A stretch of 64,000 nt of DNA, from positions 1 to 64,000 of IMG/VR virus record IMGVR_UViG_3300009034_000001, one strand, 5' to 3'. The notes below the pieces were generated by a model, which worked only from the letters and a program-made list of their open reading frames with translations, ran no database searches and was not told where the DNA came from. The position numbers and the translations under genes were made by a program. Below, piece by piece: positions 1 to 64,000 of this stretch; positions within the stretch are counted from its first letter, which is position 1; each line of letters begins with the position of its first letter.

Positions 1-1865
<1,865 letters not shown>

Positions 1866-2512
1866 TTCGTTACCTCCTTTACAGGCTGCTTCCTTCTTAA
1901 TATAATTTGTGTCTTACTATTTTTACAATTTTGATTAACACATAATTTCTTGCCAAATTGAGGATGAAATTCAAGTGTGAAATTCTCACAAGATTTACAA
2001 TACTCCATTTCAATAGCACCTCCCTTTCCCAATCATCGAATATCTCATTTATCTTTACTTGTAACATAGGTACAATATAGCTATAACAGCTGCACCATAC
2101 AGCATACAATGTATAACCCTTTGCAAGACAGGTCTAATATCTATGACTTGAGGCATACTACTATACCCATGTATCATAATACGCTCTTTCTTCATTAATC
2201 TATTAATCATTTCCCTCCATCCTAACTTTTTCTTTTTATCCATATCCCCTACCCTCACTTGTAAAATTTTGCAATCTATCCACGGAGGAAACACGTCACA
2301 GGATTCTATAATCCTTCTTGCTTGCAATGATTTGCCTAAGAAGTCTGTAGATTTATAGGTCACAACAATATATTTACCTAAATCAAAAGTACTGCCTTTT
2401 CCATAAGTCTTGCACATTAATTATAACCTCCAACTCAATAATTACTTATGCTTCCTTCTGCGGAGCCACTTTTTACGTTTACCCCTTGTCTTCCAAACTG
2501 GCATAATCTCAC

Positions 2513-3121
2513 CTAAATACGAAACATCCTTTTAGTTTTCTCATAGTGATTCCTATCGCAATCTTGCTGAATTTCCGCGGCCCACTCCATATAACGCATT
2601 ATATCCTCTCGCTCCCACTCGGAATATGATCTGCCCGAGTCGTCCTGTAAGGGAACAACCTTTTCAATTCTGTCTCTTGATATACGTGGTGGTTCTGATG
2701 GTCGGTGAACTCTACACCCAACAATCCTGTTCCTCATAATCCTCCACCACCTTTCCAACTCGTTGGATTCCTCATAATAATTCACATCACAATTCCACTG
2801 CATTTCTGCAGCGAGTATCATGTACTCCACCAAATCCTCTCGCTCCTGTTCAGAGTACACTCTACTCGAACAATCCTCAAACGGGATAGCGTTCTGCATC
2901 CTGTCCCTGGTCAAAACCGACGACTTCTCCGGAACGTTCTCCTTACATTGGGCGCAAATTTTATCTAACTCATCATCGAGATTGCATTCACAACAGCTCC
3001 AAACATCATCCAATTTTCTTTTTCCGTAATGGCCTTGGCCTTCCGGGAGAGGCCTTGCATGAGTTACAGGACATATTTCACAACCTTGCCTTTTAATTAT
3101 ATCATACCATGTTTCTCTCAT
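2513..3121 (-). CDS. Hypothetical protein with Cys-rich N-terminus and an internally duplicated ~47-aa domain
   Basis: TRDRMQNAIPFED..YSEQERED..YM..AAEMQ..CD.NYYE repeats as SRDRIEKVVPLQD..YSEWERED..YM..AAEIQ..CD.NHYE. Confidence 0.8.
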   Translation of the reverse strand: MRETWYDIIKRQGCEICPVTHARPLPEGQGHYGKRKLDDVWSCCECNLDDELDKICAQCKENVPEKSSVLTRDRMQNAIPFEDCSSRVYSEQEREDLVEYMILAAEMQWNCDVNYYEESNELERWWRIMRNRIVGCRVHRPSEPPRISRDRIEKVVPLQDDSGRSYSEWEREDIMRYMEWAAEIQQDCDRNHYEKTKRMFRI

Positions 3122-3538
3122 CTTGTTCTCCTTCTTACTAGGTATAACTCTCTTACTCTACCTCCTTCAGTGCGCCATTGCCAACGCAAACAATCTTCTC
3201 AATATGAATTATTCTAATCTTCTCCTCGCCGTAAACCTGAACTCCAATACTATCTTTATAAAATCTTATTGCTAGTCCACCTTTGCCATCTTTCAACAAG
3301 ACAGGCCCATTACTTTCTATTTCATCTACTTTCATGCTATCCCCTTCTATTTATTGATATAGTTAATTTCTTCTAGTATCTCAATCTCTTCTAGCTTCTG
3401 TTCAACAAGCCAAATTACAAGTTCTTTCAAACTACAATATGATCTCGCTTACCTGACAAATCAATTGCTTGTTTGGCTCTCTTTAGCTCTTCTAAACGAT
3501 CTTTTATTTGCCATCTCTCCATCAGTTCAACAGCCCCA

Positions 3539-3802
3539 TTAATAAATTCTGCCTACAATTAGCTTATTCCACATAGCCCAAAACTTATCGCCAAATGACT
3601 TCTTTTTGGAATAGTACTGGCACTTTCCATCTCTATTATCTACCTCTGGGTCCAGCTGTCTGTACGTATTAGCAAATGAGTTATCAGGTACATGTAAGGA
3701 ACACCATTCTATTACATAGTAACCACAATCTTCACAATACTTCTTACCTGGTTTCTTTATCTTCGGTAAGTGTCTAGGTTCCCATGCGCTTCCTTTTGCC
3801 AT
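3539..3802 (-). CDS. Hypothetical Cys-containing phage protein
   Basis: GGAGGTGA RBS; CxxC motif. Confidence 0.65.
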   Translation of the reverse strand: MAKGSAWEPRHLPKIKKPGKKYCEDCGYYVIEWCSLHVPDNSFANTYRQLDPEVDNRDGKCQYYSKKKSFGDKFWAMWNKLIVGRIY

Positions 3803-4615
3803 TCTAATTCACCTCCTATTTTTCCAGATTTCAACACATCAAATATGATAAGCAGGATATTCTCTCAAACTGCCATTATCAAACCAAACGAAGAGAGTTC
3901 CATAATCAAATGGCAGGGCTTTGATCCTAAAGTAATACTTTACTTTCTTCAATACAATAACCCTACCTACGTCTTTGGGTATTAGTATTAGTTCCATACC
4001 TTTCTACCTCTTTAGCCTTCTCCGTCTAAGAAAGGCTTTCTTTGCTTCTAGCTTCGTATCGCAAATTGGAGATAAGTGTCTCTCCGCCTCCTCGCCAATT
4101 TTTATATCAGGTTTTATACATAAAAGGTCACTACCTGGTCCAGTCCAGTAACCATACGCCCACTTGTATGGCAGCGGACCGCCTCCACATCTCCAAAAGA
4201 CTGGCTTTACTTGTAATCCCTTTTTAGCTAATTGTGTAAACATAGCCTTACCTGTACATCTTTTCATAACCACAGTCAAATGGCTCTACAATGGCTTTAC
4301 TTCATATGTTGTAAGTAAAAGTTCATCTTGTTCTGTAAGTCTATTAACATTGATATCGGTTGGATGCCACCTTGTCAGGTGTTCCGCATGTTGCTTCGTG
4401 CCAGCTTCCACTAAATAAACTTTACAAATAGTGATTATCTCTCGGACTTTAAATTTTGGCATGATCTACCTCACTTTTTGTATATCCTTTTGTGCGCCCC
4501 TTCTTCTTAGTTGACTTCTCAAGGAGTTCACCTCTGTTCCACCAAAAGCCTCCTACAAAATATGTTCTCCAATAAGTTGGTTTCCGATTAATCATCTCTT
4601 TACTTTTCACCTCCT

Positions 4616-4948
4616 TTAATCAACGGTAAACAATAGAACCGTTACATGTTCCACATCATTAAAATCTGGATACGCCCTTTTCATAGCGTGTAACAATCCC
4701 TTCATATTGCGGCAGGCTCGGTCATGCTCAACCGCTAGCCACTCAGAAGGAATAAGTATAAATGGTATAAGAGCTAAACCTACAACTTGCCCGGTTGCAA
4801 TTCTATATGAGGGATGATCCTCATAGCCAGTTTTAAATATTTCTAATGTGTCATTAAGTCTAGCTTGTTTAAACCATTTATCCCCTCTCCTGACCGTCAT
4901 ATTTAGTCCTTCTCGCAACTCTGGGTTTATAAATAAAAGTTTCATCAT
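4616..4948 (-). CDS. ASCH/PUA-like domain protein
   Basis: TVRRG motif and ..LLHAMKRAYP..VTVLLF C-terminus typical of ASCH-like phage proteins. Confidence 0.5.
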   Translation of the reverse strand: MMKLLFINPELREGLNMTVRRGDKWFKQARLNDTLEIFKTGYEDHPSYRIATGQVVGLALIPFILIPSEWLAVEHDRACRNMKGLLHAMKRAYPDFNDVEHVTVLLFTVD

Positions 4949-4981
4949 AAGCCTCCCATATTGTTTTTTTAAACTATCTCC

Positions 4982-5278
4982 CTATATCCATTCCTCTCCT
5001 CGATCTTCAAACTCCTTCTTACATTCTTGATAGCGTTTTAAACCCATTTCTTCAAGTTTGAAATAATCAAGTTTTAGATCTCTTGAAAGTCTATAACTTT
5101 GATGAATAATATCAGCTAATTCAGTTTCAATAAACTCTAAAGAAGCATCCAGCCTATCCGTTTGACGAATATATTGAGTAATAGCTCCTGCAAGATTGCC
5201 AAACTGTCTGGCCATTAAAGCAATTCTTAATAGAAGTTTTCTCTCGTCAATAATATTATTCACTTCCTTTATCTTCAA
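4982..5278 (-). CDS. MazG-like nucleotide pyrophosphohydrolase fold protein
   Basis: Small helical protein with ETELADII (EExD-like) motif; the first acidic motif looks degenerate. Confidence 0.5.
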   Translation of the reverse strand: MKIKEVNNIIDERKLLLRIALMARQFGNLAGAITQYIRQTDRLDASLEFIETELADIIHQSYRLSRDLKLDYFKLEEMGLKRYQECKKEFEDRGEEWI

Positions 5279-5669
5279 TGACTATTTTCTTCACATCCCA
5301 AAAAGAAGTCAACCTTCCTAAATGAATCCACATTGGATCACATTCACACTTCTGGCAACCTTTTGGTTTTGGAATATGAACAATTCCCGACGTGAAGATT
5401 TCCTCAGAATCATAGCCTGGTAACGTAAGGACATAACCAATATCACAATCCAGGTTCTCGTCAAAATCAGGGTCTTCCCATTCATACGTCCAAAAGATTT
5501 TAACTCTGGAACCAGGACCTACCTTTTCAGCGTCACATTCTGTTTTTGACCAATCTTCTTCAAAATCAACGGTATACTCTCGCCTAACTATTATGCCACA
5601 AGAAAACAAGACATCCTCTATGAGTTCCTTCATGTCTTTATTGTTACAAAAATTTGCAACCGGTTTCAT
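5256..5669 (-). CDS. Hypothetical acidic protein
   Basis: 137-aa ORF with GAGGAGG RBS. Confidence 0.65.
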   Translation of the reverse strand: MKPVANFCNNKDMKELIEDVLFSCGIIVRREYTVDFEEDWSKTECDAEKVGPGSRVKIFWTYEWEDPDFDENLDCDIGYVLTLPGYDSEEIFTSGIVHIPKPKGCQKCECDPMWIHLGRLTSFWDVKKIVIEDKGSE

Positions 5670-5924
5670 GACTTAGATTCCTCCTCTTCTGTCTAACATC
5701 ATCAAGTATAATCTATCTCACCCGACTCTTCCTAGAGATGTGGATTTCCTTTAATCGATCATATAGTAATTCTAAACTGACTTTAGTATCAGAATCTTCC
5801 AATGTAGTCCAACCACGCACAGAATCTGCCCGATACAAAGCCAGGTGTGCCACTATACCTATGTAAAGAATTACCGCTACTCCTAAAATCCAAAGTTCAA
5901 ACATAAACTCTCCTTTATGGATTT

Positions 5925-6068
5925 TTAATTTATTTTTCGTATTATTCGTATTATTCGTATTATCTTTTCTACAGTCAAAATAATAGCGCCGGCAACAGCA
6001 AAGGCAAATTTTTCATACCACGTCCATTCCGCATAGTCCTTGAGCACTCTACGGGCTTCATTTTTCAT
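5925..6068 (-). CDS. Small membrane peptide (47 aa) with IIR x3 repeat
   Basis: Manual translation MKNEARRVLKDYAEWTWYEKFAFAVAGAIILTVEKIIRIIRIIRKIN; GGAGG RBS; 9-bp tandem repeat at 5936-5963. Confidence 0.6.
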   Translation of the reverse strand: MKNEARRVLKDYAEWTWYEKFAFAVAGAIILTVEKIIRIIRIIRKIN

Positions 6069-6327
6069 AATACCTCCTTCAAGGATAGTTCTAAACTATC
6101 ACTTTTATTTAATCTAATGCCCAGTCGTTTTCTAACTCTGCTTTAGTAAGCACAAATCCTTTACGCGACACTTGTATAAGGATCTTGTCATTATGATAAA
6201 TCCTTAATATACTTCCAAACTGACTTCCATACTTTGCTACATGCCATTCTAACGCACGTGGACTGGTCTCTTTACATTTTATATGACATCCTTCCCACAT
6301 TTAGCTTGGCTCCTTTCTATGTTCATT

Positions 6328-6573
6328 CTAGCTTCCATCTGGACTAACTGAAGATCGTCGAAGTAGAAACTTCGGACATTCCCAAACAGGTAATGTTAAA
6401 TCCTCTGCAAGACAAACAGCATAAACCAAATTGGCAATGCGGCACTTCTTTTCTGGAACATCGTTTGGATCAAACCTAGCACAGCTATAGCATAAACAAT
6501 GGGTTCTATGTTTGCCTTTGAGTTCCGTTCTTACCCAAACCTTCTTTCTGTGGTGTTCATACTCTTCAAACAT
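6328..6573 (-). CDS. Cys-rich hypothetical protein (probable metal binding)
   Basis: HCLCYSC...C...C...WECP; GGAGG RBS. Confidence 0.7.
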   Translation of the reverse strand: MFEEYEHHRKKVWVRTELKGKHRTHCLCYSCARFDPNDVPEKKCRIANLVYAVCLAEDLTLPVWECPKFLLRRSSVSPDGS

Positions 6574-6582
6574 AATTACCTC

Positions 6583-7317
6583 CTATTTAGACTTTTTTTT
6601 CAAAAACATTTCCAGAGCAGCTTGTTTAATACATTTGGTATATCTCGACCACATACCTTCTTTCTTACAATAACTTCGTACTTTCTTGATGTTGTCATCC
6701 TTTACTAAATGATGCTCACATCCTATGCACTTCTTAATAATCCTTTTGTGTCGCCTAAGACTGGATTCCTTGCACATATTAACAAAGTTTTTGAATATTA
6801 CCGAGCCGCATTTACTAAGTTCCGGATGAAACTGAACACCATATATGGGTAATGTTTCATGTTTTATGCCGGCAATTTGGCAACGATGTGTCTTGGCTAT
6901 AATCATGAAACGTTTAGGCTTCGTCAAAATACTATCTCTATGAAACATCCATACCACTTCGGTCTTATTCAGTTCTTTAAAGAGTGGAACGTGTACTATC
7001 ATGGATACATCAACATAGCCATACTCAGCCCTTATTCCAACATGGCTGTGATGCATAACTGCAACCAATTGAGCACCTAAACAAATACCCAATACCGGAA
7101 CATTTAATTTAAAAATTTTATGGTCAATCAAATGAGGTTGAACACTTGGAATATCACCAAGACTACCGGACAGGATGAGTCCTGCAACGTGATGTGTATT
7201 TGACAAAGGTGCAACTGGGTCAACAATCATAGGTTTTCCGCCTGCATGAAAAACTCGTTCTGCTACTAATTGTGCATAAACATTTGCAAAGTTTAAGACC
7301 AAAATATGTTTCTGCAT
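6583..7317 (-). CDS. GMP synthase-like class I glutamine amidotransferase subunit with Cys-rich C-terminal extension
   Basis: GICLGAQ nucleophile, AEYG, VWMFHRD and GVQFHPE (His-Glu); no ATP-PPase domain. Confidence 0.88.
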   Translation of the reverse strand: MQKHILVLNFANVYAQLVAERVFHAGGKPMIVDPVAPLSNTHHVAGLILSGSLGDIPSVQPHLIDHKIFKLNVPVLGICLGAQLVAVMHHSHVGIRAEYGYVDVSMIVHVPLFKELNKTEVVWMFHRDSILTKPKRFMIIAKTHRCQIAGIKHETLPIYGVQFHPELSKCGSVIFKNFVNMCKESSLRRHKRIIKKCIGCEHHLVKDDNIKKVRSYCKKEGMWSRYTKCIKQAALEMFLKKKSK

Positions 7318-7330
7318 ACTAGGCCACCAA

Positions 7331-8515
7331 TTAAGACCAATCCCAACACATTATATTTTGAGTAGTATGGTAGTCTTCCATATAATTTGGATCACTGCCT
7401 TTCCTAATAATTACATCACATGCTTGTTTATCTTCGGGTATTACAATCTCCCCTTCCTCTTTACCAAGTTTGTTCCTTTCCGCTTCGACATCTAAAACCA
7501 ACTTTTGAAACGAAAAGAAATTTGTGTTGTGTGTAGTACCAAAAGCGTGTCGCATCATATGGAATCCAACATGTCGCAAGAAAGCCCTACACTTTATTCC
7601 CTCTTCAAGTGATTCGGAATTTAAGTATGGCTGATGAGTACTACCTGCAGACTGCATAGCTGGAAGTTTGGTTACCTCCATATTTAGATGTGCCATCGCT
7701 GCATTCATCATTGCGTGCTGTATTGATCCAAACATCATATAATAATTCTTCGTGGGACAAGGAAAACCATAGTGAATACAAGTTACCTCCGGGCAGACCG
7801 TCTGAGCGACAACAATCATAAACAAGACTTCGGCATGGCAAAGAGTGAGAAGGCCCTCTGGCGTCTGCGGTGCGTTTGTCCCAGACATAGGCATAGTACT
7901 TAAACCCAGGTTAGCACCTAATCTTGCACTCCTAACAATGCCGCCCATCTTTTCTGGGATTTCAGTCAGCGGTGACTCAACGCCACAAAAGATATGAACC
8001 CAATCCGGACTAACAAATTGACTTACCTCTTTATCACCCATCTCTGCCATCGAAATACCTTTCAGGAAGTCATTTGGCAGGTTATCATGCATTATTCGAG
8101 CCATTCTATACAGGTTACCATTTGGCACTCCAATTGGGGTATGGCTAAATTTAATTACATCGGTATTATTAGCAATATAATCTACCGCCCATTTTAGATC
8201 TGTATAAGTCGCTGGACGAACTTCCTGATTTATAAAATAACCTTCTTCATGTATAGCAGGCTTCTCTTCAATCAATTGTAATCGACCACCAAGCCCAAAG
8301 GAGTTTCTGCCCGGATCAACTTTCAGTTTCTTTGGCGCTCGGTCTATACATTCCTGCGTATAATCTTTCAGTATATGGATGTGCCCCGTTTTCTCATCGT
8401 AGCCGGCCATACCAGTACCTTCTAAGATAGTTCTAATGTCCTTTGAGAACAGTTTGAAGCCTGCCTCTTCAAGGACTTTCTTTGCGTTACTGTGAATCCT
8501 TTCGTACGTTTGCAC
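7331..8515 (-). CDS. MttB (trimethylamine methyltransferase) superfamily protein, no pyrrolysine codon
   Basis: RIHSNAKKVLEEAG N-terminus, SPL, MPMSGTNAPQTPEGLLTLCHAEVL, FGS, FSFQKLVLD, YMEDYHT. No in-frame TAG. Confidence 0.82.
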   Translation of the reverse strand: MQTYERIHSNAKKVLEEAGFKLFSKDIRTILEGTGMAGYDEKTGHIHILKDYTQECIDRAPKKLKVDPGRNSFGLGGRLQLIEEKPAIHEEGYFINQEVRPATYTDLKWAVDYIANNTDVIKFSHTPIGVPNGNLYRMARIMHDNLPNDFLKGISMAEMGDKEVSQFVSPDWVHIFCGVESPLTEIPEKMGGIVRSARLGANLGLSTMPMSGTNAPQTPEGLLTLCHAEVLFMIVVAQTVCPEVTCIHYGFPCPTKNYYMMFGSIQHAMMNAAMAHLNMEVTKLPAMQSAGSTHQPYLNSESLEEGIKCRAFLRHVGFHMMRHAFGTTHNTNFFSFQKLVLDVEAERNKLGKEEGEIVIPEDKQACDVIIRKGSDPNYMEDYHTTQNIMCWDWS

Positions 8516-8655
8516 TTGGCTACTCCGCTAACGACTTACAAAGTGTTACGAACTCCTGTTTCGTCTTTACCTTCTTAACAACCTCTTCTAACCTGTCACC
8601 AACCCAAGCTTGTAGATAAGCCTTGTGTTTTACAAGTTCTTTTATTTGTTTTGTG

Positions 8656-9009
8656 TCACAATGCTTTTCCATCTTTTCCCTCCATAAAGTTTTTAATTTC
8701 TTTAGCAATAATGTTAGCCTCTTCGTATGCCTGTTCGCCTTTTGATCGGCTTTTCAAAAGAAACTTCACTGGTGACATAGCACAATCCGTCAACACAAGA
8801 ACATCCCAGGTGAACCCAACATGGCAGGCATCACAATAATAAAGTAAAATGGGTAGATTATTAAGAAGATGAACATCCGCCCGAAAATAAATCGTAAAAG
8901 GTTTTACCCCATGGCCACGACAACTATTTTCTGTCTTTAGACCCGGGATTTCATTTATAGCATCACACAACCGGATACATTCGTTTTCCATATTATCATC
9001 ATAATCCAT
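8656..9009 (-). CDS. SCxGH-motif protein (TYW3/Taw3 N-terminal-like), copy 1
   Basis: CIRLCDAINEIPGLKTENSCRGHG. Confidence 0.6.
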   Translation of the reverse strand: MDYDDNMENECIRLCDAINEIPGLKTENSCRGHGVKPFTIYFRADVHLLNNLPILLYYCDACHVGFTWDVLVLTDCAMSPVKFLLKSRSKGEQAYEEANIIAKEIKNFMEGKDGKAL

Positions 9010-9292
9010 ACAGAAAGAACCACCCCTGTCCTTTAACGGAGTTAATCATTTTATCAACTACCTTATCAACCTTTCTTGCAACCTTATAATCAGGACAAAT
9101 TATAAGCTCCCTCCCATCCTCAAGTACGATATTTCCAGGACGTTTCCCATGGCCACAGCATGAAGCAACCGTCTTAATGCCTTTCCGATTCAAAGCTAAT
9201 ACCAATTCCGAAATACATCGATCCACATTATATAGCTTGCCTGACGAACTTACTAATACAGTATCTCCCCATTTACACATTTCCGTAAACAC
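8999..9292 (-). CDS. SCxGH-motif protein, copy 2
   Basis: VDRCISELVLALNRKGIKTVASCCGHG. Confidence 0.65.
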   Translation of the reverse strand: MFTEMCKWGDTVLVSSSGKLYNVDRCISELVLALNRKGIKTVASCCGHGKRPGNIVLEDGRELIICPDYKVARKVDKVVDKMINSVKGQGWFFLYGL

Positions 9293-9319
9293 CTGCCTCC
9301 TTTTAACTGGAACAAAGTT

Positions 9320-10081
9320 CTATATCTTGCTCAGAATCTCAACGCCGTTTTCTGTTATAGCAACACAATGCTCAAAATGAGCTGACAAATTGCTATCTTT
9401 GGTCACCACCGTCCAGCCATCGGAAAGTATCTCTACCTCGCTCGTGCCAACATTTGCCATGGGTTCAATAGCCAAAATCATTCCATACCTCAAACGTGGT
9501 CCGTGTCCGGGCTTACCAAAGTTTGGAATCTCGGGTGCTTCATGAAGTGACTTACCGATACCGTGGCCCACAAATTTTCTCACTACTGAAAATCCTTTAG
9601 ACTCTATGTATTCCTGAATAGCAAATGATATGTCAGAAACTCTATTGTTATCTACAGCCTTTTCGATACCTAAGTAAAGCGCCTGTTCGGTTGCCTCTAT
9701 TAAAAGAGCAGTCTCTTTTGAAACTACACCCACCGGTACGGTAATAGCGGCATCTCCAAAATATCCATCGTACAATACGCCAAAGTCAAGACTAATAATA
9801 TCTCCATCTTTTAATATTCGTTTAGAAGGTATACCATGTACCACCTCTTCGTTAACCGAAGTGCATAAACTATGAGAGTATCCCATGTAACCTTTAAATG
9901 CAGGAAACGCACTCATCTCCATGCAAAGCCTCTCACAACGATCATTTAATTCTATTGTTGTAACACCGGGCTTTACTAAAGATTTAATTGCGTCCAGTAT
10001 CTCTGCAACAATAGCATTACTTTTCCTCACCCTCTCAATCTCCGAAGGAGATTTTAAGATAATCAGTTTCTTGGTATCCAT
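9320..10081 (-). CDS. map: Type I methionine aminopeptidase
   Basis: CTSVNEEVVHGIP, SLDFG, GDAA, GHGIG..LHE.P, AIEPM, SAHFEH; all metal ligands present. Confidence 0.97.
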   Translation of the reverse strand: MDTKKLIILKSPSEIERVRKSNAIVAEILDAIKSLVKPGVTTIELNDRCERLCMEMSAFPAFKGYMGYSHSLCTSVNEEVVHGIPSKRILKDGDIISLDFGVLYDGYFGDAAITVPVGVVSKETALLIEATEQALYLGIEKAVDNNRVSDISFAIQEYIESKGFSVVRKFVGHGIGKSLHEAPEIPNFGKPGHGPRLRYGMILAIEPMANVGTSEVEILSDGWTVVTKDSNLSAHFEHCVAITENGVEILSKI

Positions 10082-10484
10082 AGGCTTATCACAACTCTTG
10101 TGTTATCTTTTTACTTAAAAAACAAGCGATATCCAAACGGCTATAAGTATTGCACACACATAATAAGTCAAAGTTCGAATGCTAACACCTTTTGGTTCCA
10201 TTGGTTTGTACTGCTCTCCGCGTCTTCCATCACGGATAATATGTTTACCCTGAAACAATCTGGAATCATCTCCGTAAAGTCTATGGTTATAGTTTGGTCT
10301 TACTCTTCTCATTTTCCGAGCTCCATGACCGTAATCCCTTTATCATATAACTTATTATCCGCGTCAGTATGTACATTAAAATAATCATACAAAGCTAACT
10401 TTAGAGTTGATAGACTAAACCAACCCTGATGTGCGGAGTCATAAAATTTTTCTGCATCAACCAAAACTAAAAACGCTCTTGTTT

Positions 10485-10970
10485 TCATTTTTGTTCTCCT
10501 TTAGAACAACTTTGTTCGATAATGCTAGTGGTGGAAGCTCCCTTTACATAATGTAAGCTTATAACCTCGCCGCCATGATTCTTAACAACGTCGGCTCCAA
10601 TAATGTTCTCCACTGACCAGTCGCCACCTTTCACCAGCACATGAGGTACAAGCGACTCAACCACTCTCAGGGGATCCAATTCATCAAAAATTACCACACT
10701 GTCAACACATTGAAGTGCAGCCAATACCTCTGCCCGCTCATCTTGAGGAACCAAGGGTCTTCCCTCGCCTTTTATGGCTCTTGCGGAGCTATCACTATTT
10801 ATGGCTACAATCAGATGATCACCACAGGTCTTAGCTTCTGCAAGATATCGAACATGGCCTACATGTAAAATATCAAAGCAGCCATTGGTAAGAACGACGT
10901 GCTTTCCCTCACCCTTGAGTTGGACAACTAAACGTTTCAACTCTTCTAAGCTTTTAATCTTCTTTCTCAT
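10485..10970 (-). CDS. rfaE2: D-glycero-beta-D-manno-heptose 1-phosphate adenylyltransferase (HldE C-terminal domain)
   Basis: TNGCFDILHVGH, NSDSS..KG.GRP, LVKGGDW, GASTT. Confidence 0.92.
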   Translation of the reverse strand: MRKKIKSLEELKRLVVQLKGEGKHVVLTNGCFDILHVGHVRYLAEAKTCGDHLIVAINSDSSARAIKGEGRPLVPQDERAEVLAALQCVDSVVIFDELDPLRVVESLVPHVLVKGGDWSVENIIGADVVKNHGGEVISLHYVKGASTTSIIEQSCSKGEQK

Positions 10971-11997
10971 AATCTGAACAATAACCTCTTACACTTTTCA
11001 CACTTTTAAATTTTCCAAAACATGCGACGGCGTATTAGCCATTTCCATTTAGAAACTCGCATGCTAGTTCCTGGCTCAGTTGACCCACGTTGTCTCATTC
11101 TATAACGAATTGCAAGTCCTCTATCCTGTGTAAGTTTGTCCTGACAAATGACGGTTCGATGAGTTGTAATTAGACTTCCTCCTCAGTATGCCTGTGGAAG
11201 AAGTTTTATTGTCAACCTTATACCAACAGAATAAAAGTAGTCGACAAAGCCACCATTTCCACTTAGGCACAACATGATTATCAATGCAGTAAACAAAGTC
11301 ATATCCAACAAATTCAGGTTCACCTAAGCTCATATCTCATTTCCTCCATTTTTAGTGCTAGTGTGAGCGCTTTTTACAACGACCTTGTGATTCTTTATAA
11401 AGAAATGAATCACATCATTACATTTAGCACACTTAAAACTAATCCTTGTGAAGTCACCATTCATGTCACACGAGAATGGAATTAGAAAGCCTTTGCATGT
11501 AAATGGTGGCTTCCTCTCCACTATCCTCTCACAGACAGCATGATAGTAGTAAGTGTTCTCAACACTTTTTATGGGTTTGAAGTACATTTCTACATGCCTC
11601 CTTTATAATCAATGGTCTTATCTCAACTTTAGTTTAATAAGCCAGAACGGAACAACAATTGGCCACAGAAGAGGAATCAGTCCGAAGAATACAATTTTAA
11701 AACCTAACCTAAGATCGCCCGGACCAAGTGCTCCCCAGAGTATATAAAACAATAACAAGCAGCCCAAGGTCACGCAAACTCCGATACCATAGACAATTCC
11801 GCCTAAGAACAGTAAAGTTTCAAACATTCCGTTAATTCTCCTTTCGTTTACGACGCGTTCTTTTATCTTTTGAAACAGACCGCCCGGTAGAGAAATCCTT
11901 CAATGCACTAAGATCAGCCTGACGATAAAGATAATTACTTGAATTTATATCATCCCAAGTCAAATCCGTTGGACCTGGTTTTCTAACTATAAAGAAT

Positions 11998-12747
11998 CTA
12001 ATCATGACCAACAGCCTCCTTTAGATCTATACTTAGTCTATCCATGGTTACAAAGTACTCTCTTAAACAGTTGCCACAATGCCGACAGGCTGTTGTACCT
12101 AGTGCACCTTCCATCTTACCACATGAGTAAACCCATTTATTAAACTTATATCTCGACATCACACGTTCCCATGCCTTGGTTGTAATTGCCCAATAAGAAT
12201 TTAAAGTACGTTTACGGAATGTATAATTCCTTTTATGCCTAGCAGGAATAGTTTGAGTAAAGTAAGCCATAAAGGTAAGTATAATAGGTACTCCTAATAT
12301 GCCGTAGTAGCTTACTACCATGTCAACTAAATGTAAATTCCAAGTATTAGTTCTTACTCTAACAAACATTAAGTTCTTTGGAGGAACAACATAGTAAGCT
12401 TCACTATCGGTCATCTCCCCCGGGTTAACTGTAAGAACTACAGGTGCATCAAACTTGTCAAGGAAAAGAGGGATTGCAGTATTGTAGAATTTTTGAGGAA
12501 AGTGTGAAACATCCTTCATTACAAGATGCATATTAACAGAACTATCATTGCCATCATTCACTCTAACGACTCTATGTCCTACTTGTTCTAATGTTGGCAT
12601 GTTAGGTAAGTTTTCTGTAAGTGGTTCAAGGTAAGATCGTCCTGACTGAAAGAAACAATCTTCACACTTATTTGGACATGTTCCCTTTTGAGGAATACAA
12701 CAAATAATTCCACTGTCTACAGTCTTTGGATTCACTTTATAAGCCAT
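11998..12747 (-). CDS. Radical-SAM-like Fe-S protein
   Basis: CPNKCEDC (CxxxCxxC) near the N-terminus; second Cys cluster SC...CRHCGNC. Confidence 0.6.
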   Translation of the reverse strand: MAYKVNPKTVDSGIICCIPQKGTCPNKCEDCFFQSGRSYLEPLTENLPNMPTLEQVGHRVVRVNDGNDSSVNMHLVMKDVSHFPQKFYNTAIPLFLDKFDAPVVLTVNPGEMTDSEAYYVVPPKNLMFVRVRTNTWNLHLVDMVVSYYGILGVPIILTFMAYFTQTIPARHKRNYTFRKRTLNSYWAITTKAWERVMSRYKFNKWVYSCGKMEGALGTTACRHCGNCLREYFVTMDRLSIDLKEAVGHD

Positions 12748-12752
12748 AGTTC

Positions 12753-13166
12753 TTAATACCTCCTCTTCTTACAACCTTTACACGGCTTCTTTTTCTGAGC
12801 GTCAACTGCGGAAACATCCTCAATCAGATCTTGTTTTTCTAGTTCCTGTATGGATTCCTGCCCATGGTTAAAAACATTAACAGTAGTAGACGCTTTTCTT
12901 ATGCCTTCTACTACAGCTGATGTTATTAACTCACAAAGTTCTTCCTTTCCACATGCAAACTTATACTCAAACGTTCGACCCCCTGAAACATTGTAAGGCT
13001 TACTTGTAGGCGGTTGAGGCCGCGGATAATATTTTTGTAAATCACATTTGCTACAAGCTTGGGTTTGTAAACAACATTGTCTTCGAAAGTATCCTAGCAA
13101 CTTAGGTCTACTTTCCGAAAGACAGCTACCACTAACACCAAGATAGATACAGTTAATTCTTCTCAT
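12753..13166 (-). CDS. Hypothetical Cys-rich protein
   Basis: 137-aa ORF with several CxxC motifs. Confidence 0.6.
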   Translation of the reverse strand: MRRINCIYLGVSGSCLSESRPKLLGYFRRQCCLQTQACSKCDLQKYYPRPQPPTSKPYNVSGGRTFEYKFACGKEELCELITSAVVEGIRKASTTVNVFNHGQESIQELEKQDLIEDVSAVDAQKKKPCKGCKKRRY

Positions 13167-13468
13167 CGATATTCACCCCCGTTGGATTTCTGTCAATTAC
13201 TTTACTTACTACAACGGTCCTTCCAACATTTTCAAGTGGCATTAGAGGTAAGTTTATCAACAGGTTATCCTTATCTTCATCAATTACAATTACCTGTATG
13301 GCGTCTTCAAAACTCTTCGGTCCCCTACGGATCAACTTGGAGTACCGAGGAACGAAAAATGAAACCATACCATCATTTACGGTTGATATGGAAACGGCGT
13401 ACTCCTCTGGAAACTGACCGGAAGTAATTACACACCCTATCCAACTTTTTCTCATACAAAAAAACCTC

Positions 13469-13864
13469 CTAAGCGGGGGGACCGGAACTGTTGATACCCT
13501 CGAACGTATTGGATACTTTAAAGTTTGATCTTTCACCAATTCCAGGTTTAGACTCAAAAACTGACCTGACTTTCTTAACGACGGATCGGAACGCACATTT
13601 GCCAAGTGGAAGGAGTAACAACAACATAGTTACGCCTGTTATTATCATGAAGTATTCAAGATACAACATGGTATAATAAACCTCCGCATGAGCATACACA
13701 TAATCCGCGCCCGGATAAAACTTTGGAAGGTTCCAAAACCATGCTCCCCACTGAGATGCAGATACCCTTGCACCTGTAATGCCATAATGACAAAAGGGCG
13801 GGAAAATAGTGGCAGCAAAAAGTGGCGCTAAGTAAGCTAAAATAGCTAGTATTAATTTCTTCAC
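13469..13864 (-). CDS. Membrane protein
   Basis: Two hydrophobic segments; GGAGGTGA RBS. Confidence 0.65.
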   Translation of the reverse strand: MKKLILAILAYLAPLFAATIFPPFCHYGITGARVSASQWGAWFWNLPKFYPGADYVYAHAEVYYTMLYLEYFMIITGVTMLLLLLPLGKCAFRSVVKKVRSVFESKPGIGERSNFKVSNTFEGINSSGPPA

Positions 13865-14677
13865 TTCATCACCTCCTAAACAATTCCTTTATACCCTTCA
13901 GTAGCAAAGTACTTATGTTTAACTTTCCAAATTGCTTTAACTAGTTCATCACACGCAGGCTTGTTGGGACAGCCTTTACAGAAGTCGGGTGCCTTGCCAA
14001 TGTAAAATTCTCCGGCCAAGCACTTCAACAACTTCTTAAGCTTAGTGCTCTGACTTGGCCTACGGGGCTTAAGAACTCTCTCAGCCGTCATACAAGCTTC
14101 TTCACATTCTTCAATTAGTTGCTCATCTAATAGCTCATCCATCACTTAATAGCCTTTTCCTTAATTAATTGAGTTGCCATCGTCAATCATGGTTCCAACC
14201 TTCGAATGTGATCGGCAACGATATCAGCTAACTCATCAAACGAGATGCCAAAGTGTACAGTCAAATCCTTAAAGGTCATCTCAAGACTATGAATGTGACC
14301 ACATAGAACTTCGCCAAAATCGAAACTCCTACAGCCAATAACAGGTATTAAACAATTTCCATGTTCTTTTACAATTCTTTTTCTAAGTTTATCAACTCGT
14401 TTCATGTTTGATATCAGTTACATGCAACAAGGCATCACAGTAGATTTTCTGCAACCTTATTTTAATTGGACAACCTTTCAAGTGTGTGTTGAAGTGAATG
14501 CAACACTTCAAAGTTTCAAGTGAATCAATGGTACGCCTTCCTTCATAAACACTACAATTAAAGATTCTTCCAGCACCAATATGTGCTAAACATGTTGCAC
14601 GCCCATGATCGTCTTGATATGTACCTGGCAATTCACAATACCAACAGAATGCAGCTGCTATTTTGTTATCCATATAT

Positions 14678-15049
14678 TTACTCCTCCTTAGCATGCAGCC
14701 TTAACAATATATTTAAAAATTTAACGCCTTTAGCAAAGGAATAAGTGACAATATTACTTATTTCTTCAGCAAACTTGAGGTACTTATCATCCTTTTCATT
14801 AACGAAAATGATGAATTTTCCTTTAGCCTCCGCTCGGCTAATTTCAATACAAAGGCCATAGCCACCTGGATTTGACTTTTCCAAGTATGCAAATAAGATG
14901 TCACATTCATCAACACCCTTTAAATCCTTCCTGAAAAAATTACCTGATTGCCATGACCGAGGATCCAGAAAAATACAACCGGGAACAGCTGTCATAACAA
15001 CATCTTGCCAATTTGAATGTAACCCGCCCGACAAGAAAACCTTTTTCAT
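14678..15049 (-). CDS. Nucleoside 2-deoxyribosyltransferase/hydrolase-like protein
   Basis: VFLSGG, DL..VDECD.LFA, G...E...A...GK motifs. Confidence 0.8.
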   Translation of the reverse strand: MKKVFLSGGLHSNWQDVVMTAVPGCIFLDPRSWQSGNFFRKDLKGVDECDILFAYLEKSNPGGYGLCIEISRAEAKGKFIIFVNEKDDKYLKFAEEISNIVTYSFAKGVKFLNILLRLHAKEE

Positions 15050-15509
15050 TTGTAACCTCCCATACGTAGATTAGTCTGACCTTCCGGCTTGGTTCAATGA
15101 TTCTCCAATATAGGTAATTCCCAATAAATTAGCGGCCAAAGCTACGGTTAGACTCCAAAACTGCCAACTACCCATACTCATAGTTCCCCACACGGTAGCA
15201 ACAAGAACAGTAGACACGACAGTCAGCATTAAAGTTCCTGTGTTCATATCAAACCTCCTCATTAAATAGACAAAATTTGATCCCAAAAACTATCGGACTT
15301 TTCTCCAAGTAACTTTTGGACTTTCTCACAGATCTCTAAGATATACTCCTTTGGTACATCTTCCCCCCTAAGCATTTTCCACAGCATTAGGTCACCTCTT
15401 AATACCTTTGATGCTCTTAGGTCATCCGGATCTCCCGAACGTTCTGCCTTTGCAATAAACATTAAGAGCTGCTGACTTAACTGTACTCTAATTTTATATG
15501 GAATTTCCA

Positions 15510-15827
15510 TTACCTTTTCTCCTCCTTAACCCCTTGTAGTATATATTTGAGAATCGATGTGTCACACGTCTTTTCTTTATAATATACATCTGAAGTCTCT
15601 TTATCTAAAATAAGAAGTGTGCGTCCATCTTGCAACATTATATCTCCCTCCTGTACAAAGTGACCACAGCAAGAACCCCGCATGTCAATTCCAGATTTCT
15701 GCAAAGCACAAACAATATCTGCAATACAACTATCTACCTTTGCGTCCTTCCAACGGTCCTTACCGGTACATGACAAATCGGCTGGCACCTTAACTCTTAC
15801 CGGTTTTATAGTTCCACACTTACACAT
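15510..15827 (-). CDS. SCxGH-motif protein, copy 3
   Basis: VDSCIADIVCALQKSGIDMRGSCCGH..GDIMLQDGRTL; clear paralog of 8999..9292. Confidence 0.65.
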   Translation of the reverse strand: MCKCGTIKPVRVKVPADLSCTGKDRWKDAKVDSCIADIVCALQKSGIDMRGSCCGHFVQEGDIMLQDGRTLLILDKETSDVYYKEKTCDTSILKYILQGVKEEKR

Positions 15828-16687
15828 GGCTACTCTAACCTCCTGGGGGTCACTTTCCTGGTTATTGAATCAAAGGTCATTTCATACTCCGGGATCGGAC
15901 CGGAACCATTGTATTCCTCAAATTTGTTCCAGGTTGCAATATAAAACAACAAATCGTTCGGAAAACAAAAATGTAAAAATCTTTCAATAACTGAAATGCC
16001 ATTTTCCTCCAATATCTTTTCAAGTTCGTTGCCGCTTCCGTGAGTCAGAAAACACATGGAAACCTTAAATTTGCCAATTTTCATTTTACAACTCCTCTTT
16101 AGCTCTTCTCACGTTTGAGCAAATACTGTAACTTTGCAATACGTTTGAGCATACTGGTGAATTCTCTAATTACTTCCGGATAGTGCGTTATGAGTTCTGA
16201 AGCAATTCGACGTGCTTCACAAACGTTCTTGACATGATCAAGTGACAAGGATTGTTCCTTGCTCGCCTTGAACCTTGCTAGTGTACAGGCAATAATTTTA
16301 ATCAAAATTGGCTGATCTGACCAAAGTTCCGCATGATTTTTGTTAAGCACAATGGTGACACCTCTCTTCAACTTTTGTACAAATAGGCTTTCCTAGTACA
16401 GAAACAATGCTTTGAACATGAATAATAAATTTCCGTATCGGCAAAAAAGCTGTAAACGCCGCCTCGCCAGTTGAGTTTCCGCTTTAACACGGGACTACAA
16501 TACGCATAGCATTCATTAAGACAACAAAAGCACCATTTTTCCCATCGCCAGTGGAAGTTTTTTCCTATACACTGCTTAAATAAAGTTGGAAAGTACTTCC
16601 GTAAAACTCGTTGCCATTTTGGTGTGTAGCCACTACAACCCATATGTTTACCTCCTTATTAACACTCTGAGACTTAAGACTTAACCA

Positions 16688-16939
16688 TTAATCAATACAA
16701 ACAATACGACGACGTGATTCTTCAGCTTCCCTAACGCTTTCATTATGTTTATGATGTTCATACATCCGATTAGTATGATCTTTTTCTTCCTTAAGTAAGT
16801 GTTTAAGTGCGCTTATTCTCTGTTCAAGTTGTAAACATCGTTTATCTTTTTCTTCCTTAAGTAAGTGTTTAAGTTCTCTTATTCTCTGTTCAAGCTTTAA
16901 ACAACGTTTACAATTACTGTCTTTCATATCCATTACCAC
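16688..16939 (-). CDS. Coiled-coil protein with a 22-aa (66-bp) tandem duplication
   Basis: KRCLxLEQRIxxLKHLLKEEKD occurs twice. Confidence 0.7.
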   Translation of the reverse strand: MVMDMKDSNCKRCLKLEQRIRELKHLLKEEKDKRCLQLEQRISALKHLLKEEKDHTNRMYEHHKHNESVREAEESRRRIVCID

Positions 16940-18168
16940 CTTTCTAATAAGTAAGACTTTTCTTTCTCAAAGATTAAACATTCATCTTCAACAAACTCTT
17001 CCACCTGCTGAACTGACATACGACAAGTAGCATTAACGAAATGTAAGGTTTTTCCTAAGTACAACGGAATGAGCGAATTAGTAATATCTGTACGACTCAT
17101 TAAGTCTTTCTTGTAAGCAATGGCAAAATCAAACAATATTTTTGCCCACAAGGTTGTTGGGAAATTAAAACGCTTAAGAAGCCCCTTTATCTTTAATAAC
17201 TCATTATAATTGTTGGAATCAATCACCGTCGACCAAGTGTTCTCGAAATCGGCAAACCCTTGAACAAACTTCTTGAGTAAAATTTCCTTATCTACCTTCA
17301 CAACAGGGGGCCGTTCAATTTGGCCAAGTCCAAAACCAAAGATGGGCGTTGGCTTACTGGATTTAACCTGTTTCCAAACGTCCTCAAAGTGAGTCATTAA
17401 ATTAAAAAGCGTTCCTACCACCTCTTGGAACATAGCGCCTAAATGCAAGCCTGGATCCTTTGTATTATGAATCTTTGGTCTGCCTAAGAAAGTTTGACAA
17501 ACTTTTGCCCCTTTGTTAATAGCTAATGTGGTCATCCAAATATCAATTCCAAACTTTGAAACTCTTTCATTCCAACATCCCACCGAATGATCATCCAATC
17601 GGCACTCATTTACAAAGGCTTTAACAAGGTTCCCTGAGAAACCGAAGTCGCCAGCAATAGGTTGTCTGACTCTCATTCCATATAACATTCGAGTTAACGG
17701 ATAAGCAAGGTTATTTGTAATTGTGCCATCATACTTATGTCTAACATAAATTGGTATAACATAATCAAAACCGGAAAATAGTGGTCCACCTAAGTATTGT
17801 ATCCACCTGGGCATAATGCTCATTAGATCTGCATCAATCACAATTACAGCCTTAGCCTGTAACATATGTGCTTGAAAAAATAAGTTCTTCAGATTTATTC
17901 CTTTACCTTTAACCCCGGACTTTGTTGATAGATAAATCTTGGGGGTCTTTGTAGCTACTTTCAAGAACACGTCCTTAGTATTATCAAGCGAACAGTTATC
18001 ACAGTTAATAATAACAGCAGATTTGTCACCAAAGAATCTAACTAGGCCATCATCCACTCGTTTGGTTGGAAACCCTATTTTGTCAGCCTCATTAAATGAA
18101 GGTATGCCAACAACCAACTCAGCACATTCAATACCACTTGGATTTTCAATGTAATCCATATCATTCAT
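16933..18168 (-). CDS. GT-A glycosyltransferase, glucosylglycerate/mannosylglycerate synthase-like
   Basis: VVGIPSFNE, GKG, DAD, P.YVRHKYDGTITN, RQPIAGDF, FGIDIWMTT. Confidence 0.8.
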   Translation of the reverse strand: MNDMDYIENPSGIECAELVVGIPSFNEADKIGFPTKRVDDGLVRFFGDKSAVIINCDNCSLDNTKDVFLKVATKTPKIYLSTKSGVKGKGINLKNLFFQAHMLQAKAVIVIDADLMSIMPRWIQYLGGPLFSGFDYVIPIYVRHKYDGTITNNLAYPLTRMLYGMRVRQPIAGDFGFSGNLVKAFVNECRLDDHSVGCWNERVSKFGIDIWMTTLAINKGAKVCQTFLGRPKIHNTKDPGLHLGAMFQEVVGTLFNLMTHFEDVWKQVKSSKPTPIFGFGLGQIERPPVVKVDKEILLKKFVQGFADFENTWSTVIDSNNYNELLKIKGLLKRFNFPTTLWAKILFDFAIAYKKDLMSRTDITNSLIPLYLGKTLHFVNATCRMSVQQVEEFVEDECLIFEKEKSYLLERW

Positions 18169-18908
18169 GTCAGTTCACCTCAACTTAAAGGAACCATTTA
18201 ATAAATTTAACCGCATAGTAAAAAATACAGCAACAGGTTACAAAAGCGGCAGAAAGAAGACAAACAAACTTAAAGACCAATCGTGGATCCGATTTACATA
18301 ACTCTTTATATCTTCTTTCCTCCTCAGACTTTTTCACTTCCTATGGTACCTTCCAAACGCTTGTGTCAATACAATGTGCACCATACTCAATCAAGTTCAT
18401 TACAAAAATTTGACATAGCCAACTATCGTCACAATGTTTACACTTCTCTAAGCCAATTAAATCTTCCGATTCTATCATATATTTGACGCACTCAGTAAAG
18501 CAATCTTTTTTTTCCAAAAACGACTCCAGGCCTTGCTTCAAACAATATCTTCTAAATTCCTTACCTTCCATATGTCACACACCCCCGTCTGACAAAGTGA
18601 AATGACCTACCAGCCATGAAATTCCTCCAAAGGGTTGTCACGTTTAAACTCTTTCCCTTTGGTATGAGACTTTTTCTTAAGCACTACTAAGATACAATAA
18701 TTGATACTACCACAAGATAACATACATCTGTCGAAACGTAAAGCCACAATATTCCAATCACTTTTTAATTTAGCCAATTCAGACGCTGCAATACCCGGTA
18801 CTGTAGATTCAATTATACGTATATCATCAAAAGCAAAACCGTCACTGGACATAAAGAACCCCCTGATTATACTAATATGCAAATAAAAAAACTTGACTGA
18901 ATAGACAA

Positions 18909-19862
18909 TTAACCTACGGGTTTGAATCGTTGGTGCTCTAATGCTTCCTCTAATTCATTTTGAAACACAACAGACGTCATACCTTTCAATACCGCCAAAC
19001 TACCAGCCACAACTGCAATCTTAGTGGCATCACTTAAACTCTTTCCTGAGCCAATACTCAAAGCTAATGCAGCAACAACAACATCACCTGCGCCACAAAC
19101 GTTTGTAACCTCACTTGTAATAGATGGAAAATGTTTCGGATTGAAATTTGATTTCTCATGTAGATACAAACCATCCGCATTTGCCTTGACAATAACAGCA
19201 TCTAAACCCAACATTTCAATCAGAGCTTTCGGATTTGAAAACCCTTCAGAACAGGCAACAGTCAACTCTTTCCGATTCGGTGTCAACAAGTTAGCATTGG
19301 CATATTTGCTAAACTCAACTTTAGGGTCCACAATTACAAAATTGTTATTTCGTCTTGCACGCGTTGATGTATTAAAGCAGACATCTCTTGTGACTACGCC
19401 TTTGGCATAATCCGACACAACTACAATACCATCATTTATCATGTAATCCTCAACGCGTTGCAACATTTGTTCCTCTTCCGCTTCGGTCAGTACGCCGGGA
19501 CTCTCTTGATCAACACGGAGCAGTTGTTGCTGACGTGCTACAAATCTTAACTTACGGGTGGTCTTTCTGGTTGGACTGATAACACATCGGTCTACAATTT
19601 CACCATCATTTAGTAAACCTTTTAAAAGTTCTCCGTCGTCATCCGGACCCCTTAATCCAATCAGTTCAACTGACTCCGCACCAAGAGATATTAAATTTGC
19701 AGCAACATTTGCAGCTCCACCTAACATATAAAGTTGTGACTTTTCCCGGAAGACGGGCACCGGCGCTTCGGGAGAAATTCGATTCACTAATCCAAACGCC
19801 CAATGATCCAACATACAATCTCCAAGACACAACACTTTAATATTTTTCCTAAACAAACTCAT
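18909..19862 (-). CDS. rfaE1: D-glycero-D-manno-heptose 7-phosphate kinase (HldE N-terminal, PfkB family)
   Basis: GD.MLD, RISPEAPVPV, GGAANVA, QQLLRVD.E, SDYAKG, VDPK, TPN..E, GAGD. Confidence 0.92.
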   Translation of the reverse strand: MSLFRKNIKVLCLGDCMLDHWAFGLVNRISPEAPVPVFREKSQLYMLGGAANVAANLISLGAESVELIGLRGPDDDGELLKGLLNDGEIVDRCVISPTRKTTRKLRFVARQQQLLRVDQESPGVLTEAEEEQMLQRVEDYMINDGIVVVSDYAKGVVTRDVCFNTSTRARRNNNFVIVDPKVEFSKYANANLLTPNRKELTVACSEGFSNPKALIEMLGLDAVIVKANADGLYLHEKSNFNPKHFPSITSEVTNVCGAGDVVVAALALSIGSGKSLSDATKIAVVAGSLAVLKGMTSVVFQNELEEALEHQRFKPVG

Positions 19863-19876
19863 AACTTATACCTCCC

Positions 19877-20506
19877 TTATCCTCTATAACCAAGTTTCTT
19901 TAACGTTTTCCAACTCTTACGCACAAAGTAGGGTAAAGGCTTACCCATGTTTATTTGATCCTGTAGCCACGTCCTAGTCAATGGACTGGAAGGATAACCA
20001 GAGCCAAAGTCACCATAACGTTTATGTAGGTTTTCAACAATTGAATCGCGCGTTGTCTTTGCAAGGATAGAAGCGGCAGAAACAACAGGATACGTGTTAT
20101 CAGCGTTACTTTCAGCAACAATTTCCACATCAATATCAGACGGAAATAAAGATTCAAGCACGATCTTAAACCTTTTCGGATTGCCAGGAGCATCGATAAA
20201 GACTTTATCGGGTCTTAAAAAATAAATTATGCTTGACATAATCTGGGCTTCAAGTAAGTCCAACTGATGTTGTCTTACGAAATTATCAATCACAACAGGC
20301 CACACTGGTAGTATAATACTACCATCAGCAATCAATTCAATTTCTCCCCGCAAACTAGTTCTTCGTTTACGTGATAGTCGTTTTGAATCCCGGACGCCAA
20401 GTTTAACTAACTTTGATTCATCTTTAATATTTAAAAATACTCCAGACACGACTAACGGACCCAATACTGGACCACGTCCCGCTTCATCAATACCGCATAT
20501 AATCAT
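19877..20506 (-). CDS. rnhB: Ribonuclease HII, archaeal/eukaryal-like
   Basis: GIDEAGRGPVLGP, GVRDSK.L, IDA, VSAASILAK, GDFGSGYPS. Confidence 0.93.
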   Translation of the reverse strand: MIICGIDEAGRGPVLGPLVVSGVFLNIKDESKLVKLGVRDSKRLSRKRRTSLRGEIELIADGSIILPVWPVVIDNFVRQHQLDLLEAQIMSSIIYFLRPDKVFIDAPGNPKRFKIVLESLFPSDIDVEIVAESNADNTYPVVSAASILAKTTRDSIVENLHKRYGDFGSGYPSSPLTRTWLQDQINMGKPLPYFVRKSWKTLKKLGYRG

Positions 20507-20856
20507 TTTTGGTGTCCTTTCTTGTACCTATCAGGTACTTTTCTTTCAGAAATGCCCCGATTAATTTTTGCACAAAAGTTATTATAAGTATCCTTATAAA
20601 CCCACGCGTCATCAAATCCATACATTTCTAAGAAAGATTTCACCTTATTGTAGTTTGAACACATTACCTTCCAGAAAAATTGAACATGTTTGGGAGGTAC
20701 TTTGTCAAACCAGGCATAAATACTTAAGTTACCTTGTGAAGCAAACCGGACGGAATCTTCAAATTGAGCAAACTTAAAATACTTTACTTTTGCCCATTTA
20801 GAACATTTACTATCTGGTTTAGTTGTAATAATGTTTGAATCTTCTTTATCAGTCAT
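20503..20856 (-). CDS. Hypothetical protein
   Basis: ATGA overlap with rnhB. Confidence 0.65.
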   Translation of the reverse strand: MTDKEDSNIITTKPDSKCSKWAKVKYFKFAQFEDSVRFASQGNLSIYAWFDKVPPKHVQFFWKVMCSNYNKVKSFLEMYGFDDAWVYKDTYNNFCAKINRGISERKVPDRYKKGHQK

Positions 20857-21165
20857 AAAATTAACCTTATAATTTCAGGGACTTCAAACTTGGAAAGTTT
20901 ATACACTTAGCCCCTACCCGTCACTTGCCTATTTGGTAAACCGGGTGACAAGACCGAAATAAGACGTTTCTGGAAGTACAACACTGATAACAACACAGAA
21001 ATTATCATGTCGTCTTTGTCAAAATCCTGCCCACCTGAACAAACATGCTGCATAGCTTCCTCATATTCAGCATTCATTAATCTCCCACATCGCCAGCATC
21101 TAACCTTCTGTGTTGAAAAGCTTTTGGGTGCCATAAACTTATCCTCCTTATGTGCAAACCTTTTT

Positions 21166-23454
21166 CTATGCTTCCATCAGTCTTGACAATTGATCAATCA
21201 ACATTTTAAGTGACGTCCTCAGAGGGTGTCCCTCTGGCAACATGTCAATTGTAACTTCGAAGTATTGTCTACTTAACCTTAAGTAATAAAAGCCCAGCTC
21301 TTTGGCGGGGGCGTAAAATTGAGACTCCAAGCCTAATGCTTTCTTTAATAACTTCTCCGCTTCCGGGTCAAGCGAATTTTGTTCAATTAAATGTACGGCC
21401 ATGGAAAACCAAGGACGTGGATCCTTGGGAGACTTTTCGGCCATTTTCTGATACATGGACCAATAGTGATCAAGTTTCTTCCCAACGTCCACCTTCGGCT
21501 TGAGATATCCAAAATGATCCACCACCGTTCTTGATCGATGCACATCCAAATTCAACTTATGCGCGCAGTAGTCAACTGTTTCATGAACGTGGCCAGTATA
21601 TTCCATCTTTTGTGGATTCCTCATGAGCCTAATTGTTTCCGAAAAGGATGGCTTACTTGCTTGAGGTATCCAATTGTGTACACTGAAACAGAAACAATCT
21701 ACGTGTGGATTATCCAATTGTCGATTCAATATTCTTAAATCGTGTATCCGTTCGTCGATATCAAGATGCTGAAACCATGGAGTTGAAACCTCCTTAAGAA
21801 TTTTATTACGACAAACGTCAAAGCCATCATCAATTGATCCAGTTAAAATCCTTACATTGTATAATTGTGCTAACTCGATGGAGCCATCTGTACTTCCCGT
21901 ATCTAACAGAATAACTTCGTCAAAGAAAGCAGACGCAATTTTTAAATATTCATCAAGGATGCCAACTTCATTTTTCATTACCGATCCAACAGTACATTGA
22001 GCATCTTCCGAGAAGTGTGAAATTTTAACATCTGTATCAATCAAGAACTTGTAATCTTTATCTCCCGCCAACATTGGATCAGGATTTGGATCGAGCTTTG
22101 TATAAAAGTCAAATTTCTTCCTCCTCATTTCCTCGGTCAAGTATCCAAAATGTTTAATTCTAATTGAACTTTGTGCATGATACTCAATAGGATAATAAGG
22201 CACATTTCCTACGTGTATCTTTGTATTCTTGTGACCTCGGTCCTTCCACCAATCAATTTTACATCCTTTATACACTTTACAAATACGAGGCATATCTGCA
22301 AAACCAAAGTGCTTATCGGTTCGATAGTTATTTTCATCATTCCACATTGTATAATACTGTAACCTTAAACAAAGCGTCTCCGGCGAAAGTTTCCTTAACA
22401 TCTGTTCAATATACATTCGGTCAACCTTATCCTCAGGAATTTCATCTGCATCTATCGACCATAACCAATTGCAACTATGCTGAATAGTAGCCAAATCAAC
22501 CAAATCCTGCCGTTGATCAAGTTCATCTTTCCTTTCCTTATCCTTATAGTAGATAATATTATCATATCTCCGGAGGACCAAGGTGATATCTAATGGAGAA
22601 TCATCATCCAAGATAAATATCCAATCTCCAATTTGTGACATCTTTTTAATCGATTTGTCAAACAACTTCAACTCATCTTGGTCTTCAATCCTGACGCGGT
22701 ACATAACACCTAATACTAAAGGTTCTTCTTTAACCTTCTGTCTCCAACGTTTTAAAAACGGAATTCTTGAACTACCACCAATCATATCCCACTGTGGTGG
22801 CAATGCCACACCGCGCCTAAACACATATCCATCGGAACATACGTAGGAATGGAAACCAGCAAGGTATAAACGTAAAATGAAATCCACATCCTCAACACCT
22901 TCATAAAGTTCTTCAACGAAACCGTTAACAGCATCAAAAGCTGACTTCTTAACAAACATACAAAAACTGGTTAAGTAACCCACTTCCCAAAAACGAGGAA
23001 AGCCCTTTGAATGTAGCTTGTCCTGAACCGATTGCACATTATCTGCAGTTGCACCTCTCAAATCAAGTCGTTGCTGACCAGGTACGTTGTTGCACAACGG
23101 TCCTATTGCTCCAACGGGAGCACGTAGCTGCAAACCGACGTCTTCAATAGCCATTTCCAATTGTTCAACAATGCCGCTAGGAAGTACAATATCATCAGCA
23201 AGAAACAAAATGTATTCGCCTTGTGCCTCTTTCGCACCGGCATTACAAGCTCCAGCCCTATTAAGGTTGGTTGCTTTTATAACCTTACCATCCGGAAGTG
23301 TGCTTACAAGTGTTTCAATAACCTTAACATTGTCAGGAGTACAATCAGCACAAACTACAATAACCTCCGCGGATGTAGACTTTAAACTCTCCAAACACTG
23401 AGTTAAGTGTGAAACGTTGTTACATGTTGGAACTACAATCGACGTTTGATTCAT
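21166..23454 (-). CDS. Multidomain glycosyltransferase (three GT2-like domains plus TPR-like C-terminus)
   Basis: SIVVPT...LADD...EDVDF; LDD.S...IDADE...HFGY; KNE...DTGSTDGS...LDIDE...VHE...HFGY; helical tail. Confidence 0.85.
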   Translation of the reverse strand: MNQTSIVVPTCNNVSHLTQCLESLKSTSAEVIVVCADCTPDNVKVIETLVSTLPDGKVIKATNLNRAGACNAGAKEAQGEYILFLADDIVLPSGIVEQLEMAIEDVGLQLRAPVGAIGPLCNNVPGQQRLDLRGATADNVQSVQDKLHSKGFPRFWEVGYLTSFCMFVKKSAFDAVNGFVEELYEGVEDVDFILRLYLAGFHSYVCSDGYVFRRGVALPPQWDMIGGSSRIPFLKRWRQKVKEEPLVLGVMYRVRIEDQDELKLFDKSIKKMSQIGDWIFILDDDSPLDITLVLRRYDNIIYYKDKERKDELDQRQDLVDLATIQHSCNWLWSIDADEIPEDKVDRMYIEQMLRKLSPETLCLRLQYYTMWNDENNYRTDKHFGFADMPRICKVYKGCKIDWWKDRGHKNTKIHVGNVPYYPIEYHAQSSIRIKHFGYLTEEMRRKKFDFYTKLDPNPDPMLAGDKDYKFLIDTDVKISHFSEDAQCTVGSVMKNEVGILDEYLKIASAFFDEVILLDTGSTDGSIELAQLYNVRILTGSIDDGFDVCRNKILKEVSTPWFQHLDIDERIHDLRILNRQLDNPHVDCFCFSVHNWIPQASKPSFSETIRLMRNPQKMEYTGHVHETVDYCAHKLNLDVHRSRTVVDHFGYLKPKVDVGKKLDHYWSMYQKMAEKSPKDPRPWFSMAVHLIEQNSLDPEAEKLLKKALGLESQFYAPAKELGFYYLRLSRQYFEVTIDMLPEGHPLRTSLKMLIDQLSRLMEA

Positions 23455-23466
23455 ATTACATCCCCC

Positions 23467-23709
23467 TTAGTCTTGATAGTCCGTAGGGTGTTCTATAACT
23501 TCCAACACCACACGTTTCTTGAAAATTTTCATGATTTGTTTTTCGGGATTTCTAGCCGCCCAACTGCCAAGAGTACTTAACGAGTCGAATACATAGTAAC
23601 ACTGTTCCGAACCTGAACACTTATAGTATACCAAGTACTCCCATGTACTCAGGGGCCAGAAAACAAACATCCAGCATAGAAGTAAAGAGATTAAAAGGTT
23701 CTTAATCAT
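23467..23709 (-). CDS. Small secreted or membrane protein
   Basis: N-terminal signal-like hydrophobic segment. Confidence 0.6.
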   Translation of the reverse strand: MIKNLLISLLLCWMFVFWPLSTWEYLVYYKCSGSEQCYYVFDSLSTLGSWAARNPEKQIMKIFKKRVVLEVIEHPTDYQD

Positions 23710-23723
23710 TTTTTCCTCCTTGT

Positions 23724-23966
23724 CTATAGGTTCTTTGCTTTTTTGATCACTTCGTAAAGTTCTTTTCTTGTGGAAATCATCTGTGGATGTTCTGCCAAGA
23801 CCAATTTAACCATCTTGCCAAACACATCGTAATGTGGAATTCTTTTTGCTTGAAACCACACTCGTTTCAAACCAACACGTTGTGCAAACGCATGTAACTC
23901 GTTTAAACTTTCATCAGATAAAAGGTGGATACCATCAAAATAAATTGACATATATTGTATTGTCAC
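23724..23966 (-). CDS. DUF4031 family protein
   Basis: HLLSD...ELHAFA..VGLKR.WFQ...PHYD. Confidence 0.8.
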   Translation of the reverse strand: MTIQYMSIYFDGIHLLSDESLNELHAFAQRVGLKRVWFQAKRIPHYDVFGKMVKLVLAEHPQMISTRKELYEVIKKAKNL

Positions 23967-24082
23967 TAACTTATTAGTAGTTTATACTTGGATTATGTAC
24001 CCTAAATTAGTACTGTAGTGGAATTTAAACTAGTTTTTTTAGTCTACCTTTATGGTAGAGTTAATTTTAACACTCTATAGCT

Positions 24083-24111
24083 AGTTTAAACTCTTCTGAT
24101 AAATTTGTCAA
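24083..24111 (-). promoter_or_regulatory. sigma70-type promoter
   Basis: TTGACA-N17-TAAACT on the minus strand in an intergenic gap. Confidence 0.7.
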
Positions 24112-24696
24112 TTACTTTTTACAACATAATTTGGAAAATGCCAATAACTTCCTTTTGTAAACGTAGCGTGTACCTCCATCGTGCCACAGCTGATAGTCTA
24201 ATTTGAAAGTTGGAGAACCAAATACCGAAACTGCGTATGAAAACTCAACATCATTCATATCTACTAAAAGAATTCCATCCATTTCCAAACGTTCTTCGAC
24301 CATCCCTTTCAAGAACGAATCGACAAACAAACCTTTTACCAATCCTAATATTAAGATCACATTGAATGTATAATGTTCAAAATTGCAATCTTCAATTCGG
24401 CCGACATTAATCCTTACTGAACTATCCAAAAGTGCTGAGTAACTACATATAAATTGTTTTGCCGCGGTTTTTGATACATCGTTGTACATATAAAGTTTGA
24501 CGTCAGATTTAATAAGTGGAAGTATTGCCCCGGTACCTCCGGCAACATCCAAAACACGTAAAGGCTTTTTACAAACCCTGTTAATGAAAAAGTGGCACAA
24601 GTTAAACTTAATAGTAACAAAATCTGTTTTCAAATAGTCATATGCACCTCCAGACCACATCCTCTCCTGTGCCTTTACGTCACGCCACATTTTCAT
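24112..24696 (-). CDS. Class I SAM-dependent methyltransferase
   Basis: VLDVAGGTG motif I; NDVS. Confidence 0.8.
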   Translation of the reverse strand: MKMWRDVKAQERMWSGGAYDYLKTDFVTIKFNLCHFFINRVCKKPLRVLDVAGGTGAILPLIKSDVKLYMYNDVSKTAAKQFICSYSALLDSSVRINVGRIEDCNFEHYTFNVILILGLVKGLFVDSFLKGMVEERLEMDGILLVDMNDVEFSYAVSVFGSPTFKLDYQLWHDGGTRYVYKRKLLAFSKLCCKK

Positions 24697-25376
24697 TTTA
24701 ATTTCCTTATAAGTGAGAAACCTGCTTTCCCCGGAAAACGTATTATATCATAACAATTTAAAGCCTTACGTAGTTGATGTACCAACCGCGGTTCGTGATA
24801 CTGATCATCTTGAGCTGTATCATGAACCAAGATGAAACCACCTGGTTTTACAAACTTACCAATTTTTTTAAAATCAAACTCCACATCATCTTTTTTATCA
24901 GAACCATCAATAAAAAGTAAATCAATTTCTGGCGGAGCTTTACACAGTTCACTTTTTTTAAAGAACTCCCGGTTTGTAAGTTTGTAATGTGTAATCCAAT
25001 TTGTATTTAAGCCAACAGACTCAAACCGCTCCTTAACCTTGTGAGGATCAGACCAACAATCACTGCGGTGATAAGATGGATCAACGAAGTGGACACGGCC
25101 AACGTTGTTGTCTCTTGCAGCTAAAGCTAAGCACATTGGAACAAATCCAAAGCCACTACCAATACAAACAATCACTCGTGGTTTGTAAATTCGTACGATT
25201 CCGTAATAAAAATAGCCGTATCCCAAATTGTCAGTGTCACATTCATAACCCGGCTTCTCCGTTTCGGTTAATTGATTATATCTATATTTAGGTACACCCG
25301 TCTGATGGCAAAACGGACCACCAATATCCAAAAGTTTTAAACACGCCTCTTTGTCAAACAATTTCATATTTATCAC
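24693..25376 (-). CDS. Class I SAM-dependent methyltransferase (Methyltransf_24-like)
   Basis: IGSGFG, IDLLFIDG, KPGG.ILVHD. Confidence 0.85.
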   Translation of the reverse strand: MINMKLFDKEACLKLLDIGGPFCHQTGVPKYRYNQLTETEKPGYECDTDNLGYGYFYYGIVRIYKPRVIVCIGSGFGFVPMCLALAARDNNVGRVHFVDPSYHRSDCWSDPHKVKERFESVGLNTNWITHYKLTNREFFKKSELCKAPPEIDLLFIDGSDKKDDVEFDFKKIGKFVKPGGFILVHDTAQDDQYHEPRLVHQLRKALNCYDIIRFPGKAGFSLIRKLK

Positions 25377-25382
25377 CTTGAC

Positions 25383-26306
25383 TTACACAGGTAAAATCTC
25401 CGACTTTTTCAAAATACGAACCTTTGTTTTCCTTCCCTTCTTCTTCTTTTTCTTTTTTACGCCATTTTCAAACGCAATCCCAACAACGGGTTTGGGTTCC
25501 TTCGATATTTTTTTAGCTGTTTCAACATAATCAACACAATTAACATAATCAGTATAGAAAGTTTCTGGAATCCTATCAACAGACCCCCAAATAGGGTACT
25601 TAATATGATAGTCCTTCCACTGATCTTTTTTCCACTTTAACATATTTGAGGCTAATTGTGCATGTTTGCTACGTGGCGTAGTTCGGGGATGCCACATGTG
25701 AAACAAATCACACTTCGAAATACATTGAAAAGGCCAGCCCCAAGCTCGTAGTTTTGACCAGAGTCCATTATCCTCGCCACCCCAACCTTCAAAGATTTCA
25801 GGAAAACCTTGAACCTCAACGAAAACCTGTCTTGGAACAACTATAACACCGCCAGCCGCACTACCCGGAGTAGGTATCTTAAATTTACTGGTCCTAGAAC
25901 AATTCTTTGTATCAAAGTAAATTTTATTCTCGCTTTGTGACCAGACATAAATCTGACTCCATCCCGCTTTTGGAACCGTTGTTTCGCGAACCTTTGATAT
26001 ATAGTTTGTTGGAAAAATCAAATCTGCATCTGCAAGTACCAACCATTCCCTATTGGCAAGAAGTTGAACAGCAACGTTAAAGGCCCATCCTCGGTTAAAT
26101 AAGCCCGTTGACTTTACAAACTTATATCTAAAGGTGGTACAACCTTGTGGAATTGGAACATTATGTAACTCACGTTTTGGACCAATTTCAAGCAAACAAA
26201 ATTGTGCCCAGTCATTACCTGTAAAATGTAAACTGTCAATTGATGCCTTCAACAAAGGTAACCGAGTTTCATGATGTTGATAAATCATTACGAATGACAT
26301 ATCCAT
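25383..26306 (-). CDS. GT2/GT7C-like glycosyltransferase
   Basis: FNRGW..N, DAD, GFPE.FEGWGGED, H.WHP; paralog of 30529..31239. Confidence 0.85.
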   Translation of the reverse strand: MDMSFVMIYQHHETRLPLLKASIDSLHFTGNDWAQFCLLEIGPKRELHNVPIPQGCTTFRYKFVKSTGLFNRGWAFNVAVQLLANREWLVLADADLIFPTNYISKVRETTVPKAGWSQIYVWSQSENKIYFDTKNCSRTSKFKIPTPGSAAGGVIVVPRQVFVEVQGFPEIFEGWGGEDNGLWSKLRAWGWPFQCISKCDLFHMWHPRTTPRSKHAQLASNMLKWKKDQWKDYHIKYPIWGSVDRIPETFYTDYVNCVDYVETAKKISKEPKPVVGIAFENGVKKKKKKKGRKTKVRILKKSEILPV

Positions 26307-26321
26307 AAAAAATCCACCTCC

Positions 26322-27416
26322 TTATAATTGGCGACCTTGTGATTCCTCAATGTTTAAATCTGAAATAGTACCTAAAAGATGATTAGTAAATTTGGTTATA
26401 AATGATACGTGGAAATCATGTTTAATTTCAAACATTGGATCTCTTCCGATGACTTTACAAATTTCGTTTAGAAACTGTTTTGCACGTACTTCCATTGAAT
26501 GATACTTATGGATAAATTCCATTCCATTTAATACAATTCGTTCACGCTCTTTATCATGTGCTAACCACCATTCAACCTGCTCGGCAATATTCCTAACATC
26601 AAGACAAACCATATTCTCCTGAGGATCAAATCCAAGTATTCTTAACTCCGGAAACCAATCACCAATTAATAACGTATTACACGCCGGAATCTCAAAGTAC
26701 TTTAAAACTGGATAATGTAATTTACTTCCGGTTGTGGTACAAATCTTCGAGGAACTTAACAATTTTGCATACTGTCTACCTCTATAACTATTTGATCCGC
26801 GTTTACTTGGGTCCTCAGAAGGTCTGTCAACTGTATAAAAGTACGATTTACCCTGGAGATATCTAATAATTTGTTGTCGCATGGGGTAGTAAACCGGACT
26901 AGCAACCCCTGTATGTAGAACCTCTATACTTTTCCCTAGGCCGTAATCTTTAAATACGTCCATGTCTACAGCGTGAGGCAACCAGAAACACTTATGTCCC
27001 TTGCAAATAGTAGGATGGAAGGTTTGTAATGGAAGTTTGTACCTATGGAACACAACATCAAAATTAAACTCCTTTATCATCTCCACCTGCCACTTGACAA
27101 TAGGCCCATGTAAATCCTCAAGTAGTACACCTTTTGGACATCTGATTTCATCCCAGCCGTCATTTATAAATCCAAAGAGGGCATCAGTAAACACAAAATC
27201 AAATTCCTCTTTCGAACTTCTCAAATACGACAGCATTGTTTGTTTACGCCTTATATTTCCAGACATTGCCTGCCGACTAAACTGGCCAGCTTCTAAACCT
27301 TCCGTGGACTGTCGAATACATATCACATCAGTCAACCTTGACGCAGCATTTTGGAAGGCATCAAAGTGTTGTGCAACACGTGAACTTCTATCAATCGTAA
27401 GCCAAAGAATCTTCAT
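26322..27416 (-). CDS. GT-B glycosyltransferase (CgeB/Glyco_trans_1_2-like)
   Basis: WLPHAVD, YP.R, YA.LL..SKI, KYFEIPAC.TLL, ERERI..NG. Confidence 0.85.
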   Translation of the reverse strand: MKILWLTIDRSSRVAQHFDAFQNAASRLTDVICIRQSTEGLEAGQFSRQAMSGNIRRKQTMLSYLRSSKEEFDFVFTDALFGFINDGWDEIRCPKGVLLEDLHGPIVKWQVEMIKEFNFDVVFHRYKLPLQTFHPTICKGHKCFWLPHAVDMDVFKDYGLGKSIEVLHTGVASPVYYPMRQQIIRYLQGKSYFYTVDRPSEDPSKRGSNSYRGRQYAKLLSSSKICTTTGSKLHYPVLKYFEIPACNTLLIGDWFPELRILGFDPQENMVCLDVRNIAEQVEWWLAHDKERERIVLNGMEFIHKYHSMEVRAKQFLNEICKVIGRDPMFEIKHDFHVSFITKFTNHLLGTISDLNIEESQGRQL

Positions 27417-27420
27417 TCAA

Positions 27421-27852
27421 CTACTTCCAACAATTACAAATTTTTGTATCCATATTGTTAAAGTTCCAGCCTCTTCTCATTCCCAACGTAAAGCCAAAAA
27501 ATAGTGGTAGATAAACATACCATATAGGATATGCCAAAAACGAAGACAAATTAACTAACGTCAAGCCAAGGGTGTACTCATAGCCCATGAAGTGTTCCCA
27601 CTTCCCATTTATTGTGTTCTTTGTAAGCGGGAACGGTAACCCAACTCCACACCAACGTTTAATATGATGTAATATACATCCTACACCCAGCAATAAAGAT
27701 GTTACAGACACAATTATCCTCCAAGCAGGGAAGTCAGCAACAAAAATGTTGGAAAATGTTGCTAGTATCATGCCAAGTAAAATAAAGCTTGCAGAAGTAA
27801 TCAACTTGGCCTTTGATGTTGATTCCAAATACTTTAATAAAGCTGATTTCAT
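27421..27852 (-). CDS. Multi-pass membrane protein
   Basis: About four hydrophobic segments; lies inside the GT island. Confidence 0.7.
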   Translation of the reverse strand: MKSALLKYLESTSKAKLITSASFILLGMILATFSNIFVADFPAWRIIVSVTSLLLGVGCILHHIKRWCGVGLPFPLTKNTINGKWEHFMGYEYTLGLTLVNLSSFLAYPIWYVYLPLFFGFTLGMRRGWNFNNMDTKICNCWK

Positions 27853-27861
27853 CTCTTCCTC

Positions 27862-28674
27862 CTAATTTGGTGGGAAACCCCACTTTTGTATAAAATAGTC
27901 ACGACTACGTTGAGTAATATTTCTGTTGTACCGCGTCTTCATATACTCAGGAGGGCCGCCGCCATCATTCCAAGCATTTAATTGTGGAATTGACAAAATT
28001 GCACTTTTCCAACGAGCCTCTTTCATTTGAAGACAAAAATCAAAATCGCCCCATCCAATATAGTAATTCTGGTCAAGTTCGCAGGTATCAAAAACTTCAC
28101 GCCTCGTCAACTTTGTGGCTGATCCCATCGTGACTACATAATCTAATGGCCCTTTAATTGATCTACTGACAAGTCTGCCGTTAAATAAATTACATGCCAT
28201 AGGTGTTGGAGTACAACTTAACGAAACAGCCCCGAGCTCCTTATGCTGTTCCAACAATGTTACTAACGCTTCCAAGCCTCCACGTGGTACAATCATATCA
28301 CTATCAAGTGTCCATACATACGGAGTATCAAACTTTGTCAACGCCCTTTCAACAATATCATGTCGTGGTTTACCGGTACCAAGATTACCCATTGTAAATT
28401 GAATGTCACAAACGTGAAATTTTTGACCTAGATCCACAATTCGATCTTTATATTTCTCATCTAGACATTCTCGGCCCTGAACTCGCAAACACAAATTTAT
28501 AGGAATTTCAACGGCGGAAAGCGTTTTACCCAACGTCCTTACAAGTTTTTCGGGCCTTAACCAGGATAACATTGCAATCGTTACAAAAGGTGTCTTTGTT
28601 GAAAGTACCCTATCAAGTACTTCAACGTTAAACCCATCCCACAAGCCAGACAAGTATTTCGTTAGCTCATCCAT
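27862..28674 (-). CDS. GT2 family glycosyltransferase
   Basis: LDSDM (DxD), D..Y.IGWGD.DFC. Confidence 0.8.
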   Translation of the reverse strand: MDELTKYLSGLWDGFNVEVLDRVLSTKTPFVTIAMLSWLRPEKLVRTLGKTLSAVEIPINLCLRVQGRECLDEKYKDRIVDLGQKFHVCDIQFTMGNLGTGKPRHDIVERALTKFDTPYVWTLDSDMIVPRGGLEALVTLLEQHKELGAVSLSCTPTPMACNLFNGRLVSRSIKGPLDYVVTMGSATKLTRREVFDTCELDQNYYIGWGDFDFCLQMKEARWKSAILSIPQLNAWNDGGGPPEYMKTRYNRNITQRSRDYFIQKWGFPPN

Positions 28675-29286
28675 CTACCGCTTCCTCCATATACCAAGTC
28701 TTTGAAACTCAAGCCGGTCATGACCTAACTCTCTTATTTGTTCCCAAGTTGAAGGAATACTAAAATTGGAAAAGTTGCGTACTATAAAGTGTCCTCGTTC
28801 AGAGCCGACGTACTCGTTATTGGAACGTAAAAATGACAACGCTATGCCTCTCGATGAGCCGTTAAACAACCAATAAAGAAACCTTTGGCACAATTCATCT
28901 TCCACAATGTGAAATATAACATCGAAGCAGAGAAACATGTCAAAACGTGTATTAATATCAGACTTCACAAGGTCTGAGATCTTCATACCTACAAAATTTA
29001 TATCGGGAAACTTTACCTTACACATAGAAATGATTTCCTCGGAGCCATCCAAACCCGAATAACTAAACTCCCGATCTTTAAACGTTTTACAAGAAGAAAT
29101 CACTGACAAGTCACCACAGCCTATGTCAAGTAGTGTTTTGAAACCAATTGTGTCCCACGCAATCCTCAGCGCGTTGCACTTTTGTTCAGCCCACTGACCG
29201 AAGGAACCCCAACCACAATGACCATCCCGCTTATATCTTTGAGTCCAATACCTCAAGGCTTCATTTTCATTTTTTATCTTTTGCAT
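28675..29286 (-). CDS. Class I SAM-dependent methyltransferase
   Basis: YW..RY...G.GS, LLDIGCGD, GLDGS, DVIFH. Confidence 0.85.
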   Translation of the reverse strand: MQKIKNENEALRYWTQRYKRDGHCGWGSFGQWAEQKCNALRIAWDTIGFKTLLDIGCGDLSVISSCKTFKDREFSYSGLDGSEEIISMCKVKFPDINFVGMKISDLVKSDINTRFDMFLCFDVIFHIVEDELCQRFLYWLFNGSSRGIALSFLRSNNEYVGSERGHFIVRNFSNFSIPSTWEQIRELGHDRLEFQRLGIWRKR

Positions 29287-30001
29287 ATGGGAACCTTGAA
29301 AACACTCGTTTGCACAACTTTGTTAAAATTGAATTTGGATATCGTAAAAGCCAGCTTTCATCAATATGTAACCGATGTGTCATATTTCCAAAATAATGGA
29401 TTGAAAAGGAGTTTGGGAACACGTCGCCATCGTTTAGCAAAATTGGAATACCCCTTGTCTTTAAATTTTGTGAATTTTGTCCGCAGGAAAAGGGATGAAA
29501 AACTTCCTTTGGATGTGTTAATCCCAATCCATATCTTTTACAGGCATTGGTAAAGACATTGACGTTGTTCCACCCTGGCTTCCAATTTGCAATACACTCT
29601 TTAAATATGAGGTGGCCCTTAGGGGCTTTAATTATGCCTATAGCAAACATTCCCTCCTCGTCTTCTGAGTCCCTTGAAATTATCCATTCCATATTAGGGA
29701 AAGCTTTTAAAGCAATTAGATCGGTATCACAATATAAACCGCCACACTCATACAAAAATGTAAACTGCCATAAGTCAGATAGTGTTCTAACATTACCACC
29801 ACGTTGCAAGAAGCTGTCATCAACTATTGTGTGTGCATCAACAATTTCAACACCCTCATTATCATCGATCCAATACTTACTTTCTGGCGTTTGACCAGAC
29901 AACCAAACCTTTACACCATGGCCCGCCACTAAGTGACTCAAGATTGAAAGGCGATTTAAAAATTGAAAATCATCTCCATGCCAGAAAAAGTTGACTATCA
30001 T
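29267..30001 (-). CDS. DxD-motif glycosyltransferase (GT32/Gly_transf_sug-like)
   Basis: FFW.G, LSD..., GGLYCDTD. Start placed at the ATGA overlap (30001) rather than 30055. Confidence 0.8.
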   Translation of the reverse strand: MIVNFFWHGDDFQFLNRLSILSHLVAGHGVKVWLSGQTPESKYWIDDNEGVEIVDAHTIVDDSFLQRGGNVRTLSDLWQFTFLYECGGLYCDTDLIALKAFPNMEWIISRDSEDEEGMFAIGIIKAPKGHLIFKECIANWKPGWNNVNVFTNACKRYGLGLTHPKEVFHPFSCGQNSQNLKTRGIPILLNDGDVFPNSFSIHYFGNMTHRLHIDESWLLRYPNSILTKLCKRVFSRFPYAKDKK

Positions 30002-30513
30002 ACTTCCTCCAAACATAACTGCTTCTTTGACTTCCTTATCAACGACAGACCGCATTGTGGACCGGGTAACGTTACTATTTCAAACATGACCCTGTACTTA
30101 GGATTCACCCTTATTTCCCAAGCAGCTTCCCAAGCGTTTGAACATCGATCATCCTGTAACATAAATTCGGACATAGGGCAGGTGTCGTGTATTGCAATTA
30201 ATCCACTACCCTCCCTAACAAACCTTGAAAAATTGTCAAAGTCCATCAAAACTTGTTCCTTCCGGTGATCCGCATCGATAAATAGGAAATCAATGGGATC
30301 CGACCAAACTTCGGCAAATTTATCAGTACTCATTTTGTACATTTCGACGTGAGGTAAGTCTACAATATTTGAATGCTTTATATCAACCGCAACCGCCCTT
30401 TCTACGAGAGGTGCAATTCGGTTGAAGGTCACGCCTCCAAGGATACCAAGCTCCACGTAGGTATGCGGTTTCTGAATCTTAACAAGTAATTCTAAGAAAG
30501 CGGTATATTCCAA
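29998..30513 (-). CDS. Class I SAM-dependent methyltransferase (Methyltransf_24-like)
   Basis: YVELG..GG, IDFLFIDADH, IAIHD. Confidence 0.85.
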   Translation of the reverse strand: MEYTAFLELLVKIQKPHTYVELGILGGVTFNRIAPLVERAVAVDIKHSNIVDLPHVEMYKMSTDKFAEVWSDPIDFLFIDADHRKEQVLMDFDNFSRFVREGSGLIAIHDTCPMSEFMLQDDRCSNAWEAAWEIRVNPKYRVMFEIVTLPGPQCGLSLIRKSKKQLCLEEV

Positions 30514-30528
30514 ATGTGACCTCCAATG

Positions 30529-31239
30529 TCACTTGGGCACGGAACCCCAATCCTTGATAAAATCCAACCAAATTGACTTTGGCCACGCCGACATCTTAAA
30601 TGCATCATATCTATTTGACGCTTTTGGCCCCGTTTCCGGATGCCAAAGGTGCCAAAGTTCGGAGTTTATAAATTTGAAAGGGTAACCGAACGACTGCAAC
30701 TTCCACCAGAAAAGGTTGTCTTCACCACCCCATCCTTCGAACATCTCTGGGAACCCTTTAATTTCATAATAAACTTCCCTTGGAATTATACTAACCCCGC
30801 CACATGCACTTCTAGGCATAGGCATCCAAGTGTAATCCCCGTTACCAAGTTGACCAGAAGTAAGATATTCTTCAGTTTCCTTCCTTGTTAAACAATGAAG
30901 TTTCCTCCAACCGATAACAGGATAATCAATCTGTTTGACCACTTCAAGCCAATCGCGTGGAAATATCAAATCGGCGTCAGATAGAATGAGTTGTGCGCCG
31001 TTAGACAATTGAGTAACGCCTACATTCATTAGCCAACCTCTATTAAACGCCCGAGTCGTCGGGATAAACAAATACTTAAATCGTTTAATGAAATCAAACT
31101 CAAAAATTGTTTGAGTTTCGCCAACTTCAACTATACATAACTCAAGCTCATCAAGTGGTAGTGTCTTCAACATTGCTATTAGTAGTGGTAGACGTTTTGG
31201 ATGATGTTGATATGGTACTACAAATGAATATTTTAGCAT
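30529..31239 (-). CDS. GT2/GT7C-like glycosyltransferase
   Basis: FNRGW.MN, DAD, GFPE.FEGWGGED, HLWHP. Confidence 0.85.
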   Translation of the reverse strand: MLKYSFVVPYQHHPKRLPLLIAMLKTLPLDELELCIVEVGETQTIFEFDFIKRFKYLFIPTTRAFNRGWLMNVGVTQLSNGAQLILSDADLIFPRDWLEVVKQIDYPVIGWRKLHCLTRKETEEYLTSGQLGNGDYTWMPMPRSACGGVSIIPREVYYEIKGFPEMFEGWGGEDNLFWWKLQSFGYPFKFINSELWHLWHPETGPKASNRYDAFKMSAWPKSIWLDFIKDWGSVPK

Positions 31240-31248
31240 AATACTGCC

Positions 31249-31626
31249 TTAATGTATAAGTTCTGTAATATATGCAACAGACTTGGAAAACGTTCCGTTG
31301 GTTGCAACACTAACCAAAAGTGAAACAACGCCCATTATAACGGCAATAACAATACCAACTTTCAACCGCTTTGAAATATCCTTCTTATCATTTATCCAAT
31401 CGCAAATGACTTTTTGTTTCGTTTCCAACCTTGCAATTGTTTCACCATGCTTTCCAACAATGTCATTACAATGATCAAACTTTTTGAATAACCGATGTTG
31501 AATTCGAGCGGTGTCCTTCGTGAAGGTAGTATAAGCCTTAAGATGTGCAACCAGCTTTTCTTCAAGCCTAGCAGCAATTATCTTTGTCTCCATAATTTCT
31601 TTAAGAATCTTTTCTGAATTATCCAT
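31249..31626 (-). CDS. Coiled-coil protein with C-terminal TM helix (holin/XhlA-like)
   Basis: IARLET coiled coil followed by one TM segment; located at the end of the tail module. Confidence 0.45.
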   Translation of the reverse strand: MDNSEKILKEIMETKIIAARLEEKLVAHLKAYTTFTKDTARIQHRLFKKFDHCNDIVGKHGETIARLETKQKVICDWINDKKDISKRLKVGIVIAVIMGVVSLLVSVATNGTFSKSVAYITELIH

Positions 31627-31641
31627 TCAAGCACCTCCCCA

Positions 31642-32625
31642 TTAAGGCCACAACATTCCTCCAACAGAAACTGAGAAACCACCTTTCTTCTTTATATCAT
31701 AATAAGCTAAAAGATCCTTTATCTTCCAAACAGTATACCAAGCCTCTGAAGCACTCCAAGCACCCCAGGTTGGTTCTGGGTCAATAAACTTCCGTGCATA
31801 CACCCAATCCAATTTGAAATCACTTGCGTCATTTTCTGTTCCAACAAATGTCAAATACTTAGCATCTGCAATCGCCGAACCATGAGATTTACTTATCACT
31901 TCAGCACCGGCCATTGTTAAAATTTTCCAGGTATAATTAGTTGTTGTGTTTATCCATTTAACAATGTACCAAGTACTCAAACTAAGATTAAAACCTGTGT
32001 TACCATTCCAATATATTTCTGGACTGAAGATACCATAGTCGTAACCTGTCGGAGAACCGCCACTAAATGCTGTTGTTAGATATAACCGATTCCGGTATCT
32101 ACTAGGATGTTGATACTTTGCTTCAACAATAAAAGGCTCCACTACGTTCATTGCATCTTTTGTGGCAATTTCAGCGTCACTCCCTGATCTATCAAGTGTT
32201 ACAATACTCCCAGCTACAGATACCAATCCGGAAGGAGTCCACTTCGTCAAATCTAAACTAACACCTTCGAAGTCATCAAAGAATCGAAACGTAGCATCTC
32301 CATTACTTTCACTAACTGCTCCACTTTTACGATAGTACATATAAATTTTGGCAGTTCCAGGTGAAATAGGTATACTCGGGGCCTCAATCCAAACTTTAAT
32401 TGGATCGGCGGCTTTGTCTTCTATCCAGAAGTCAATTTCCGTGGCTCCGTCTGCGGAAGTAAAGGCAATATCCTCAGGGAAATTAAAACACTCCCCATCA
32501 CAATGAACATCACCGCCAGCGGATGCGCCGACCTCTAGTAACATTTGATAGTTTGAAACAGGGTCTGTTACACTCCCGGTAATATTAACGTTTTTTCGAT
32601 AAGAGTAATCTGTTAGCCAATTCAT
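31642..32625 (-). CDS. DUF2341 domain virion-associated protein
   Basis: W...YRK...I, YQ, DI.FT..DG...FWIE, IYMYY, F.FFDDF, DWVY.RK...EP. Confidence 0.8.
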   Translation of the reverse strand: MNWLTDYSYRKNVNITGSVTDPVSNYQMLLEVGASAGGDVHCDGECFNFPEDIAFTSADGATEIDFWIEDKAADPIKVWIEAPSIPISPGTAKIYMYYRKSGAVSESNGDATFRFFDDFEGVSLDLTKWTPSGLVSVAGSIVTLDRSGSDAEIATKDAMNVVEPFIVEAKYQHPSRYRNRLYLTTAFSGGSPTGYDYGIFSPEIYWNGNTGFNLSLSTWYIVKWINTTTNYTWKILTMAGAEVISKSHGSAIADAKYLTFVGTENDASDFKLDWVYARKFIDPEPTWGAWSASEAWYTVWKIKDLLAYYDIKKKGGFSVSVGGMLWP

Positions 32626-32628
32626 CTC

Positions 32629-33582
32629 TTAACTTATCCTTTGTCCCCAAACTTTATATGTAATTGATAGCCACTTAAACCTAAAGGCGTTGTCGCACTG
32701 AGCATTATCATTCCTTAAGTGCATTTGAATGGACTTACCTACATCAGCTGCAGCAAACAATGTTTGTCCAGTAAACTTTTGAATTATATAATCATCGGCC
32801 GTGCCACTGTCAAGTTGAACATCCAAGGTAACCGTACTGTGTGCCTGGTCTTGAACATCATCATCACCGTAAGCTTTATATCCCAGAATCAAACGGTTGT
32901 CGCCCGTCATAGTAGGGGCAACGCCACACACCACTATATCCACAGTACCTCCATCATAATTCTCCGGAAGCATGAACTCCATCCAATCATCATGTTTATC
33001 GGAACCAGCGGGGAACTCAAGATAGACAGTTGATTCATTAGTACCTTCAGTTTCAACCTTCGTTGGCTTGTTTGTATCAATTTGTAATGCAGAAGCGGCA
33101 AGTAACTGTATGGTCTGGTCAACTTTCGAACCAGTTAATTCAATCCCGCCAACAGGTAAAATGTAAGCTTCAGTGGCAGTTTTTGCAAAGCAAGCAATTT
33201 GTGCAAAGTCGGAGGGTTTTGCAGATGTTAAACCGCCCGGTGTTATGTCCGAAATATAATACCACATGCCAGGAATTAAACCTGAAAGACCAGTCATCCT
33301 ACCCGCAATTTGACCATAACCAGTATTGCCAACTGTCACATCGTCTCGAACAATTCCGAACGCGGGCATCGTTGAAGCTGAATCTGACTTTGCTTTGTAT
33401 GCCTTTTGGTCTGTAGTTTTAATGTAAAACCACTCATGCTGATCCAAATCTTCGCCCGCGGTAAAAGGGATACAAGTCGGAAGTTCATTTACCAACTTTG
33501 CAAGTAGATCGTTGAACACAGGACACCAATTACGAAGACCAGTGTCTATTTCCTCGAATCCATATGGTGGTAAAAAAACCAT
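32629..33582 (-). CDS. Tail fibre / receptor-binding-like protein
   Basis: Follows the central tail protein; AGEDL..AYKA...MPA.G..GLIPG.WYY.S..PG motif; PENYDGG beta-rich C-terminus. Confidence 0.6.
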   Translation of the reverse strand: MVFLPPYGFEEIDTGLRNWCPVFNDLLAKLVNELPTCIPFTAGEDLDQHEWFYIKTTDQKAYKAKSDSASTMPAFGIVRDDVTVGNTGYGQIAGRMTGLSGLIPGMWYYISDITPGGLTSAKPSDFAQIACFAKTATEAYILPVGGIELTGSKVDQTIQLLAASALQIDTNKPTKVETEGTNESTVYLEFPAGSDKHDDWMEFMLPENYDGGTVDIVVCGVAPTMTGDNRLILGYKAYGDDDVQDQAHSTVTLDVQLDSGTADDYIIQKFTGQTLFAAADVGKSIQMHLRNDNAQCDNAFRFKWLSITYKVWGQRIS

Positions 33583-33609
33583 TACCTAACACCTCCTATT
33601 TACTAAATT

Positions 33610-36003
33610 TTATATTTTTTGAGCAAGGAATTCAACATAAGGTCCGGTATAAGTGCCAACTTGATAAATACGTAATTTGAATGATACGGTCAAGCCGTCT
33701 GTCACTCTATCAGCATTAAGATAAGTCCATGTAGGATCGGTCGTGTAGTATGTATTTTTCACGACATTACCTACCGTAAGTGCTTCAATTTTAAATTGAG
33801 TAATCTCCCTTTCATTTTCATTACACGCTCTTGTACAAGAAAAGTCTAAACCAGCACCGCCAATCCTCGTTGTCTCACGCCAATTAAATGTTAAATCAGG
33901 ACTACCTGAAAAGGTATTATCATATCCTTGACTACCAATTTGAATATTCTGTACCGGTAATGGTGAATACTTAAGAGCTTGGTAGTTCAACGTTTTAGTA
34001 TCAATATGATCGTTATCAGGTTGTGGAAATCCACTATACATATGATAAGGTAAAATTTCAATATCAAGTGTACATGGCGCAAGTGATTCCGGATCTAACA
34101 AAGTGGCCTCGGCAAATATTCCAAGAAACTGAACACTCTTACCTGTGGAATGAGCAGAATTTGTTGTCCATTCACGCCCTCTAATCAAATTGGTAAATTC
34201 ATAACGATCGGAAAAAACTGTAACATCTTTACAATAAATAATTTCGCCGTCAATCCATAAAGCCAGTGAGCCCGAATACCAGCCCCACTTATTGGTTGAA
34301 GTAATTTCAATAGTATCAATGTTCCTAAGTACGGTAATAGTAGTTGTAGTATCAACTAAACCTGGACTCTGGGGAAGATCAAACTTTAAAGTACCCAACA
34401 CATTAGGAGGTAGATATTGTTGCTCGCTAAGTAAAATGTCATTGTAGTAAACGCCTGGAGCAATAGAGGCCAACTGTGGGTTAATATCTGACTTTTCAAT
34501 TGCAAGTTGAATACCTCTCAAGTAACCCTCCCAGACCTCAACGGGAACGTAATCAGTCACGAATACATCAGCATATTTAGGTATTTCAGGAGCTACAAAA
34601 TCGGCTACACCAGTTGAGTAAATTTCTTCAACTAATTGTAAATCCAGTACATCTTCTTCATGTTTAAGTTCAATGATTCTAAAATTGCGATTAATGTTCA
34701 TAGTAGTGTATTGAACGGTCACCACTTGTCCCTTACGTACATCCAACTTATCGGTCTTCAAACGCAATATGCCACGCGGACAACTAATTTCAAACAGTAC
34801 CCGAGGAGCAATCTTTTTGATTGTATCAAGGTCGGTGGACAAGCCAAACTGTATTCGTTGTATCCTTTCCGTTCCAGCAAGTTCATATGCAGCAGGGTCA
34901 TCAAGATAGTAAGCCACTCTATCATAACGTTTTTCAGCACTGTCGTATTCAATTATCAATGAAGTATAAGTTTTCATGTATGTTGGCCGACTTATTTGTA
35001 CACTCCCGGCCACAATTCTACTGTTAGGAATTGTATCCGATGCAGCTTCTTCACGTTTTATGCCCATTGAGTATTTACCATCGGAAGTCAATTCTGAATA
35101 ACCGCCAATAAAATCCAAAAGTAACTTAATTGCATCTAACAGATTTGCAGCACCTTCTCTGAGTGTTAATGAACAACCTAAACCTTCGGAACCTATAGTT
35201 TGGGCAACAGTTGTGATACCTGACGTGTCGACTTTGGTAACATCTAATCCAATTAACCTCTCATTTGTAACCACATCATAAATAATTTCAACAGGATTAG
35301 CATGTCTTCCAATTACATGTGAAACGCCATAAAGAAGTTGTGGGTACTTTTGTACAACCATAGTTATTGGACCCGGCGTCGTTTGTGCCGATAAATCCTG
35401 TCTATGTGCAAAATAACAAATATTTCTATAGGCAGGCGTCTCAGCTGTGTGCATTGCATCCAGGAGTGAATCAACAGTTTGTGTTTGTGTACCCCAATAG
35501 AAAGTACCCTGTCTAATCCCTTTGATCCAATCGTCACCAACATCCCACTTTGGTGAAGGTTTTGTGGTCTCGGCAGGAGGGATTTCTCCTGCATCCAAAA
35601 TTGGCTCTTTAACCCAGTCAGCTAAATCGGGAAGTGTAAGTGCTACGCCAGAGCGTTTATAATTCACAGCCTTATCCGATTGACCAAATCGTAGCCATAC
35701 TAATTTGTCTACAGGTCCAAGGCACACCATTGCAGCCATATCAATGGTATATGTATGCCAAACATACACCGGTCCCTTCTTACCTTTTGGTCTTCTTACA
35801 TGTTCTTCAGTTCGAAAGTTTCCCATTTCCAAGTACAAAGGTTGTACCAGTTGCTCGCCCCAAATTACTGGTATTGGTGTACCGTAATTAACCTTCGAAA
35901 ACTTAAATTCCGCAGGTTCAAAGGTAGTCTTCTGTCTCCTTCTGCCAATAAGGTTTGTCAGCATACTGACGCCAAACATTATTATTGGGAACCATGCAAC
36001 CAC
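33610..36003 (-). CDS. Central tail / host-specificity protein (Phage-tail_3, GTA-like)
   Basis: YG.PIPVIWG, PAYR, ANP..IIYD, RG...T...H; follows the BR0599 and NlpC genes. Confidence 0.85.
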   Translation of the reverse strand: MVAWFPIIMFGVSMLTNLIGRRRQKTTFEPAEFKFSKVNYGTPIPVIWGEQLVQPLYLEMGNFRTEEHVRRPKGKKGPVYVWHTYTIDMAAMVCLGPVDKLVWLRFGQSDKAVNYKRSGVALTLPDLADWVKEPILDAGEIPPAETTKPSPKWDVGDDWIKGIRQGTFYWGTQTQTVDSLLDAMHTAETPAYRNICYFAHRQDLSAQTTPGPITMVVQKYPQLLYGVSHVIGRHANPVEIIYDVVTNERLIGLDVTKVDTSGITTVAQTIGSEGLGCSLTLREGAANLLDAIKLLLDFIGGYSELTSDGKYSMGIKREEAASDTIPNSRIVAGSVQISRPTYMKTYTSLIIEYDSAEKRYDRVAYYLDDPAAYELAGTERIQRIQFGLSTDLDTIKKIAPRVLFEISCPRGILRLKTDKLDVRKGQVVTVQYTTMNINRNFRIIELKHEEDVLDLQLVEEIYSTGVADFVAPEIPKYADVFVTDYVPVEVWEGYLRGIQLAIEKSDINPQLASIAPGVYYNDILLSEQQYLPPNVLGTLKFDLPQSPGLVDTTTTITVLRNIDTIEITSTNKWGWYSGSLALWIDGEIIYCKDVTVFSDRYEFTNLIRGREWTTNSAHSTGKSVQFLGIFAEATLLDPESLAPCTLDIEILPYHMYSGFPQPDNDHIDTKTLNYQALKYSPLPVQNIQIGSQGYDNTFSGSPDLTFNWRETTRIGGAGLDFSCTRACNENEREITQFKIEALTVGNVVKNTYYTTDPTWTYLNADRVTDGLTVSFKLRIYQVGTYTGPYVEFLAQKI

Positions 36004-36429
36004 TTATATTCCTCCAACCCTTAAATAGTACCTAATTCTGTCTTTATGGTCTTGTGTGAATACCGACGTATGACAACCAGCACCAAACGAACAAGAAAAG
36101 AGTTCATCTTTGTCAAGCAGTATTGCAAAAGTCACTCTACTTCTCTTGCCTCTGCCGAAGATAAAGACGCAAAGGTCGCCTGGTTCAGGGGTATCAACAA
36201 AGGTCAAATCATAATGTTCTAATACCCATTTACTAGCTTCCTCAGGCGTTCTGTTCAAAATTTCATCAAAACTAGGGTGTTTCAGTTCCGGTTTGACTAC
36301 CTTGAAGATCTCAATTACAACGTTGCCACAATCTCCGCCAACGCCCTTTTTACATTGGCCAAACCAAAATGGAGTACCCTTCCAGGATTCCGCTTCCATT
36401 CTAATTTTCTGAAGATTGCCCTCAGTCAT
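36004..36429 (-). CDS. NlpC/P60-like tail tip protein
   Basis: A.SW.GTPF...G.DC, PGDL..F; synteny. Confidence 0.8.
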   Translation of the reverse strand: MTEGNLQKIRMEAESWKGTPFWFGQCKKGVGGDCGNVVIEIFKVVKPELKHPSFDEILNRTPEEASKWVLEHYDLTFVDTPEPGDLCVFIFGRGKRSRVTFAILLDKDELFSCSFGAGCHTSVFTQDHKDRIRYYLRVGGI

Positions 36430-37257
36430 TTACTTCTTTTTGCCCTCCTTCATGTAGCTCTCTCTTCCTACAAATACTTGGTCCTCGTAGGGCGCCCAGG
36501 GGAAACCGATAAAGTTATCTGCGTTGCTAAACTTATTTTTACATGTATCGATTTTCTTATCACAACCGGCATAAAACACAATGCCATCGCCAACCTCAAC
36601 AGAAATAAACGGCCAAAACAATGTGATCTTACCCGAATTATCCTGACTAACAATCATACGAGCCTCGCCTCGGTCAGCAACTTTGGCAAAGCCATACTTA
36701 AACCAATCCGTTGTAGAATACCAAGGGTCAGGAACTTGGATTCCTTTTCCTGCCAGTGTTATTGTTAACTCCTTCTTGTTTGTATCAATCCAACTTACAA
36801 CTCCAGAAACAAAATAGTCAGCCCTACTAAGCGCACAACGGGTACTGAACAATCGTAAGGTACAATTTGGTGTGGCAACGTGACCGACAACAGATAGTGC
36901 TCTTTCTGCCGTTTCAGCCAACACACTTACCGAAACGTCTAAATCATCAGCCGTTACTTCGGAAACAACACCTCTGAACAAATCTTCTTCCGTCGCTGCA
37001 TACGGATCAACAAGCTTAACCTCTACATCAAATTTGTTGCCAAAAAAGTGGATAGCGTAATCCGATAAAAACTGTACAAACTTTCTTTGACATTTAAACG
37101 AGAATTCATCCCGGTCTTCCAACTCACTTAACTCCAGTGCACCAAGATCAATCTTAACTGGTTCGTAAGTTATAGCACCTACCGTAACCTGGATATTGGT
37201 ATTAATTATGGCCTTTACTTCACTTCCATATCTAAATATGATTCCAAAGACTTTCAT
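36430..37257 (-). CDS. Baseplate hub protein (DUF2163/Phage_BR0599)
   Basis: C...LFS.RC and GCDK..DTC.NKFSN..NF.GFP. Confidence 0.9.
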   Translation of the reverse strand: MKVFGIIFRYGSEVKAIINTNIQVTVGAITYEPVKIDLGALELSELEDRDEFSFKCQRKFVQFLSDYAIHFFGNKFDVEVKLVDPYAATEEDLFRGVVSEVTADDLDVSVSVLAETAERALSVVGHVATPNCTLRLFSTRCALSRADYFVSGVVSWIDTNKKELTITLAGKGIQVPDPWYSTTDWFKYGFAKVADRGEARMIVSQDNSGKITLFWPFISVEVGDGIVFYAGCDKKIDTCKNKFSNADNFIGFPWAPYEDQVFVGRESYMKEGKKK

Positions 37258-39110
37258 TAGTTTTCAATTAACCTCGCAATTATATTACAAACAGGAGATA
37301 ACTTGAAATCAAGTTCCAATGTGTCTTCCACAAAGTACCCTGACACTTTAAAATGAATCTGTAAACTACTCGTCACCGCTTTTGTTAATCCAGCGGAAAG
37401 TTGTAGTCTCAAGTAAGTTGTGAAATCTGATACATTGGTAACGGTCACCACTTGTTGCGTCCTTCTATCATGTTGGATTATTAATGTTGGATAGGTAGAC
37501 CAAACATCCTTGTACCATGTTGGAGTGACATCAAGGAACGTACTTCCAATAAGAGCATTAGAATGTACACGCAACTCACCGCGCCATGTACAAAACTTTA
37601 CAGTGCCACCATGCACAGAAGTAAAAAATGCATTTCTAATATTCCTCCAACTATTTACATCTATAAGTTGAAACTCAAGTTCAGAAATTACAGGTGGCCT
37701 TAATCTATAAGTAACTTGAGATGAAATACCATACTCTTTTCCCTTTCTCCTCACTGTAGACATTAGACCGCCGCCAGTTCTTGGACCAGTGGCTATAATA
37801 TTTGAAATATCCACTTCGCTAGCAGGTTGTGTAAAGGACGTTACAACATTCTCTAAACAGTCAATTTCAAGAACGTCTACTGTGCCAACAAGTGTAGGAA
37901 GTTGTTTTACAGTAGCAAAAGTACTAATTGCAGGTATAATCCATGTGTCAGATTGGACATAGCTCTTATCTAACCTCCTAGCAAGTGTAATCTTATTTCC
38001 CAAAATTGAAAAAATTCGTCTCACTTCCCATCGACGCAATCTGCGTTCCCACACTGCAACGAGATTTTCAACCTCAAATTCCGTAATATCATCCACATCA
38101 ATTTCAAGTGCATAACTAGGATCGGTAGTTGGATTTGCATACAGTGGCCAGATTGGCACTATTACAGCCTTGACTGCTGTATCAATAAATGTATTAAAAT
38201 CCTGACGTCCCTCGACGGCATCACAGACGGTATAAGAGATTTGTCGAACCGGACGTGCAGTGTGTAGGAATCTCTTTGTAGTTCCATCCGCAAGTAATCT
38301 TCGCTTTGTTTGTGCAGCGTATTTAATCTTTAGTCGAGTGGATGGAATGTTATATAACAGCCAATGAAGGAAAACTGAAAAAACCGCGGTACATGTAAGA
38401 GTTTTGGTAACCGGAGAAAACGGCGCCGGTGGAGTCACGCCTGCATCCATCGTTTCGCTGACTTCAACTCCTTCCGGAAGTACAACAGTAGGAATTAAGG
38501 CAAACTCTTCCGATGGAGCAAGTGTGTAAGGAAGTGCCGGAATTTGCATATTAAAGATCGTTCCCTGAGTAGCAGCAGTCCAACTTACAGATTCGTCATA
38601 TCGATTTATCAAGTATGACTGTTCTTGATCACCCATTATGGCATATCCAAAGTCAACTAAAGCGGGAACAATGTAAATTCCCCAATAGTAAAACGAAACC
38701 GGTCGTCTTTCCAACACTCCACCCCAGGTGTACATGTAATAAGAGGGATTGGCCCAAGCAAACGGTCCACACGGTGGACAATCACAAAACCGGAAGTCGT
38801 TGGTATGTCTAAAACAAACAATCACACCTTTATCTAGGCCTCTTCCAGTCATAACATTTGAGCCAGGATCCATAAACCAAGAGAAGTCCACACCTGTTGG
38901 AGGCCCAAGTTTTGCATTGACTTCCCCTTCATCAACATCATCCCAAAGTGGTATCCACCAATCAGGATGTGCAAAGATACCAAGTTTTGAAACAATACTG
39001 TAGCCGGCTTGTAATACAACACGAATAGCATCAAGGATAGCATAATCCGCTTCGAAATCCTTACGAATCGTTACTATAGCATAGTTTGCTTGTAGTTCCT
39101 TGTTAGCCAT
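37257..39110 (-). CDS. Tail tip / distal tail virion protein
   Basis: 617 aa, directly upstream of the BR0599 gene. Confidence 0.6.
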   Translation of the reverse strand: MANKELQANYAIVTIRKDFEADYAILDAIRVVLQAGYSIVSKLGIFAHPDWWIPLWDDVDEGEVNAKLGPPTGVDFSWFMDPGSNVMTGRGLDKGVIVCFRHTNDFRFCDCPPCGPFAWANPSYYMYTWGGVLERRPVSFYYWGIYIVPALVDFGYAIMGDQEQSYLINRYDESVSWTAATQGTIFNMQIPALPYTLAPSEEFALIPTVVLPEGVEVSETMDAGVTPPAPFSPVTKTLTCTAVFSVFLHWLLYNIPSTRLKIKYAAQTKRRLLADGTTKRFLHTARPVRQISYTVCDAVEGRQDFNTFIDTAVKAVIVPIWPLYANPTTDPSYALEIDVDDITEFEVENLVAVWERRLRRWEVRRIFSILGNKITLARRLDKSYVQSDTWIIPAISTFATVKQLPTLVGTVDVLEIDCLENVVTSFTQPASEVDISNIIATGPRTGGGLMSTVRRKGKEYGISSQVTYRLRPPVISELEFQLIDVNSWRNIRNAFFTSVHGGTVKFCTWRGELRVHSNALIGSTFLDVTPTWYKDVWSTYPTLIIQHDRRTQQVVTVTNVSDFTTYLRLQLSAGLTKAVTSSLQIHFKVSGYFVEDTLELDFKLSPVCNIIARLIEN

Positions 39111-39130
39111 GTATAAAGAAAATCTCCAAT

Positions 39131-39835
39131 TTATGCATTTTCAAATGCTAACTTGAAGTAGTCTGATGGATATCCTGCACCGGCAGCTGTCACAACTCTC
39201 TTAATCCAAATTGCGGCAAACTCATCCGGACCTAAAGTTCCACAATCCAATACATCACCATGTACTTTCGAACTTGGCTGTACAAAGGTACACTGATCAA
39301 TACCTGCAACTTTACCCGCGGCAGTTGCATTGGTTGTGCCTAAGTAATTTGATGCAAGATACAGAAGTGTAACACCAATAATACTTTGTATTTTAACAGC
39401 ATCGCCTTCAACGTCATCGGTAGAATTAAAAATTTTCTCGCCCTTGGCAAGTTCGGTTATGAAATCAGTACCATTTCCAATTACAACCGTGGAGCCATTT
39501 TGGAAATTCAATAAGCCCGTCAATTGAACAGGCTCGCTTGTTGTACTTTTTGTTCCACCTCTCAGGATCGAAATTTCATCATTTGGAGCCGGCGTAAATT
39601 CTGAAATCCAACACTTTACGTTGGACCACGTAGCCGACGGGTTCTTATTTGCGATATAAATTTTACGATATTCAGTATCACCAGCTTGACGTTCAGCATC
39701 ACTTACATCATCAAAAACGTTTTCGTCAATACCACTTGTAATCTCATCAGACCAGTCAATTCCGCCACCGTGAGTATCACCTTCCGGCCAGACTACACAC
39801 TCGTAAAATTTTAATAAACTAGGATCAACAGGCAT
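39131..39835 (-). CDS. Virion tail-associated protein
   Basis: FDDVS..E...G..EYRK.Y..N and AIWIKR motifs; synteny. Confidence 0.65.
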   Translation of the reverse strand: MPVDPSLLKFYECVVWPEGDTHGGGIDWSDEITSGIDENVFDDVSDAERQAGDTEYRKIYIANKNPSATWSNVKCWISEFTPAPNDEISILRGGTKSTTSEPVQLTGLLNFQNGSTVVIGNGTDFITELAKGEKIFNSTDDVEGDAVKIQSIIGVTLLYLASNYLGTTNATAAGKVAGIDQCTFVQPSSKVHGDVLDCGTLGPDEFAAIWIKRVVTAAGAGYPSDYFKLAFENA

Positions 39836-39846
39836 CTTACACCTCC

Positions 39847-40761
39847 TTATTCATAATTCCTTATAATATACCACCGTGAATACTCATCCGTCAAGGCATC
39901 AGGAAAAGCAATATACGCTTTTGTATCAATGGTCACAATATCTTCAGCACTTAAACCCTTACCTTGCGTTTTCCATATCCACTTATAAGCACCTCTCATT
40001 CCATGTGGCTTCTCTTCGCCCAACATTAGTGGAAAGAGTGTATACTTATCGTTAACATTTCTTTCAAAATAATTACAATATGGCATAAACCACACCGAAC
40101 CCCTTCCCGAACTTGGCTCATCTTCATTGACATAATACCTCCGGCCAAACTTCCAAGCGGTACCGTCATACAAGCACTGAGGTCCACCCACACTAGTATT
40201 AGACCCAAAAGCAATCTGTTCGCTCGAGAACGCATAAGAAGCAGGCTGGTCACGTTTTCCAGAGCCATCAACTAACATTGGATAGGGATCTTGGGTTCTC
40301 AACGCAAACCTTCTAATTAGTCCGGCATAGAATGCAGGATATGAAGATACAACTCTTATCACGGCAATAATTACATCTTTATCACCAAAGAACCAATATT
40401 TCATATTGCTATCGTGGAGACCAGCGTAAGGTACATTTACATATGCACCGTTGACTACAGATGGAATAAATGAAATCGCTCCAGGTTGATCTTCAAATCC
40501 GTTCCCAGCCAAGTAACCGGTATATCCATTAACTTGGATCCCACAAATATCTGTATTGCCTGTCAAATACTTCGTTATACCAAGATAAATTTCTTCCTGA
40601 GCAGATTCACCAGTAGAATAGTATATTACATACTCTTGACCATTGGTTCCAGTTCCAACTTTCTTCTGCGTCCACCCAACCGTGGTGTTAATAAATGTCT
40701 TCAACTTTGTAAATAAATCACCCAAATCTGTTGCAGTTGAAGCTTCTTTTTTAAAAGCCAT
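39847..40761 (-). CDS. Virion structural protein, paralog A
   Basis: Shares STGESA.E..Y.G, DQPGA, YW.FG.KD, FY.G and DPYPM with 40774..41724. Confidence 0.7.
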   Translation of the reverse strand: MAFKKEASTATDLGDLFTKLKTFINTTVGWTQKKVGTGTNGQEYVIYYSTGESAQEEIYLGITKYLTGNTDICGIQVNGYTGYLAGNGFEDQPGAISFIPSVVNGAYVNVPYAGLHDSNMKYWFFGDKDVIIAVIRVVSSYPAFYAGLIRRFALRTQDPYPMLVDGSGKRDQPASYAFSSEQIAFGSNTSVGGPQCLYDGTAWKFGRRYYVNEDEPSSGRGSVWFMPYCNYFERNVNDKYTLFPLMLGEEKPHGMRGAYKWIWKTQGKGLSAEDIVTIDTKAYIAFPDALTDEYSRWYIIRNYE

Positions 40762-40773
40762 CTCAATCCTCCT

Positions 40774-41724
40774 TTAAGGTTCCTTTACAGCAACCCCTCC
40801 ATTGTAGACAACGGGACGATGATCAGGAAAAGCTCTGTAGAAATCGCCCCAAACTTCAATTTGTTGAGCTGGTGCTAGACCATAAGTACTCACACTATAT
40901 ATATATTTTAATGAGCCTCTAATTTCTGCGTTTACATCTGCAATAACTATGGGACTTAAGATGTAACCACCCGATCGTGAATTAGGCTGATTTTCCAACA
41001 AATTTATTTCATATAATCCAAAGCACCCAGACTGTATTGGATAATAGTTTATCAACGCATTTGAGCCCATACCTTGTAGCCAACCATCGTTAGTGTGCTT
41101 CCGGATAAAGTAAGCACTTTTCTTACCGCCATAGGTAGGCCAACCACTTATAGCAAAGTATGGACAAGGTCGTGCCCAACCGGTTCCACCAAAGTCATAA
41201 TATGCAGATAAACTGGGGCCATATAAATGATTCATACCCAAACCGATCATTGGATATGGATCACTATCCAAGTAACTTGAAAACTTACCAAGATAGAATG
41301 GCATGTGGTAAGTACTAACCTTAACGAAACCCATAATTACATCTTTACTACCAAACAGCCAATACGATAAACTTAAAGTCTTTGCTAACCGGATAGCCGG
41401 GAGAAAGTAAGAATTGGCATTTGGACTACACTCAAAACAGAAAGCACCTGGTTGATCAATAAAATCCTTCCCAACATCAATACCTGTATAACAGTTAAAT
41501 TCTAAACCACAATGATTGTCATCATTATAATACTCATGGACTCCAATATATAAATTTTCGGCAGCCGATTCGCCTGTTGAGTGAAAACACGAATATGATC
41601 CACCCGCCGTTGGATCAACTCCGGAGTGTTGCTGCGTCCATCCACATGTAAGAATAAATGCAACAAGAGCTGCATACAAATCATCTAAATTGGTCACCGT
41701 CCCGTACGACTTTTGATATGACAT
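40774..41724 (-). CDS. Virion structural protein, paralog B
   Basis: Immediately downstream of the tape measure; paralog of the adjacent gene. Confidence 0.7.
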   Translation of the reverse strand: MSYQKSYGTVTNLDDLYAALVAFILTCGWTQQHSGVDPTAGGSYSCFHSTGESAAENLYIGVHEYYNDDNHCGLEFNCYTGIDVGKDFIDQPGAFCFECSPNANSYFLPAIRLAKTLSLSYWLFGSKDVIMGFVKVSTYHMPFYLGKFSSYLDSDPYPMIGLGMNHLYGPSLSAYYDFGGTGWARPCPYFAISGWPTYGGKKSAYFIRKHTNDGWLQGMGSNALINYYPIQSGCFGLYEINLLENQPNSRSGGYILSPIVIADVNAEIRGSLKYIYSVSTYGLAPAQQIEVWGDFYRAFPDHRPVVYNGGVAVKEP

Positions 41725-41744
41725 CTTACTTAAAACCTCCTTCT

Positions 41745-44700
41745 TTAAATCATTCTACGTACTAACTTCTTTCCAATATTGTTAGCAACGATTTCACCGT
41801 ATTTTTTTGATCCGAAATATTGATCAAGTTGTTGTTCATCAAAAATATTCACAACAGTTAACTTTGGAGGTTCAACTCCTCTACCTGGCACTATCCCACC
41901 TTCTTGGAAGAATTGGCCTAATGGCGATAGCTGCGTTGATACAGATTGTAGATTTGATACATAACCACCAAGTTGTCTTGAGATGAATTCAGATACAGGC
42001 ATTAAGCCCTGATTAAGGGAACTTAGAAACGCTAAGCCATACTTTCTTACCGCCCGAGACTGTAATACATACTCGCCTTCATGTAATATTGCAGGTACTT
42101 CGCCACCTCTTTGGAAACCTTTTGCACCTGTGAGGCCTTTAAATAATCCCCCAAAGACACCGCCAACCAAATTCTGAAGTAACTGAAGTATGGATCCTAA
42201 GCCTCCGCCCGCGGTTCCACCAAGTGTACCTAAAATGTTGCCAAAGAAACCTTTTTGTGCACCTTTTGGTTCGCCAATAATGCCCTTAAACAATGAACCA
42301 AACAACGTTTCCATGCCACGTAATGGGAACCCAAGCCCCTTACCAAACAAGCCTGCTCCACCACCTAACAAAGTTGGCAAGAGCGACACAAGTCCACCAA
42401 GTTGAAACCTTGATACATATCCACCTTTAGCGCCTCCAAATAAGCCTTTTAACCCACCAGCTATTTGTTCAAATCCACCTTTCATGAAGCTACCTAACTG
42501 CTGTATTCCGCCAAATGCTTTTGTTATAAGTCCATATAAGAAATTAAATGGTCCCATCATTGACGACCATTGTTTCTGTCTCAACCCAAGTGTTGCAGCC
42601 TCTTTAAATTCTTCGGGTGCCTTCTGCCATACCGGAGGAGCTTGTTCACCTCCAGAGGTAGTTCCCGTTCCAAACATGCCGCCAACACCTTTAAGTAATC
42701 CCATTGCTGGTCCAACAAATTTCAAAGCGGTCAATACGCCGCCTATCCAGAAACTAGGAGAGCCAATTGTCTTGAAAAGATGTACTAACTGTGACGAGCC
42801 TGTTTTTGCAATTAAGCCGCCGTGTTCAAGTCCACCAATTGCTTGTAAGAAGGCTGTAGGCGCACCACCAAGGCCGCCACCACCTTTTCCGCCGCCTAAC
42901 ATTGCACCGAGTCCCCAACCTTTTAAACCGCCTCCAAGTTTTCCAGCCCAATCTAATAACTTACCCCACCACATAGGTGTAAAACCTTTCTTTGCAAACA
43001 ACACTCCACCAAGTTTTTCTAATAAACCTTCTGGACCAAGTGCACCTCCCGCGAAGAGTGGCAAAAGTGCGCCCAATACGGGTCCACCAAGTTGATACTT
43101 TCTGACTGAACCGCCTACTTGATGCCGTAATGGAACCAAGCCCGAATTTAGCGAATCAAAGAACGACTTACCATACTTACTAACGGCCTGTTTCTTCATA
43201 ACAAATTCGCCTGCATGTACAATTGCTGGTACCGCACCACCTTTTTGGAAACCAAATAAACCTTTGACCGCACCAAACAATCCCCCTAATTTGCCTAATC
43301 CGCCTAATATTTTACCGCCCAACCATTGTGAAGACAGCCAAGTTTCCCGACCTAACCATTTGAACCCGCCGGTAATTTCACCGGGTATTCTTTGTAAAAA
43401 ACCTAACGTTCTTGACCAAAGTCCAGGTCCCGCAGCCCCAACGGGTGCCACACCAGGAGCCACACCAGGAGCCACACCAGGAACACCGGTCACAACACCA
43501 GAGACGCCGGGACGGTACCCAGCAGCAGCAAGCTTCTTTGCAATATTAAGTTTAATATAATCAAGAGTTAGGCCTTGAACTTGCTTCCTTTCCTCTTTCA
43601 CCGTTGCAACAGTATCTTTCATGAAGTCAAGACCCAGGGCTTCTAATGCCTTTGTAACAGCCCAACGCGTTGCAATGGTAACCAATGCCTTTACAAATTC
43701 AAATTTGAAGCGTTTTATAATATCACGCCATCTTAATTCAAAGTTTTCACCATACACGATCCACCTAGCAACCGCATCTCCTACTTCTGAGGTTAGATCA
43801 TTCCACACTTGTGATATCAGTTCACCAGCTTTAACTGCAAAGTCTTGAACTGCTGCCCAAGCGCCACGGGAATAATCAACCATCCAATCAGATGACGTCT
43901 TGACTTTCGCCATTAAGATATCCCAGAAACTGTGCTGTGACTTCATGCCCGCTTCAGCTTCTTTAACAATGTTTTCCCACATTTCCTTCTGGACTGAAAC
44001 AACCGCTTCAGAGTAAGCACGATGATATTGTTGCGACGTTCTACTAAGTTTCAGTTCGTGAACCAAATAGTCATCAATTTGTTTCATCCGAGCTTGGAAA
44101 TACTCTTTGTTATACTTTCCACTTAACCTTAATCTTTCAACTTCCTCTTCAAGCATCTTCTTCCAAGATTCTCGTAATCTTACATAAACGGCTTCGCCTA
44201 ATTTCACAAGTCCTTCTACTTCTTCCGCGTGTTCTCTTACTTTTTCATTAGTACTTGCAAGATCTGCTTGATGTGCCCTCAGCCAAACGCCCGCTGCTTC
44301 TAACGAGCCCATTAAATCGTCCTCAGAACCTACAAATCCAATATTTGCTTCCGTCAATGCAGCAACAACTTTCCTTGCGCGTTCTTGAGCGTTTCCATAA
44401 ACTAAAGTTGCTTCGCCAACGTCCACCAACCTTTTATCAACTTCCAGCAATGTTTCCTCGAGCGCAAACTGTTTCTCCAACCACTCTAATGTAGACAGAC
44501 CCGTGTCTTTTAAAGTCTTGTTATAGTTCCGTGTTTCTGTTGTCACGATTACAAGTCGGTTGATTAATTCTGTAAGTACCTTTTGCTGGGCTTCTGTAAG
44601 TTTGTTCCAATCGATATGAGTTTGAATTAACTCTTTTATTCTTTCCGGCGTGGTTTTAATGGAAATGTTTAAATCATCAATTATCGTCCTCAACGTTGAG

Positions 44701-47700
44701 TCTGACTTCCTCATTTTGTCTATCCATTCAGTTGCATGCTCCTGCGCTGCAACTAAATCCTTAAGTTTATCATCTTCGTCCTTAAGGGCTTTAACCACTT
44801 CAATTTTCCAGTCAACCAATTCCATATGTTTCGAAATCAATTCATCTAAACCTTTTATATTCTTATCCTGAGAAGCAGTGTAGTTGTCCAAACTGCTACT
44901 TAATAAATCGATCCAGAATAGCAGTTTTGCAGCAACTTCACCGCCTGTTTCCCTTGCCACATTGAGTTTGTCTTGTAACTGAACTTGAGTCATACTTTTT
45001 ACTTCAAGTTCTGGATATAACTGATGAACTACAAATCGAAGTACTCTCAAATACCCTTCCAATGCAGACTTTTGTCTCTTCTTAGCTTCAACATCCTTAT
45101 CTCCAGCTGCCAAAAGTTTGTCAAAGAACGACGCTTCCTTATCTTGAATGGCTATCACGGCCTTTGACAGGTTAATTCTTTTGGTATTTGCATCGGTAAA
45201 GGCTTTCACATCTGCGTCGGTTGCTGCAACTTTTTCATCAATCAACTCGGTATACAAATCGGTGGATCTCTGTTCCCAATAGTCACGAGCCTTAATCATT
45301 TCTTCTAACGTGGCCGTTCCCATTGCATATCTTAATTCAAACCTTTCCATATCAGACAACAGACCTTCAAATGTGTCCCCCGTTCTCTTTGCCATCTTTT
45401 CGGCTGCGTCGCCAACATCTCCCGTCCCAGTTTTCACTATATTTTTAATCCGTGACCAAGAGTCCTTATGAATTGCATGAATGTCAACCAATGTATCAGC
45501 AACGCTATCGGCAAATTCCTCATATCGTTTTGCGGTCTCCTTATGAGCTTCGCCAATTATTGGAAGCAAACCAATCAACTCGTGATACATTTGCATAAGT
45601 TTTGCCATTCCCCACGAAACCAAAGCAATAGCGCCAGCAAACGCGGTCAAAGCAATGATTGTTGCTTCAATAGCAACGTTTAAAACCCCGACTAATACAA
45701 GACCCGCAGTTCCAAAGGCCCGTGAAAGTAAACTTACAAGGTTTGCGTGTTCTTTTAGCCAATTGTTGACAACAGCCAAAACACGTGAAAATACATTAAA
45801 ACGTTGTTCCAACTTGGATACTGCTTCTACAAGGAGGTAAATTAAAATTAGAGGCCAAACTCGTTGTAGGACGAGAAATGCAGTACGTAACGCTCTGGTA
45901 GCACCAGCTAAGGTAAACAACGACCCGGCAGCCATAACAGCAGACACAGCCATTCGACCTAGCCACATTCCAAAGCCCTTAAGCGCGGCGATTGTAGTTG
46001 CCAATATTGCACGCAATATAACCAATGACTCAACAACTAAAACTTTCAAAAACCGTCCAAGTATAACAACAGCTCCGCCAGTGCCTCGAGCCGTCTTTCC
46101 AAGTTTGAACAACAAGAGGTACAAAGGAAACGATACTTTCGACACCCACTGCATAGTCCGAGCCAAATACTTGTATACACCAGATAAGTGAGCGGTAGAG
46201 GCCAATGAAAGTACCATGGCCTTGTTTAATGCAGTAAGTAATATTGTAAGACCCTGAATTGAAATCCGGACTGAAATTACCGTTGCGGCCAATACCAATA
46301 ACTTCCCTATCCATGTAAGCGTCAAACCAGTTATAAATACCATAACGCCAGCTAATGCTGTCACCTGTTGACCTAAGAATAATGTCGCCTGTGCTTTTGT
46401 ATATAACAGTTTAATAACAGGTTCTAAACCCCGCTTTATATACTCACCCAGTTGTTTTTGGTAAACGAATGTTAAAACTTGAATTCGCCGTAGCGTACCA
46501 CCATAGGAATCCATAAATTTATTTACTTGTTCAACACGAGGTCCCAACACTTCAAATGTAGAACTAAGTCTTGCCATTGTTAACGCTTGTCGTTGCTGAA
46601 TAGGGTTCATTTCGTCGGTTACTTTTAACAGGCCTTTTGATTCAAGAGCGTCCTTTCTTACTTCAATACCATAACGTCTTGCTGCACGAACGTTACCGGA
46701 AATTGCGGCCTCTAACGATTGTGCTACCTCAGTCACAGAACGACCTTCTGCAGCAAACGATAAAATTCCTTCCACAAATTCCATAACTTGTTCTTCAGCA
46801 ACGCCCATAACGCCCAAGAAGTCAACAATAGGACTAATAGCATGAATTACTGTAGGTGGTAAAATTCCAAATTGAACAGATAACTCATCCACAGCCTTCG
46901 TCCACTGTGCTGTAGTCCAAATAGCTTTTGCGTTAACTGTTCTATAAACCTCAATTGCTGCAACTAATAAATATGCGGATCTTTCCATTTCGACAGAAGC
47001 ATGAACCCACCTGCCCGCAGCCTGGACCAAACCTATTCCAATGGCTTCAATTAATCTACCAACACCAGCAAATAACCGTGCCCAAACAAGTTCAACAAGG
47101 ATTGCAGACGTTGTAACTCTTCTCAGTGCTGGAACCATTCCTCTGTTAAGCGCTTGTGATGCTTGTCCCGTAGCTGCAGTAAATCCTTTCAAACCCGTTG
47201 ACACTTTTGCCGTTGCAGAACCAGCACCTGCCATTGCTCTTCCAACTCTACCGCTAACTCCAGCAAGGTCTTGCATTACGGCAGAACCTGTGATTGTAGC
47301 CCGGCGTAAACCTTTAATGCCAACGCCAAATCTATCTAGTATGCCACCGGCATGGTAGAGGCCACGTGAAAGCATTGAAAAGACGCCAACACCGCCCGAT
47401 ACCGTTCCAAAGAACCTGGCAAAGCCACGTGAAATACTAGCGGTACTGGTCAGTACCAAACCAAAGACTTTTGCAAGTTTTAAACCTGTTTCGCCAAGTG
47501 TGCCCGTTCCCAACATTAAATCGCGAACCATTAGTTTTGCTGTTGCCATGACGGGGGCCAGCTTTGCAACAACAGCTGTATATGTCGCAGTATTCCTAAT
47601 AGCAGATGCAATTCCGACGCCCACACCGGCAAAGGCAATTCCTACGGCTTTAACAATACCTATGGTGTTCATCCAAACAGCATTAAGAGCACTTGAAGAC

Positions 47701-48257
47701 CTCGCGGTAGCTCTGAAAGCTCTACCAACCGAAGCGCCGGCGATTCCAATTTCCATAAAAGCAGGTATCAATCTCCGATATAAAATTTGTGATTGCACTA
47801 CTATCGTACGACCAAGGACGGTAAATGCCTCGCGGAGTTCCGCTGTTTGTTTATATCCTGATCTTACATGACGACCCATGACAACAATAGCTTTAACAAA
47901 ATCGGTGCCAACGACTTTACTGACATCCCTAACAGCTACTCCCATCAGTCCAACTTGAGTCACGAATGTTTTGGTAAGTTTACCTACTTCGGGTGCTAGT
48001 CTTTTTATGGTGGAATGTATATCACGCCAATGTCTAACAACAAGGGCCAAGCCTGCGGCCGCTGTGGTAACCTTTACAATGGTGCCAATATAGCTTTTTG
48101 TAGCTTGTACGGCGCGATCAGTTTCCAATTGTGCTTGTTTAAACGTAGCCTGGATCTTCGGCTGCAACTGGGCACATTGAGTCTCAACTTTCTGCAAACC
48201 TTGACGGATCTGACTAAGATCCCATTCTACAGAAATACTATAAGTTTCTAGTGGAAT
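41745..48257 (-). CDS. Tail tape measure protein (~2170 aa, probable ATT start)
   Basis: Longest ORF; Ala/Gly-rich helical; C-terminal FQxGG and GE(F/Y)V..AV.KYG motifs. The frame is open 20 codons upstream of the annotated TTG, to an ATT preceded by GGAGGTGA. Confidence 0.9.
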   Translation of the reverse strand: MPLETYSISVEWDLSQIRQGLQKVETQCAQLQPKIQATFKQAQLETDRAVQATKSYIGTIVKVTTAAAGLALVVRHWRDIHSTIKRLAPEVGKLTKTFVTQVGLMGVAVRDVSKVVGTDFVKAIVVMGRHVRSGYKQTAELREAFTVLGRTIVVQSQILYRRLIPAFMEIGIAGASVGRAFRATARSSSALNAVWMNTIGIVKAVGIAFAGVGVGIASAIRNTATYTAVVAKLAPVMATAKLMVRDLMLGTGTLGETGLKLAKVFGLVLTSTASISRGFARFFGTVSGGVGVFSMLSRGLYHAGGILDRFGVGIKGLRRATITGSAVMQDLAGVSGRVGRAMAGAGSATAKVSTGLKGFTAATGQASQALNRGMVPALRRVTTSAILVELVWARLFAGVGRLIEAIGIGLVQAAGRWVHASVEMERSAYLLVAAIEVYRTVNAKAIWTTAQWTKAVDELSVQFGILPPTVIHAISPIVDFLGVMGVAEEQVMEFVEGILSFAAEGRSVTEVAQSLEAAISGNVRAARRYGIEVRKDALESKGLLKVTDEMNPIQQRQALTMARLSSTFEVLGPRVEQVNKFMDSYGGTLRRIQVLTFVYQKQLGEYIKRGLEPVIKLLYTKAQATLFLGQQVTALAGVMVFITGLTLTWIGKLLVLAATVISVRISIQGLTILLTALNKAMVLSLASTAHLSGVYKYLARTMQWVSKVSFPLYLLLFKLGKTARGTGGAVVILGRFLKVLVVESLVILRAILATTIAALKGFGMWLGRMAVSAVMAAGSLFTLAGATRALRTAFLVLQRVWPLILIYLLVEAVSKLEQRFNVFSRVLAVVNNWLKEHANLVSLLSRAFGTAGLVLVGVLNVAIEATIIALTAFAGAIALVSWGMAKLMQMYHELIGLLPIIGEAHKETAKRYEEFADSVADTLVDIHAIHKDSWSRIKNIVKTGTGDVGDAAEKMAKRTGDTFEGLLSDMERFELRYAMGTATLEEMIKARDYWEQRSTDLYTELIDEKVAATDADVKAFTDANTKRINLSKAVIAIQDKEASFFDKLLAAGDKDVEAKKRQKSALEGYLRVLRFVVHQLYPELEVKSMTQVQLQDKLNVARETGGEVAAKLLFWIDLLSSSLDNYTASQDKNIKGLDELISKHMELVDWKIEVVKALKDEDDKLKDLVAAQEHATEWIDKMRKSDSTLRTIIDDLNISIKTTPERIKELIQTHIDWNKLTEAQQKVLTELINRLVIVTTETRNYNKTLKDTGLSTLEWLEKQFALEETLLEVDKRLVDVGEATLVYGNAQERARKVVAALTEANIGFVGSEDDLMGSLEAAGVWLRAHQADLASTNEKVREHAEEVEGLVKLGEAVYVRLRESWKKMLEEEVERLRLSGKYNKEYFQARMKQIDDYLVHELKLSRTSQQYHRAYSEAVVSVQKEMWENIVKEAEAGMKSQHSFWDILMAKVKTSSDWMVDYSRGAWAAVQDFAVKAGELISQVWNDLTSEVGDAVARWIVYGENFELRWRDIIKRFKFEFVKALVTIATRWAVTKALEALGLDFMKDTVATVKEERKQVQGLTLDYIKLNIAKKLAAAGYRPGVSGVVTGVPGVAPGVAPGVAPVGAAGPGLWSRTLGFLQRIPGEITGGFKWLGRETWLSSQWLGGKILGGLGKLGGLFGAVKGLFGFQKGGAVPAIVHAGEFVMKKQAVSKYGKSFFDSLNSGLVPLRHQVGGSVRKYQLGGPVLGALLPLFAGGALGPEGLLEKLGGVLFAKKGFTPMWWGKLLDWAGKLGGGLKGWGLGAMLGGGKGGGGLGGAPTAFLQAIGGLEHGGLIAKTGSSQLVHLFKTIGSPSFWIGGVLTALKFVGPAMGLLKGVGGMFGTGTTSGGEQAPPVWQKAPEEFKEAATLGLRQKQWSSMMGPFNFLYGLITKAFGGIQQLGSFMKGGFEQIAGGLKGLFGGAKGGYVSRFQLGGLVSLLPTLLGGGAGLFGKGLGFPLRGMETLFGSLFKGIIGEPKGAQKGFFGNILGTLGGTAGGGLGSILQLLQNLVGGVFGGLFKGLTGAKGFQRGGEVPAILHEGEYVLQSRAVRKYGLAFLSSLNQGLMPVSEFISRQLGGYVSNLQSVSTQLSPLGQFFQEGGIVPGRGVEPPKLTVVNIFDEQQLDQYFGSKKYGEIVANNIGKKLVRRMI

Positions 48258-48258
48258 A

Positions 48259-49545
48259 TTACTTCACCTCCGTGGTTACACGAGTATAACAAATTGGTCT
48301 ACGGACCGATTGTGTCGTCACCCCGGCTTTAAGTGCTTGTATTACTCCCGCAGCTTCTATGTAAGTATTCACTACAAAGAGTTTACCATCTTTAAATGGC
48401 AGATCTTCTAAAGTATTCTTCATTAAATTCTTATTCTCTTTAACAGCAATCACCGGAATACCTTGTTCAAGACAAGCCAATGTTGGTAGTCCAACGCATC
48501 CATAAGGAATAACTAAACATGAAATATCCTCTACACTGAGACCAAATTTGTGATTCACTATCCTTGGACTCCGGTATAAACCTCTTAGTATACAATGTAA
48601 ATAAGTAATTGATGACGATTCCGGAGCCTTACGTGGCTCAACAATGCCCACTTCTAATTCCATAACTTCCCTTGATGCCATCATCGGAGCGTGAGCACAC
48701 GGAATTTGATAAACTTCAGCTATACTATGCGTCAGCATCGCTTCAATTCCGCCCCATGGGTTAACCATATCATTTTCGTCATTAAAGTATTCCTTGTGAA
48801 AATGTTCAGGAACTTGAATGAAAGTTGACAAGCCAACAGCATCATATTGAGCTTTATATTTATCTATTATTTTAAATAGTCTTTCCAAATGATTCACGGT
48901 ACCAATAGCCCTCCCTGATTTAGCATATAACGATGCCATTTCCATAATATTTTCCATGTGCACAACATCACAATCTAAACCTAAGGTCACACGCGCTGAA
49001 GAAACGGCATTAACTATCTCATTGTTAAAAAAGTTGTCAGGGTGTTTATCAGCTAGCATAAGAACCCTGTTTGATCTCACTTTCTGTAAACCTAACTGTC
49101 CCATTAACAGCCTAGTAATTATACTCCCTTCAACATATAATCCATTTTCCGGTAACGTGTTAATATCAGAAGCATTTACTACGTTAGGATGTGTAATTAG
49201 TGCATCACACGAACTTGCCATCAACCTCGCAACCGCGTTTCCATCTCCACAATGTCCACCAAGTTCTGCCCCAATACCGGTTGGTATCAAAAGGACGGTT
49301 GTAAACTTGTCCGTATGCTCATATTCACGTTGACGGAAGTTGAAAATTGAACCCAAAGCAAGATCGTAGCCACTACCAGCAGGATCAAGAAAGTCTACTT
49401 CACAGTTATGCCCTGCCGGGAAAGTTTCAGTAATAACAAAACGGATAGGTTGTGCACGAATGGATTCAAGACGCAATGCGTTAACGGACCCATTAAGTTC
49501 CAACTTACCCGTTGGTAAAAAGATTTCCTTCGTATATACCCTCAT
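48259..49545 (-). CDS. DUF3326 family protein
   Basis: IPTGIGAELGGH.GD, LITHPNVVNA, YVEG, GG.EA, P.AHAP, IAV.EN. Confidence 0.8.
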   Translation of the reverse strand: MRVYTKEIFLPTGKLELNGSVNALRLESIRAQPIRFVITETFPAGHNCEVDFLDPAGSGYDLALGSIFNFRQREYEHTDKFTTVLLIPTGIGAELGGHCGDGNAVARLMASSCDALITHPNVVNASDINTLPENGLYVEGSIITRLLMGQLGLQKVRSNRVLMLADKHPDNFFNNEIVNAVSSARVTLGLDCDVVHMENIMEMASLYAKSGRAIGTVNHLERLFKIIDKYKAQYDAVGLSTFIQVPEHFHKEYFNDENDMVNPWGGIEAMLTHSIAEVYQIPCAHAPMMASREVMELEVGIVEPRKAPESSSITYLHCILRGLYRSPRIVNHKFGLSVEDISCLVIPYGCVGLPTLACLEQGIPVIAVKENKNLMKNTLEDLPFKDGKLFVVNTYIEAAGVIQALKAGVTTQSVRRPICYTRVTTEVK

Positions 49546-49913
49546 AGTCTCTCAATTACATGCTTAGAAATCACTTTGCCTCCAAACCATCCAACAGAAA
49601 GTTCTGTGGCAACATCTGCATCAAACACGCCGCATGCAAATATATTCAAATAAACTCTCTTTAAAGTTTCCAGAGTATGAATTGTAACGTTACTAGTTGT
49701 AATAAACTGTACAGCAGTCACACCTCTTAAATGTGGAGGAGAAGTCTTGTACTCCTCCGGTTGACCATGATAATCCCACCAAACCAATTTTTCCCTTACC
49801 ATATTTATTTGGTCACAAAGTGCTTTGAAGTAAGCTTTAATGCACTTCCTGTTAAAGGTTGCTGGATTACAACCGTGTAAATCAAGAATTAACTCCATGC
49901 CGTAAGTTTTCAT
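49542..49913 (-). CDS. speD: Pyruvoyl-dependent S-adenosylmethionine decarboxylase-like proenzyme
   Basis: YG.ELILDL.GC, GVTAVQFITTSN.TIHT, IFACG. Start uncertain (49913-49976). Confidence 0.85.
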   Translation of the reverse strand: MKTYGMELILDLHGCNPATFNRKCIKAYFKALCDQINMVREKLVWWDYHGQPEEYKTSPPHLRGVTAVQFITTSNVTIHTLETLKRVYLNIFACGVFDADVATELSVGWFGGKVISKHVIERL

Positions 49914-49990
49914 CTCGAACCCCCCACTAATTGAGCTCCGTTTCATATCTCCTTCCCAACTGTGCAACAGCAACATTTTACTTCCAACAT

Positions 49991-50028
49991 CAAATAGAGA
50001 GAGGTAATTAAAAACCTCTCTCTATTTG
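49991..50028. terminator. Perfect 15-bp inverted repeat, terminator-like hairpin
   Basis: CAAATAGAGAGAGGT-N8-ACCTCTCTCTATTTG overlapping the stop of the chaperone extension. Confidence 0.6.
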
Positions 50029-50360
50029 TCTTTTTTCTTTGATACGCCAACGGTCTCCATCAAGCCTTTCTTACTAAGTGAATCGAGTGTTCGTTCAACA
50101 TCGTATTGCTTACGTGGTTGAGTACTTGGTACACCTTTCAACTTTTGACCATGTAAGCTTGCTTCAAATTCGCGGTCTAGCCGTAACCTTCTTGTAGCAG
50201 CTTCCATCAGAAACTTTAATTGATCAAGTGGTAAATCAAGTATCTGATCAACCGACCAACCGTAATTATTGGCAAAGAAGTCAACTACTTCTGAGAGGCT
50301 GGTTTCACCGCGATATTGAACTTGGCCTTTATCAACTCGCCATACGTCTTGAAGAAAGGG
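50022..50360 (-). CDS. gpT-like extension reached by a programmed -1 frameshift
   Basis: C CCT TTC heptamer at 50354-50360; the -1 frame is open to 50022 and encodes EVVDFFANNYGWSVDQILDLPLDQL. Confidence 0.8.
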   Translation of the reverse strand, partial: PFLQDVWRVDKGQVQYRGETSLSEVVDFFANNYGWSVDQILDLPLDQLKFLMEAATRRLRLDREFEASLHGQKLKGVPSTQPRKQYDVERTLDSLSKKGLMETVGVSKKKDK

Positions 50361-50752
50361 ACTAGAATTTCAATTAAATCCTCCAGTACCACGTTTTCTT
50401 CAACCCACTTTTCATCCTTATCCAAAATTAAACCACCAATTTCCACAATTGCATCTGGAACCTCAGTTAGAATATCCGGTAGAACGGTAACAACATCTTT
50501 CCAGGTGAAAGCATCAATATTGATGTCTTTAACCTCTTTTAAATCTTTTAACGTCTGTCCAACTTTCTTGATAATCTGAATTTGCTTCTTCAGTCCAGGC
50601 TTCTTAATAGCAATAGTGTCACCGTTGTCAAGTGTAAAGTCGTTCCCGAAGAAAGCCTGTTGTTCAGCCGACTCCTTAGGAGTTGGTTTAGCAGCTACCT
50701 CAGTTTTTACCTCTGGCTTTGGAGTTACTTCCTCCTTTTTCTTTTCGGTCAT
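50285..50752 (-). CDS. Tail assembly chaperone (gpG-like)
   Basis: Lies between tail tube and tape measure; contains a slippery site near its 3' end. Confidence 0.8.
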   Translation of the reverse strand: MTEKKKEEVTPKPEVKTEVAAKPTPKESAEQQAFFGNDFTLDNGDTIAIKKPGLKKQIQIIKKVGQTLKDLKEVKDINIDAFTWKDVVTVLPDILTEVPDAIVEIGGLILDKDEKWVEENVVLEDLIEILVPFFKTYGELIKAKFNIAVKPASQK

Positions 50753-50843
50753 GATAAAACCTCCTCATAGAATTTTGTCCCGCGTGTTTGTTTTAAAAAA
50801 CTGGTCAGAATCATAAATGTCAAATCCCACTTGACATTCCCCC

Positions 50844-51227
50844 TTAATGTTTATCTTTTATCTCACTCTTTTTATAGTACCACACTTCAGTGCCACATAA
50901 ACGACCCCCCGAATAAATAGTCTTTATTTCCACAACCACAATATCTTTCCGGCTTACAAATGCTTGAACTCTTCCGGTAAACTTTTTTGGTATTTCAAGT
51001 AAACCCATGGAAAAAATCTCAAGATGTGGAACGCCTTCAACATGACCGGAAATTTCGTTCTTAGAGGTTGTTAATGTAGTTACAGGTTCAGAACAGGCAA
51101 AAAATAGTATAAGAACTAAACATATCGAAGCGGTTAAAATAATACTTGATTTAAGAGATGATTTAAGAAGGGAAGCGTTAAGGCGGGGAAGTTTGTCTTT
51201 GTTTATGTTAAACCGTTGAAACGTCAT
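50844..51227 (-). CDS. Putative lipoprotein
   Basis: Hydrophobic stretch ending in lipobox-like FFAC. Confidence 0.55.
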   Translation of the reverse strand: MTFQRFNINKDKLPRLNASLLKSSLKSSIILTASICLVLILFFACSEPVTTLTTSKNEISGHVEGVPHLEIFSMGLLEIPKKFTGRVQAFVSRKDIVVVEIKTIYSGGRLCGTEVWYYKKSEIKDKH

Positions 51228-51246
51228 AGCACTTCATTCTTTCCTT

Positions 51247-51858
51247 TTAACTAGGTGTATATCTGGTTATTCTAAAGATGTCTTTCCCACTTGGTAAAGC
51301 TGCACAATCCCAGTTCACAGTTGCAGTTAGCGCTCTAAACACGAATGGGAACTCAGAAAGATCGTCACCAAAGGTAACTGTAAGTTCCGCTGCACCCTGC
51401 GCTCTCCATATCCTAATAGCAATTGTGTGTCCAGCAGGTGTTTCGTGCACAAACAGTACGCCAACTTCATCGATGTCCAATGCGCCACCAAAGTCAAATG
51501 TTTCAGGCGGACCTGAATCTTGTATACCAGAGCCAAGCACGTACTTTAAATTAGTCAGATTCCATTCAATTCCTGTTACGGTTAACTGAACGGATTCCAT
51601 AGTAACGTACTGTTTAACTAGCGTTCTAGGAGAACCTTGAAAGACTTCAAGTCTCTCTCTGGTAATTGCAAATTCAGCACCAGATCTTACTGCACCAACA
51701 TCAAAGAAGTCACCATAAGAGCCACCAGCATCGCCTTTAATAGGTAATGTTGGGGAACCTTCACTTGGGCAAGGTAACTTGTCAGCTGGGCAAAGAAGCA
51801 GTACACCAGGACCGAAACTAAAGTTGTCCGTATCGTATACCGGCATGTTCCAGGGCAT
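51247..51858 (-). CDS. Major tail (tube) protein
   Basis: Synteny, strong RBS, FSFGPG.L, G...G..F, EW...NL, P..F.AL pattern. Confidence 0.8.
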   Translation of the reverse strand: MPWNMPVYDTDNFSFGPGVLLLCPADKLPCPSEGSPTLPIKGDAGGSYGDFFDVGAVRSGAEFAITRERLEVFQGSPRTLVKQYVTMESVQLTVTGIEWNLTNLKYVLGSGIQDSGPPETFDFGGALDIDEVGVLFVHETPAGHTIAIRIWRAQGAAELTVTFGDDLSEFPFVFRALTATVNWDCAALPSGKDIFRITRYTPS

Positions 51859-51919
51859 TCGTTTTCACCTCCTCTTCGTTTATTTTATTCTATTCAATCC
51901 TTAATGCTCACTTGTTCAC

Positions 51920-52957
51920 TTAGTCTGGCAAAACAAGTGATTTGAATATGCGGTCATATACACCTACAACAGCGATCCCGTTGTCAACGCCAACTATTAC
52001 GCGTATCTCTTTAACTGTTGGAATAGTCCAGTCAAAATTTGTCACATCAGACCATGTTAGTCCAAAGTCGGTTGATCGTTTTAGCGTGCTGCCATAACCA
52101 CCAGCAAGCACAACGCCAAAATCAAGATAAGAAAGAGCGTAAAATCCACCTTCACCTACCGTAACACCAAGATCGGTCCATGTTGTTCCATAGTCGATTG
52201 ATCTCAATAATTTGATCGGATTTATTGTGGCAGCGATAACAATTCCACCTTCCACATACGTAAGCGCGTATATACGTTGTACTCCAGCTTGTTGACCAAG
52301 ATCGGTCCAAGTCGCACCGTAGTCGGTTGATCTCAGAATCTTGCCATTGAAACCCGTTCCGGCCAAAGTGATGCCATTCCCGAGATAACAAAATGAAAAG
52401 ATCTGAGTCTCGCCTGCTTGTTGACCAAGATCGGTCCAGGTCTTGCCATAGTCGGTTGACCTCAAGATTCTACCGCTCATTGTTTCACCGGTTCCAGCTA
52501 AGGCGATTCCTTTCTCAAGATAAGCAAGTGACGTAATGGGTTCCGCGACAGGTGAGCCAAGATCGGTCCAAGTCGCACCGTAGTCGGTTGACCTTAGAAT
52601 TTTGCCTGGGCCTTTACATCCCGCCAGCACAATACCATGCTCACAATAGGTCATTGAATCTGCTCCCACTGGTCCAGCTTGTTGACCAAGATTTGTCCAC
52701 GTTTGGCCATAGTCGGTTGACCTAAAGATCAGTCCCCCACCTATACCGGCAAGTACGACGCCTTTAGTACAATACGCAAGCGATATTATAAGATTGGTTG
52801 AAGATAAAACCCCACAATCCTTATATGCCTTACCTGCTAGAGCCCTATGGATCCAAGCTTCTCTAATCTCGACAAACAAGTTGCCAAGCTTGTAACCCCA
52901 AGGTGACTGCCAATCCATATTTAAACATTCTATAATACGTCTTGGAAGTTTTCTCAT
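51920..52957 (-). CDS. BNR/Asp-box repeat beta-propeller protein
   Basis: Six RS(T/I)D(Y/F)GxTW repeats at ~42-aa spacing, with near-identical DNA repeats. Confidence 0.88.
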   Translation of the reverse strand: MRKLPRRIIECLNMDWQSPWGYKLGNLFVEIREAWIHRALAGKAYKDCGVLSSTNLIISLAYCTKGVVLAGIGGGLIFRSTDYGQTWTNLGQQAGPVGADSMTYCEHGIVLAGCKGPGKILRSTDYGATWTDLGSPVAEPITSLAYLEKGIALAGTGETMSGRILRSTDYGKTWTDLGQQAGETQIFSFCYLGNGITLAGTGFNGKILRSTDYGATWTDLGQQAGVQRIYALTYVEGGIVIAATINPIKLLRSIDYGTTWTDLGVTVGEGGFYALSYLDFGVVLAGGYGSTLKRSTDFGLTWSDVTNFDWTIPTVKEIRVIVGVDNGIAVVGVYDRIFKSLVLPD

Positions 52958-52983
52958 CTAAATTAGTACTCTCCACTTATAGT

Positions 52984-53187
52984 CTAAAATCCAAATTTCT
53001 TATCTTTCCAAAACTCTAACCGTTCGAGAAGCATCTGATTAGAAGGTGACTTTAACAAGGCACGGGTTATTCTCCGGATTTTGTTTCTGGCAGTTCTAAC
53101 CTCCTGTCTTCGGTACTTGCCAGTTTGGAGATTGTGCTCTTGCTGTCTTTCCTTCTTAGAGCCTCTCTTCCTATGTTGTCTAGTCAT
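52984..53187 (-). CDS. Small highly basic protein
   Basis: Arg/Lys-rich 67-aa ORF. Confidence 0.6.
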   Translation of the reverse strand: MTRQHRKRGSKKERQQEHNLQTGKYRRQEVRTARNKIRRITRALLKSPSNQMLLERLEFWKDKKFGF

Positions 53188-53230
53188 TACGCCATCATAA
53201 CTAGACCTCCTATTGAGTTAGAATTTTCCT

Positions 53231-53359
53231 TTAAATAAAAGGTATTATATCTCTAATAAAATCTTTCAAATAAGTCAAAGTTCGTTTTACGAATGCGGGA
53301 TCCGTAATAAGTATCCAAATAACAACGCCAACTCCAAGTGTACAAGCTACTAATTCCAT
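53231..53359 (-). CDS. Small membrane peptide (42 aa)
   Basis: MELVACTLGVGVVIWILIT...; re-started relative to the ORF track. Confidence 0.45.
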   Translation of the reverse strand: MELVACTLGVGVVIWILITDPAFVKRTLTYLKDFIRDIIPFI

Positions 53360-53369
53360 TAGAAGTTGT

Positions 53370-53594
53370 TTAGCCTTTCTTTTTTCCTTTGGCAGCCCAA
53401 ATAGCTTTATGTTGAGCCAATGCCTTTTTATAAGTTGGGAAACAGGCAATAACTGTACCTTTCTTTGGCCCACGGTGATGAATTGTACACCATTTATTAC
53501 CGCGCTTCTCAATCTTACGGCCTAACATCTCGCCAACGGCGAGTGATAACTTAATAGCAATTCACCTAAGTTGTTTCTTTAATTGTTCATCCAT
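53370..53594 (-). CDS. Small basic protein with an in-frame TGA at codon 11 (or a 52-aa gene starting at 53528)
   Basis: TAATG-coupled ATG; MDEQLKKQLR*IAIKLSLAVGEMLGRKIEKRGNKWCTIHHRGPKKGTVIACFPTYKKALAQHKAIWAAKGKKKG. Confidence 0.55.
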
Positions 53595-53817
53595 TATTCT
53601 TTCTTTTCCTTAAACTCCTTTGGAACCTCATCGGTTTCATAAACACAAGTTTCCAAAATTGTAAACATCTTCTTCTTATTCACTTCTAACTTACAAAGGT
53701 TACATTCCATAATGGGAGTACGAAGAATCTCCTTCATAAGCTTGATGTTATTGTCTGAAATTAGCAAAAATTTCATCTTCTATACCTATTTTGATCTTGC
53801 CATCTTACGGACCTCTT

Positions 53818-54081
53818 TTATAAAACTTCCAGAGGCGTTTCCGGTTGAGGCTGACCATTCGCTATGGTGTTGGTTGCGCCACAATTGCGACAAACTCTTG
53901 ATACAACACCGTTGAGAACGGACACATACAAGTCCTTGTATTTTATGCGAAGTACCTTCTTCTCACGGTCCGTAAATCCCAAAATGGCCCTGCACTCCCT
54001 ACAACGCCATACCTGATCTTCAGGTAAGAGTGACTGTCCTTTTGACTTCTTTGTAGCCTTTCCAAAGTCTTGCTTTTTCAC
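53818..54081 (-). CDS. Mu Com-like zinc-ribbon protein
   Basis: WRCRECRAILG...VCRNCGATN. Confidence 0.65.
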   Translation of the reverse strand: MKKQDFGKATKKSKGQSLLPEDQVWRCRECRAILGFTDREKKVLRIKYKDLYVSVLNGVVSRVCRNCGATNTIANGQPQPETPLEVL

Positions 54082-54172
54082 ATTAGACCTCCTTAACAGT
54101 CAGTTTATACTTCCGTCCATTCAGAACAGAAAAATTCTCCTTACGCCGAAACTAAAAGTCCTAGCTAAATAA

Positions 54173-54201
54173 ATTATATGAAATCTTCCCTATAAAGTCA
54201 T
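54173..54201 (-). promoter_or_regulatory. sigma70-type promoter
   Basis: ATGACT-N17-TATAAT, intergenic, upstream of the Com-like gene. Confidence 0.55.
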
Positions 54202-54216
54202 CACCATTAAACACCT

Positions 54217-54594
54217 TTATGTACTCTTCTTGACGCACTGCGCCTTCACATCCAAAATGGTATAGTAAGCACTTAGTTCTGCGTCAAACAAATTTGGTCC
54301 AGGTCCTTTCACGTCCTTACAAACAAGGTTAACAACCGAATTTTCGTACCTCCGTTGATGAAGAGTGGTGTGTACTTCCTCAGCTAAACTGAACAATTCA
54401 TCAGGACTAGAATGCCAAATCCAAACACGAAGTACTCCCGAAATATAATCATACTCGCGTTCCCTTGGCATGTACTTAACGGTTATTACAGGCACATCAG
54501 GATCTTCAAATTCACTGACCTCTCCAACCCGGGTGGGCACCAAAGTTGCATTTGTTAGTTCTTTAACAGCTATTGACAATAACTCATTTATCAT
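54217..54594 (-). CDS. Tail completion/terminator protein
   Basis: Size, synteny after the gp10-like gene, P.IT motif. Confidence 0.65.
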   Translation of the reverse strand: MINELLSIAVKELTNATLVPTRVGEVSEFEDPDVPVITVKYMPREREYDYISGVLRVWIWHSSPDELFSLAEEVHTTLHQRRYENSVVNLVCKDVKGPGPNLFDAELSAYYTILDVKAQCVKKST

Positions 54595-54605
54595 GTCGAA
54601 AACCT

Positions 54606-54935
54606 TTACCTCTTATGTTTAGCGCCGAGCTCACTTTCAATGATTTTTTCTATATCATCTTCAACTAAAATCAATGCTCGAGTTATAAAATCGTTAGAAG
54701 ACATCTTCCGCGTTCCAAATACAACATATCCAACGTAGTGTACTTTGTCTTCATCCACTCCAATACGGGTGATGAGTTTAGAACCGTCTTGGACCGTCTC
54801 CCTCTCAACCTTTTTACGCATGTAACCCGAATCCACAGGGCACTCTTCTTCCATTTTCAACTCCAACATACCTGTTGCCTTCTCTGTAGCTTTTAACAAC
54901 CTTTTAATTACCGCCTTTTCAAACTTCTTAAACAT
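54606..54935 (-). CDS. HK97 gp10-like neck protein
   Basis: CPVDSG.M, Y..YV.FGTRKM...F...A. Confidence 0.85.
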   Translation of the reverse strand: MFKKFEKAVIKRLLKATEKATGMLELKMEEECPVDSGYMRKKVERETVQDGSKLITRIGVDEDKVHYVGYVVFGTRKMSSNDFITRALILVEDDIEKIIESELGAKHKR

Positions 54936-54947
54936 ATCTAACCACTA

Positions 54948-55514
54948 TTATATATTATGAATTCCGGATTTAACTATAAGGACCTTTGTTTCATAATGAT
55001 GCACTCCGTTTTTATCAAATCCCATATTAACCACCGACGCGGAATACATCTCCCCTTCAAACTCAATCACATCACCCGGTAATATCTCATCCCTAGACAT
55101 TATAACTCCATCTGCGGGAATAAACTCTCCTGCTTGTGTTAATATACGAGCCTTGTCTGACTTATAGAAAAATACCTTAATACTGTCAAAAACTTTCTGA
55201 CTATCCGGCTTTGTATGTCCTAGTCGATCAGCAGCTAAGATAGTCACAGTTAAACCACCAGTTACAACTTCATCAATATTGTCAAAATCCTTCGCTCCAA
55301 GTCTGGAGCCAGCTTTAGAAAAAACGAAGTCTTCCGTAACGGTAGCCCCAACGTTTTTAACTGTAATGGTGCCAGCACCAGAGGCTTTTACGGATAGTAA
55401 CTTACTTTCCGAAAAGGTTATGCCAAGTGGCGAAGCGCCATCTCCGGCGGGGCCGTAGGCTTGACTTGCGTCTCTATATACATCAATAGTATGCTTTAAC
55501 CAAGCATCAAACAT
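54948..55514 (-). CDS. Head closure-like protein
   Basis: Synteny; GD.I...G..Y and HHYE C-terminal motifs. Confidence 0.6.
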   Translation of the reverse strand: MFDAWLKHTIDVYRDASQAYGPAGDGASPLGITFSESKLLSVKASGAGTITVKNVGATVTEDFVFSKAGSRLGAKDFDNIDEVVTGGLTVTILAADRLGHTKPDSQKVFDSIKVFFYKSDKARILTQAGEFIPADGVIMSRDEILPGDVIEFEGEMYSASVVNMGFDKNGVHHYETKVLIVKSGIHNI

Positions 55515-55573
55515 GTTGTCCTACCAAATTAGTTTGTGATAAGTGCGCTTAGTTAGCGTCATAACGCTATACA

Positions 55574-55873
55574 TTATGGACAAACTAGTTGATTGATATA
55601 ACCACTTAGCTCTATTTCGGTCAACAGTGGACATGTGTGTTTGTCCATCAGTTCAATTTCAGCTGCATCAAGATCCGTACAGTTTTGGATCTTTGTGCCA
55701 AGTTTAACATGAGAACATGGTCCACAAGTACAATTGTCTAGTAACTCAACCTGTCTGTTAGTTAAACCCCCGCCAGTTCCAACATTCAAAAGGTTGCCCA
55801 TCTTACAATCTGAAAACACAGGACAACATCCAATATTTAAGAGTTCCTTTTCACGATCAGTAAGCGTTAACAT
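55574..55873 (-). CDS. Cys-rich triple-repeat head-region protein
   Basis: Three LT.xExELL...xCP....(K/E)LG..I units. Confidence 0.75.
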   Translation of the reverse strand: MLTLTDREKELLNIGCCPVFSDCKMGNLLNVGTGGGLTNRQVELLDNCTCGPCSHVKLGTKIQNCTDLDAAEIELMDKHTCPLLTEIELSGYINQLVCP

Positions 55874-55889
55874 CTAATTTACCGCCCCC

Positions 55890-56699
55890 TTAAATTACCT
55901 TCCTATAATATTTGAGGATTGTCAAAACCTCTTGTTCTTGTTCCTTAACGCTTTGAAGACTGTACGAATAACTCAAAATTCTTTCAGAAGATAATCCCTC
56001 ATTCTTCTTCTTGTTCCACAACATAGCCCCAATCTTTAAACAACTTATTCTCAAATCCTCCGGTAACGCAGTAAATCCAGCCTGATAGGTAATGTCAATT
56101 GGCGTTGCTTCGTTGGTTAGTGACGATTCAAATGAAACTAAACCAGTAGCCGGATCATACCATTCTACCTCAAAGACAGTTTCCGTAACCCTATGTTTCA
56201 CTGTTGGCGTGGTAACAATTGGATAGTTCTGAAGAAAGAAGTGTTTATGCGGACCTAATAGCTGAACTTCTGAATATGATTCAATATTAAACCTTCGCTT
56301 GCAAAAGGAACTTACAAAATCGGTCACGCCCTGTGTCAAAATATTTAGTATATACTCATTCCCGGAAACTGAAATCCCAATCCAATCTGCAAGTTCTTGG
56401 TTGTCAATATATCTCAGGTCATATGGATATTCAATTACCTTGAAGGATTTTGAACTGTTAGCAAAGACTTGATTGCCAGCTTTCAATCCACTGGCAATAG
56501 TGAAGAAGTTATAGCCAACTTTAAATTCAACAGGAGATGTATCAACCTGTGCTGTATATTCTGTTGCAGTAATTTTGGTAAGCGAAACCGTGCAAACTAG
56601 AGTGCGGGCAATATCAAAAACAGTAGCAAATGGACTTGAGGGTTCGTTTAGGAAAGAGAAATCAAGTAGGATATTTTGTCCCTTAACAACTTGTCGCAT
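55890..56699 (-). CDS. Head-tail connector (gp6-like) with N-terminal beta extension
   Basis: YI...EL, FC.R.F, ITY.AG...LPEDL..., E....YSYS, IL..YR. Confidence 0.8.
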   Translation of the reverse strand: MRQVVKGQNILLDFSFLNEPSSPFATVFDIARTLVCTVSLTKITATEYTAQVDTSPVEFKVGYNFFTIASGLKAGNQVFANSSKSFKVIEYPYDLRYIDNQELADWIGISVSGNEYILNILTQGVTDFVSSFCKRRFNIESYSEVQLLGPHKHFFLQNYPIVTTPTVKHRVTETVFEVEWYDPATGLVSFESSLTNEATPIDITYQAGFTALPEDLRISCLKIGAMLWNKKKNEGLSSERILSYSYSLQSVKEQEQEVLTILKYYRKVI

Positions 56700-56723
56700 A
56701 TCTCCGATCCCCTATCAAACAAA

Positions 56724-56939
56724 CTACTCTCCTAATTTTCTGGCCTGTTCCCAAACCTTTTCAATTTGATCATCTGGGACTTCTCTTAAGAATTTATATC
56801 CAATTAATTGAAGGTTCTTAACTGATTGTTCGTTTTTACAAACAGCAATACCGTTTAAGACCGGAACCCTTTCAAAATAACAATCTTCTTCAAACTCACC
56901 AATCAGTTTATGCTGTGTAAAACCTAGCACATAAGCCAT
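56724..56939 (-). CDS. Hypothetical head-region protein
   Basis: AAGGAGG RBS; downstream of the capsid gene. Confidence 0.65.
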   Translation of the reverse strand: MAYVLGFTQHKLIGEFEEDCYFERVPVLNGIAVCKNEQSVKNLQLIGYKFLREVPDDQIEKVWEQARKLGE

Positions 56940-56984
56940 AATAATTTGACCTCCTTGGACCTTAATATAGCCTTAATAGACACT

Positions 56985-57003
56985 AAAAGCCGGGACGCCC
57001 CGG
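56985..57003 (-). terminator. Intrinsic terminator after the major capsid gene
   Basis: CCGGG-GCGT-CCCGG followed by CTTTT. Confidence 0.5.
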
Positions 57004-57072
57004 AATATCTTTTATCTTTCTTTGAAAAAAAACCCAGCCTCAAAAGACTTCATCCATAAGGTAATTTTACAA

Positions 57073-58044
57073 TTAGGCAATCTTTACGTTGATTATCCTA
57101 ACAACAGCCTGAGGATCTCGGCTAACCATAGTTTCATCACAGAAGATGTCAAATGCATCAAACTGTGAAGAAGTCTTAGCCAATGGCTGTACTGTTAGTT
57201 TAGTCAACTCACCAACAAAGACCTTTGTAGTGTCAATCACAAAAAGCACAGTTGTGTCTCCACCAGTCATGCCTGTAATGTTGGTTCCATTGGAAGTCAA
57301 CACATTAGAAATGTTGCTGGACACATAGATAGGCACGTCATTGTAGGCAGGAAGTTTGAAACCTCCTTTAACCTCCGTAACGTTCACCCACCTCTGCAGT
57401 GATTGTAACAACCCAATGATCGATCTGCGACAAGACTTAGAGCAAATGACCATATCAGGATTGCCTCCCCGCAAAGTGTCAATGGCTTCGTCCAACTTTG
57501 CTCTTGTCAGAGCAACACCGCCCATGTCTATGGTAAGACCGGCAAGTGCATTTAAGCCGTCAAATGCCTTTGCGTTCTTTGCTGGTTCACTGGCGTTGGT
57601 GTAGTTACCCCAAATGTAAGCATAATCCTCCTTGTCCTTAAACTCCATGGTCTTGTTCTCAATTACCTGAGCAAGCAAGTTACCGAAAGTCTGGCCTACG
57701 GCCTGAGCCTTTCTTGTAACCTTACCCTGGCAACCAATTGTTCTGTATGGAAAAGCATACTGATCATAAGAACCAGTACTTTCCTCCAAATCTTCGATGT
57801 CGTTAACAAATACACACGGGGTTTCGGATGGAGTCTTTCTTACGAGGTACCAAGCATCACCGCTACCGGGTCTCCTTGGAAGGTTAACTCTCAACGGATT
57901 AAGATACTCAACTAATTCAGTTACAACACGATCAATCTGTGGCTGCATTTTGGCGAAATGACCAGACAGGCCTTCACCAGTTGCTGGCCAATCAGGCATC
58001 TTAACCGCACGGATGACCTCTCTCAAGTTCTCTTTTGGATCCAC
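57073..58044 (-). CDS. Major capsid protein (HK97 fold)
   Basis: Follows the protease/scaffold; 323 aa; FDGL, LDEAID, YNDVPI, PLAKT; perfect RBS. Confidence 0.88.
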   Translation of the reverse strand: MDPKENLREVIRAVKMPDWPATGEGLSGHFAKMQPQIDRVVTELVEYLNPLRVNLPRRPGSGDAWYLVRKTPSETPCVFVNDIEDLEESTGSYDQYAFPYRTIGCQGKVTRKAQAVGQTFGNLLAQVIENKTMEFKDKEDYAYIWGNYTNASEPAKNAKAFDGLNALAGLTIDMGGVALTRAKLDEAIDTLRGGNPDMVICSKSCRRSIIGLLQSLQRWVNVTEVKGGFKLPAYNDVPIYVSSNISNVLTSNGTNITGMTGGDTTVLFVIDTTKVFVGELTKLTVQPLAKTSSQFDAFDIFCDETMVSRDPQAVVRIINVKIA

Positions 58045-58099
58045 TCAAAATCACCTCCTTCTATAGAAAATATTATGACCAAACGGTCTTCAAAAAAAA

Positions 58100-59797
58100 T
58101 TACTTAATCACCTGACAGAGCCTATTAAGCTTCTCAATCGGATTCATCTTCTGATAGTCAGCATCGTCTTCCAACCTAGGGATTTCCTCTTCCTTTTCAA
58201 CAAAAACACCTCGTTTAACAATGCCTTCAGAAAGAGTCTTGAGTAACCCAGCAACTTCATCCCACTGAGTAGTCAATCTTTCGATTTCATCAGCAACCCA
58301 GCCTCTTAGAGAATCGATATCCTCTTTCTTTGCTAGATCATCTGGGATGGCTTCAATTACTTCCTCTTCCTTAGGTTCCTCAGTCTTTTCCTCTTCCTTA
58401 GGTTCCTCTACTTTTTCCTCTTCCTTAGGTTCCTCTACTTTTTCCTCTTCCTTAGGTTCCTCAGCTTCACGTTTCTTTTCAGGAGCAGGATATGGATACT
58501 CACCAGCCAAAAGCGCGGACACCTTTTCTTTAATTTTCTGAATTATAGATTTTGCCTCTTCAGAGCCAACAACCTTAAGTAACCCATCAACCATTTTGAT
58601 TATACCCTTTAGCTGTTCCACTGTAGAAGCCTGTCTGTCAACTGCTTCAATCTTTTCTTCTTCCTTAGGTTCCTCGACTTCCTCGACTGGGATTGCACTA
58701 ATACCAAGCGCGTCTAGCTTGTCATTAAGAGCTTTCACCTGCTCAATCAATTCAGATGTTGATAAATCAATTTTCTCCTCCTTGGGTTCCTCGACTTTTT
58801 CCTCTTCCTTAGGTTCCTCGACTTTTTCCTCTTCCTTAGGTTCCTCGACTTTTTCCTCTTCAGGCTCGGTTATCCTCTTTACCTTTTTCCACTCTTTAGC
58901 ACACTCTGTCATGGATGTACCTTTTCCCATACACTCAGACATAAACTTTTGATAATCAGTCTTGGCTTGTGCAATAACTTCGTCAAGTCCTTCAAGAGGT
59001 TCTTCGCGCTCGACTTTTTCCTCTTCCTTAGGTTCCTCGACTTTTTCCTCTTCCTTAGGTTCCTCGCGTTCGATTACTTCCTCTTCTTTAGGCTCCTCAG
59101 TCTTTTCCTCTTCCTTCTTAGGTTCCTCTACTTTTTCCTCTTCCTTAGGTTCCTCAAGGGATTTCGACTTTTGGAGTACCTCCTTGACTTTCTTCACTTC
59201 CAAATCACCTCCTTCTTCAATAAGATCAAAATCTTCAACGAGATCCAACAATTCCTCTAATTGAGCATCTCGTTCAATCCACCAATCTATAATATCAGCC
59301 TGCCAAACACCAGGCACAGACACTAATGAACATTCTAACAGCAACAGTTTTGAAGCAACAGTAATCTGTTTGTTATATTCCTTACTCCACTTTGACTTCC
59401 TGTCAAGAATTTTACCACGGATTGAAAATTTAGAAATGACTCCTTCAGTGACCTTCTCCCAAATTTCCATCTCCGCGCATGAAATAAGAGCCTTAACCCA
59501 CAAGCCTTTTTCTCGAGCCTCAACTTCAATAACTCTGCCAATTGGTCTATCCGGATTGTGATTGAATAGCAATGTAGGACGATTTAACAGATCTTGAGCA
59601 GCTTCCTCCAGAGCCTCTTTCGTAATAATAATATCGTCAACCCCAAGATCAACAGTTGTCGCGAATCCTGACACAAACCACTTCGGCTTCTTTTCATCAT
59701 CAGGCTCCGCTTGTCTCTCAATTATATCAATTGGAAAAGTAAAACACTTTTCTCCATTACAAATCAGTTCAAAATCGTTTAACTGATCCAAAGACAT
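58100..59797 (-). CDS. HK97-type prohead protease fused to an EEPK-repeat scaffold
   Basis: GFATT.D, LLFNH, GLWV, FSIRG, ECSLV; acidic repeats. True start may be TTG 59791 by RBS spacing. Confidence 0.9.
   Translation of the reverse strand: MSLDQLNDFELICNGEKCFTFPIDIIERQAEPDDEKKPKWFVSGFATTVDLGVDDIIITKEALEEAAQDLLNRPTLLFNHNPDRPIGRVIEVEAREKGLWVKALISCAEMEIWEKVTEGVISKFSIRGKILDRKSKWSKEYNKQITVASKLLLLECSLVSVPGVWQADIIDWWIERDAQLEELLDLVEDFDLIEEGGDLEVKKVKEVLQKSKSLEEPKEEEKVEEPKKEEEKTEEPKEEEVIEREEPKEEEKVEEPKEEEKVEREEPLEGLDEVIAQAKTDYQKFMSECMGKGTSMTECAKEWKKVKRITEPEEEKVEEPKEEEKVEEPKEEEKVEEPKEEKIDLSTSELIEQVKALNDKLDALGISAIPVEEVEEPKEEEKIEAVDRQASTVEQLKGIIKMVDGLLKVVGSEEAKSIIQKIKEKVSALLAGEYPYPAPEKKREAEEPKEEEKVEEPKEEEKVEEPKEEEKTEEPKEEEVIEAIPDDLAKKEDIDSLRGWVADEIERLTTQWDEVAGLLKTLSEGIVKRGVFVEKEEEIPRLEDDADYQKMNPIEKLNRLCQVIK
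58360..59157 (-). repeat. ~27-bp EEPKEEEKV coding repeats in four blocks (13 EEPK units)
   Basis: Near-identical GAGGAACCTAAGGAAGAGGAAAA units. Confidence 0.9.
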
Positions 59798-59846
59798 ACC
59801 TCCTTAATAAAAAGACAAATGCGGCGTTTACGCCACCTTGTTTTCT

Positions 59847-59875
59847 ATTTTAACACCTTGCAGGGCACCTGTCAA
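59847..59875 (-). promoter_or_regulatory. Strong sigma70-type promoter for the head genes
   Basis: TTGACA-N17-TAAAAT. Confidence 0.8.
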
Positions 59876-59906
59876 CCCCAAAACAACACCATAACTCCTT
59901 TTAGGA

Positions 59907-60107
59907 CTACAAAAGGCCTCTGTTCCTCATTACCGCGGTGAAAACATCGGGCCACCAATCTCGATTGAAGTTCGCTTTCCCGTTGCAGGATCTACAGATC
60001 GTAATTAGATTGGTTGGAACACAATACATTGGATTATTGGGGCCTTTTATCTTGTCAGACCTTTTACGTTTGTGTTCTTCAGTTTGTCTGTAACCTTTAC
60101 GTGACAA
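59907..60107 (-). pseudogene. Internally deleted NUMOD3-HNH homing endonuclease remnant
   Basis: NUMOD3-like QTEEHKRK.S....G.NNPMY joined directly to the HNH C-terminal half NLITICRSCNGKAN; the first half of the HNH motif is missing. Confidence 0.65.
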
Positions 60108-60118
60108 TTTGTAACACC

Positions 60119-61411
60119 CTAAACGCTTTGTTCGCCAAGTGTTAAATCTGCGTTGTACTGGTATCGAATGTCTTCTTTCCCGATATTTACGAACTTCAAA
60201 TTTATTGGGAACCGCCAAGAAACACCTACTCTCTTGTGGATGCCCATGAACACCTGCTTCGGCTCTGCAGATGTAAACATTTTACCGAGGGAGTATTCGT
60301 TTCCACCGATGAAAGACCCGTTAATGATCTTTTCCCCTTTCACTCGATCGAGAAATGCGGTATTGTGAAAGTGGCCCATTGCGACATACTCGAAGAACTC
60401 ACCTTGACTAGCCAGCAGCTCCGATAAACGATGCACAGCCCTATCGATCCCGTACCACGGAATCCCTGCCCAACCTCTGATGTTATCTCCATGCAATATT
60501 AAAAACTTATGTCCATTAATTTCGCGTACACGGTAGAAACACTTCGGAAGATCAAACTTAACGTTTGATTGATCTTTTAGAGCCAATGTTAACATTTGGT
60601 ACAAGACATGGTCCCAGTTCACATATTGATTCTTATAACGTATCTCCTTTGTCATCCTCCCGTGATTACCAACCACGCCAACAAACTCAACCTCTTCGAA
60701 GTTTGCAGCCATATCTCTAATGAACTGTGAAATGACAGTTGCGCCACCAAGACACCATTCCATTACAGTTGTGTGTGAAGATTCAATTAACTCATTGTGA
60801 ATTGTTCCACAGACAAAATCTCCTAAACCTAAAATCCACAGTTTAGGAAGGTTGTAGTTCTTCAGATGTGTTCGTTTCAATTTTATTATGGTGTCTGCCA
60901 AAAACTGCAATCGTCGAACGAACTCACCAAAGTTGTAGTTGTTAATTCCGCCCACCTGTTCAAAACTGACGTCTTCACCAATATGAGGGTCGCCAAAGAG
61001 TAGTACCGAATGTTCCATTTCAACTGTCCTATCAACCGTTTGTATCGGAACGTATGGAGCAACCGGTAACACTTTCATACCATCACGTAACGTTTCCGTA
61101 ATTCGATCCTGCAGTGCCAGACGTTTAAATGCTTCCCTCAACTTTCTACGTGTTTGAACTAAATCTGCATTCAGCCGGAAGATTTCCGCCTCGAAGTCAA
61201 TAGATGTTGAATCGTTAGTAGTAGGATGAATAAAGGTTGACTTTGCCTTAGCGCGTTTAAACTCATTTAGATTAATTAGCCATATTCCCGGCTTCTCCGG
61301 ATCCTGTTGCATACTAACGTTATGTCGTTTTGCATACCTGACGATACTACTCTGATTAGCATAAGGATACAGCTCCATTAGTTGTTTTGAAGTTACCCAA
61401 ATTGGTTCCAT
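60119..61411 (-). CDS. Calcineurin-like metallophosphoesterase with N-terminal HTH-like and coiled-coil regions
   Basis: GDPH, LGD, GNHG, HGD, GHFH motifs. Confidence 0.88.
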   Translation of the reverse strand: MEPIWVTSKQLMELYPYANQSSIVRYAKRHNVSMQQDPEKPGIWLINLNEFKRAKAKSTFIHPTTNDSTSIDFEAEIFRLNADLVQTRRKLREAFKRLALQDRITETLRDGMKVLPVAPYVPIQTVDRTVEMEHSVLLFGDPHIGEDVSFEQVGGINNYNFGEFVRRLQFLADTIIKLKRTHLKNYNLPKLWILGLGDFVCGTIHNELIESSHTTVMEWCLGGATVISQFIRDMAANFEEVEFVGVVGNHGRMTKEIRYKNQYVNWDHVLYQMLTLALKDQSNVKFDLPKCFYRVREINGHKFLILHGDNIRGWAGIPWYGIDRAVHRLSELLASQGEFFEYVAMGHFHNTAFLDRVKGEKIINGSFIGGNEYSLGKMFTSAEPKQVFMGIHKRVGVSWRFPINLKFVNIGKEDIRYQYNADLTLGEQSV

Positions 61412-61509
61412 TTGGTACCTCCTATTTGGTTATTTTTGCGAAACGGTTTATTACACAGAATTTGTAAGTTTCCAATATATATAGAATTAAAATCATCACA
61501 ATGGTAATA

Positions 61510-61547
61510 ACGGAATGGCGGATCATTTACTGTTTCCACCATTCCGT
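61510..61547 (-). terminator. 13-bp stem-loop downstream of the Kelch gene
   Basis: ACGGAATGGTGGA-N12-TCCGCCATTCCGT with one G-U pair on the minus strand, followed by TATT. Confidence 0.55.
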
Positions 61548-61564
61548 ATTAATTAAATCTTAAC

Positions 61565-63904
61565 TTAATCACCAATACATTCTTCAATCATATCGCCTAA
61601 TTGACATTCTGTAGCAAGAGGACATGTACCTTGATTAAGCAATTCTCTCTCTGCATCGGTAAGTTTAACTTTATTTTTGATTTTCTGCCCAAGTTTCATG
61701 TTGGCAACTACCGGACAACTACCACAATCGAGTTCTAAAGCAGAAGCATCTTTCAATTCGGCATCTCCATCCAGCATATCATCAACCACTAACATATTAG
61801 CAATTGGGCAACCTGTCATTTTATCCTTTTTCTTGTGTGCACCTGCTTTCTTAAAATCAGGAACAAAATCATATTCCTGACTGATTTCGTCCACGACAGG
61901 TGTAGAACCGGGTTCGAATGTACACTCCAACTTAAGCCAACGTCCAATTCGTCTCACATCAACGGGGAAAGTTTCGTGGTAACCGTCTTTTGGTGTCCAC
62001 TGTACTTTATCAAAGTTCTTCTGTAATTGCGTTGTCTTAACTCTAACCTTGAGATTGGAATTGCCTCGTTCCGTACCAGTCACATTTAGAGTACCCCAAC
62101 GAGTATATGGTTTATCCGCTTTAAATTCAACGGTCCAAGTACCGGTATTGAAGTTACCTTCTTCAGTAATTGGCTGATAGTTTGCACCTAAGCCGTAATG
62201 CCATCCGCCAAAGCTTAAACCAGCGCCCTGAATCCCAGCACCAGCTAGTTGGTATCTAGATACATTTAAGTCGCCAATGTACAACCACGAAGTACCATCA
62301 AATTCCTCCGTCCAATAATGATACTTCGCAAGATATTCATATCCTCCGAAAGCTAGACCTGCATTTTGAGTGCCACAACCGGCTAAGTACGCACGAGCAG
62401 CAATTAAATTACCTCCAGCCGACCAAGAAGTTCCGTCATACGTCTCCGTAGTATTCAAAATTTGAATAGCGATGTCGTCCCAACCACCAAAGCTTAAGCC
62501 TGCATTCTGAGTTCCGCAACCAGCTAGCCCATATCGAAATTTATTAAGGTTGTTGCTAGCAGTCCATACCGCACCATCATATTCTTCAGTGAAACCAACA
62601 CGTGCGGATACATAACCACCAAAGCTCAAACCTGCATTTTGTACACCGCAACCCGCGAGGGTCCAACGAGCTGTATTAAGATTGCCCCCTAAAGACCAAT
62701 TTGTACCATCATATTCTTCTGCGGGCTGGGCCGGCGCACCAATAGAATATCCGCCAAAAGCCAAGCCTGCATTCTGAGTTCCGCAACCAGCACAAGCTTC
62801 CCGAGCAACGTTTAAATTCCCGCCAGGCAACCAACCTGTTCCGTCATACTCTTCAGTTGTTACGGAACGACCAGTACTTTCGACGCCACCAAAACTCAAA
62901 CCTGCATTTTGTAGGCCACAGCCAGCAAGGCCTCGACGAGCTGTATTAAGGTTGCCTCCTAAAGTCCAAACGTGCATTCCTCTTAAACTACCTGCTAAAA
63001 TTGGTTCCAGACCGGTATGAGGAGCATATTCTTCAGTTGTTCCTAAAATATTCAGTGTCGCATCATCGTGACCACCAAAGGATAAACCAGCTTGTGTGGT
63101 ACCGCACCCGGCTAAAGATGAACGTGCAACATTGAGATTGACCGAGCTGGTCCAACTTGCGCCGTCATATTCCTCCGTGGTTCCCATCGGGCCATAACCA
63201 CCAAAGGAGAGACCGGCATTTTGTGTGCCACAGCCAGCTAATCTGTTTCGAGCAGTATTCAAACTTCCACCAAGAGACCAGGTTGCGCCATCGTATTCTT
63301 CCGTTGTTGCCAACCATGATCCACCAAAACTAAGCCCCGCGTTCTGACTACCGCAACCGGCTAATGAGTCACGTGGTTGATTTAGGCTGCCACCAACGGT
63401 CCAAGTTGCGCCGTTATATTCCTCCGTGGCTCCCGACAAAGTGGCGCCATCCCAACCGCCAAAGGAAAGACCTGCACTTTGAGTTCCAGCTCCAGCTAGA
63501 TATCCACGGCCAGTATTGAGATTACCACCTAGTGACCATACTGAGCCGTCGTATTCCTCGGATAATGGGGAAATGCCGTTTGTATATCCGCCAAAGGAAA
63601 GACCAGCGACTTGGGTGCCACAACCGGCTAGAAACCTTTTTTTGTTGTTTAAGTTACCGCCTACAGCCCAAGAAGCTCCATTATATTCTTCCGTGTCCTT
63701 CACAAGAGTATATGCTGGGTATTCTCCACCAAAGGAGAGACCGGCATTTTGTGTGCCACATCCTGCGAGCCACTTACGCGCTTTATTCAAATTGCCACCA
63801 AGTGTCCAACCACCAACTATGTAACCAGTAGCTTTAAAATCAAGGTTATTTAAAACACCCTCATTAAAGTCTTCAATTTCTGTCCAAGTTTTTGTTTGAA
63901 TCAT
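61565..63904 (-). CDS. Kelch-like double beta-propeller protein with C-terminal Cys-repeat domain
   Basis: 12 repeats W..GG.LN..R..LAGCG.Q.AGLSFGG...TEEY.G, arranged as 6+6. Confidence 0.88.
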   Translation of the reverse strand: MIQTKTWTEIEDFNEGVLNNLDFKATGYIVGGWTLGGNLNKARKWLAGCGTQNAGLSFGGEYPAYTLVKDTEEYNGASWAVGGNLNNKKRFLAGCGTQVAGLSFGGYTNGISPLSEEYDGSVWSLGGNLNTGRGYLAGAGTQSAGLSFGGWDGATLSGATEEYNGATWTVGGSLNQPRDSLAGCGSQNAGLSFGGSWLATTEEYDGATWSLGGSLNTARNRLAGCGTQNAGLSFGGYGPMGTTEEYDGASWTSSVNLNVARSSLAGCGTTQAGLSFGGHDDATLNILGTTEEYAPHTGLEPILAGSLRGMHVWTLGGNLNTARRGLAGCGLQNAGLSFGGVESTGRSVTTEEYDGTGWLPGGNLNVAREACAGCGTQNAGLAFGGYSIGAPAQPAEEYDGTNWSLGGNLNTARWTLAGCGVQNAGLSFGGYVSARVGFTEEYDGAVWTASNNLNKFRYGLAGCGTQNAGLSFGGWDDIAIQILNTTETYDGTSWSAGGNLIAARAYLAGCGTQNAGLAFGGYEYLAKYHYWTEEFDGTSWLYIGDLNVSRYQLAGAGIQGAGLSFGGWHYGLGANYQPITEEGNFNTGTWTVEFKADKPYTRWGTLNVTGTERGNSNLKVRVKTTQLQKNFDKVQWTPKDGYHETFPVDVRRIGRWLKLECTFEPGSTPVVDEISQEYDFVPDFKKAGAHKKKDKMTGCPIANMLVVDDMLDGDAELKDASALELDCGSCPVVANMKLGQKIKNKVKLTDAERELLNQGTCPLATECQLGDMIEECIGD

Positions 63905-64000
63905 ATCTTAAATCACCTCCTTTTCAAAACGATTTATGCAAATTATAAGTTTCTTGACGTTTTAACCGCAGTCATATGCGTTGGCATCTTAATGAACATA

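What the first reader, a model, noticed from the sequence alone, without database searches (positions are those of the whole stretch)
7331..8515. Phage-encoded MttB-superfamily methyltransferase
Established: MttB proteins transfer methyl groups from methylamines or quaternary amines to corrinoid proteins in anaerobes. Seen: a compact 394-aa homolog without an amber codon, flanked by phage ORFs, with no corrinoid partner in the window. Inference: an unusual auxiliary metabolic gene for anaerobic C1/osmolyte metabolism, or a repurposed enzyme.
Basis: partly seen in the sequence, partly recalled or inferred. Interest (0 to 1): 0.65.

Follow-up and report, generated by a model that had tools for sequence, protein, structure and literature searches.

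The report
Phage-borne compact MttB-family methyltransferase
A complete 241-kb sediment phage that probably infects anaerobic Desulfobacterota carries one intact, short-form relative of the B12-dependent methylamine/quaternary-amine methyltransferases (MttB family) but none of that system's partner proteins, so it most likely uses the host's machinery to strip methyl groups from an osmolyte-like amine during infection; no such viral gene turned up in the literature searches.

Summary
Window 7331-8515(-) is an intact 394-aa ORF with no internal stop. It matches Pfam MTTB (72.9 bits, cut-off 25). Its AlphaFold model (pLDDT 91.7) superposes on MttB and MtgB (Z 37-38) with a complete TIM barrel. 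It lies inside a genuine, circularly closing 241-kb phage genome, and an independent contig carries the identical sequence. The phage encodes no corrinoid protein, MT2, pterin-binding methyltransferase, kinase or folate enzyme.

The protein is not a truncated canonical MttB. It belongs to an uncharacterised compact subfamily (about 395-430 aa) found mainly in Desulfobacterota. This subfamily has Ser at the pyrrolysine position and lacks MtgB's glycine-betaine-binding residues. It also lacks most of the C-terminal loop and helices that in MttB build the dimer and dock the corrinoid protein. In cells its genes sit beside an APH-type kinase, DAO-GCV_T demethylases and ETF, not beside corrinoid genes. 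This resembles the phosphocholine (MthK/MthB) system.

The phage copy is fully adapted to phage codon usage and keeps all 40 invariant subfamily residues. A recently captured map gene points to a Syntrophaceae-like host.

Best reading (about 0.5): an auxiliary metabolic gene that performs the first demethylation of a quaternary amine using host partners. Substrate, acceptor and expression are untested. Novelty: new variant of a known kind. Interest: moderate.

The parts
7331..8515 (-). mttB-like gene: 394-aa compact MttB-superfamily protein. It has an N-terminal subdomain, a complete (beta/alpha)8 barrel and a short 40-aa C-terminal tail.
   Evidence: The ORF is shown. Pfam MTTB scores 72.9 bits. 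The AF2 model has pLDDT 91.7 and pTM 0.92. VIA-align gives Z 37.9 to MttB 7xcl, with model 1-354 matching MttB 23-396. All 40 invariant subfamily columns are kept.
8523..8526 (-). Shine-Dalgarno-like GGAG, 7 nt upstream of the GTG start at 8513-8515. An in-frame TAG at 8528-8530 bounds the frame.
   Evidence: Read directly from the sequence.
8230..8265 (-). Codons for residues about 85-96 (PAIHEEGYFINQ). This is a phage-specific loop insertion at the place where MtgB carries its Y97 substrate-binding loop. It contains Y93 and F94 and is modelled with low confidence.
   Evidence: Alignment A1. Profile alignment to 9yce, which places MtgB Y97 in an insertion at the same point. pLDDT is 64-72 for residues 81-100.
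6583..7317 (-). Downstream neighbour, starting 13 nt after the mttB-like stop codon: a stand-alone class-I glutamine amidotransferase that resembles the N-terminal domain of GuaA.
   Evidence: Pfam GATase 91.6 bits. PHROG matches. TIGR00888 guaA_Nterm scores 138 bits, below its cut-off of 172.
8520..8708 (-). Small 62-aa ORF that ends 5 nt before the mttB-like start. It has no family match and may be translationally coupled.
9320..10081 (-). Type I methionyl aminopeptidase. This is a host-derived gene that marks the probable host lineage (Syntrophaceae-like Desulfobacterota).
   Evidence: TIGR00500 321 bits. It is 81-83% identical to MAP proteins encoded in chromosomal secY-adk-map-infA clusters. 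Its codon-usage distance to the phage is 0.124, against a phage mean of 0.077.

Best explanation
The gene is an auxiliary metabolic gene of a jumbo phage of anaerobic Desulfobacterota. It encodes the substrate-activating (MT1-type) component of an N-methyl demethylation system. Its TIM barrel would bind a quaternary or tertiary ammonium compound, probably a choline-type or otherwise anionic osmolyte-like amine rather than glycine betaine or trimethylamine. It would pass one methyl group to a Co(I) corrinoid supplied by the host. Host enzymes would then move the methyl group to tetrahydrofolate for energy or biosynthesis. Shown here: family membership, fold, intactness, viral location, absence of phage-encoded partners, and adaptation to the phage genome. 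Inferred: catalysis, the corrinoid acceptor, the substrate class, and the benefit to the phage.
For: Family and fold: Pfam MTTB 72.9 bits. The subfamily profile matches MtgB at E 4e-26 and MttB at E 1e-18. The model has pLDDT 91.7 and superposes on MttB, MtgB and 4yyc at Z 34-38 over 336-340 residues. Constraint: the phage protein keeps all 40 invariant columns and 81 of 100 columns that are at least 90% conserved, similar to its clade peers at 0.80-0.86. Long residence in the phage: its codon-usage distance is 0.078, equal to the phage mean of 0.077, whereas cellular homologues score 0.27-0.33. Genuine viral location: the genome ends overlap by 43 bp, and an independent IMG/VR contig is 100% identical over 15.3 kb. 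Identical pieces occur in two sediment runs, and a piece of the gene about 93% identical occurs in a marine run. Phage hallmark genes lie on both sides. Host: the phage MAP is 81-83% identical to chromosomal MAP of Syntrophaceae-type MAGs. Desulfobacterota genomes hold 10-23 B12-binding proteins and up to 32 MTTB paralogues, so partners would be available in such a host. Precedent for unlinked, shared corrinoid partners: R. pomeroyi MtgB versus MtgC/MtgD (PMC12478193). Substrate logic: cellular kin lie beside DAO-GCV_T (35 of 54 loci), an APH kinase (30), ETF (26) and FeS-CCG (21). Flavin amine oxidases cannot attack a quaternary nitrogen, so a methyltransferase is needed for the first step (established chemistry). 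The APH + EamA + MTTB triad mirrors the mthK/mthB/EamA cluster for phosphocholine (PMC12155760).
Against: There are no expression data, because no RNA run holds the sequence. The phage encodes no corrinoid protein, MT2, pterin-binding methyltransferase, kinase, ThyA, ThyX, DHFR or CobT, so the benefit is conjectural. The compact subfamily lacks most of the C-terminal loop and helices that form the primary MttC docking surface in MttB. In cells it is never near a corrinoid gene: 0 of 3 contiguous genomes, with the nearest 44-235 kb away, whereas 12 of 42 canonical paralogues have one within 5 kb. The phage protein belongs to a minor clade whose known contexts lack the APH/DAO cassette, so the substrate inference carries over only weakly. 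The gene is known from one phage lineage only.
Confidence: 0.5

Rival explanations
1. Repurposed, corrinoid-protein-independent enzyme. The compact subfamily, including the phage copy, has lost the corrinoid-protein docking element. It would work with a different acceptor (free cobamide, or directly a folate or thiol) or perform different chemistry on a small cationic metabolite. A single gene would then suffice for the phage.
For: The C-terminal dimerisation and docking region shrinks from about 100 aa to about 40 aa. Cellular members have no linked corrinoid gene, whereas canonical paralogues in the same genomes often do. The phage carries only this one gene of any such system. A clade mate is fused into a giant multi-enzyme ORF. 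The substrate-site residues of MtgB are replaced.
Against: No corrinoid-independent member of the MttB superfamily is documented in the papers read. The barrel and the conserved core positions are retained. Unlinked corrinoid partners are a known arrangement. MtgB itself methylates free cob(I)alamin in vitro (PMC13080624), so a missing docking loop does not show that the enzyme is independent of corrinoids.
Confidence: 0.22
2. Host-takeover role through osmolyte or cofactor manipulation rather than C1 supply. The enzyme would deplete or alter a compatible solute or choline-type pool, or tie up host corrinoid proteins, to change host physiology such as turgor, lysis timing, or shutdown of competing methylotrophy.
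For: The phage encodes no folate or C1 consumer. The gene sits among host-derived 'takeover or metabolic' genes: MAP, GATase, cytidylyltransferase, PfkB kinase and glycosyltransferases. The habitat is sediment or marine, where N-methylated osmolytes are abundant (general knowledge).
Against: The idea is purely inferential. The same data fit the AMG reading. No precedent was found in the literature searches.
Confidence: 0.13
3. Functionless passenger: a gene captured from a cell and not (or no longer) used by the phage.
For: It is found in one phage lineage only, and 19 distantly related viral records lack it. Its partners are absent. No transcripts are available.
Against: The frame is intact and has a good ribosome-binding site. 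All invariant residues are kept. The fold prediction is confident. Codon usage is fully adapted to the phage, which implies long residence without decay. A strain about 93% identical still carries at least part of the gene.
Confidence: 0.1
4. Assembly chimera or host contamination: the gene is bacterial DNA mis-joined to a phage contig.
For: It lies only 7-8 kb from the contig end. IMG/VR labels the record 'linear'.
Against: The contig ends overlap by 43 bp, which indicates circular closure. A second contig from another sample is 100% identical over 15,271 bp spanning the gene. The phage NAD-ligase lies on the far side of the gene. Strand, GC and codon usage match the phage, while cellular homologues have GC3 of 0.69-0.75.
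Confidence: 0.02

Closest known systems
MtgB, glycine betaine:corrinoid methyltransferase of Desulfitobacterium hafniense (PDB 2QNE/9YCE)
   Same: It is the best solved-structure match by sequence (profile E 4e-26) and ties for best by fold (Z 36.5, rmsd 2.4 A over 336 residues). Both are non-pyrrolysine proteins with the same N-terminal subdomain and TIM barrel. H348 is conserved as H323 in the phage protein.
   Different: Sequence identity is only about 18-20%. Among the glycine-betaine-binding residues, R312 becomes Met287 and F356 becomes Thr331. The Y97 loop is replaced by an unrelated insertion. About 65 C-terminal residues are missing. There is no adjacent mtgC or mtgA.
MttB, pyrrolysine-containing trimethylamine methyltransferase of Methanosarcina barkeri (PDB 7XCL/7XCN)
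   Same: It gives the top structural match (Z 37.9, with model 1-354 matching MttB 23-396). The barrel architecture is the same.
   Different: Pyl334 aligns with Ser292, which is invariant in the subfamily. The phage gene has no amber codon. It lacks MttB residues 2-22, most of the dimerisation loop 396-452 and both anchor helices 453-494. These elements build the dimer and provide the primary MttC contact (PMC9842639).
MthB/MthK phosphocholine demethylation system of Eubacterium limosum (PMC12155760)
   Same: Cellular main-clade relatives of the phage protein lie next to an APH-fold small-molecule kinase (30 of 54 loci). In some genomes an EamA transporter is also present. This is the same triad as mthK/mthB/EamA. 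The paper itself reports MthK-MthB co-localisation in 'delta-proteobacteria' and marine sediments.
   Different: Orthology to MthB could not be tested because its sequence was not retrievable here. The Desulfobacterota cassettes have no adjacent mthC or mthA. They carry DAO-GCV_T, ETF and FeS-CCG genes instead. The phage has no kinase, and its own minor clade lacks this context.
MtgBCD of Ruegeria pomeroyi: MttB-family MT1 with an unlinked, shared corrinoid protein (PMC12478193)
   Same: In both cases the MT1 gene is encoded far from the corrinoid and pterin-binding components and relies on shared partners. This matches what the phage enzyme would have to do.
   Different: The R. pomeroyi system belongs to an aerobic alphaproteobacterium and acts on glycine betaine. 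No sequence comparison was made here.

Membership tests
MttB superfamily (Pfam PF06253) | Significant match to the family profile above the curated cut-off | tested here: met
   72.9 bits against a cut-off of 25, E 1.7e-20. The six-frame genome scan gives 55.7 plus 18.3 bits.
MttB superfamily (Pfam PF06253) | N-terminal subdomain plus a complete (beta/alpha)8 TIM barrel | tested here: met
   AF2 model with pLDDT 91.7. Model 1-354 superposes on MttB 23-396, which includes the barrel at 82-395, with Z 37.9 and rmsd 2.5 A over 340 residues.
MttB superfamily (Pfam PF06253) | C-terminal dimerisation loop and two anchoring helices (MttB 396-495) that build the dimer and dock the corrinoid protein | tested here: not met
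   Only 40 residues follow the barrel, against about 100 in MttB, MtgB and 4yyc. HMMER alignments end at MtgB 409 of 477 and at about MttB 418-434 of 495. This is a trait of the whole subfamily.
MttB superfamily (Pfam PF06253) | Methyl transfer from an N-methyl substrate to a Co(I) corrinoid | not testable with these tools
   This needs an anaerobic enzyme assay. The docking prediction with a Desulfobacterota corrinoid protein gave no answer.
MttB superfamily (Pfam PF06253) | A cognate corrinoid protein, MT2 and activase available (typically encoded nearby) | tested here: not met
   No PF02310, PF01208 or PF00809 anywhere in the 241-kb phage genome. Cellular kin of the subfamily also lack a nearby corrinoid gene. 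The host could supply the partners in trans.
MttB proper (trimethylamine methyltransferase, TIGR02369) | Pyrrolysine encoded by an in-frame UAG at the active site, and an equivalog-level score | tested here: not met
   There is no internal stop. Pyl334 aligns with Ser292. TIGR02369 scores 65.7 bits against a cut-off of 525.
MtgB (glycine betaine methyltransferase) | Substrate-binding residues Y97, R312, H348 and F356 (PMC13080624) | tested here: not met
   R312 aligns with M287, F356 with T331, and H348 with H323 (kept). The Y97 loop is not conserved. These are alignment-based mappings at about 20% identity.
MthB (phosphocholine methyltransferase) | Co-localisation with an MthK-type kinase and with mthC/mthA; orthology to WP_341455952.1 | tested here: inconclusive
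   An APH kinase lies beside main-clade cellular homologues in 30 of 54 loci. However, there is no kinase in the phage or in the minor-clade contexts seen.
Phage auxiliary metabolic gene | A metabolic gene of cellular type located inside a bona fide viral genome with viral genes on both sides | tested here: met
   Phage ligase, tail, head-protease and exonuclease genes flank it. CheckV completeness is 98%. The genome ends overlap by 43 bp and an independent contig is identical.
Phage auxiliary metabolic gene | Expressed during infection and altering host metabolism | not testable with these tools
   No RNA run holds the sequence.

The most novel reading that the evidence does not exclude
The compact subfamily would be a self-sufficient quaternary-amine demethylase that no longer needs a dedicated corrinoid protein, using free cobamide or a different methyl acceptor. 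That would explain why a phage can carry this single gene alone, why its cellular relatives pair with a kinase and THF-dependent DAO-GCV_T demethylases instead of MtxC/MtxA, and why one relative is fused into a giant multi-enzyme protein. If so, this is the first viral enzyme that rewires host N-methyl osmolyte or choline metabolism, and it marks a new mechanistic branch of the MttB superfamily.
Probability: 0.15. Interest if true: 0.8.

Novelty: new variant of a known kind. Interest (0 to 1): 0.55.

Why it matters
MttB-family enzymes control the anaerobic fate of choline, betaines and methylamines. These compounds are major osmolytes and precursors of methane and trimethylamine.

A virus-borne copy would mean that phages of sulfate-reducing or syntrophic Desulfobacterota take part directly in methylated-amine turnover in sediments. 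This kind of auxiliary metabolic gene did not appear in any literature search made here.

The work also exposes an uncharacterised compact MttB subfamily, present in at least 54 species-level genomes. It has a distinctive gene cassette (kinase, DAO-GCV_T, ETF, FeS oxidoreductase) and no linked corrinoid protein. This suggests a complete, still undescribed anaerobic route for stepwise N-demethylation. The small phage protein would be a convenient entry point for biochemical and structural study of that route.

Tried and rejected
- **PHROGs:** no family matched the protein.
- **Promoter and terminator scan:** results around the gene were not above chance.
- **Small partner ORF:** the 97-aa ORF next to the bacterial homologues has no counterpart among the phage's small upstream ORFs.
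- **MthB paper supplements:** the tables were not held as text, and the MthB sequence could not be fetched. No tree against MthB, MtcB, MtpB or MtyB could therefore be built. Placement relative to characterised enzymes rests on PDB profile scores only.
- **IMG/VR scans:** scans with canonical-MTTB alignments failed (A2 had no usable pattern) or found nothing (A3). These scans depend on patterns and are not exhaustive.
- **Synteny in related phages:** probing with the GATase and the 249-aa ORF found no relative that shares the neighbourhood.
- **Docking prediction:** phage protein against a Desulfobacterota corrinoid protein gave no answer, which is neither support nor evidence against.
- **Reads:** only short contigs were available, too little variation for dN/dS.
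- **Large representative-protein search:** not used, because the family assignment was already settled, as the operators advised.
- **'Giant ORF' in L023:** considered as a possible artefact of masked Ns or another genetic code and rejected. It has no Ns and 0 stops in 8,952 nt, against 47-223 stops in the other frames.
- **GenBank record MT835866.1:** this record ('UNVERIFIED Bacteriophage sp.', from a faecal sample; microbial, not human DNA) carries a canonical-length MTTB homologue. It is an unannotated, high-GC 16-kb contig, so it was not accepted as a viral precedent.
Full report
**1. The observation**

Window 7331-8515 (minus strand) is an uninterrupted ORF of 394 codons that starts at a GTG. 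A GGAG lies 7 nt upstream of the start. An in-frame TAG four codons further up closes the frame, so the short N-terminus is real.

The protein matches Pfam MTTB (PF06253) at 72.9 bits against a cut-off of 25, with E 1.7e-20. A six-frame scan of the genome gives the same result. The pyrrolysine-MttB equivalog model TIGR02369 scores only 65.7 bits against a cut-off of 525. No PHROG family matches.

**2. It is truly phage-encoded**

- The window is the first 64 kb of a 241,415-bp IMG/VR virus record rated 98% complete.
- The record's first 43 bases repeat at its end, which indicates circular closure.
- A second IMG/VR contig of 173 kb, from another sample, is 100% identical over 15,271 bp spanning the gene.
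- Phage genes lie on both sides. An NAD-dependent DNA ligase is at 2-1498 (528 bits to a PHROG family). Tail proteins, a head-maturation protease and an exonuclease lie further on.
- 144 of 146 long ORFs share the gene's strand.
- The gene's GC (0.419), GC3 (0.38) and codon-usage distance to the phage (0.078) equal the phage averages (0.40; 0.355 +/- 0.041; 0.077 +/- 0.021). Cellular homologues have GC3 of 0.69-0.75 and distances of 0.27-0.33.
- Identical short contigs covering parts of the gene occur in two sediment metagenomes. A piece about 93% identical (7385-7532) occurs in a marine metagenome.

A chimera or contamination is therefore very unlikely.

**3. The probable host**

The neighbouring type I methionyl aminopeptidase (9320-10081; TIGR00500 at 321 bits) is 81-83% identical to MAP proteins encoded in canonical chromosomal secY-adk-map-infA ribosomal clusters. 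One source labels these as a Syntrophaceae bacterium. The next tiers of hits are all Desulfobacterota. The MAP gene's codon usage is less adapted to the phage (distance 0.124), which fits a recent capture. The host is therefore probably a strictly anaerobic Desulfobacterota. This is an inference.

**4. What kind of MttB protein it is**

A word-based search found 481 relatives. The best are 44-45% identical and lie on short contigs. The bulk are 37-39% identical, about 420-430 aa long, and come from Desulfobacterota MAGs. A scan of GTDB species genomes found 54 loci. Nearly all are Desulfobacterales, Desulfobulbales, Desulfarculia or Syntrophobacteraceae, with single Sumerlaeota, Myxococcota, Gammaproteobacteria and Anaerolineae MAGs. 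The ESM Atlas lists the same compact clusters of 404-424 aa, mostly Thermodesulfobacteriota.

The phage protein keeps all 40 invariant columns of a 21-member alignment. It also keeps 81 of 100 columns that are at least 90% conserved, similar to its clade peers at 0.80-0.86.

In a maximum-likelihood tree it sits in a well-supported minor clade (SH-aLRT 99). Its clade mates are P0002/3/5, P0007 and the Sumerlaeota sequence. This clade is sister to the main Desulfobacterota clade, not nested inside it.

**5. Structure**

AlphaFold2 run with the subfamily alignment gives pLDDT 91.7 and pTM 0.92. Foldseek and VIA-align both put MttB, MtgB and the S. meliloti homologue far above all other structures:

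| Target | PDB | Z | rmsd | Residues aligned |
|---|---|---|---|---|
| MttB | 7XCL | 37.9 | 2.5 A | 340 |
| MtgB | 2QNE/9YCE | 36.5 | 2.3-2.4 A | 336 |
| S. meliloti homologue | 4YYC | 34.4 | 2.6 A | 336 |
| MtmB | | 21.6 | | |
| MtgA | | 14.4 | | |

Model residues 1-354 cover MttB 23-396. This is the N-terminal subdomain plus the entire TIM barrel (82-395 according to PMC9842639).

What is missing is the C-terminus. Only 40 residues follow the barrel, against about 100 in the canonical proteins. In MttB that region is the dimerisation loop (396-452) plus two anchoring helices (453-494). The loop of the partner subunit provides the primary contacts with the corrinoid protein MttC. This loss is a trait of the whole subfamily.

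**6. Active-site positions**

All mappings are alignment-based at about 20% identity.

| Reference position | Phage residue | Note |
|---|---|---|
| MttB Pyl334 | Ser292 | invariant in the subfamily |
| MtgB R312 | Met287 | Val in the main clade |
| MtgB F356 | Thr331 | Leu in the main clade |
| MtgB H348 | His323 | conserved |
| MtgB Y97 | not conserved | lies in an 8-residue loop absent from the subfamily |

The four MtgB positions are its experimentally verified glycine-betaine-binding residues (PMC13080624). The phage has its own 12-residue insertion at exactly the point of the Y97 loop. This insertion (residues about 85-96) contains Tyr93 and Phe94 and is modelled with low confidence. The protein is thus neither an MttB proper nor an MtgB.

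**7. Genomic context in cells**

Across the 54 loci the recurrent neighbours are:

- a fused DAO-GCV_T protein, like dimethylglycine or sarcosine dehydrogenase (35 loci);
- an APH-fold kinase (30 loci);
- ETF alpha and beta (26 loci);
- an FeS-CCG oxidoreductase (21 loci);
- GntR, ABC or EamA transporters and a HAD phosphatase in subsets.

No corrinoid gene is nearby. In three contiguous genomes the nearest B12-binding gene is 44-235 kb away. By contrast, 12 of 42 canonical MTTB paralogues in the same genomes have one within 5 kb, and several of those paralogues carry an in-frame TAG.

The kinase + EamA + MTTB triad recalls the E. limosum mthK/mthB/EamA/mthC/mthA cluster. There, choline is phosphorylated and phosphocholine is the MttB-family substrate. 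The authors report MthK-MthB co-localisation in 'delta-proteobacteria' and marine sediments (PMC12155760).

Flavin amine oxidases cannot oxidise a quaternary nitrogen. The cassette logic therefore suggests that the compact MTTB removes the first methyl group and DAO-GCV_T enzymes remove the next ones. This is an inference. Unlinked, shared corrinoid partners are known for R. pomeroyi MtgB (PMC12478193).

**8. What the phage lacks**

The complete phage genome has no match for any of the following:

- B12-binding domain
- URO-D/MT2
- pterin-binding methyltransferase
- APH kinase
- ThyA or ThyX
- DHFR
- CobT
- NrdD

A tblastn search with all cassette proteins finds only the mttB-like gene itself.

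The immediate neighbours are:

- a stand-alone GATase resembling the GuaA N-terminal domain, 13 nt downstream;
- small unknown ORFs;
- MAP;
- a cytidylyltransferase;
- a PfkB kinase;
- glycosyltransferases;
- RNase HII.

This is a block of host-like metabolic genes, but none is related to C1 metabolism.

**9. Rarity in viruses**

- tblastn of the phage protein against 50,697 GenBank phage records found nothing.
- A canonical MTTB query found one UNVERIFIED, unannotated, high-GC 16-kb contig.
- IMG/VR pattern scans found only the sister contig.
- 0 of 19 distantly related viral records carry PF06253, including a complete 182-kb one.
- Literature searches gave no report of a virus-encoded MttB-family gene.

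The pattern scans and the held literature are not exhaustive.

**10. Interpretation**

The best-supported reading (about 0.5) is an auxiliary metabolic gene for the first, methyltransferase step in demethylating a quaternary or tertiary amine, working with host corrinoid and folate partners. The substrate is probably a choline-type or other anionic osmolyte-like amine.

The main rival (about 0.2) is that the compact subfamily no longer depends on a dedicated corrinoid protein or has a new acceptor. This would neatly explain a lone viral gene.

Osmolyte or cofactor manipulation (about 0.13), a functionless passenger (about 0.1) and a chimera (about 0.02) follow.

A docking prediction with a Desulfobacterota corrinoid protein gave no answer and counts neither way. 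No RNA data exist. Section 3 of the task is therefore answered by inference from homology, architecture and context, not by direct evidence of activity.

**11. Verdict**

This is a real, intact, phage-adapted member of an uncharacterised compact branch of the MttB superfamily: a new variant of a known kind. It is moderately surprising for phage ecology and for the biochemistry of quaternary-amine demethylation. Its value depends on assays that cannot be run here.

Noticed in passing
L023:3-8954 (SLGR01000084.1, Candidatus Sumerlaeota MAG): One frame is open over the whole 8,954-bp contig: at least 2,984 aa with 0 stops and no Ns, while the other frames have 47-223 stops. It contains Glu/Leu/Phe/Val dehydrogenase domains (aa 110-593), an MTTB-like domain of the phage protein's own minor clade (aa 625-999), FBPase_glpX (aa 2376-2523) and PPDK_N (aa 2783-2984). 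This looks like a giant multi-enzyme fusion protein.
   Followed up: partly
L003, L004, L005, L010, L011 and 54 GTDB loci L012-L065: The compact MTTB genes of Desulfobacterota form a recurrent cassette with DAO-GCV_T (sometimes two copies), an APH-fold kinase, ETF alpha/beta and an FeS-CCG oxidoreductase. Some also have GntR, HAD, EamA or ABC transporter genes. No corrinoid gene is present. This may be an undescribed anaerobic pathway for complete N-demethylation of a choline-type compound.
   Followed up: partly
window 9320-10081 (-): The phage-encoded type I methionyl aminopeptidase is 81-83% identical to chromosomal MAP of Syntrophaceae-type MAGs. Sediment contigs of 10.6 kb match it at about 87% nucleotide identity. 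This indicates a recent host-to-phage capture and serves as a marker of the host lineage.
   Followed up: yes
window 8656-9009 (-) and 8999-9292 (-): Two adjacent small ORFs (117 and 97 aa), just upstream of the mttB-like gene, share a Cys-x-Gly-His-Gly-x-(Lys/Arg)-Pro motif and look like paralogues. They have no Pfam match and only a weak PHROG match of unknown function.
   Followed up: no
G000:C1 1-43 and 241372-241414: The first 43 bases of the record repeat at its end, so the genome probably closes into a circle, although IMG/VR classes it as linear. The ligase gene that runs off the window start would continue across this junction.
   Followed up: partly
whole phage genome (G000): 144 of 146 ORFs of at least 150 aa lie on the minus strand, and GC skew is uniformly negative across the window. 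This is an almost completely unidirectional 241-kb genome.
   Followed up: no
window 41745-48197 (-): A 2,150-aa ORF lies among the tail-region genes. It was not analysed.
   Followed up: no
window 6583-7317 (-): This stand-alone class-I glutamine amidotransferase is most like the N-terminal domain of GMP synthase (TIGR00888 at 138 bits, below its cut-off). No synthetase domain was seen next to it, so its acceptor enzyme is unknown.
   Followed up: partly
window 10485-10970, 16933-18168, 18909-19862, 21166-23454 (all -): A cytidylyltransferase-like gene (its PHROG match is to heptose-phosphate adenylyltransferase), a PfkB sugar kinase and two glycosyltransferase-like genes lie in this stretch. 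Together they suggest phage-encoded sugar-nucleotide or glycosylation chemistry, acting either on DNA or on the cell surface.
   Followed up: no
G004 (genome of L057), for example C2:955363-974403: This Desulfobacterales MAG carries 32 MTTB paralogues, and at least 10 of them have a single in-frame TAG. This is consistent with pyrrolysine use in marine Desulfobacterota.
   Followed up: no
L084 (MT835866.1): This GenBank record, 'UNVERIFIED: Bacteriophage sp.', is a 16-kb contig from a faecal sample. It encodes a canonical-length MTTB homologue that is 27% identical to a Desulfobacterota paralogue. The contig is high-GC and unannotated, and its viral nature is doubtful.
   Followed up: partly

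What the first reader, a model, noticed from the sequence alone, without database searches (positions are those of the whole stretch)
10485..19862. Both halves of HldE (ADP-heptose synthesis) carried as separate phage genes
Seen: the heptose-7-P kinase (18909-19862) and heptose-1-P adenylyltransferase (10485-10970) lie 8 kb apart among phage ORFs with intact motifs; no gmhA or gmhB is in the window. Inference: retention of two unlinked steps suggests selection for an NDP-heptose supply, possibly the donor for the GT island or for LPS/S-layer remodelling.
Basis: partly seen in the sequence, partly recalled or inferred. Interest (0 to 1): 0.6.

Follow-up and report, generated by a model that had tools for sequence, protein, structure and literature searches.

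The report
Phage-encoded ADP-heptose supply genes
A 241-kb sediment phage, probably of Syntrophaceae bacteria, carries separately acquired genes for three of the four steps that make the sugar donor ADP-heptose plus two heptosyltransferase-type enzymes, a richer but not new example of phages bringing their own glycan-building genes.

Summary
ORF 18909-19862(-) is a stand-alone heptose-7-P kinase (HldA type) and ORF 10485-10970(-) a stand-alone heptose-1-P adenylyltransferase (HldC type). Both keep every family-invariant residue.

The window is the first 64 kb of a closed 241-kb jumbo phage, which changes the picture. A genuine gmhA lies at 113 kb and two GT9 (heptosyltransferase-family) genes at 75 and 81 kb. 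No GmhB or other HAD phosphatase and no clear HldD exist.

The two genes are not halves of a split HldE:
- HldC is 79-80% identical to a stand-alone HldC paralogue of a Syntrophaceae MAG and nests in that clade, with dN/dS about 0.11.
- The kinase is at most 43% identical to anything, 38% to that MAG's HldE, and sits on a very long, unplaced branch.

Independent capture and retention support selection for an ADP-heptose supply. The likeliest consumers are the phage's GT9 enzymes, not the GT2-rich island. The acceptor is unresolved: host envelope glycan or virion proteins.

The kind is known. Cyanophage heptose gene clusters have been reported since 2005, and IMG/VR holds at least 565 HldC-like stretches, usually fused to or beside the kinase. 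Verdict: a new member of a known kind, of moderate interest.

The parts
10485..10970 (-). [quoted passage not shown]
   Evidence: TIGR02199 scores 188.5 bits, over its cut-off of 181.5. PDB 5x9q HldC, E 1e-32. All 41 invariant columns kept. 79-80% identical to the stand-alone Syntrophaceae HldC and placed in that clade with SH-aLRT 96. dN/dS 0.11.
18909..19862 (-). [quoted passage not shown]
   Evidence: TIGR02198 scores 273.7 bits, below the cut-off of 345; the next family scores 73.5. PDB 4e84 HldA, E 5e-45. All 55 invariant columns kept, including RISPEAPVP and GAGD. Best identity to any protein is 43%. Terminal branch 1.59 against a median of 0.15, with no supported placement.
16933..18168 (-). 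GT2 / mannosylglycerate-synthase-like glycosyltransferase, 411 aa, between the two heptose genes
   Evidence: Pfam MGS_GT 28.2 bits and Glycos_transf_2 24.8 bits. GT2 hit in the genome scan.
21166..23454 (-). 762-aa protein with two GT2 domains; start of the glycosyltransferase/methyltransferase island
   Evidence: Pfam Glycos_transf_2 E 4e-26, two stretches. Two GT2 hits. 36% identical to a GT2 on the related glycan-island contig L187.
24112..30055 (-). Rest of the glycan island: three methyltransferases (24112-24696 weak, 24693-25376, 28675-29286), a Glyco_transf_7C-like GT (25383-26306), a GT-B Glyco_trans_1_2 GT (26322-27416), a weak GT2 (27862-28674) and a DXD Gly_transf_sug GT (29267-30055). 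It abuts the tail genes.
   Evidence: Pfam hits; GT2 scan; tail genes from 30 kb onward.

Best explanation
The phage carries its own partial ADP-heptose pathway and its own likely consumers.

Pathway: GmhA (G000:C1:113220-113987) would convert sedoheptulose-7-P to D-glycero-D-manno-heptose-7-P. The divergent HldA kinase (window 18909-19862) would phosphorylate C1. A host GmhB or another host phosphatase would have to remove the 7-phosphate, because the phage has no HAD phosphatase. [quoted passage not shown] No clear HldD is present, so the D,D-form may be used directly, or the host epimerase acts.

Consumers: the donor is most probably used by the two phage GT9 enzymes (C1:75339-76373 and 80520-81551). 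These belong to a glycan-building programme of at least 10 glycosyltransferases, several methyltransferases, a Ugd-like dehydrogenase, an SDR and a GH-A-like hydrolase.

Acceptor: my best guess is a host envelope glycolipid or glycan, either the LPS core or a lipid-linked surface polysaccharide intermediate. Remodelling it during infection could block superinfection or stop progeny adsorbing to debris. Virion proteins are the close second.

History: the pathway was assembled piecemeal. The kinase is an old, fast-evolving phage gene. HldC was captured much later from a Syntrophaceae-like host.

Shown: gene identities, conserved residues, gene histories, and the absence of GmhB, Wzx and an initiating transferase. 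Inferred: enzyme activities, the link to GT9, and the acceptor.
For: Identities and conserved sites.

GmhA: 167-173 bits to GmhA models, 59-65% identical to bacterial GmhA, PDB GmhA 152 bits against DiaA 118 with the H..E and QE.H...H motifs kept.

Closed genome: 98% complete, and the record's end repeats its start. No GmhB or HAD by four models.

Two GT9 genes over the Pfam cut-off, best NCBIfam LPS heptosyltransferase II/III. GT9b keeps the G-D catalytic site and the DSGxxH motif across 48 homologues. Its model (pLDDT 89) matches only ADP-heptose enzymes at the top: WaaF, 3tov, TibC, WaaC.

Bacterial stand-alone HldA genes most like the phage's sit next to an HldC-GmhA fusion and a GT9 in surface-polysaccharide clusters.

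Different histories: HldC 79-80% against kinase 38% to the same Syntrophaceae MAG; trees. Purifying selection on HldC, dN/dS 0.11.

Glycan module conserved on related phage-like contigs.

Precedent and the surface-alteration hypothesis in cyanophages: PMC1079782, PMC7378029, P-SSM2 cluster.
Against: No biochemical data exist, and no RNA run holds the phage.

The kinase and GmhA score below NCBIfam equivalog cut-offs.

The HldC donor is a second, stand-alone paralogue in a genome that also has a full HldE. The phage protein is only 50% identical to that HldE's adenylyltransferase domain. The paralogue's true substrate is unproven.

The genes are scattered at 10.7, 19, 75, 81 and 113 kb, so the link to GT9 is not supported by adjacency within this phage.

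Only 6 of 18 other large HldC-bearing viral records have a GT9 over the cut-off.

The GT9 N-terminal acceptor-binding halves barely match LPS enzymes, so an LPS-core acceptor is uncertain.

GT9 membership does not by itself prove a heptose donor.
Confidence: 0.6

Rival explanations
1. Virion glycosylation. The ADP-heptose is used by the Cys4-finger GT9 enzymes, together with the tail-adjacent GT/MT island, to heptosylate and decorate phage structural proteins in the cytoplasm. This would resemble TibC/AAH heptosylation of beta-helical autotransporters and the glycan shield of mycobacteriophage capsids and tail tubes.
For: The phage has no initiating phosphoglycosyl transferase and no Wzx flippase, so it cannot start an exported glycan by itself. 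The GT/MT island directly abuts the tail genes on the same strand. The GT9b model matches TibC at TM 0.64-0.65, as well as it matches the LPS enzymes. Four conserved cysteines lie late in the C-lobe, at a position like TibC's iron finger (PMC4358343). Virion glycosylation by phage GTs is documented in mycobacteriophages, as summarised in PMC12619734.
Against: TIGR04414 (Aah/TibC) scores 19.7 bits against a cut-off of 200, whereas LPS heptosyltransferase II scores 60.8. The Cys spacing differs from TibC. The model shows no N-terminal beta-barrel. LPS-core heptosylation also needs no phage flippase. No acceptor protein has been identified.
Confidence: 0.25
2. Different chemistry. The stand-alone HldC-like enzyme and/or the divergent kinase act on another sugar phosphate or nucleotide, so the product is not ADP-D,D-heptose.
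For: The HldC donor lineage is a paralogue that coexists with a complete HldE in the Syntrophaceae MAG. The kinase is below the equivalog cut-off and deviates at several nearly invariant positions, for example D254N and T261V. No GmhB or HldD is present.
Against: HldC is above the curated equivalog cut-off, and the next specific family scores 47 bits. The kinase keeps the HldA-specific RISPEAPVP flap and all 55 invariant columns. A genuine GmhA, whose only known product is heptose-7-P, is co-retained. GT9 enzymes are present.
Confidence: 0.1
3. Passenger genes. These are host-derived morons carried without selected function, and their co-occurrence is chance.
For: The genes are scattered among small ORFs of unknown function. 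The pathway is incomplete. No expression data exist.
Against: Every invariant residue is kept in both proteins despite a kinase terminal branch of 1.59 substitutions per site. dN/dS is 0.11. Three pathway steps plus two GT9 genes sit in one closed genome. The same gene set recurs in many viral contigs.
Confidence: 0.04
4. DNA hypermodification. Heptose or other sugars are attached to modified bases in the phage DNA.
For: Phage glycosyltransferases often glycosylate DNA, as noted in PMC12619734. A FolE2-like GTP cyclohydrolase lies next to gmhA, and a GluQRS-like gene overlaps GT9b.
Against: No TGT/DpdA-family gene and no thymidylate-synthase-family hydroxymethylase is in the closed genome. No DNA heptosylation is known to me; that point rests on my own knowledge.
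Confidence: 0.02

Closest known systems
Heptose/LPS gene clusters of T4-like cyanophages (P-SSM2, S-T4, SynMITS9220M01, etc.)
   Same: These are large lytic-type phages carrying a heptose-7-P kinase, an HldC-type nucleotidyltransferase and a phosphoheptose isomerase, and they generally lack GmhB (PMC1079782; PMC7378029). The proposed role is host-surface alteration.
   Different: In cyanophages the genes sit side by side in one cluster. Here they are 8 kb and about 100 kb apart and have different origins. Identity to the cyanophage proteins is only 24-29% for the kinase and 33-40% for HldC. The host is a Syntrophaceae-like anaerobe, not a cyanobacterium.
Stand-alone HldA and HldC of Burkholderia (PDB 4e84, 5x9q) and bifunctional HldE of E. 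coli
   Same: Same folds and motifs, and the best sequence matches among solved structures. They catalyse the same two reactions of the ADP-heptose pathway.
   Different: The phage kinase is about 40% identical at best and lies on a long branch. The cellular enzymes act together with GmhB and HldD, which the phage lacks.
Viral HldE/HldC genes in IMG/VR and huge-phage metagenomic genomes
   Same: At least 565 HldC-like stretches occur in viral contigs. Of the best 80 loci, 48 also have the kinase. One complete 64-kb virus has GmhA, HldE and GmhB.
   Different: In almost all of those the kinase and transferase are fused or adjacent. Only this phage has them unlinked. Its HldC clusters with bacterial Syntrophaceae genes, not with other viral HldCs.
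GT9 heptosyltransferases: WaaC/WaaF (LPS core) and TibC/AAH (protein O-heptosylation)
   Same: GT-B fold, an N-lobe G-D catalytic site and a C-lobe D-S-G-x-x-H motif. The top structural matches are exclusively these enzymes.
   Different: Scores fall far below the equivalog cut-offs of every named subfamily. The N-lobe is divergent. A compact conserved Cys4 finger (C-x2-C-x5-C-x8-C) is present, which E. coli WaaF lacks in the aligned region. Its spacing differs from that of TibC.

Membership tests
HldC / RfaE domain II (TIGR02199) | Whole-protein score above the curated equivalog cut-off | tested here: met
   188.5 bits against a cut-off of 181.5.
HldC / RfaE domain II (TIGR02199) | Nucleotidyltransferase HxGH motif and C-terminal S-T nucleotide-binding motif | tested here: met
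   H36-x-G38-H39, K114-G115-x-D117-W118 and G144/S146 are invariant and present. The protein aligns over residues 24-153 with HldC 5x9q.
HldC / RfaE domain II (TIGR02199) | Forms ADP-heptose from beta-D-heptose-1-P and ATP | not testable with these tools
   Needs an enzyme assay. One caveat: the nearest cellular relatives are a paralogue that coexists with HldE.
HldA / RfaE domain I (TIGR02198) | Whole-protein score above the curated equivalog cut-off | tested here: not met
   273.7 bits against a cut-off of 345. This is still the best family by 200 bits, so I file it as HldA-type and HldA-like in action, not as a strict equivalog.
HldA / RfaE domain I (TIGR02198) | PfkB catalytic motifs (GAGD with the catalytic Asp, TPNxxE) plus the family-specific RISPEAPVP flap | tested here: met
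   All 55 invariant columns of 19 HldA/HldE sequences are present. The protein aligns over residues 9-304 with HldA 4e84.
GmhA (TIGR00441 / NF010546) | SIS fold with catalytic/zinc residues (H, E ... Q, E, H, H); closer to GmhA than to DiaA | tested here: met
   DAQHxAxEF and QExHxxxGH are kept. GmhA 2xbl scores 152 bits against DiaA 118. The protein scores below the equivalog cut-offs, 167 against 209 and 173 against 276.
Complete ADP-L,D-heptose pathway (GmhA, HldA, GmhB, HldC, HldD) | GmhB heptose-1,7-bisphosphate 7-phosphatase present | tested here: not met
   TIGR00213, TIGR01662, PF13242 and PF13419 give no match in the closed 241-kb genome.
Complete ADP-L,D-heptose pathway (GmhA, HldA, GmhB, HldC, HldD) | HldD ADP-heptose 6-epimerase present | tested here: not met
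   Two SDRs score 66 and 117 bits against a cut-off of 274.6. They score better as dTDP-glucose dehydratase/UXS-like and TviC/GalE-like. On a related contig the first one sits beside a Ugd-like gene.
GT9 heptosyltransferase family (PF01075) | Pfam gathering score, GT-B fold, N-lobe catalytic Asp and C-lobe DSGxxH | tested here: met
   81.2 and 42 bits against a cut-off of 22. G55-D56, D245 and H250 are invariant in 48 homologues. The top fold matches are WaaF, 3tov, TibC and WaaC.
LPS heptosyltransferases I/II/III (TIGR02193/02195/02201) | Equivalog score and an N-lobe able to bind Kdo2-lipid A | tested here: not met
   Best scores are 60.8 and 43.1 bits against cut-offs of 134.6 and 170.2. 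Matches cover mainly the C-lobe.
BAHT protein heptosyltransferases (TibC/AAH, TIGR04414) | Equivalog score, N-terminal beta-barrel, iron finger Cys339/342/358/370 | tested here: not met
   19.7 bits against a cut-off of 200. The model has a disordered residues 1-25 followed by a helix, with no beta-barrel. A Cys4 cluster exists but with different spacing.

The most novel reading that the evidence does not exclude
The Cys4-finger GT9 subfamily found here and on related phage-like contigs is a phage-borne protein heptosyltransferase. Fed by the phage's own GmhA-HldA-HldC supply, it heptosylates virion proteins. That would be the first heptose-decorated phage particle and a viral counterpart of TibC/AAH autotransporter heptosylation.
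Probability: 0.15. Interest if true: 0.7.

Novelty: new member of a known kind. Interest (0 to 1): 0.35.

Why it matters
The finding adds an anaerobic-sediment jumbo phage, probably infecting Syntrophaceae, to the phages that carry nucleotide-heptose genes. Syntrophaceae are key syntrophs of methanogenic systems that have almost no known phages.

It also gives unusually clear evidence that such a pathway can be assembled and maintained gene by gene. An ancient, fast-evolving kinase, a mid-aged isomerase and a later host-derived adenylyltransferase all remain intact. That is a stronger argument for selection on the product than a single captured operon would be.

It points to GT9 enzymes with a conserved Cys4 finger as testable consumers. 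The missing phosphatase step recurs across phages, which suggests that host phosphatases are not limiting.

ADP-heptose is also an innate-immune agonist in animals. That has no bearing on this sediment phage, but it is relevant when similar genes turn up in gut viromes (one search lists human faecal phage contigs).

Tried and rejected
1. Selection test from natural variants. The sediment runs X1 and X2 were laid on window 16900-20900 (4001 letters, within the operators' limit). Only short contigs 100% identical to the window came back, with no variants, so no dN/dS for the kinase.
2. Expression. No RNA run holds the phage.
3. Conservation in related phages. A conserved 779-aa protein finds 206 viral stretches, but at 51% identity or less and mostly on contigs under 20 kb. 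Isolated phages give no match. Gene content of true relatives could therefore not be compared genome-wide. Only the glycan-module contigs L186 and L187 could be used.
4. GmhB. Four HAD/GmhB models were all negative.
5. HldD. Both SDRs were rejected as HldD.
6. DNA-modification use. No TGT/DpdA and no ThyA-family enzyme.
7. Self-contained exported polysaccharide. No WecA-type or WbaP-type initiating transferase and no Wzx.
8. DiaA-like replication role for the SIS protein. Rejected, because GmhA scores higher and the catalytic residues are kept.
9. LPS-type against TibC-type for GT9b by fold search. The TM-scores of 0.55-0.68 do not discriminate.
10. GmhA in the Syntrophaceae MAG. Not found with the phage protein as query, but the MAG is incomplete, so this says nothing.
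11. The Freeman et al. 2023 paper on virion glycosylation is not held. It is cited only through PMC12619734.

No alternative genetic code was used.
Full report
WHAT THE WINDOW IS. The window is the first 64 kb of G000:C1, a 241,415-bp IMG/VR virus record rated 98% complete. Its last roughly 44 bases repeat its first bases, so the assembly closes on itself. Absences can therefore be read with some confidence. Nearly all genes are on the minus strand and GC is 39.6%. The window holds a 2150-aa tape measure, tail proteins, a head protease and a major head protein. A glycosyltransferase/methyltransferase island at 21-30 kb abuts the tail genes. No tRNA genes are in the window. The same phage occurs as a 173-kb IMG/VR contig and at low depth in sediment metagenomes.

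THE OBSERVATION.

ORF 10485-10970(-), 161 aa, scores 188.5 bits on TIGR02199, the heptose-1-P adenylyltransferase domain, above the curated cut-off of 181.5. Its best solved relative is Burkholderia HldC 5x9q.

ORF 18909-19862(-), 317 aa, scores 273.7 bits on TIGR02198, the heptose-7-P kinase domain. That is below the equivalog cut-off of 345 but 200 bits above any other kinase family. Its best solved relative is Burkholderia HldA 4e84, E 5e-45.

Aligned with family samples, the phage proteins keep every invariant column. For HldC that is 41 columns, including TNGCFDxxHxGH and KGGDW. For the kinase it is 55 columns, including the HldA-specific RISPEAPVP flap, GGAAN, SDYAKG, TPNxxE and the GAGD catalytic motif. 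The kinase does depart at several nearly invariant positions, as expected for a fast-evolving copy.

THE REST OF THE PATHWAY. Searching the whole phage genome changes the picture.

A gmhA homologue lies at C1:113220-113987(-), next to a FolE2-like GTP cyclohydrolase, a dUTPase and a primase fragment. It is 59-65% identical to GmhA of Thermodesulfobacteriota and Nitrospirota. It scores higher against solved GmhA (152 bits) than against the paralogue DiaA (118 bits), and it keeps the H..E and QE.H...H active-site/zinc residues. It carries an extra N-terminal stretch of about 45 residues.

No GmhB is present. TIGR00213, the HAD-IIIA model TIGR01662, PF13242 and PF13419 all find nothing, while the control genomes respond.

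Neither of two SDR genes is a convincing HldD. One scores best as TviC/GalE-type. The other scores best as dTDP-glucose-dehydratase/UXS-type and sits beside a Ugd-like gene on a related contig.

So the phage encodes steps 1, 2 and 4 of the four steps to ADP-D,D-heptose. From established knowledge of the pathway (Kneidinger et al. 2002, recalled, not checked here), loss of gmhB in E. coli gives only a partial core defect. Dependence on a host phosphatase is therefore plausible. The P-SSM2 cluster likewise shows nucleotidyltransferase, kinase, isomerase and epimerase but no annotated phosphatase.

CONSUMERS. The genome holds two GT9 (heptosyltransferase-family) genes: GT9a at C1:75339-76373 and GT9b at C1:80520-81551. 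Both are over the Pfam cut-off. Their best NCBIfam families are LPS heptosyltransferases II and III, far below those cut-offs and mostly through the nucleotide-sugar-binding lobe. The only solved sequence relatives are WaaF and one other GT9.

In 48 single-domain homologues of GT9b the following are invariant or nearly so: the N-lobe G-D, the C-lobe D-S-G-x-x-H, an Arg, and four cysteines spaced C-x2-C-x5-C-x8-C.

An AlphaFold model (pLDDT 89) finds only ADP-heptose enzymes at the top of the PDB: WaaF, Veillonella GT9 3tov (TM 0.68), TibC (0.64-0.65) and WaaC (0.55). This does not separate an LPS-type from a protein-type enzyme. TibC's iron finger (Cys339/342/358/370; PMC4358343) has an analogous position but different spacing. 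The model lacks TibC's N-terminal beta-barrel, and the TibC/AAH model TIGR04414 scores only 19.7 bits.

THE WIDER GLYCAN PROGRAMME. The nearest GT9b relatives (38-40%) lie on phage-like contigs. These carry an HNH endonuclease, methyltransferases, GT2/GT8, a radical-SAM enzyme, Ugd and an SDR. They share a module with this phage: GT9 at 37-39% identity, a 381-aa protein at 56-58% (C1:76396-77541), the SDR at 49%, a Ugd-like protein at 56% and the 762-aa double GT2 at 36%. By language-model features and predicted structure the 381-aa protein looks like a clan GH-A glycoside hydrolase. That is a lead only.

Genome-wide the phage has at least ten glycosyltransferase genes: five GT2 proteins, two GT9, and one each of GT7C-like, GT-B Glyco_trans_1_2 and DXD-type.

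It has no WecA-type or WbaP-type initiating transferase and no Wzx flippase. It therefore cannot launch an exported lipid-linked glycan on its own. It has no TGT/DpdA and no thymidylate-synthase-family hydroxymethylase, so DNA glycosylation has no support.

TWO HISTORIES, NOT TWO HALVES.

The adenylyltransferase is 79-80% identical to a stand-alone HldC of Syntrophaceae MAGs. The context of that gene is plainly bacterial: proBA, rsfS, isocitrate/isopropylmalate dehydrogenase and an SLT-LysM transglycosylase, with contig GC of 43%. In a tree of 74 sequences the phage protein sits in an SH-aLRT-96 clade of ten with that group. The clade lies inside a Thermodesulfobacteriota assemblage and apart from all 18 viral HldCs sampled. 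Its terminal branch is 0.23. The best viral relative is only 52-54% identical. Against the Syntrophaceae gene, dN/dS is about 0.11 with dS about 1.5. The transfer is therefore not recent in absolute terms, and the protein has stayed under purifying selection.

The kinase, by contrast, is at most 43% identical to any of 5.8 billion proteins. It is 37-38% identical to the kinase domain of the same Syntrophaceae MAG's 491-aa HldE. Its terminal branch is 1.59 substitutions per site against a median of 0.15, and it has no supported placement.

One caveat follows. That MAG has both a full HldE and the stand-alone HldC paralogue, and the phage protein is only 50% identical to the HldE adenylyltransferase domain. 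The donor was therefore the second copy, whose physiological substrate is unproven.

HOW COMMON THIS IS. Tblastn against isolated phages finds the kinase in 16 records and HldC in 56. Most are cyanomyoviruses whose annotations already read ADP-heptose synthase, carbohydrate kinase and phosphoheptose isomerase. Huge metagenomic phages also appear.

Sullivan et al. 2005 described 24 LPS genes in P-SSM2 and proposed cell-surface alteration (PMC1079782). A later cyanophage announcement lists heptose kinase, isomerase and epimerase as host-acquired genes (PMC7378029).

IMG/VR holds at least 565 HldC-like stretches. Of the best 80 loci, 48 also have a kinase within 10 kb, almost always fused as HldE or adjacent. 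Only this phage has them about 8 kb apart.

Among 18 larger HldC-bearing viral records, 6 have a GT9 over the cut-off, 4 have a GmhB-like gene and 2 have GmhA. One complete 64-kb virus has GmhA, HldE and GmhB together.

In bacteria, the stand-alone kinases most like the phage's lie in surface-polysaccharide clusters. These have Wzx, a WecA-like transferase, methyltransferases and a fused HldC-GmhA protein, and in one cluster seen on two contigs a GT9 directly follows the kinase. That supports the functional link between these genes and GT9.

VERDICT.

Selection for an ADP-heptose supply is well supported. The evidence is independent capture, retention of all invariant residues, purifying selection, and co-retention of GmhA and GT9 genes.

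The genes are not halves of a split HldE. gmhA is present in the phage. The GT9 enzymes, not the GT2-rich island, are the specific candidate users.

The acceptor is unresolved. My estimates for the acceptor alone, separate from the confidences given for the whole explanations, are about 0.4 for a host envelope glycolipid or glycan remodelled during infection and about 0.3 for virion proteins.

The kind of system is known, so this is a new member of a known kind. Its noteworthy points are the piecemeal assembly, the Syntrophaceae-like host, and a Cys4-finger GT9 subfamily shared with related phage contigs.

The costly profile-library search was used once, on GT9b, because the family scans left its type open.

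Noticed in passing
window 61565-63904 (-) and L012:6419-8374 (-) = G000:C1:72418-74373: One PHROG family of unknown function (phrog_27227, 617 positions) is split between two genes about 10 kb apart. The 779-aa window protein matches profile positions 28-309 and the 651-aa protein matches positions 328-608. Relatives on other viral contigs cover about 560 query residues with matches spanning about 3.4 kb, which hints at inserted elements such as inteins or introns, or at further splitting.
   Followed up: partly
L001:2207-3010 (-) = C1:114001-114804; L012:13202-14524 (-) = C1:79201-80523: A FolE2-like GTP cyclohydrolase lies directly upstream of gmhA. A 440-aa protein with a GluQRS-like (tRNA glutamyl-queuosine synthetase) catalytic domain overlaps the stop/start of GT9b. 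No TGT/DpdA is in the genome, so the usual 7-deazaguanine route is not evident. Unexplained.
   Followed up: partly
L012:10397-11542 (-) = C1:76396-77541: This 381-aa protein has no Pfam or PHROG hit. It is the best-conserved member (56-58% identity) of the glycan module shared with contigs L186 and L187. The ESM Atlas places it with GH5/GH39/GH42-type TIM-barrel glycoside hydrolases (score 0.96, TM about 0.8).
   Followed up: partly
window 7331-8515 (-) and 6583-7317 (-): An MttB-superfamily (trimethylamine methyltransferase-like) protein, Pfam E 2e-20, sits next to a class-I glutamine amidotransferase. These are unusual auxiliary genes for a phage.
   Followed up: no
window 9320-10081 (-) and 19877-20506 (-): The phage encodes a methionine aminopeptidase (Peptidase_M24, E 1e-47). 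It also encodes an RNase HII that passes the TIGR00729 cut-off (186 bits), immediately upstream of the kinase.
   Followed up: no
L105:1450-2925 (+) and L093/L005: The Syntrophaceae MAG that holds the nearest HldC also has a full 491-aa HldE. The stand-alone HldC is therefore a second paralogue, lying between a ComF-like phosphoribosyltransferase and an SLT-LysM transglycosylase. Its role in the bacterium is unknown.
   Followed up: partly
L188:6989-8008, L189:7016-8023, L190:3407-4414: Bacterial surface-polysaccharide clusters encode a fused HldC-GmhA protein (CTP_transf_like + SIS, 335-339 aa) immediately upstream of a stand-alone HldA. In L189 and L190 a GT9 follows. This fusion architecture differs from the classical HldE.
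   Followed up: no
window 1-44 and G000:C1:241371-241414: The record's end repeats its start, so the genome is circularly closed or terminally redundant, although IMG/VR classes it as linear. The first ORF of the window (2-1498, open at the end) continues across the junction.
   Followed up: partly
L001:1426-2193 (-) = C1:113220-113987: The phage GmhA has an N-terminal extension of about 45 residues that bacterial GmhA (188-199 aa) lacks. The translated extension contains no internal Met.
   Followed up: no

What the first reader, a model, noticed from the sequence alone, without database searches (positions are those of the whole stretch)
21166..31239. 10-kb glycosyltransferase/methyltransferase island directly after the tail module
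Seen: six GT genes (about eight GT domains: GT2, two GT7C-like paralogs, GT32-like DxD, CgeB-like, triple GT2+TPR), four SAM methyltransferases largely alternating with them, and a membrane protein. Most abut or overlap and continue the tail operon. Established: some mycobacteriophages glycosylate capsid/tail proteins with GT plus glycan methyltransferase genes, and GT2-TPR enzymes are often protein glycosyltransferases. Inference: this builds a complex methylated glycan on the virion or the host surface.
Basis: partly seen in the sequence, partly recalled or inferred. Interest (0 to 1): 0.7.

Follow-up and report, generated by a model that had tools for sequence, protein, structure and literature searches.

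The report
Phage glycan-building gene island
An uncultured 241-kb tailed phage carries, right after its tail genes, a 10-kb block of sugar-adding and methyl-adding enzymes; its anchor enzyme resembles known protein glycosyltransferases and sits inside the head-tail gene block of a whole group of related phages, so the block most likely sugar-coats the virus particle itself.

Summary
Window 21166-31239 (minus strand) holds 13 tightly packed ORFs. Six are glycosyltransferase (GT) genes with eight GT domains, four are class I SAM methyltransferases (MTs), one is a small membrane protein, one is a DUF4031 protein and one is an 80-aa ORF. They start 9 bp after the last ORF of the tail module.

The window is the first 64 kb of a 241-kb IMG/VR siphophage-like virus with no cultured relative.

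The new result concerns the 762-aa enzyme (three GT-A domains plus a TPR-like tail). Its third domain and tail are homologous to SunS/ThuS and GmaR, which glycosylate peptides and flagellin. This module lies between the capsid and tail-tube genes in almost every sufficiently long relative of this phage's capsid clade, and it diverges in step with the capsid protein.

The other GT and MT genes are a variable add-on. A six-gene orthologous cassette occurs on another phage contig, and a 103-kb relative has an analogous 12-kb island between its capsid and tail-tube genes.

The genome lacks lipid-carrier priming enzymes, a Wzx flippase and DNA-hypermodification precursor enzymes. It does encode nucleotide-sugar enzymes, including an ADP-heptose pathway.

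Best reading: virion-protein glycosylation (about 0.55). This is a new variant of a known kind.

The parts
30529..31239 (-). GT-A glycosyltransferase with a beta4GalT-type 7C motif (7C_a). It is the first gene of the island.
   Evidence: PF02709, 38.7 bits. phrog_1721 galactosyl transferase. 40% identical to 25383-26306. Homologs of 35-37% lie next to the MCP in L045-L047 and in the L104 cassette.
29998..30513 (-). Class I SAM methyltransferase (Methyltransf_24).
   Evidence: PF13578, 42.3 bits.
29267..30055 (-). GT32-like DXD glycosyltransferase.
   Evidence: PF04488, 29.2 bits. 45% ortholog in L104.
28675..29286 (-). Class I SAM methyltransferase (Methyltransf_25).
   Evidence: PF13649, 27.6 bits. 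phrog_3382. 37% ortholog in L104.
27862..28674 (-). GT2-fold glycosyltransferase.
   Evidence: Pfam is below threshold at 18.9 bits. Atlas features 0.98 and TM 0.75-0.83 to GT2 clusters, many of them viral. 40% ortholog in L104.
27421..27852 (-). Small membrane protein (3-4 hydrophobic segments), function unknown.
   Evidence: Hydropathy. No Pfam hit, so no GtrA match. There is only a weak structural lead to the PEMT/ICMT/DUF1295 membrane methyltransferase folds, from a model with pLDDT 0.51.
26322..27416 (-). CgeB-like glycosyltransferase with a GT-B (GT4-like) fold.
   Evidence: PF13524, 51.9 bits. AF2 pLDDT 86.8. Foldseek finds GT4-type enzymes; the top hit is the methylmannose-polysaccharide mannosyltransferase 7QSG. 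The best homologs (40-53%) are on metagenome contigs; the three contexts inspected look phage-like.
25383..26306 (-). Second 7C-type GT-A glycosyltransferase (7C_b), with a lysine-rich C-terminal tail.
   Evidence: PF02709, 39.7 bits. Paralog of 30529-31239. The tail is seen in the translation.
24693..25376 (-). Class I SAM methyltransferase (Methyltransf_24).
   Evidence: PF13578, 57 bits.
24112..24696 (-). Class I SAM methyltransferase.
   Evidence: Pfam is below threshold at 18.6 bits. Atlas 0.97 and TM about 0.8 to class I methyltransferases.
23724..23966 (-). DUF4031 protein (80 aa), role unknown.
   Evidence: PF13223, 51.5 bits. phrog_4887.
23467..23709 (-). 80-aa ORF with a hydrophobic N-terminus and three Cys residues. 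It ends 12 bp upstream of the 762-aa GT.
   Evidence: Translation and hydropathy. No family hit.
22720..23454 (-). 762-aa GT, domain 1: generic GT2 (GT-A) with a DxD motif (D87-D88).
   Evidence: PF00535. PDB sequence matches to chondroitin synthase, SpsA and GalT1. D88, E188 and D189 are invariant in 19 homologs.
22045..22713 (-). 762-aa GT, domain 2: divergent GT-A with a D-x-D-E motif (335-338).
   Evidence: AF2 model. Invariant D335, D337, E338, H414, H435.
21169..22002 (-). 762-aa GT, domain 3 plus TPR-like helical tail: a SunS/ThuS/GmaR-like protein or peptide glycosyltransferase module. This is the conserved core of the system.
   Evidence: SunS 7MSP E 8e-11 and GmaR E 3.6e-8. Profile against GmaR, E 2.8e-40. 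TIGR04195, 58 bits. Foldseek SunS/ThuS, TMt 0.5-0.6. It is the only part conserved across all capsid-clade groups.
57073..58044 (-). Major capsid protein (MCP). It is the clade marker and a candidate acceptor.
   Evidence: phrog_25898. 33-50% identity to 73 IMG/VR loci. Weak complex support with GT residues 480-762.
51247..51858 (-). Putative tail-tube protein (MTP). It marks the downstream limit of the conserved GT position in relatives and is a candidate acceptor.
   Evidence: 29-50% homologs sit just upstream of the chaperone and TMP genes in relatives.
16933..18168 (-). Further GT2 / mannosylglycerate-synthase-like glycosyltransferase, outside the stated island.
   Evidence: PF21969 28.2 bits, PF00535 24.8 bits.
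18909..19862 (-). D-glycero-beta-D-manno-heptose-7-phosphate kinase (HldE domain I type).
   Evidence: TIGR02198, E 1.8e-81, 273.7 bits, below the curated cut-off of 345.
10485..10970 (-). Heptose-1-phosphate adenylyltransferase (HldE domain II type).
   Evidence: TIGR02199, 188.5 bits, above the cut-off of 181.5.

Best explanation
The island is a late-expressed, cytoplasmic, phage-encoded glycosylation system that decorates virion proteins with a complex and probably O-methylated glycan.

Proposed order of events:
1. The genes are transcribed with the tail genes. This is inferred from the shared strand, the 9-bp junction and the absence of a convincing terminator.
2. Sugar donors are host UDP-sugars plus phage-made ones. 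The genes are shown; their use is inferred. They include a UDP-sulfoquinovose-synthase-like enzyme, an NDP-sugar dehydrogenase, SDR epimerases/dehydratases and an ADP-heptose pathway.
3. The third GT-A domain and TPR-like tail of the 762-aa enzyme recognise a structural protein and attach the first sugar. The capsid protein is the leading candidate and the tail tube is the second. This step is inferred from homology to GmaR, SunS and ThuS.
4. Domains 1 and 2 of that enzyme and the five single-domain GTs extend the chain (inferred).
5. The four SAM methyltransferases cap or methylate the sugars. This is inferred from their interleaving with the GTs and from a GT-MT pair that stays adjacent in an orthologous cassette.

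The priming module is old and inherited with the head-tail genes. The extension and methylation genes are a variable, exchangeable cassette, as expected for an exposed glycan under diversifying selection.
For: 1. Residues 482-713 of the 762-aa GT align to SunS (E 8e-11) and GmaR. A profile of 19 homologs hits GmaR at E 2.8e-40 and TPR proteins over positions 664-735. Foldseek gives SunS/ThuS at TMt 0.5-0.6. GmaR glycosylates flagellin (PMC9638930).
2. Full-length homologs (25-36% identity) sit between head-completion and tail genes of 35-43-kb phages, where they are the only GT, or one of two.
3. In an MCP-anchored scan of IMG/VR, 24 of 34 loci with at least 7 kb downstream of the MCP carry the module within 10 kb. 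Five more carry it 12-15 kb downstream. The remaining five are incomplete or truncated records.
4. A 137-kb complete relative has the order protease, MCP, connector, GT, tail tube.
5. Only the SunS-like part is conserved in all groups.
6. MCP and GT-domain pairwise identities correlate: Mantel r 0.95, 0 of 5000 permutations as high.
7. A 103-kb complete relative has a 12-kb island of the same families between its MCP and tail tube: GT2, MT, GT32-like, SDR, CgeB-like, MT, UDPG-DH, SDR, 2-epimerase and the 810-aa GT.
8. The 241-kb genome has no Bac_transf, no Glycos_transf_4 and no Wzx. No island GT has a membrane segment.
9. There is no thymidylate-synthase-family gene and no Tet_JBP gene.
10. 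Complex prediction of MCP with GT residues 480-762 gave 'weak support'. The ipSAE score was 0.32 and the best control 0.00. The runs agree in at least 82% of contacts, and the partner's pLDDT is at least 79. The mark was reached by 58 of 80 solved complexes and 2 of 110 mismatched pairs. At 0.60 or under, however, only 7 of those 80 solved complexes passed, as did both mismatches. Such a pass is weak.
Against: - No experiment or proteome exists. The acceptor, the glycan and the methylation are all inferred.
- The MCP and the putative tail tube have no Ser/Thr-rich C-terminal extension like the glycosylated mycobacteriophage proteins.
- The orthologous six-gene cassette on contig L104/L115 lies among replication-type genes (RecA, sigma factor, metallophosphatase), not structural genes. 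Position therefore argues for the virion only in the case of the 762-aa enzyme.
- The genome encodes an ADP-heptose pathway and two GT9 heptosyltransferase-like proteins, which classically act on the LPS core.
- The island contains a membrane protein.
- GT2-TPR proteins also occur in bacterial polysaccharide loci.
- The Mantel correlation would arise for any pair of linked genes that are not exchanged.
- The complex score is in the range where passes are more often wrong than right.
Confidence: 0.55

Rival explanations
1. Host-envelope remodelling. The enzymes modify the infected cell's LPS core, another surface glycan or a surface protein such as a pilin, flagellin or S-layer protein. This would block superinfection or stop progeny from re-adsorbing to debris.
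For: The genome has a heptose-7-P kinase, a heptose-1-P adenylyltransferase, GmhA and two GT9 heptosyltransferase-like genes, with best matches to LPS heptosyltransferases II and III. The island includes a membrane protein. GmaR, the closest solved relative of the conserved module, acts on a host surface protein, flagellin. GT clusters of large cyanophages are usually read this way (PMC12801897).
Against: No priming phosphoglycosyltransferase, no WecA/MraY-type enzyme and no Wzx was found. The 143-aa membrane protein has no GtrA match. The conserved GT sits in the late head-tail operon, even in 40-kb phages, which is poor timing for surface remodelling. It co-diverges with the capsid protein.
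Confidence: 0.22
2. Split function. The 762-aa enzyme glycosylates a virion protein. The accessory cassette (7C GTs, GT2, GT32-like, CgeB-like, MTs) builds a separate product on another acceptor.
For: The cassette travels without a nearby 762-aa homolog or structural genes on L104/L115. Small relatives have the 762-aa enzyme alone.
Against: In both the window phage and the 103-kb relative, the accessory families are contiguous with the conserved enzyme in one co-oriented block.
Confidence: 0.12
3. Glycocin-like peptide or small-molecule glycosylation. The SunS-like module glycosylates a small secreted peptide or a metabolite.
For: SunS and ThuS are glycocin S-glycosyltransferases, and SunS is prophage-encoded. 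An 80-aa Cys-containing ORF with a hydrophobic N-terminus ends 12 bp upstream of the enzyme. Domain 1 weakly matches the MftF family.
Against: The TIGR04195 score of 58 is far below its cut-off of 350. The Pfam scans of the island ORFs and their immediate flanks found no peptide-export ABC transporter or thiol-disulfide gene. The 80-aa ORF has no homolog in the related loci. The conserved position is between capsid and tail genes.
Confidence: 0.04
4. DNA hypermodification. The GTs glycosylate hydroxymethylated bases of the phage genome.
For: Phage GT-A and GT-B enzymes do build glycans on DNA (bioRxiv 10.1101/2023.12.21.572611). PHROGs label the two MT24 proteins weakly as 'DNA methyltransferase'.
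Against: The genome has no thymidylate-synthase/hydroxymethylase family member and no Tet_JBP dioxygenase. The closest solved relatives of the conserved module act on proteins and peptides.
Confidence: 0.03

Closest known systems
Mycobacteriophage virion glycosylation (Che8, Corndog, Myrna; Freeman et al. 2023, as cited in PMC12363180 and PMC12619734)
   Same: Phage-encoded GTs are proposed to glycosylate the capsid and tail-tube subunits of a siphophage in the cytoplasm.
   Different: There is no detectable sequence homology. A tblastn search of the 762-aa GT against 50,697 phage records, a collection of GenBank phage genomes, gave only partial hits, to unnamed faecal 'Bacteriophage sp.' and 'Listeria phage' contigs. 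The MCP and tail tube have no Ser/Thr-rich C-termini. The priming enzyme here is a SunS/GmaR-type GT-A plus TPR, fused to two more GT-A domains. The gene sits between capsid and tail-tube genes across a clade. The gene set is far larger and includes nucleotide-sugar synthesis.
GmaR (Listeria flagellin O-GlcNAc transferase) and the SunS/ThuS glycocin S-glycosyltransferases
   Same: A GT2 catalytic domain is followed by TPR-like helical repeats. The conserved R-N, D-x-D-E, H-E and H-x-G-Y/F positions align. These enzymes take protein or peptide acceptors.
   Different: The match is not at equivalog level (58 bits against a cut-off of 350). There is no antirepressor domain and no glycocin operon. 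The module is fused behind two extra GT-A domains and is encoded in a phage morphogenesis operon.
Chlorovirus capsid glycosylation (PBCV-1 A064R and others; PMC5408694)
   Same: A virus-encoded, soluble, multi-domain GT works together with methyltransferase activity, and virus-encoded sugar-nucleotide enzymes build a methylated glycan on the major capsid protein.
   Different: That is a eukaryotic giant virus with different GT families. Here the MTs are separate genes. The resemblance is analogy only.
GT-rich regions of large aquatic phages (cyanomyovirus S-SCSM2R with 13 GTs, PMC12801897; 'moraphages', PMC12619734)
   Same: Large aquatic phages carry many GTs and sugar epimerases of unknown target.
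   Different: Those phages are contractile-tailed. Their GTs are interpreted as cell-wall or DNA modifiers, and no structural-operon-embedded protein-GT module is described.
Tandem GT-A polymerases (K4CP chondroitin polymerase, heparosan synthase PmHS2)
   Same: They are the top Foldseek matches for the multi-GT-A architecture.
   Different: Identity is low (13-15%), the RMSD is large and they have two domains rather than three. There is no evidence for polymerase activity here.

Membership tests
GT2 / GT-A glycosyltransferases | Pfam PF00535 score above the gathering threshold. | tested here: met
   762-aa protein: 92.5 bits against 23.3. 27862-28674 scores only 18.9 bits and is supported by fold and features instead.
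GT2 / GT-A glycosyltransferases | GT-A fold with an acidic DxD-type metal/nucleotide motif. | tested here: met
   The AF2 model shows three GT-A domains. D88, D335/D337/E338 and D565/D567/E568 are invariant in 19 homologs.
SunS/GmaR-type protein or peptide glycosyltransferases (GT2 + TPR) | Homologous catalytic domain followed by TPR-like helical repeats. | tested here: met
   SunS E 8e-11 and GmaR profile E 2.8e-40. Helices at 654-761 match TPR chains. Foldseek TMt 0.5-0.6.
SunS/GmaR-type protein or peptide glycosyltransferases (GT2 + TPR) | Equivalog-level score (TIGR04195 cut-off of 350 bits). | tested here: not met
   58 bits. The protein is related to SunS but is not a SunS ortholog.
SunS/GmaR-type protein or peptide glycosyltransferases (GT2 + TPR) | A protein or peptide acceptor. 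| not testable with these tools
   There is only a weak complex prediction with the MCP: 0.32 against a best control of 0.00.
Mycobacteriophage-type virion glycosylation | Sequence homology to the phage GTs of that system. | tested here: not met
   tblastn of the 762-aa GT against the phage genome collection returned only partial hits, to unnamed faecal and Listeria phage contigs. The other island GTs were not searched this way.
Mycobacteriophage-type virion glycosylation | Glycans on the C-termini of capsid and tail-tube subunits. | not testable with these tools
   No Ser/Thr-rich C-terminal tails were seen. Mass spectrometry is needed.
Wzx/Wzy or ABC-type surface polysaccharide locus | Priming phosphoglycosyltransferase (Bac_transf, or the WecA/MraY type). 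| tested here: not met
   No match in the 241-kb genome; the control genomes were positive.
Wzx/Wzy or ABC-type surface polysaccharide locus | Flippase (Polysacc_synt / Wzx). | tested here: not met
   No match. Wzy and ABC exporters were not searched.
Seroconversion GtrABC | A GtrA-family small flippase and a membrane-anchored GtrB. | tested here: not met
   The 143-aa membrane protein has no Pfam hit. No island GT has a membrane segment.
Phage DNA glycosylation pathways | An enzyme that makes hydroxymethylpyrimidine (ThyA-family hydroxymethylase or 5mYOX/TET). | tested here: not met
   No PF00303 and no PF12851 match in the genome.
CgeB-like GT (PF13524) | Pfam score above the gathering threshold, and a GT-B fold. 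| tested here: met
   51.9 bits against 25. The AF2 model matches GT4-type GT-B enzymes at TM about 0.6.
ADP-heptose pathway (neighbouring genes, not the island) | GmhA, a heptose-7-P kinase, a heptose-1-P adenylyltransferase, the GmhB phosphatase and the HldD epimerase. | tested here: inconclusive
   The adenylyltransferase is above its cut-off (188.5 against 181.5). The kinase (273.7 against 345) and GmhA (166.9 against 209) are strong but below cut-off. GmhB was not searched. The SDR proteins match HldD only weakly.

The most novel reading that the evidence does not exclude
A whole, so far uncultured clade of siphophage-like viruses (about 35 to 241 kb) carries a protein-glycosylation module as a core component of its head-tail operon. 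In the largest members it has grown into a virus-autonomous glycosylation system. That system would run from nucleotide-sugar synthesis (ADP-heptose, a UDP-sulfoquinovose-like sugar, uronic or deoxy sugars), through priming and extension, to O-methylation. This would be the bacteriophage counterpart of giant-virus capsid glycosylation.
Probability: 0.35. Interest if true: 0.8.

Novelty: new variant of a known kind. Interest (0 to 1): 0.62.

Why it matters
Virion glycosylation in phages has so far been shown only in a few mycobacteriophages.

If this reading holds, glycosylated virions are an inherited trait of a widespread environmental phage clade. The system would combine a conserved priming enzyme with an exchangeable sugar and methyl toolkit.

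That would bear on how phage particles resist proteases, grazing and non-specific adsorption, and on how they recognise hosts. It would give annotators a marker: a SunS/GmaR-like GT-TPR gene between the capsid and tail-tube genes. It would also offer a compact three-domain protein glycosyltransferase for glycoengineering.

The claim is directly testable by co-expressing two genes.

Tried and rejected
- **Near-DNA search.** A megablast search of the island against 50,697 phage records found nothing.
- **Single-protein IMG/VR scans.** These returned only a near-identical 173-kb contig of the same virus.
- **Alignment too diverse.** The 19-sequence alignment could not be used for pattern scanning. 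A 7-sequence subset worked.
- **Scan of prokaryote genomes.** A pattern scan of 185,579 prokaryote species genomes for the 762-aa enzyme found no relative. The method is pattern-based, so absence is not proven.
- **Cultured relatives.** tblastn of the MCP, the tail hub and the GT against the collection of GenBank phage genomes gave only remote or partial hits. No cultured model is available.
- **'Moraphage' lineage.** The jumbo-phage lineage of PMC12619734 was considered and set aside. Those phages have contractile tails and no identified tape measure protein.
- **Promoter and terminator scans.** Results were at chance level and say nothing about operon structure.
- **Sequencing runs.** Only DNA runs from sediment metagenomes hold 10-13% of the sampled words. 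No RNA run was shown to hold it, although the search (kind 'any') did not look for RNA specifically.
- **Acceptor motifs.** No Ser/Thr-rich tails were found on structural proteins.
- **Orthology with the 103-kb relative.** The window's CgeB-like and GT32-like genes show no direct orthology to those of the relative. The likeness is at family level only.
- **Cellular synteny.** Cellular CgeB-like loci (Paenibacillus, Fictibacillus, Sutcliffiella, Desulfobacterales, Nitrospirota) share no synteny with the island.
- **RNA genes.** No tRNA or Rfam family was found in the window.
- **Literature.** The Freeman et al. 2023 paper is not held in the library, so it is cited only through papers that cite it.
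- **Host.** The host could not be determined.

Full report
**What the window is**

The window is the first 64 kb of a 241,415-bp IMG/VR virus record, estimated 98% complete by CheckV. All long ORFs are on the minus strand.

Window 31249-63904 is a siphophage-type morphogenesis module:
- prohead protease, 58100-59797
- major capsid protein (MCP), 57073-58044
- a 2150-aa tape measure protein, 41745-48197
- tail assembly protein, 36430-37257
- tail hub, 33610-36003

No tRNA or Rfam family is present. Cultured phages give no near-DNA match and only remote protein matches. IMG/VR holds one near-identical 173-kb contig of the same virus.

**The observation**

The stated coordinates coincide with 13 minus-strand ORFs.

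Eight Pfam assignments pass their gathering scores: two Glyco_transf_7C, Gly_transf_sug, Glyco_trans_1_2, Glycos_transf_2 in the 762-aa protein, two Methyltransf_24 and one Methyltransf_25. Two further assignments fall below threshold: GT2 at 27862-28674 and MT25 at 24112-24696. Language-model features and predicted structure support both.

The two 7C-type GTs are paralogs at 40% identity. The CgeB-like protein models as a GT-B/GT4-type enzyme. The 762-aa protein models with high confidence (pLDDT 88.8) as three GT-A domains plus a helical tail.

The count is therefore six GT genes with eight GT domains, four MTs and one membrane protein.

Inside the island, gaps run from -58 to +15 bp, except one gap of 145 bp. 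The junction to the preceding ORF is 9 bp. GC content (about 0.35-0.43) does not differ from the rest of the window. Promoter and terminator scans are at chance level.

**The anchor enzyme**

Domain 1 of the 762-aa protein is a generic GT2.

Residues 482-713 align to the glycocin S-glycosyltransferase SunS (E 8e-11) and to GmaR (E 3.6e-8). A profile of 19 full-length homologs hits GmaR at E 2.8e-40 and hits TPR proteins over the tail. NCBIfam gives the SunS family at 58 bits, far below the equivalog cut-off. Foldseek ranks SunS and ThuS, along with tandem GT-A polymerases, at the top.

GmaR transfers GlcNAc to flagellin, and its TPR domain is proposed to recognise that protein (PMC9638930).

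The acidic and histidine motifs of all three domains are invariant in the 19 homologs. All three domains therefore look catalytically competent.

**Where the enzyme occurs**

Full-length homologs (25-36% identity, 95-100% coverage) come from metagenomes. On contigs of 35-43 kb they lie between head-completion genes and tail genes. There they are the only GT, or one of two.

Those phages also share other proteins with the window phage:
- the MCP, 38-43% identity
- the protease, about 40%
- head-completion proteins
- a tail-tube-like protein, 42%

An MCP-anchored scan of IMG/VR gave 73 loci. Of the 34 loci with at least 7 kb downstream of the MCP:
- 24 have the GT within 10 kb
- 5 more have it 12-15 kb downstream
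- the remaining 5 are incomplete or truncated records (four from records 15-25% complete)

Only the SunS/GmaR-like part (residues 488-760) is conserved across all groups. The N-terminal domains vary with the MCP group.

A complete 137-kb relative shows the order protease, MCP, head-tail connector, GT, tail tube, tape measure protein.

Pairwise identities of the MCP and the GT domain correlate strongly: Mantel r 0.95, with 0 of 5000 permutations reaching it. This shows the GT has not been exchanged independently of the capsid gene. It is what any stably linked pair would show.

A pattern scan of one genome from each of 185,579 prokaryote species found no relative.

**The accessory genes**

The small relatives lack the window's other GTs and MTs. 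Larger relatives carry 0-3 genes with GT2 matches and at most weak MT24 hits.

Two cases show that the accessory set recurs.

First, a complete 103-kb relative has 12 kb between its MCP and its tail tube encoding the following, in order:
- a two-domain GT2
- an MT
- a GT32-like GT
- an SDR
- a CgeB-like GT
- an unknown protein
- an MT
- a UDP-sugar dehydrogenase
- an SDR
- a UDP-GlcNAc 2-epimerase
- the 810-aa homolog of the anchor enzyme

These are the same families as in the window, but they are not detectable orthologs.

Second, a 36.7-kb phage-like contig (L104/L115) carries true orthologs of six window genes in one cassette:
- UDP-sulfoquinovose-synthase-like, 44%
- 7C GT, 33-35%
- GT2, 40%
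- MT25, 37%
- CgeB-like, 47%
- GT32-like, 45%

There the cassette lies among RecA, a sigma factor, a metallophosphatase and a phage metallopeptidase, not among structural genes.

Other close CgeB-like homologs sit in similar GT/MT/epimerase cassettes on phage-like contigs. Cellular CgeB-like loci are more distant (27-34%) and share no island synteny.

**The rest of the genome**

Sugar genes flank the structural module on both sides.

Downstream of the island lie:
- a GT2, 16933-18168
- a heptose-7-P kinase, 18909-19862
- a heptose-1-P adenylyltransferase, 10485-10970

Upstream of the module, at genome 64.5-81.5 kb, lie:
- a UDP-sulfoquinovose-synthase-like enzyme (E 1e-167)
- a 281-aa NDP-sugar dehydrogenase
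- MT24 and MT11 methyltransferases
- a GT2
- an SDR dehydratase/epimerase
- two GT9 heptosyltransferase-like proteins

GmhA lies at about 113 kb and another SDR at about 156 kb.

Absent from the genome are NTP_transferase, Bac_transf, Glycos_transf_4, Wzx, the thymidylate-synthase family and Tet_JBP. The control genomes were positive where the family is expected.

**Interpretation**

Four lines of evidence point to virion proteins as the acceptor:
- the priming-type module resembles enzymes that glycosylate proteins and peptides
- it sits inside the late head-tail operon across a clade
- all the island GTs are soluble, and no lipid-carrier or export machinery was found
- the precursor enzymes for DNA hypermodification are absent

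A complex prediction of the MCP with residues 480-762 of the enzyme gave 'weak support'. The ipSAE score was 0.32 and the best control 0.00. The runs agree in at least 82% of contacts, and the partner's pLDDT is at least 79. The mark was reached by 58 of 80 solved complexes and 2 of 110 mismatched pairs. At 0.60 or under, only 7 of those 80 passed, as did both mismatches that passed. This is a small increment, not proof.

Several points count against the reading:
- there is no Ser/Thr-rich acceptor tail on the MCP or tail tube
- heptose and GT9 genes are typical of LPS work
- the accessory cassette can live outside structural regions
- there are no experimental data at all

I put virion glycosylation at about 0.55, host-envelope modification at about 0.22 and a split function at about 0.12. 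Glycocin-like peptide or small-molecule glycosylation and DNA glycosylation together come to less than 0.1.

**Comparison and novelty**

Mycobacteriophage virion glycosylation is the closest known kind. Here, however, the enzymes are unrelated in sequence, the priming enzyme is of the SunS/GmaR type, and the gene is a clade-wide part of the morphogenesis operon.

The combination of multi-domain GTs, methyltransferases and virus-made sugar nucleotides parallels chlorovirus capsid glycosylation by analogy only (PMC5408694).

GT-rich regions are known in large aquatic phages, but their targets are unknown.

I rate this a new variant of a known kind, with moderate to high interest. It gives a simple, testable marker and a two-gene experiment.

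Noticed in passing
window 10485-10970 and 18909-19862; genome G000 113.2-114.0 kb (L034:1285-2052); L031:11339-12373 and L031:16520-17551: The phage encodes most of an ADP-heptose pathway: a GmhA-like isomerase, an HldE-domain-I-type kinase and an HldE-domain-II-type adenylyltransferase. It also has two GT9 heptosyltransferase-like proteins. These genes are scattered rather than clustered. GmhB was not looked for.
   Followed up: partly
genome G000 64567-65751 (L031:567-1751), just beyond the window end: A 394-aa protein matches UDP-sulfoquinovose synthase almost at equivalog level (NF041015, E 1e-167, 557.8 bits against a cut-off of 575). A 44% ortholog heads the glycan cassette on contig L104. 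Epimerase/GDP_Man_Dehyd-family genes of 390-394 aa (not compared with it directly) sit in two other phage-like cassettes. The glycan may therefore contain a sulfo-sugar.
   Followed up: partly
window 61565-63904 and genome G000 72418-74373 (L031:8418-10373): Two large paralogs (51% identity) are built from a dozen or more tandem repeats of about 45-50 aa. The repeat has a recurring 'LAGCG.Q.AGLSFGG ... TEEY.G..W' pattern. By my own reading, untested, this looks Kelch/beta-propeller-like. Neither protein has a Pfam hit, and only the first was scanned against PHROGs (phrog_27227, unknown function). They bracket the start of the structural module and the second sugar island.
   Followed up: partly
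window 25383-26306, C-terminal about 30 residues: The second 7C-type GT ends in a lysine-rich tail that includes a run of six lysines. Its paralog at 30529-31239 lacks this tail. It may be a membrane, nucleic-acid or capsid-association tag.
   Followed up: no
window 31249-31626: A 125-aa ORF lies between the last tail-like gene (a DUF2341 protein, 31642-32625) and the island. It has a helical N-terminal part and one strong C-terminal membrane segment, and no family hit. It could be a lysis or assembly factor.
   Followed up: no
window 7331-8515, 6583-7317, 9320-10081, 2-1498, 19877-20506; L031:15201-16523: Other auxiliary genes are present: an MttB-family (trimethylamine methyltransferase-like) protein, a class I glutamine amidotransferase, a methionine-aminopeptidase-type M24 peptidase, an NAD-dependent DNA ligase, RNase HII and a GluRS/GlnRS catalytic-domain protein.
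   Followed up: no
window 51247-51858, residues about 30-50: The putative tail-tube protein carries an insertion of about 21 residues, rich in Pro, Ser and Gly, that the homologs in L008 and L020 lack. It is a possible surface loop, and speculatively a modification site.
   Followed up: no
L040:15895-16980: In the 137-kb relative, a LAGLIDADG homing endonuclease gene is inserted between the head-tail genes and the tail-tube gene.
   Followed up: no
G007 (IMGVR_UViG_3300034019_000950) 28128-28589: One 79-kb relative of the clade encodes a Tet_JBP dioxygenase (89 bits), far from its structural-operon GT. DNA hydroxymethylation therefore exists in the clade but not in the window phage.
   Followed up: no
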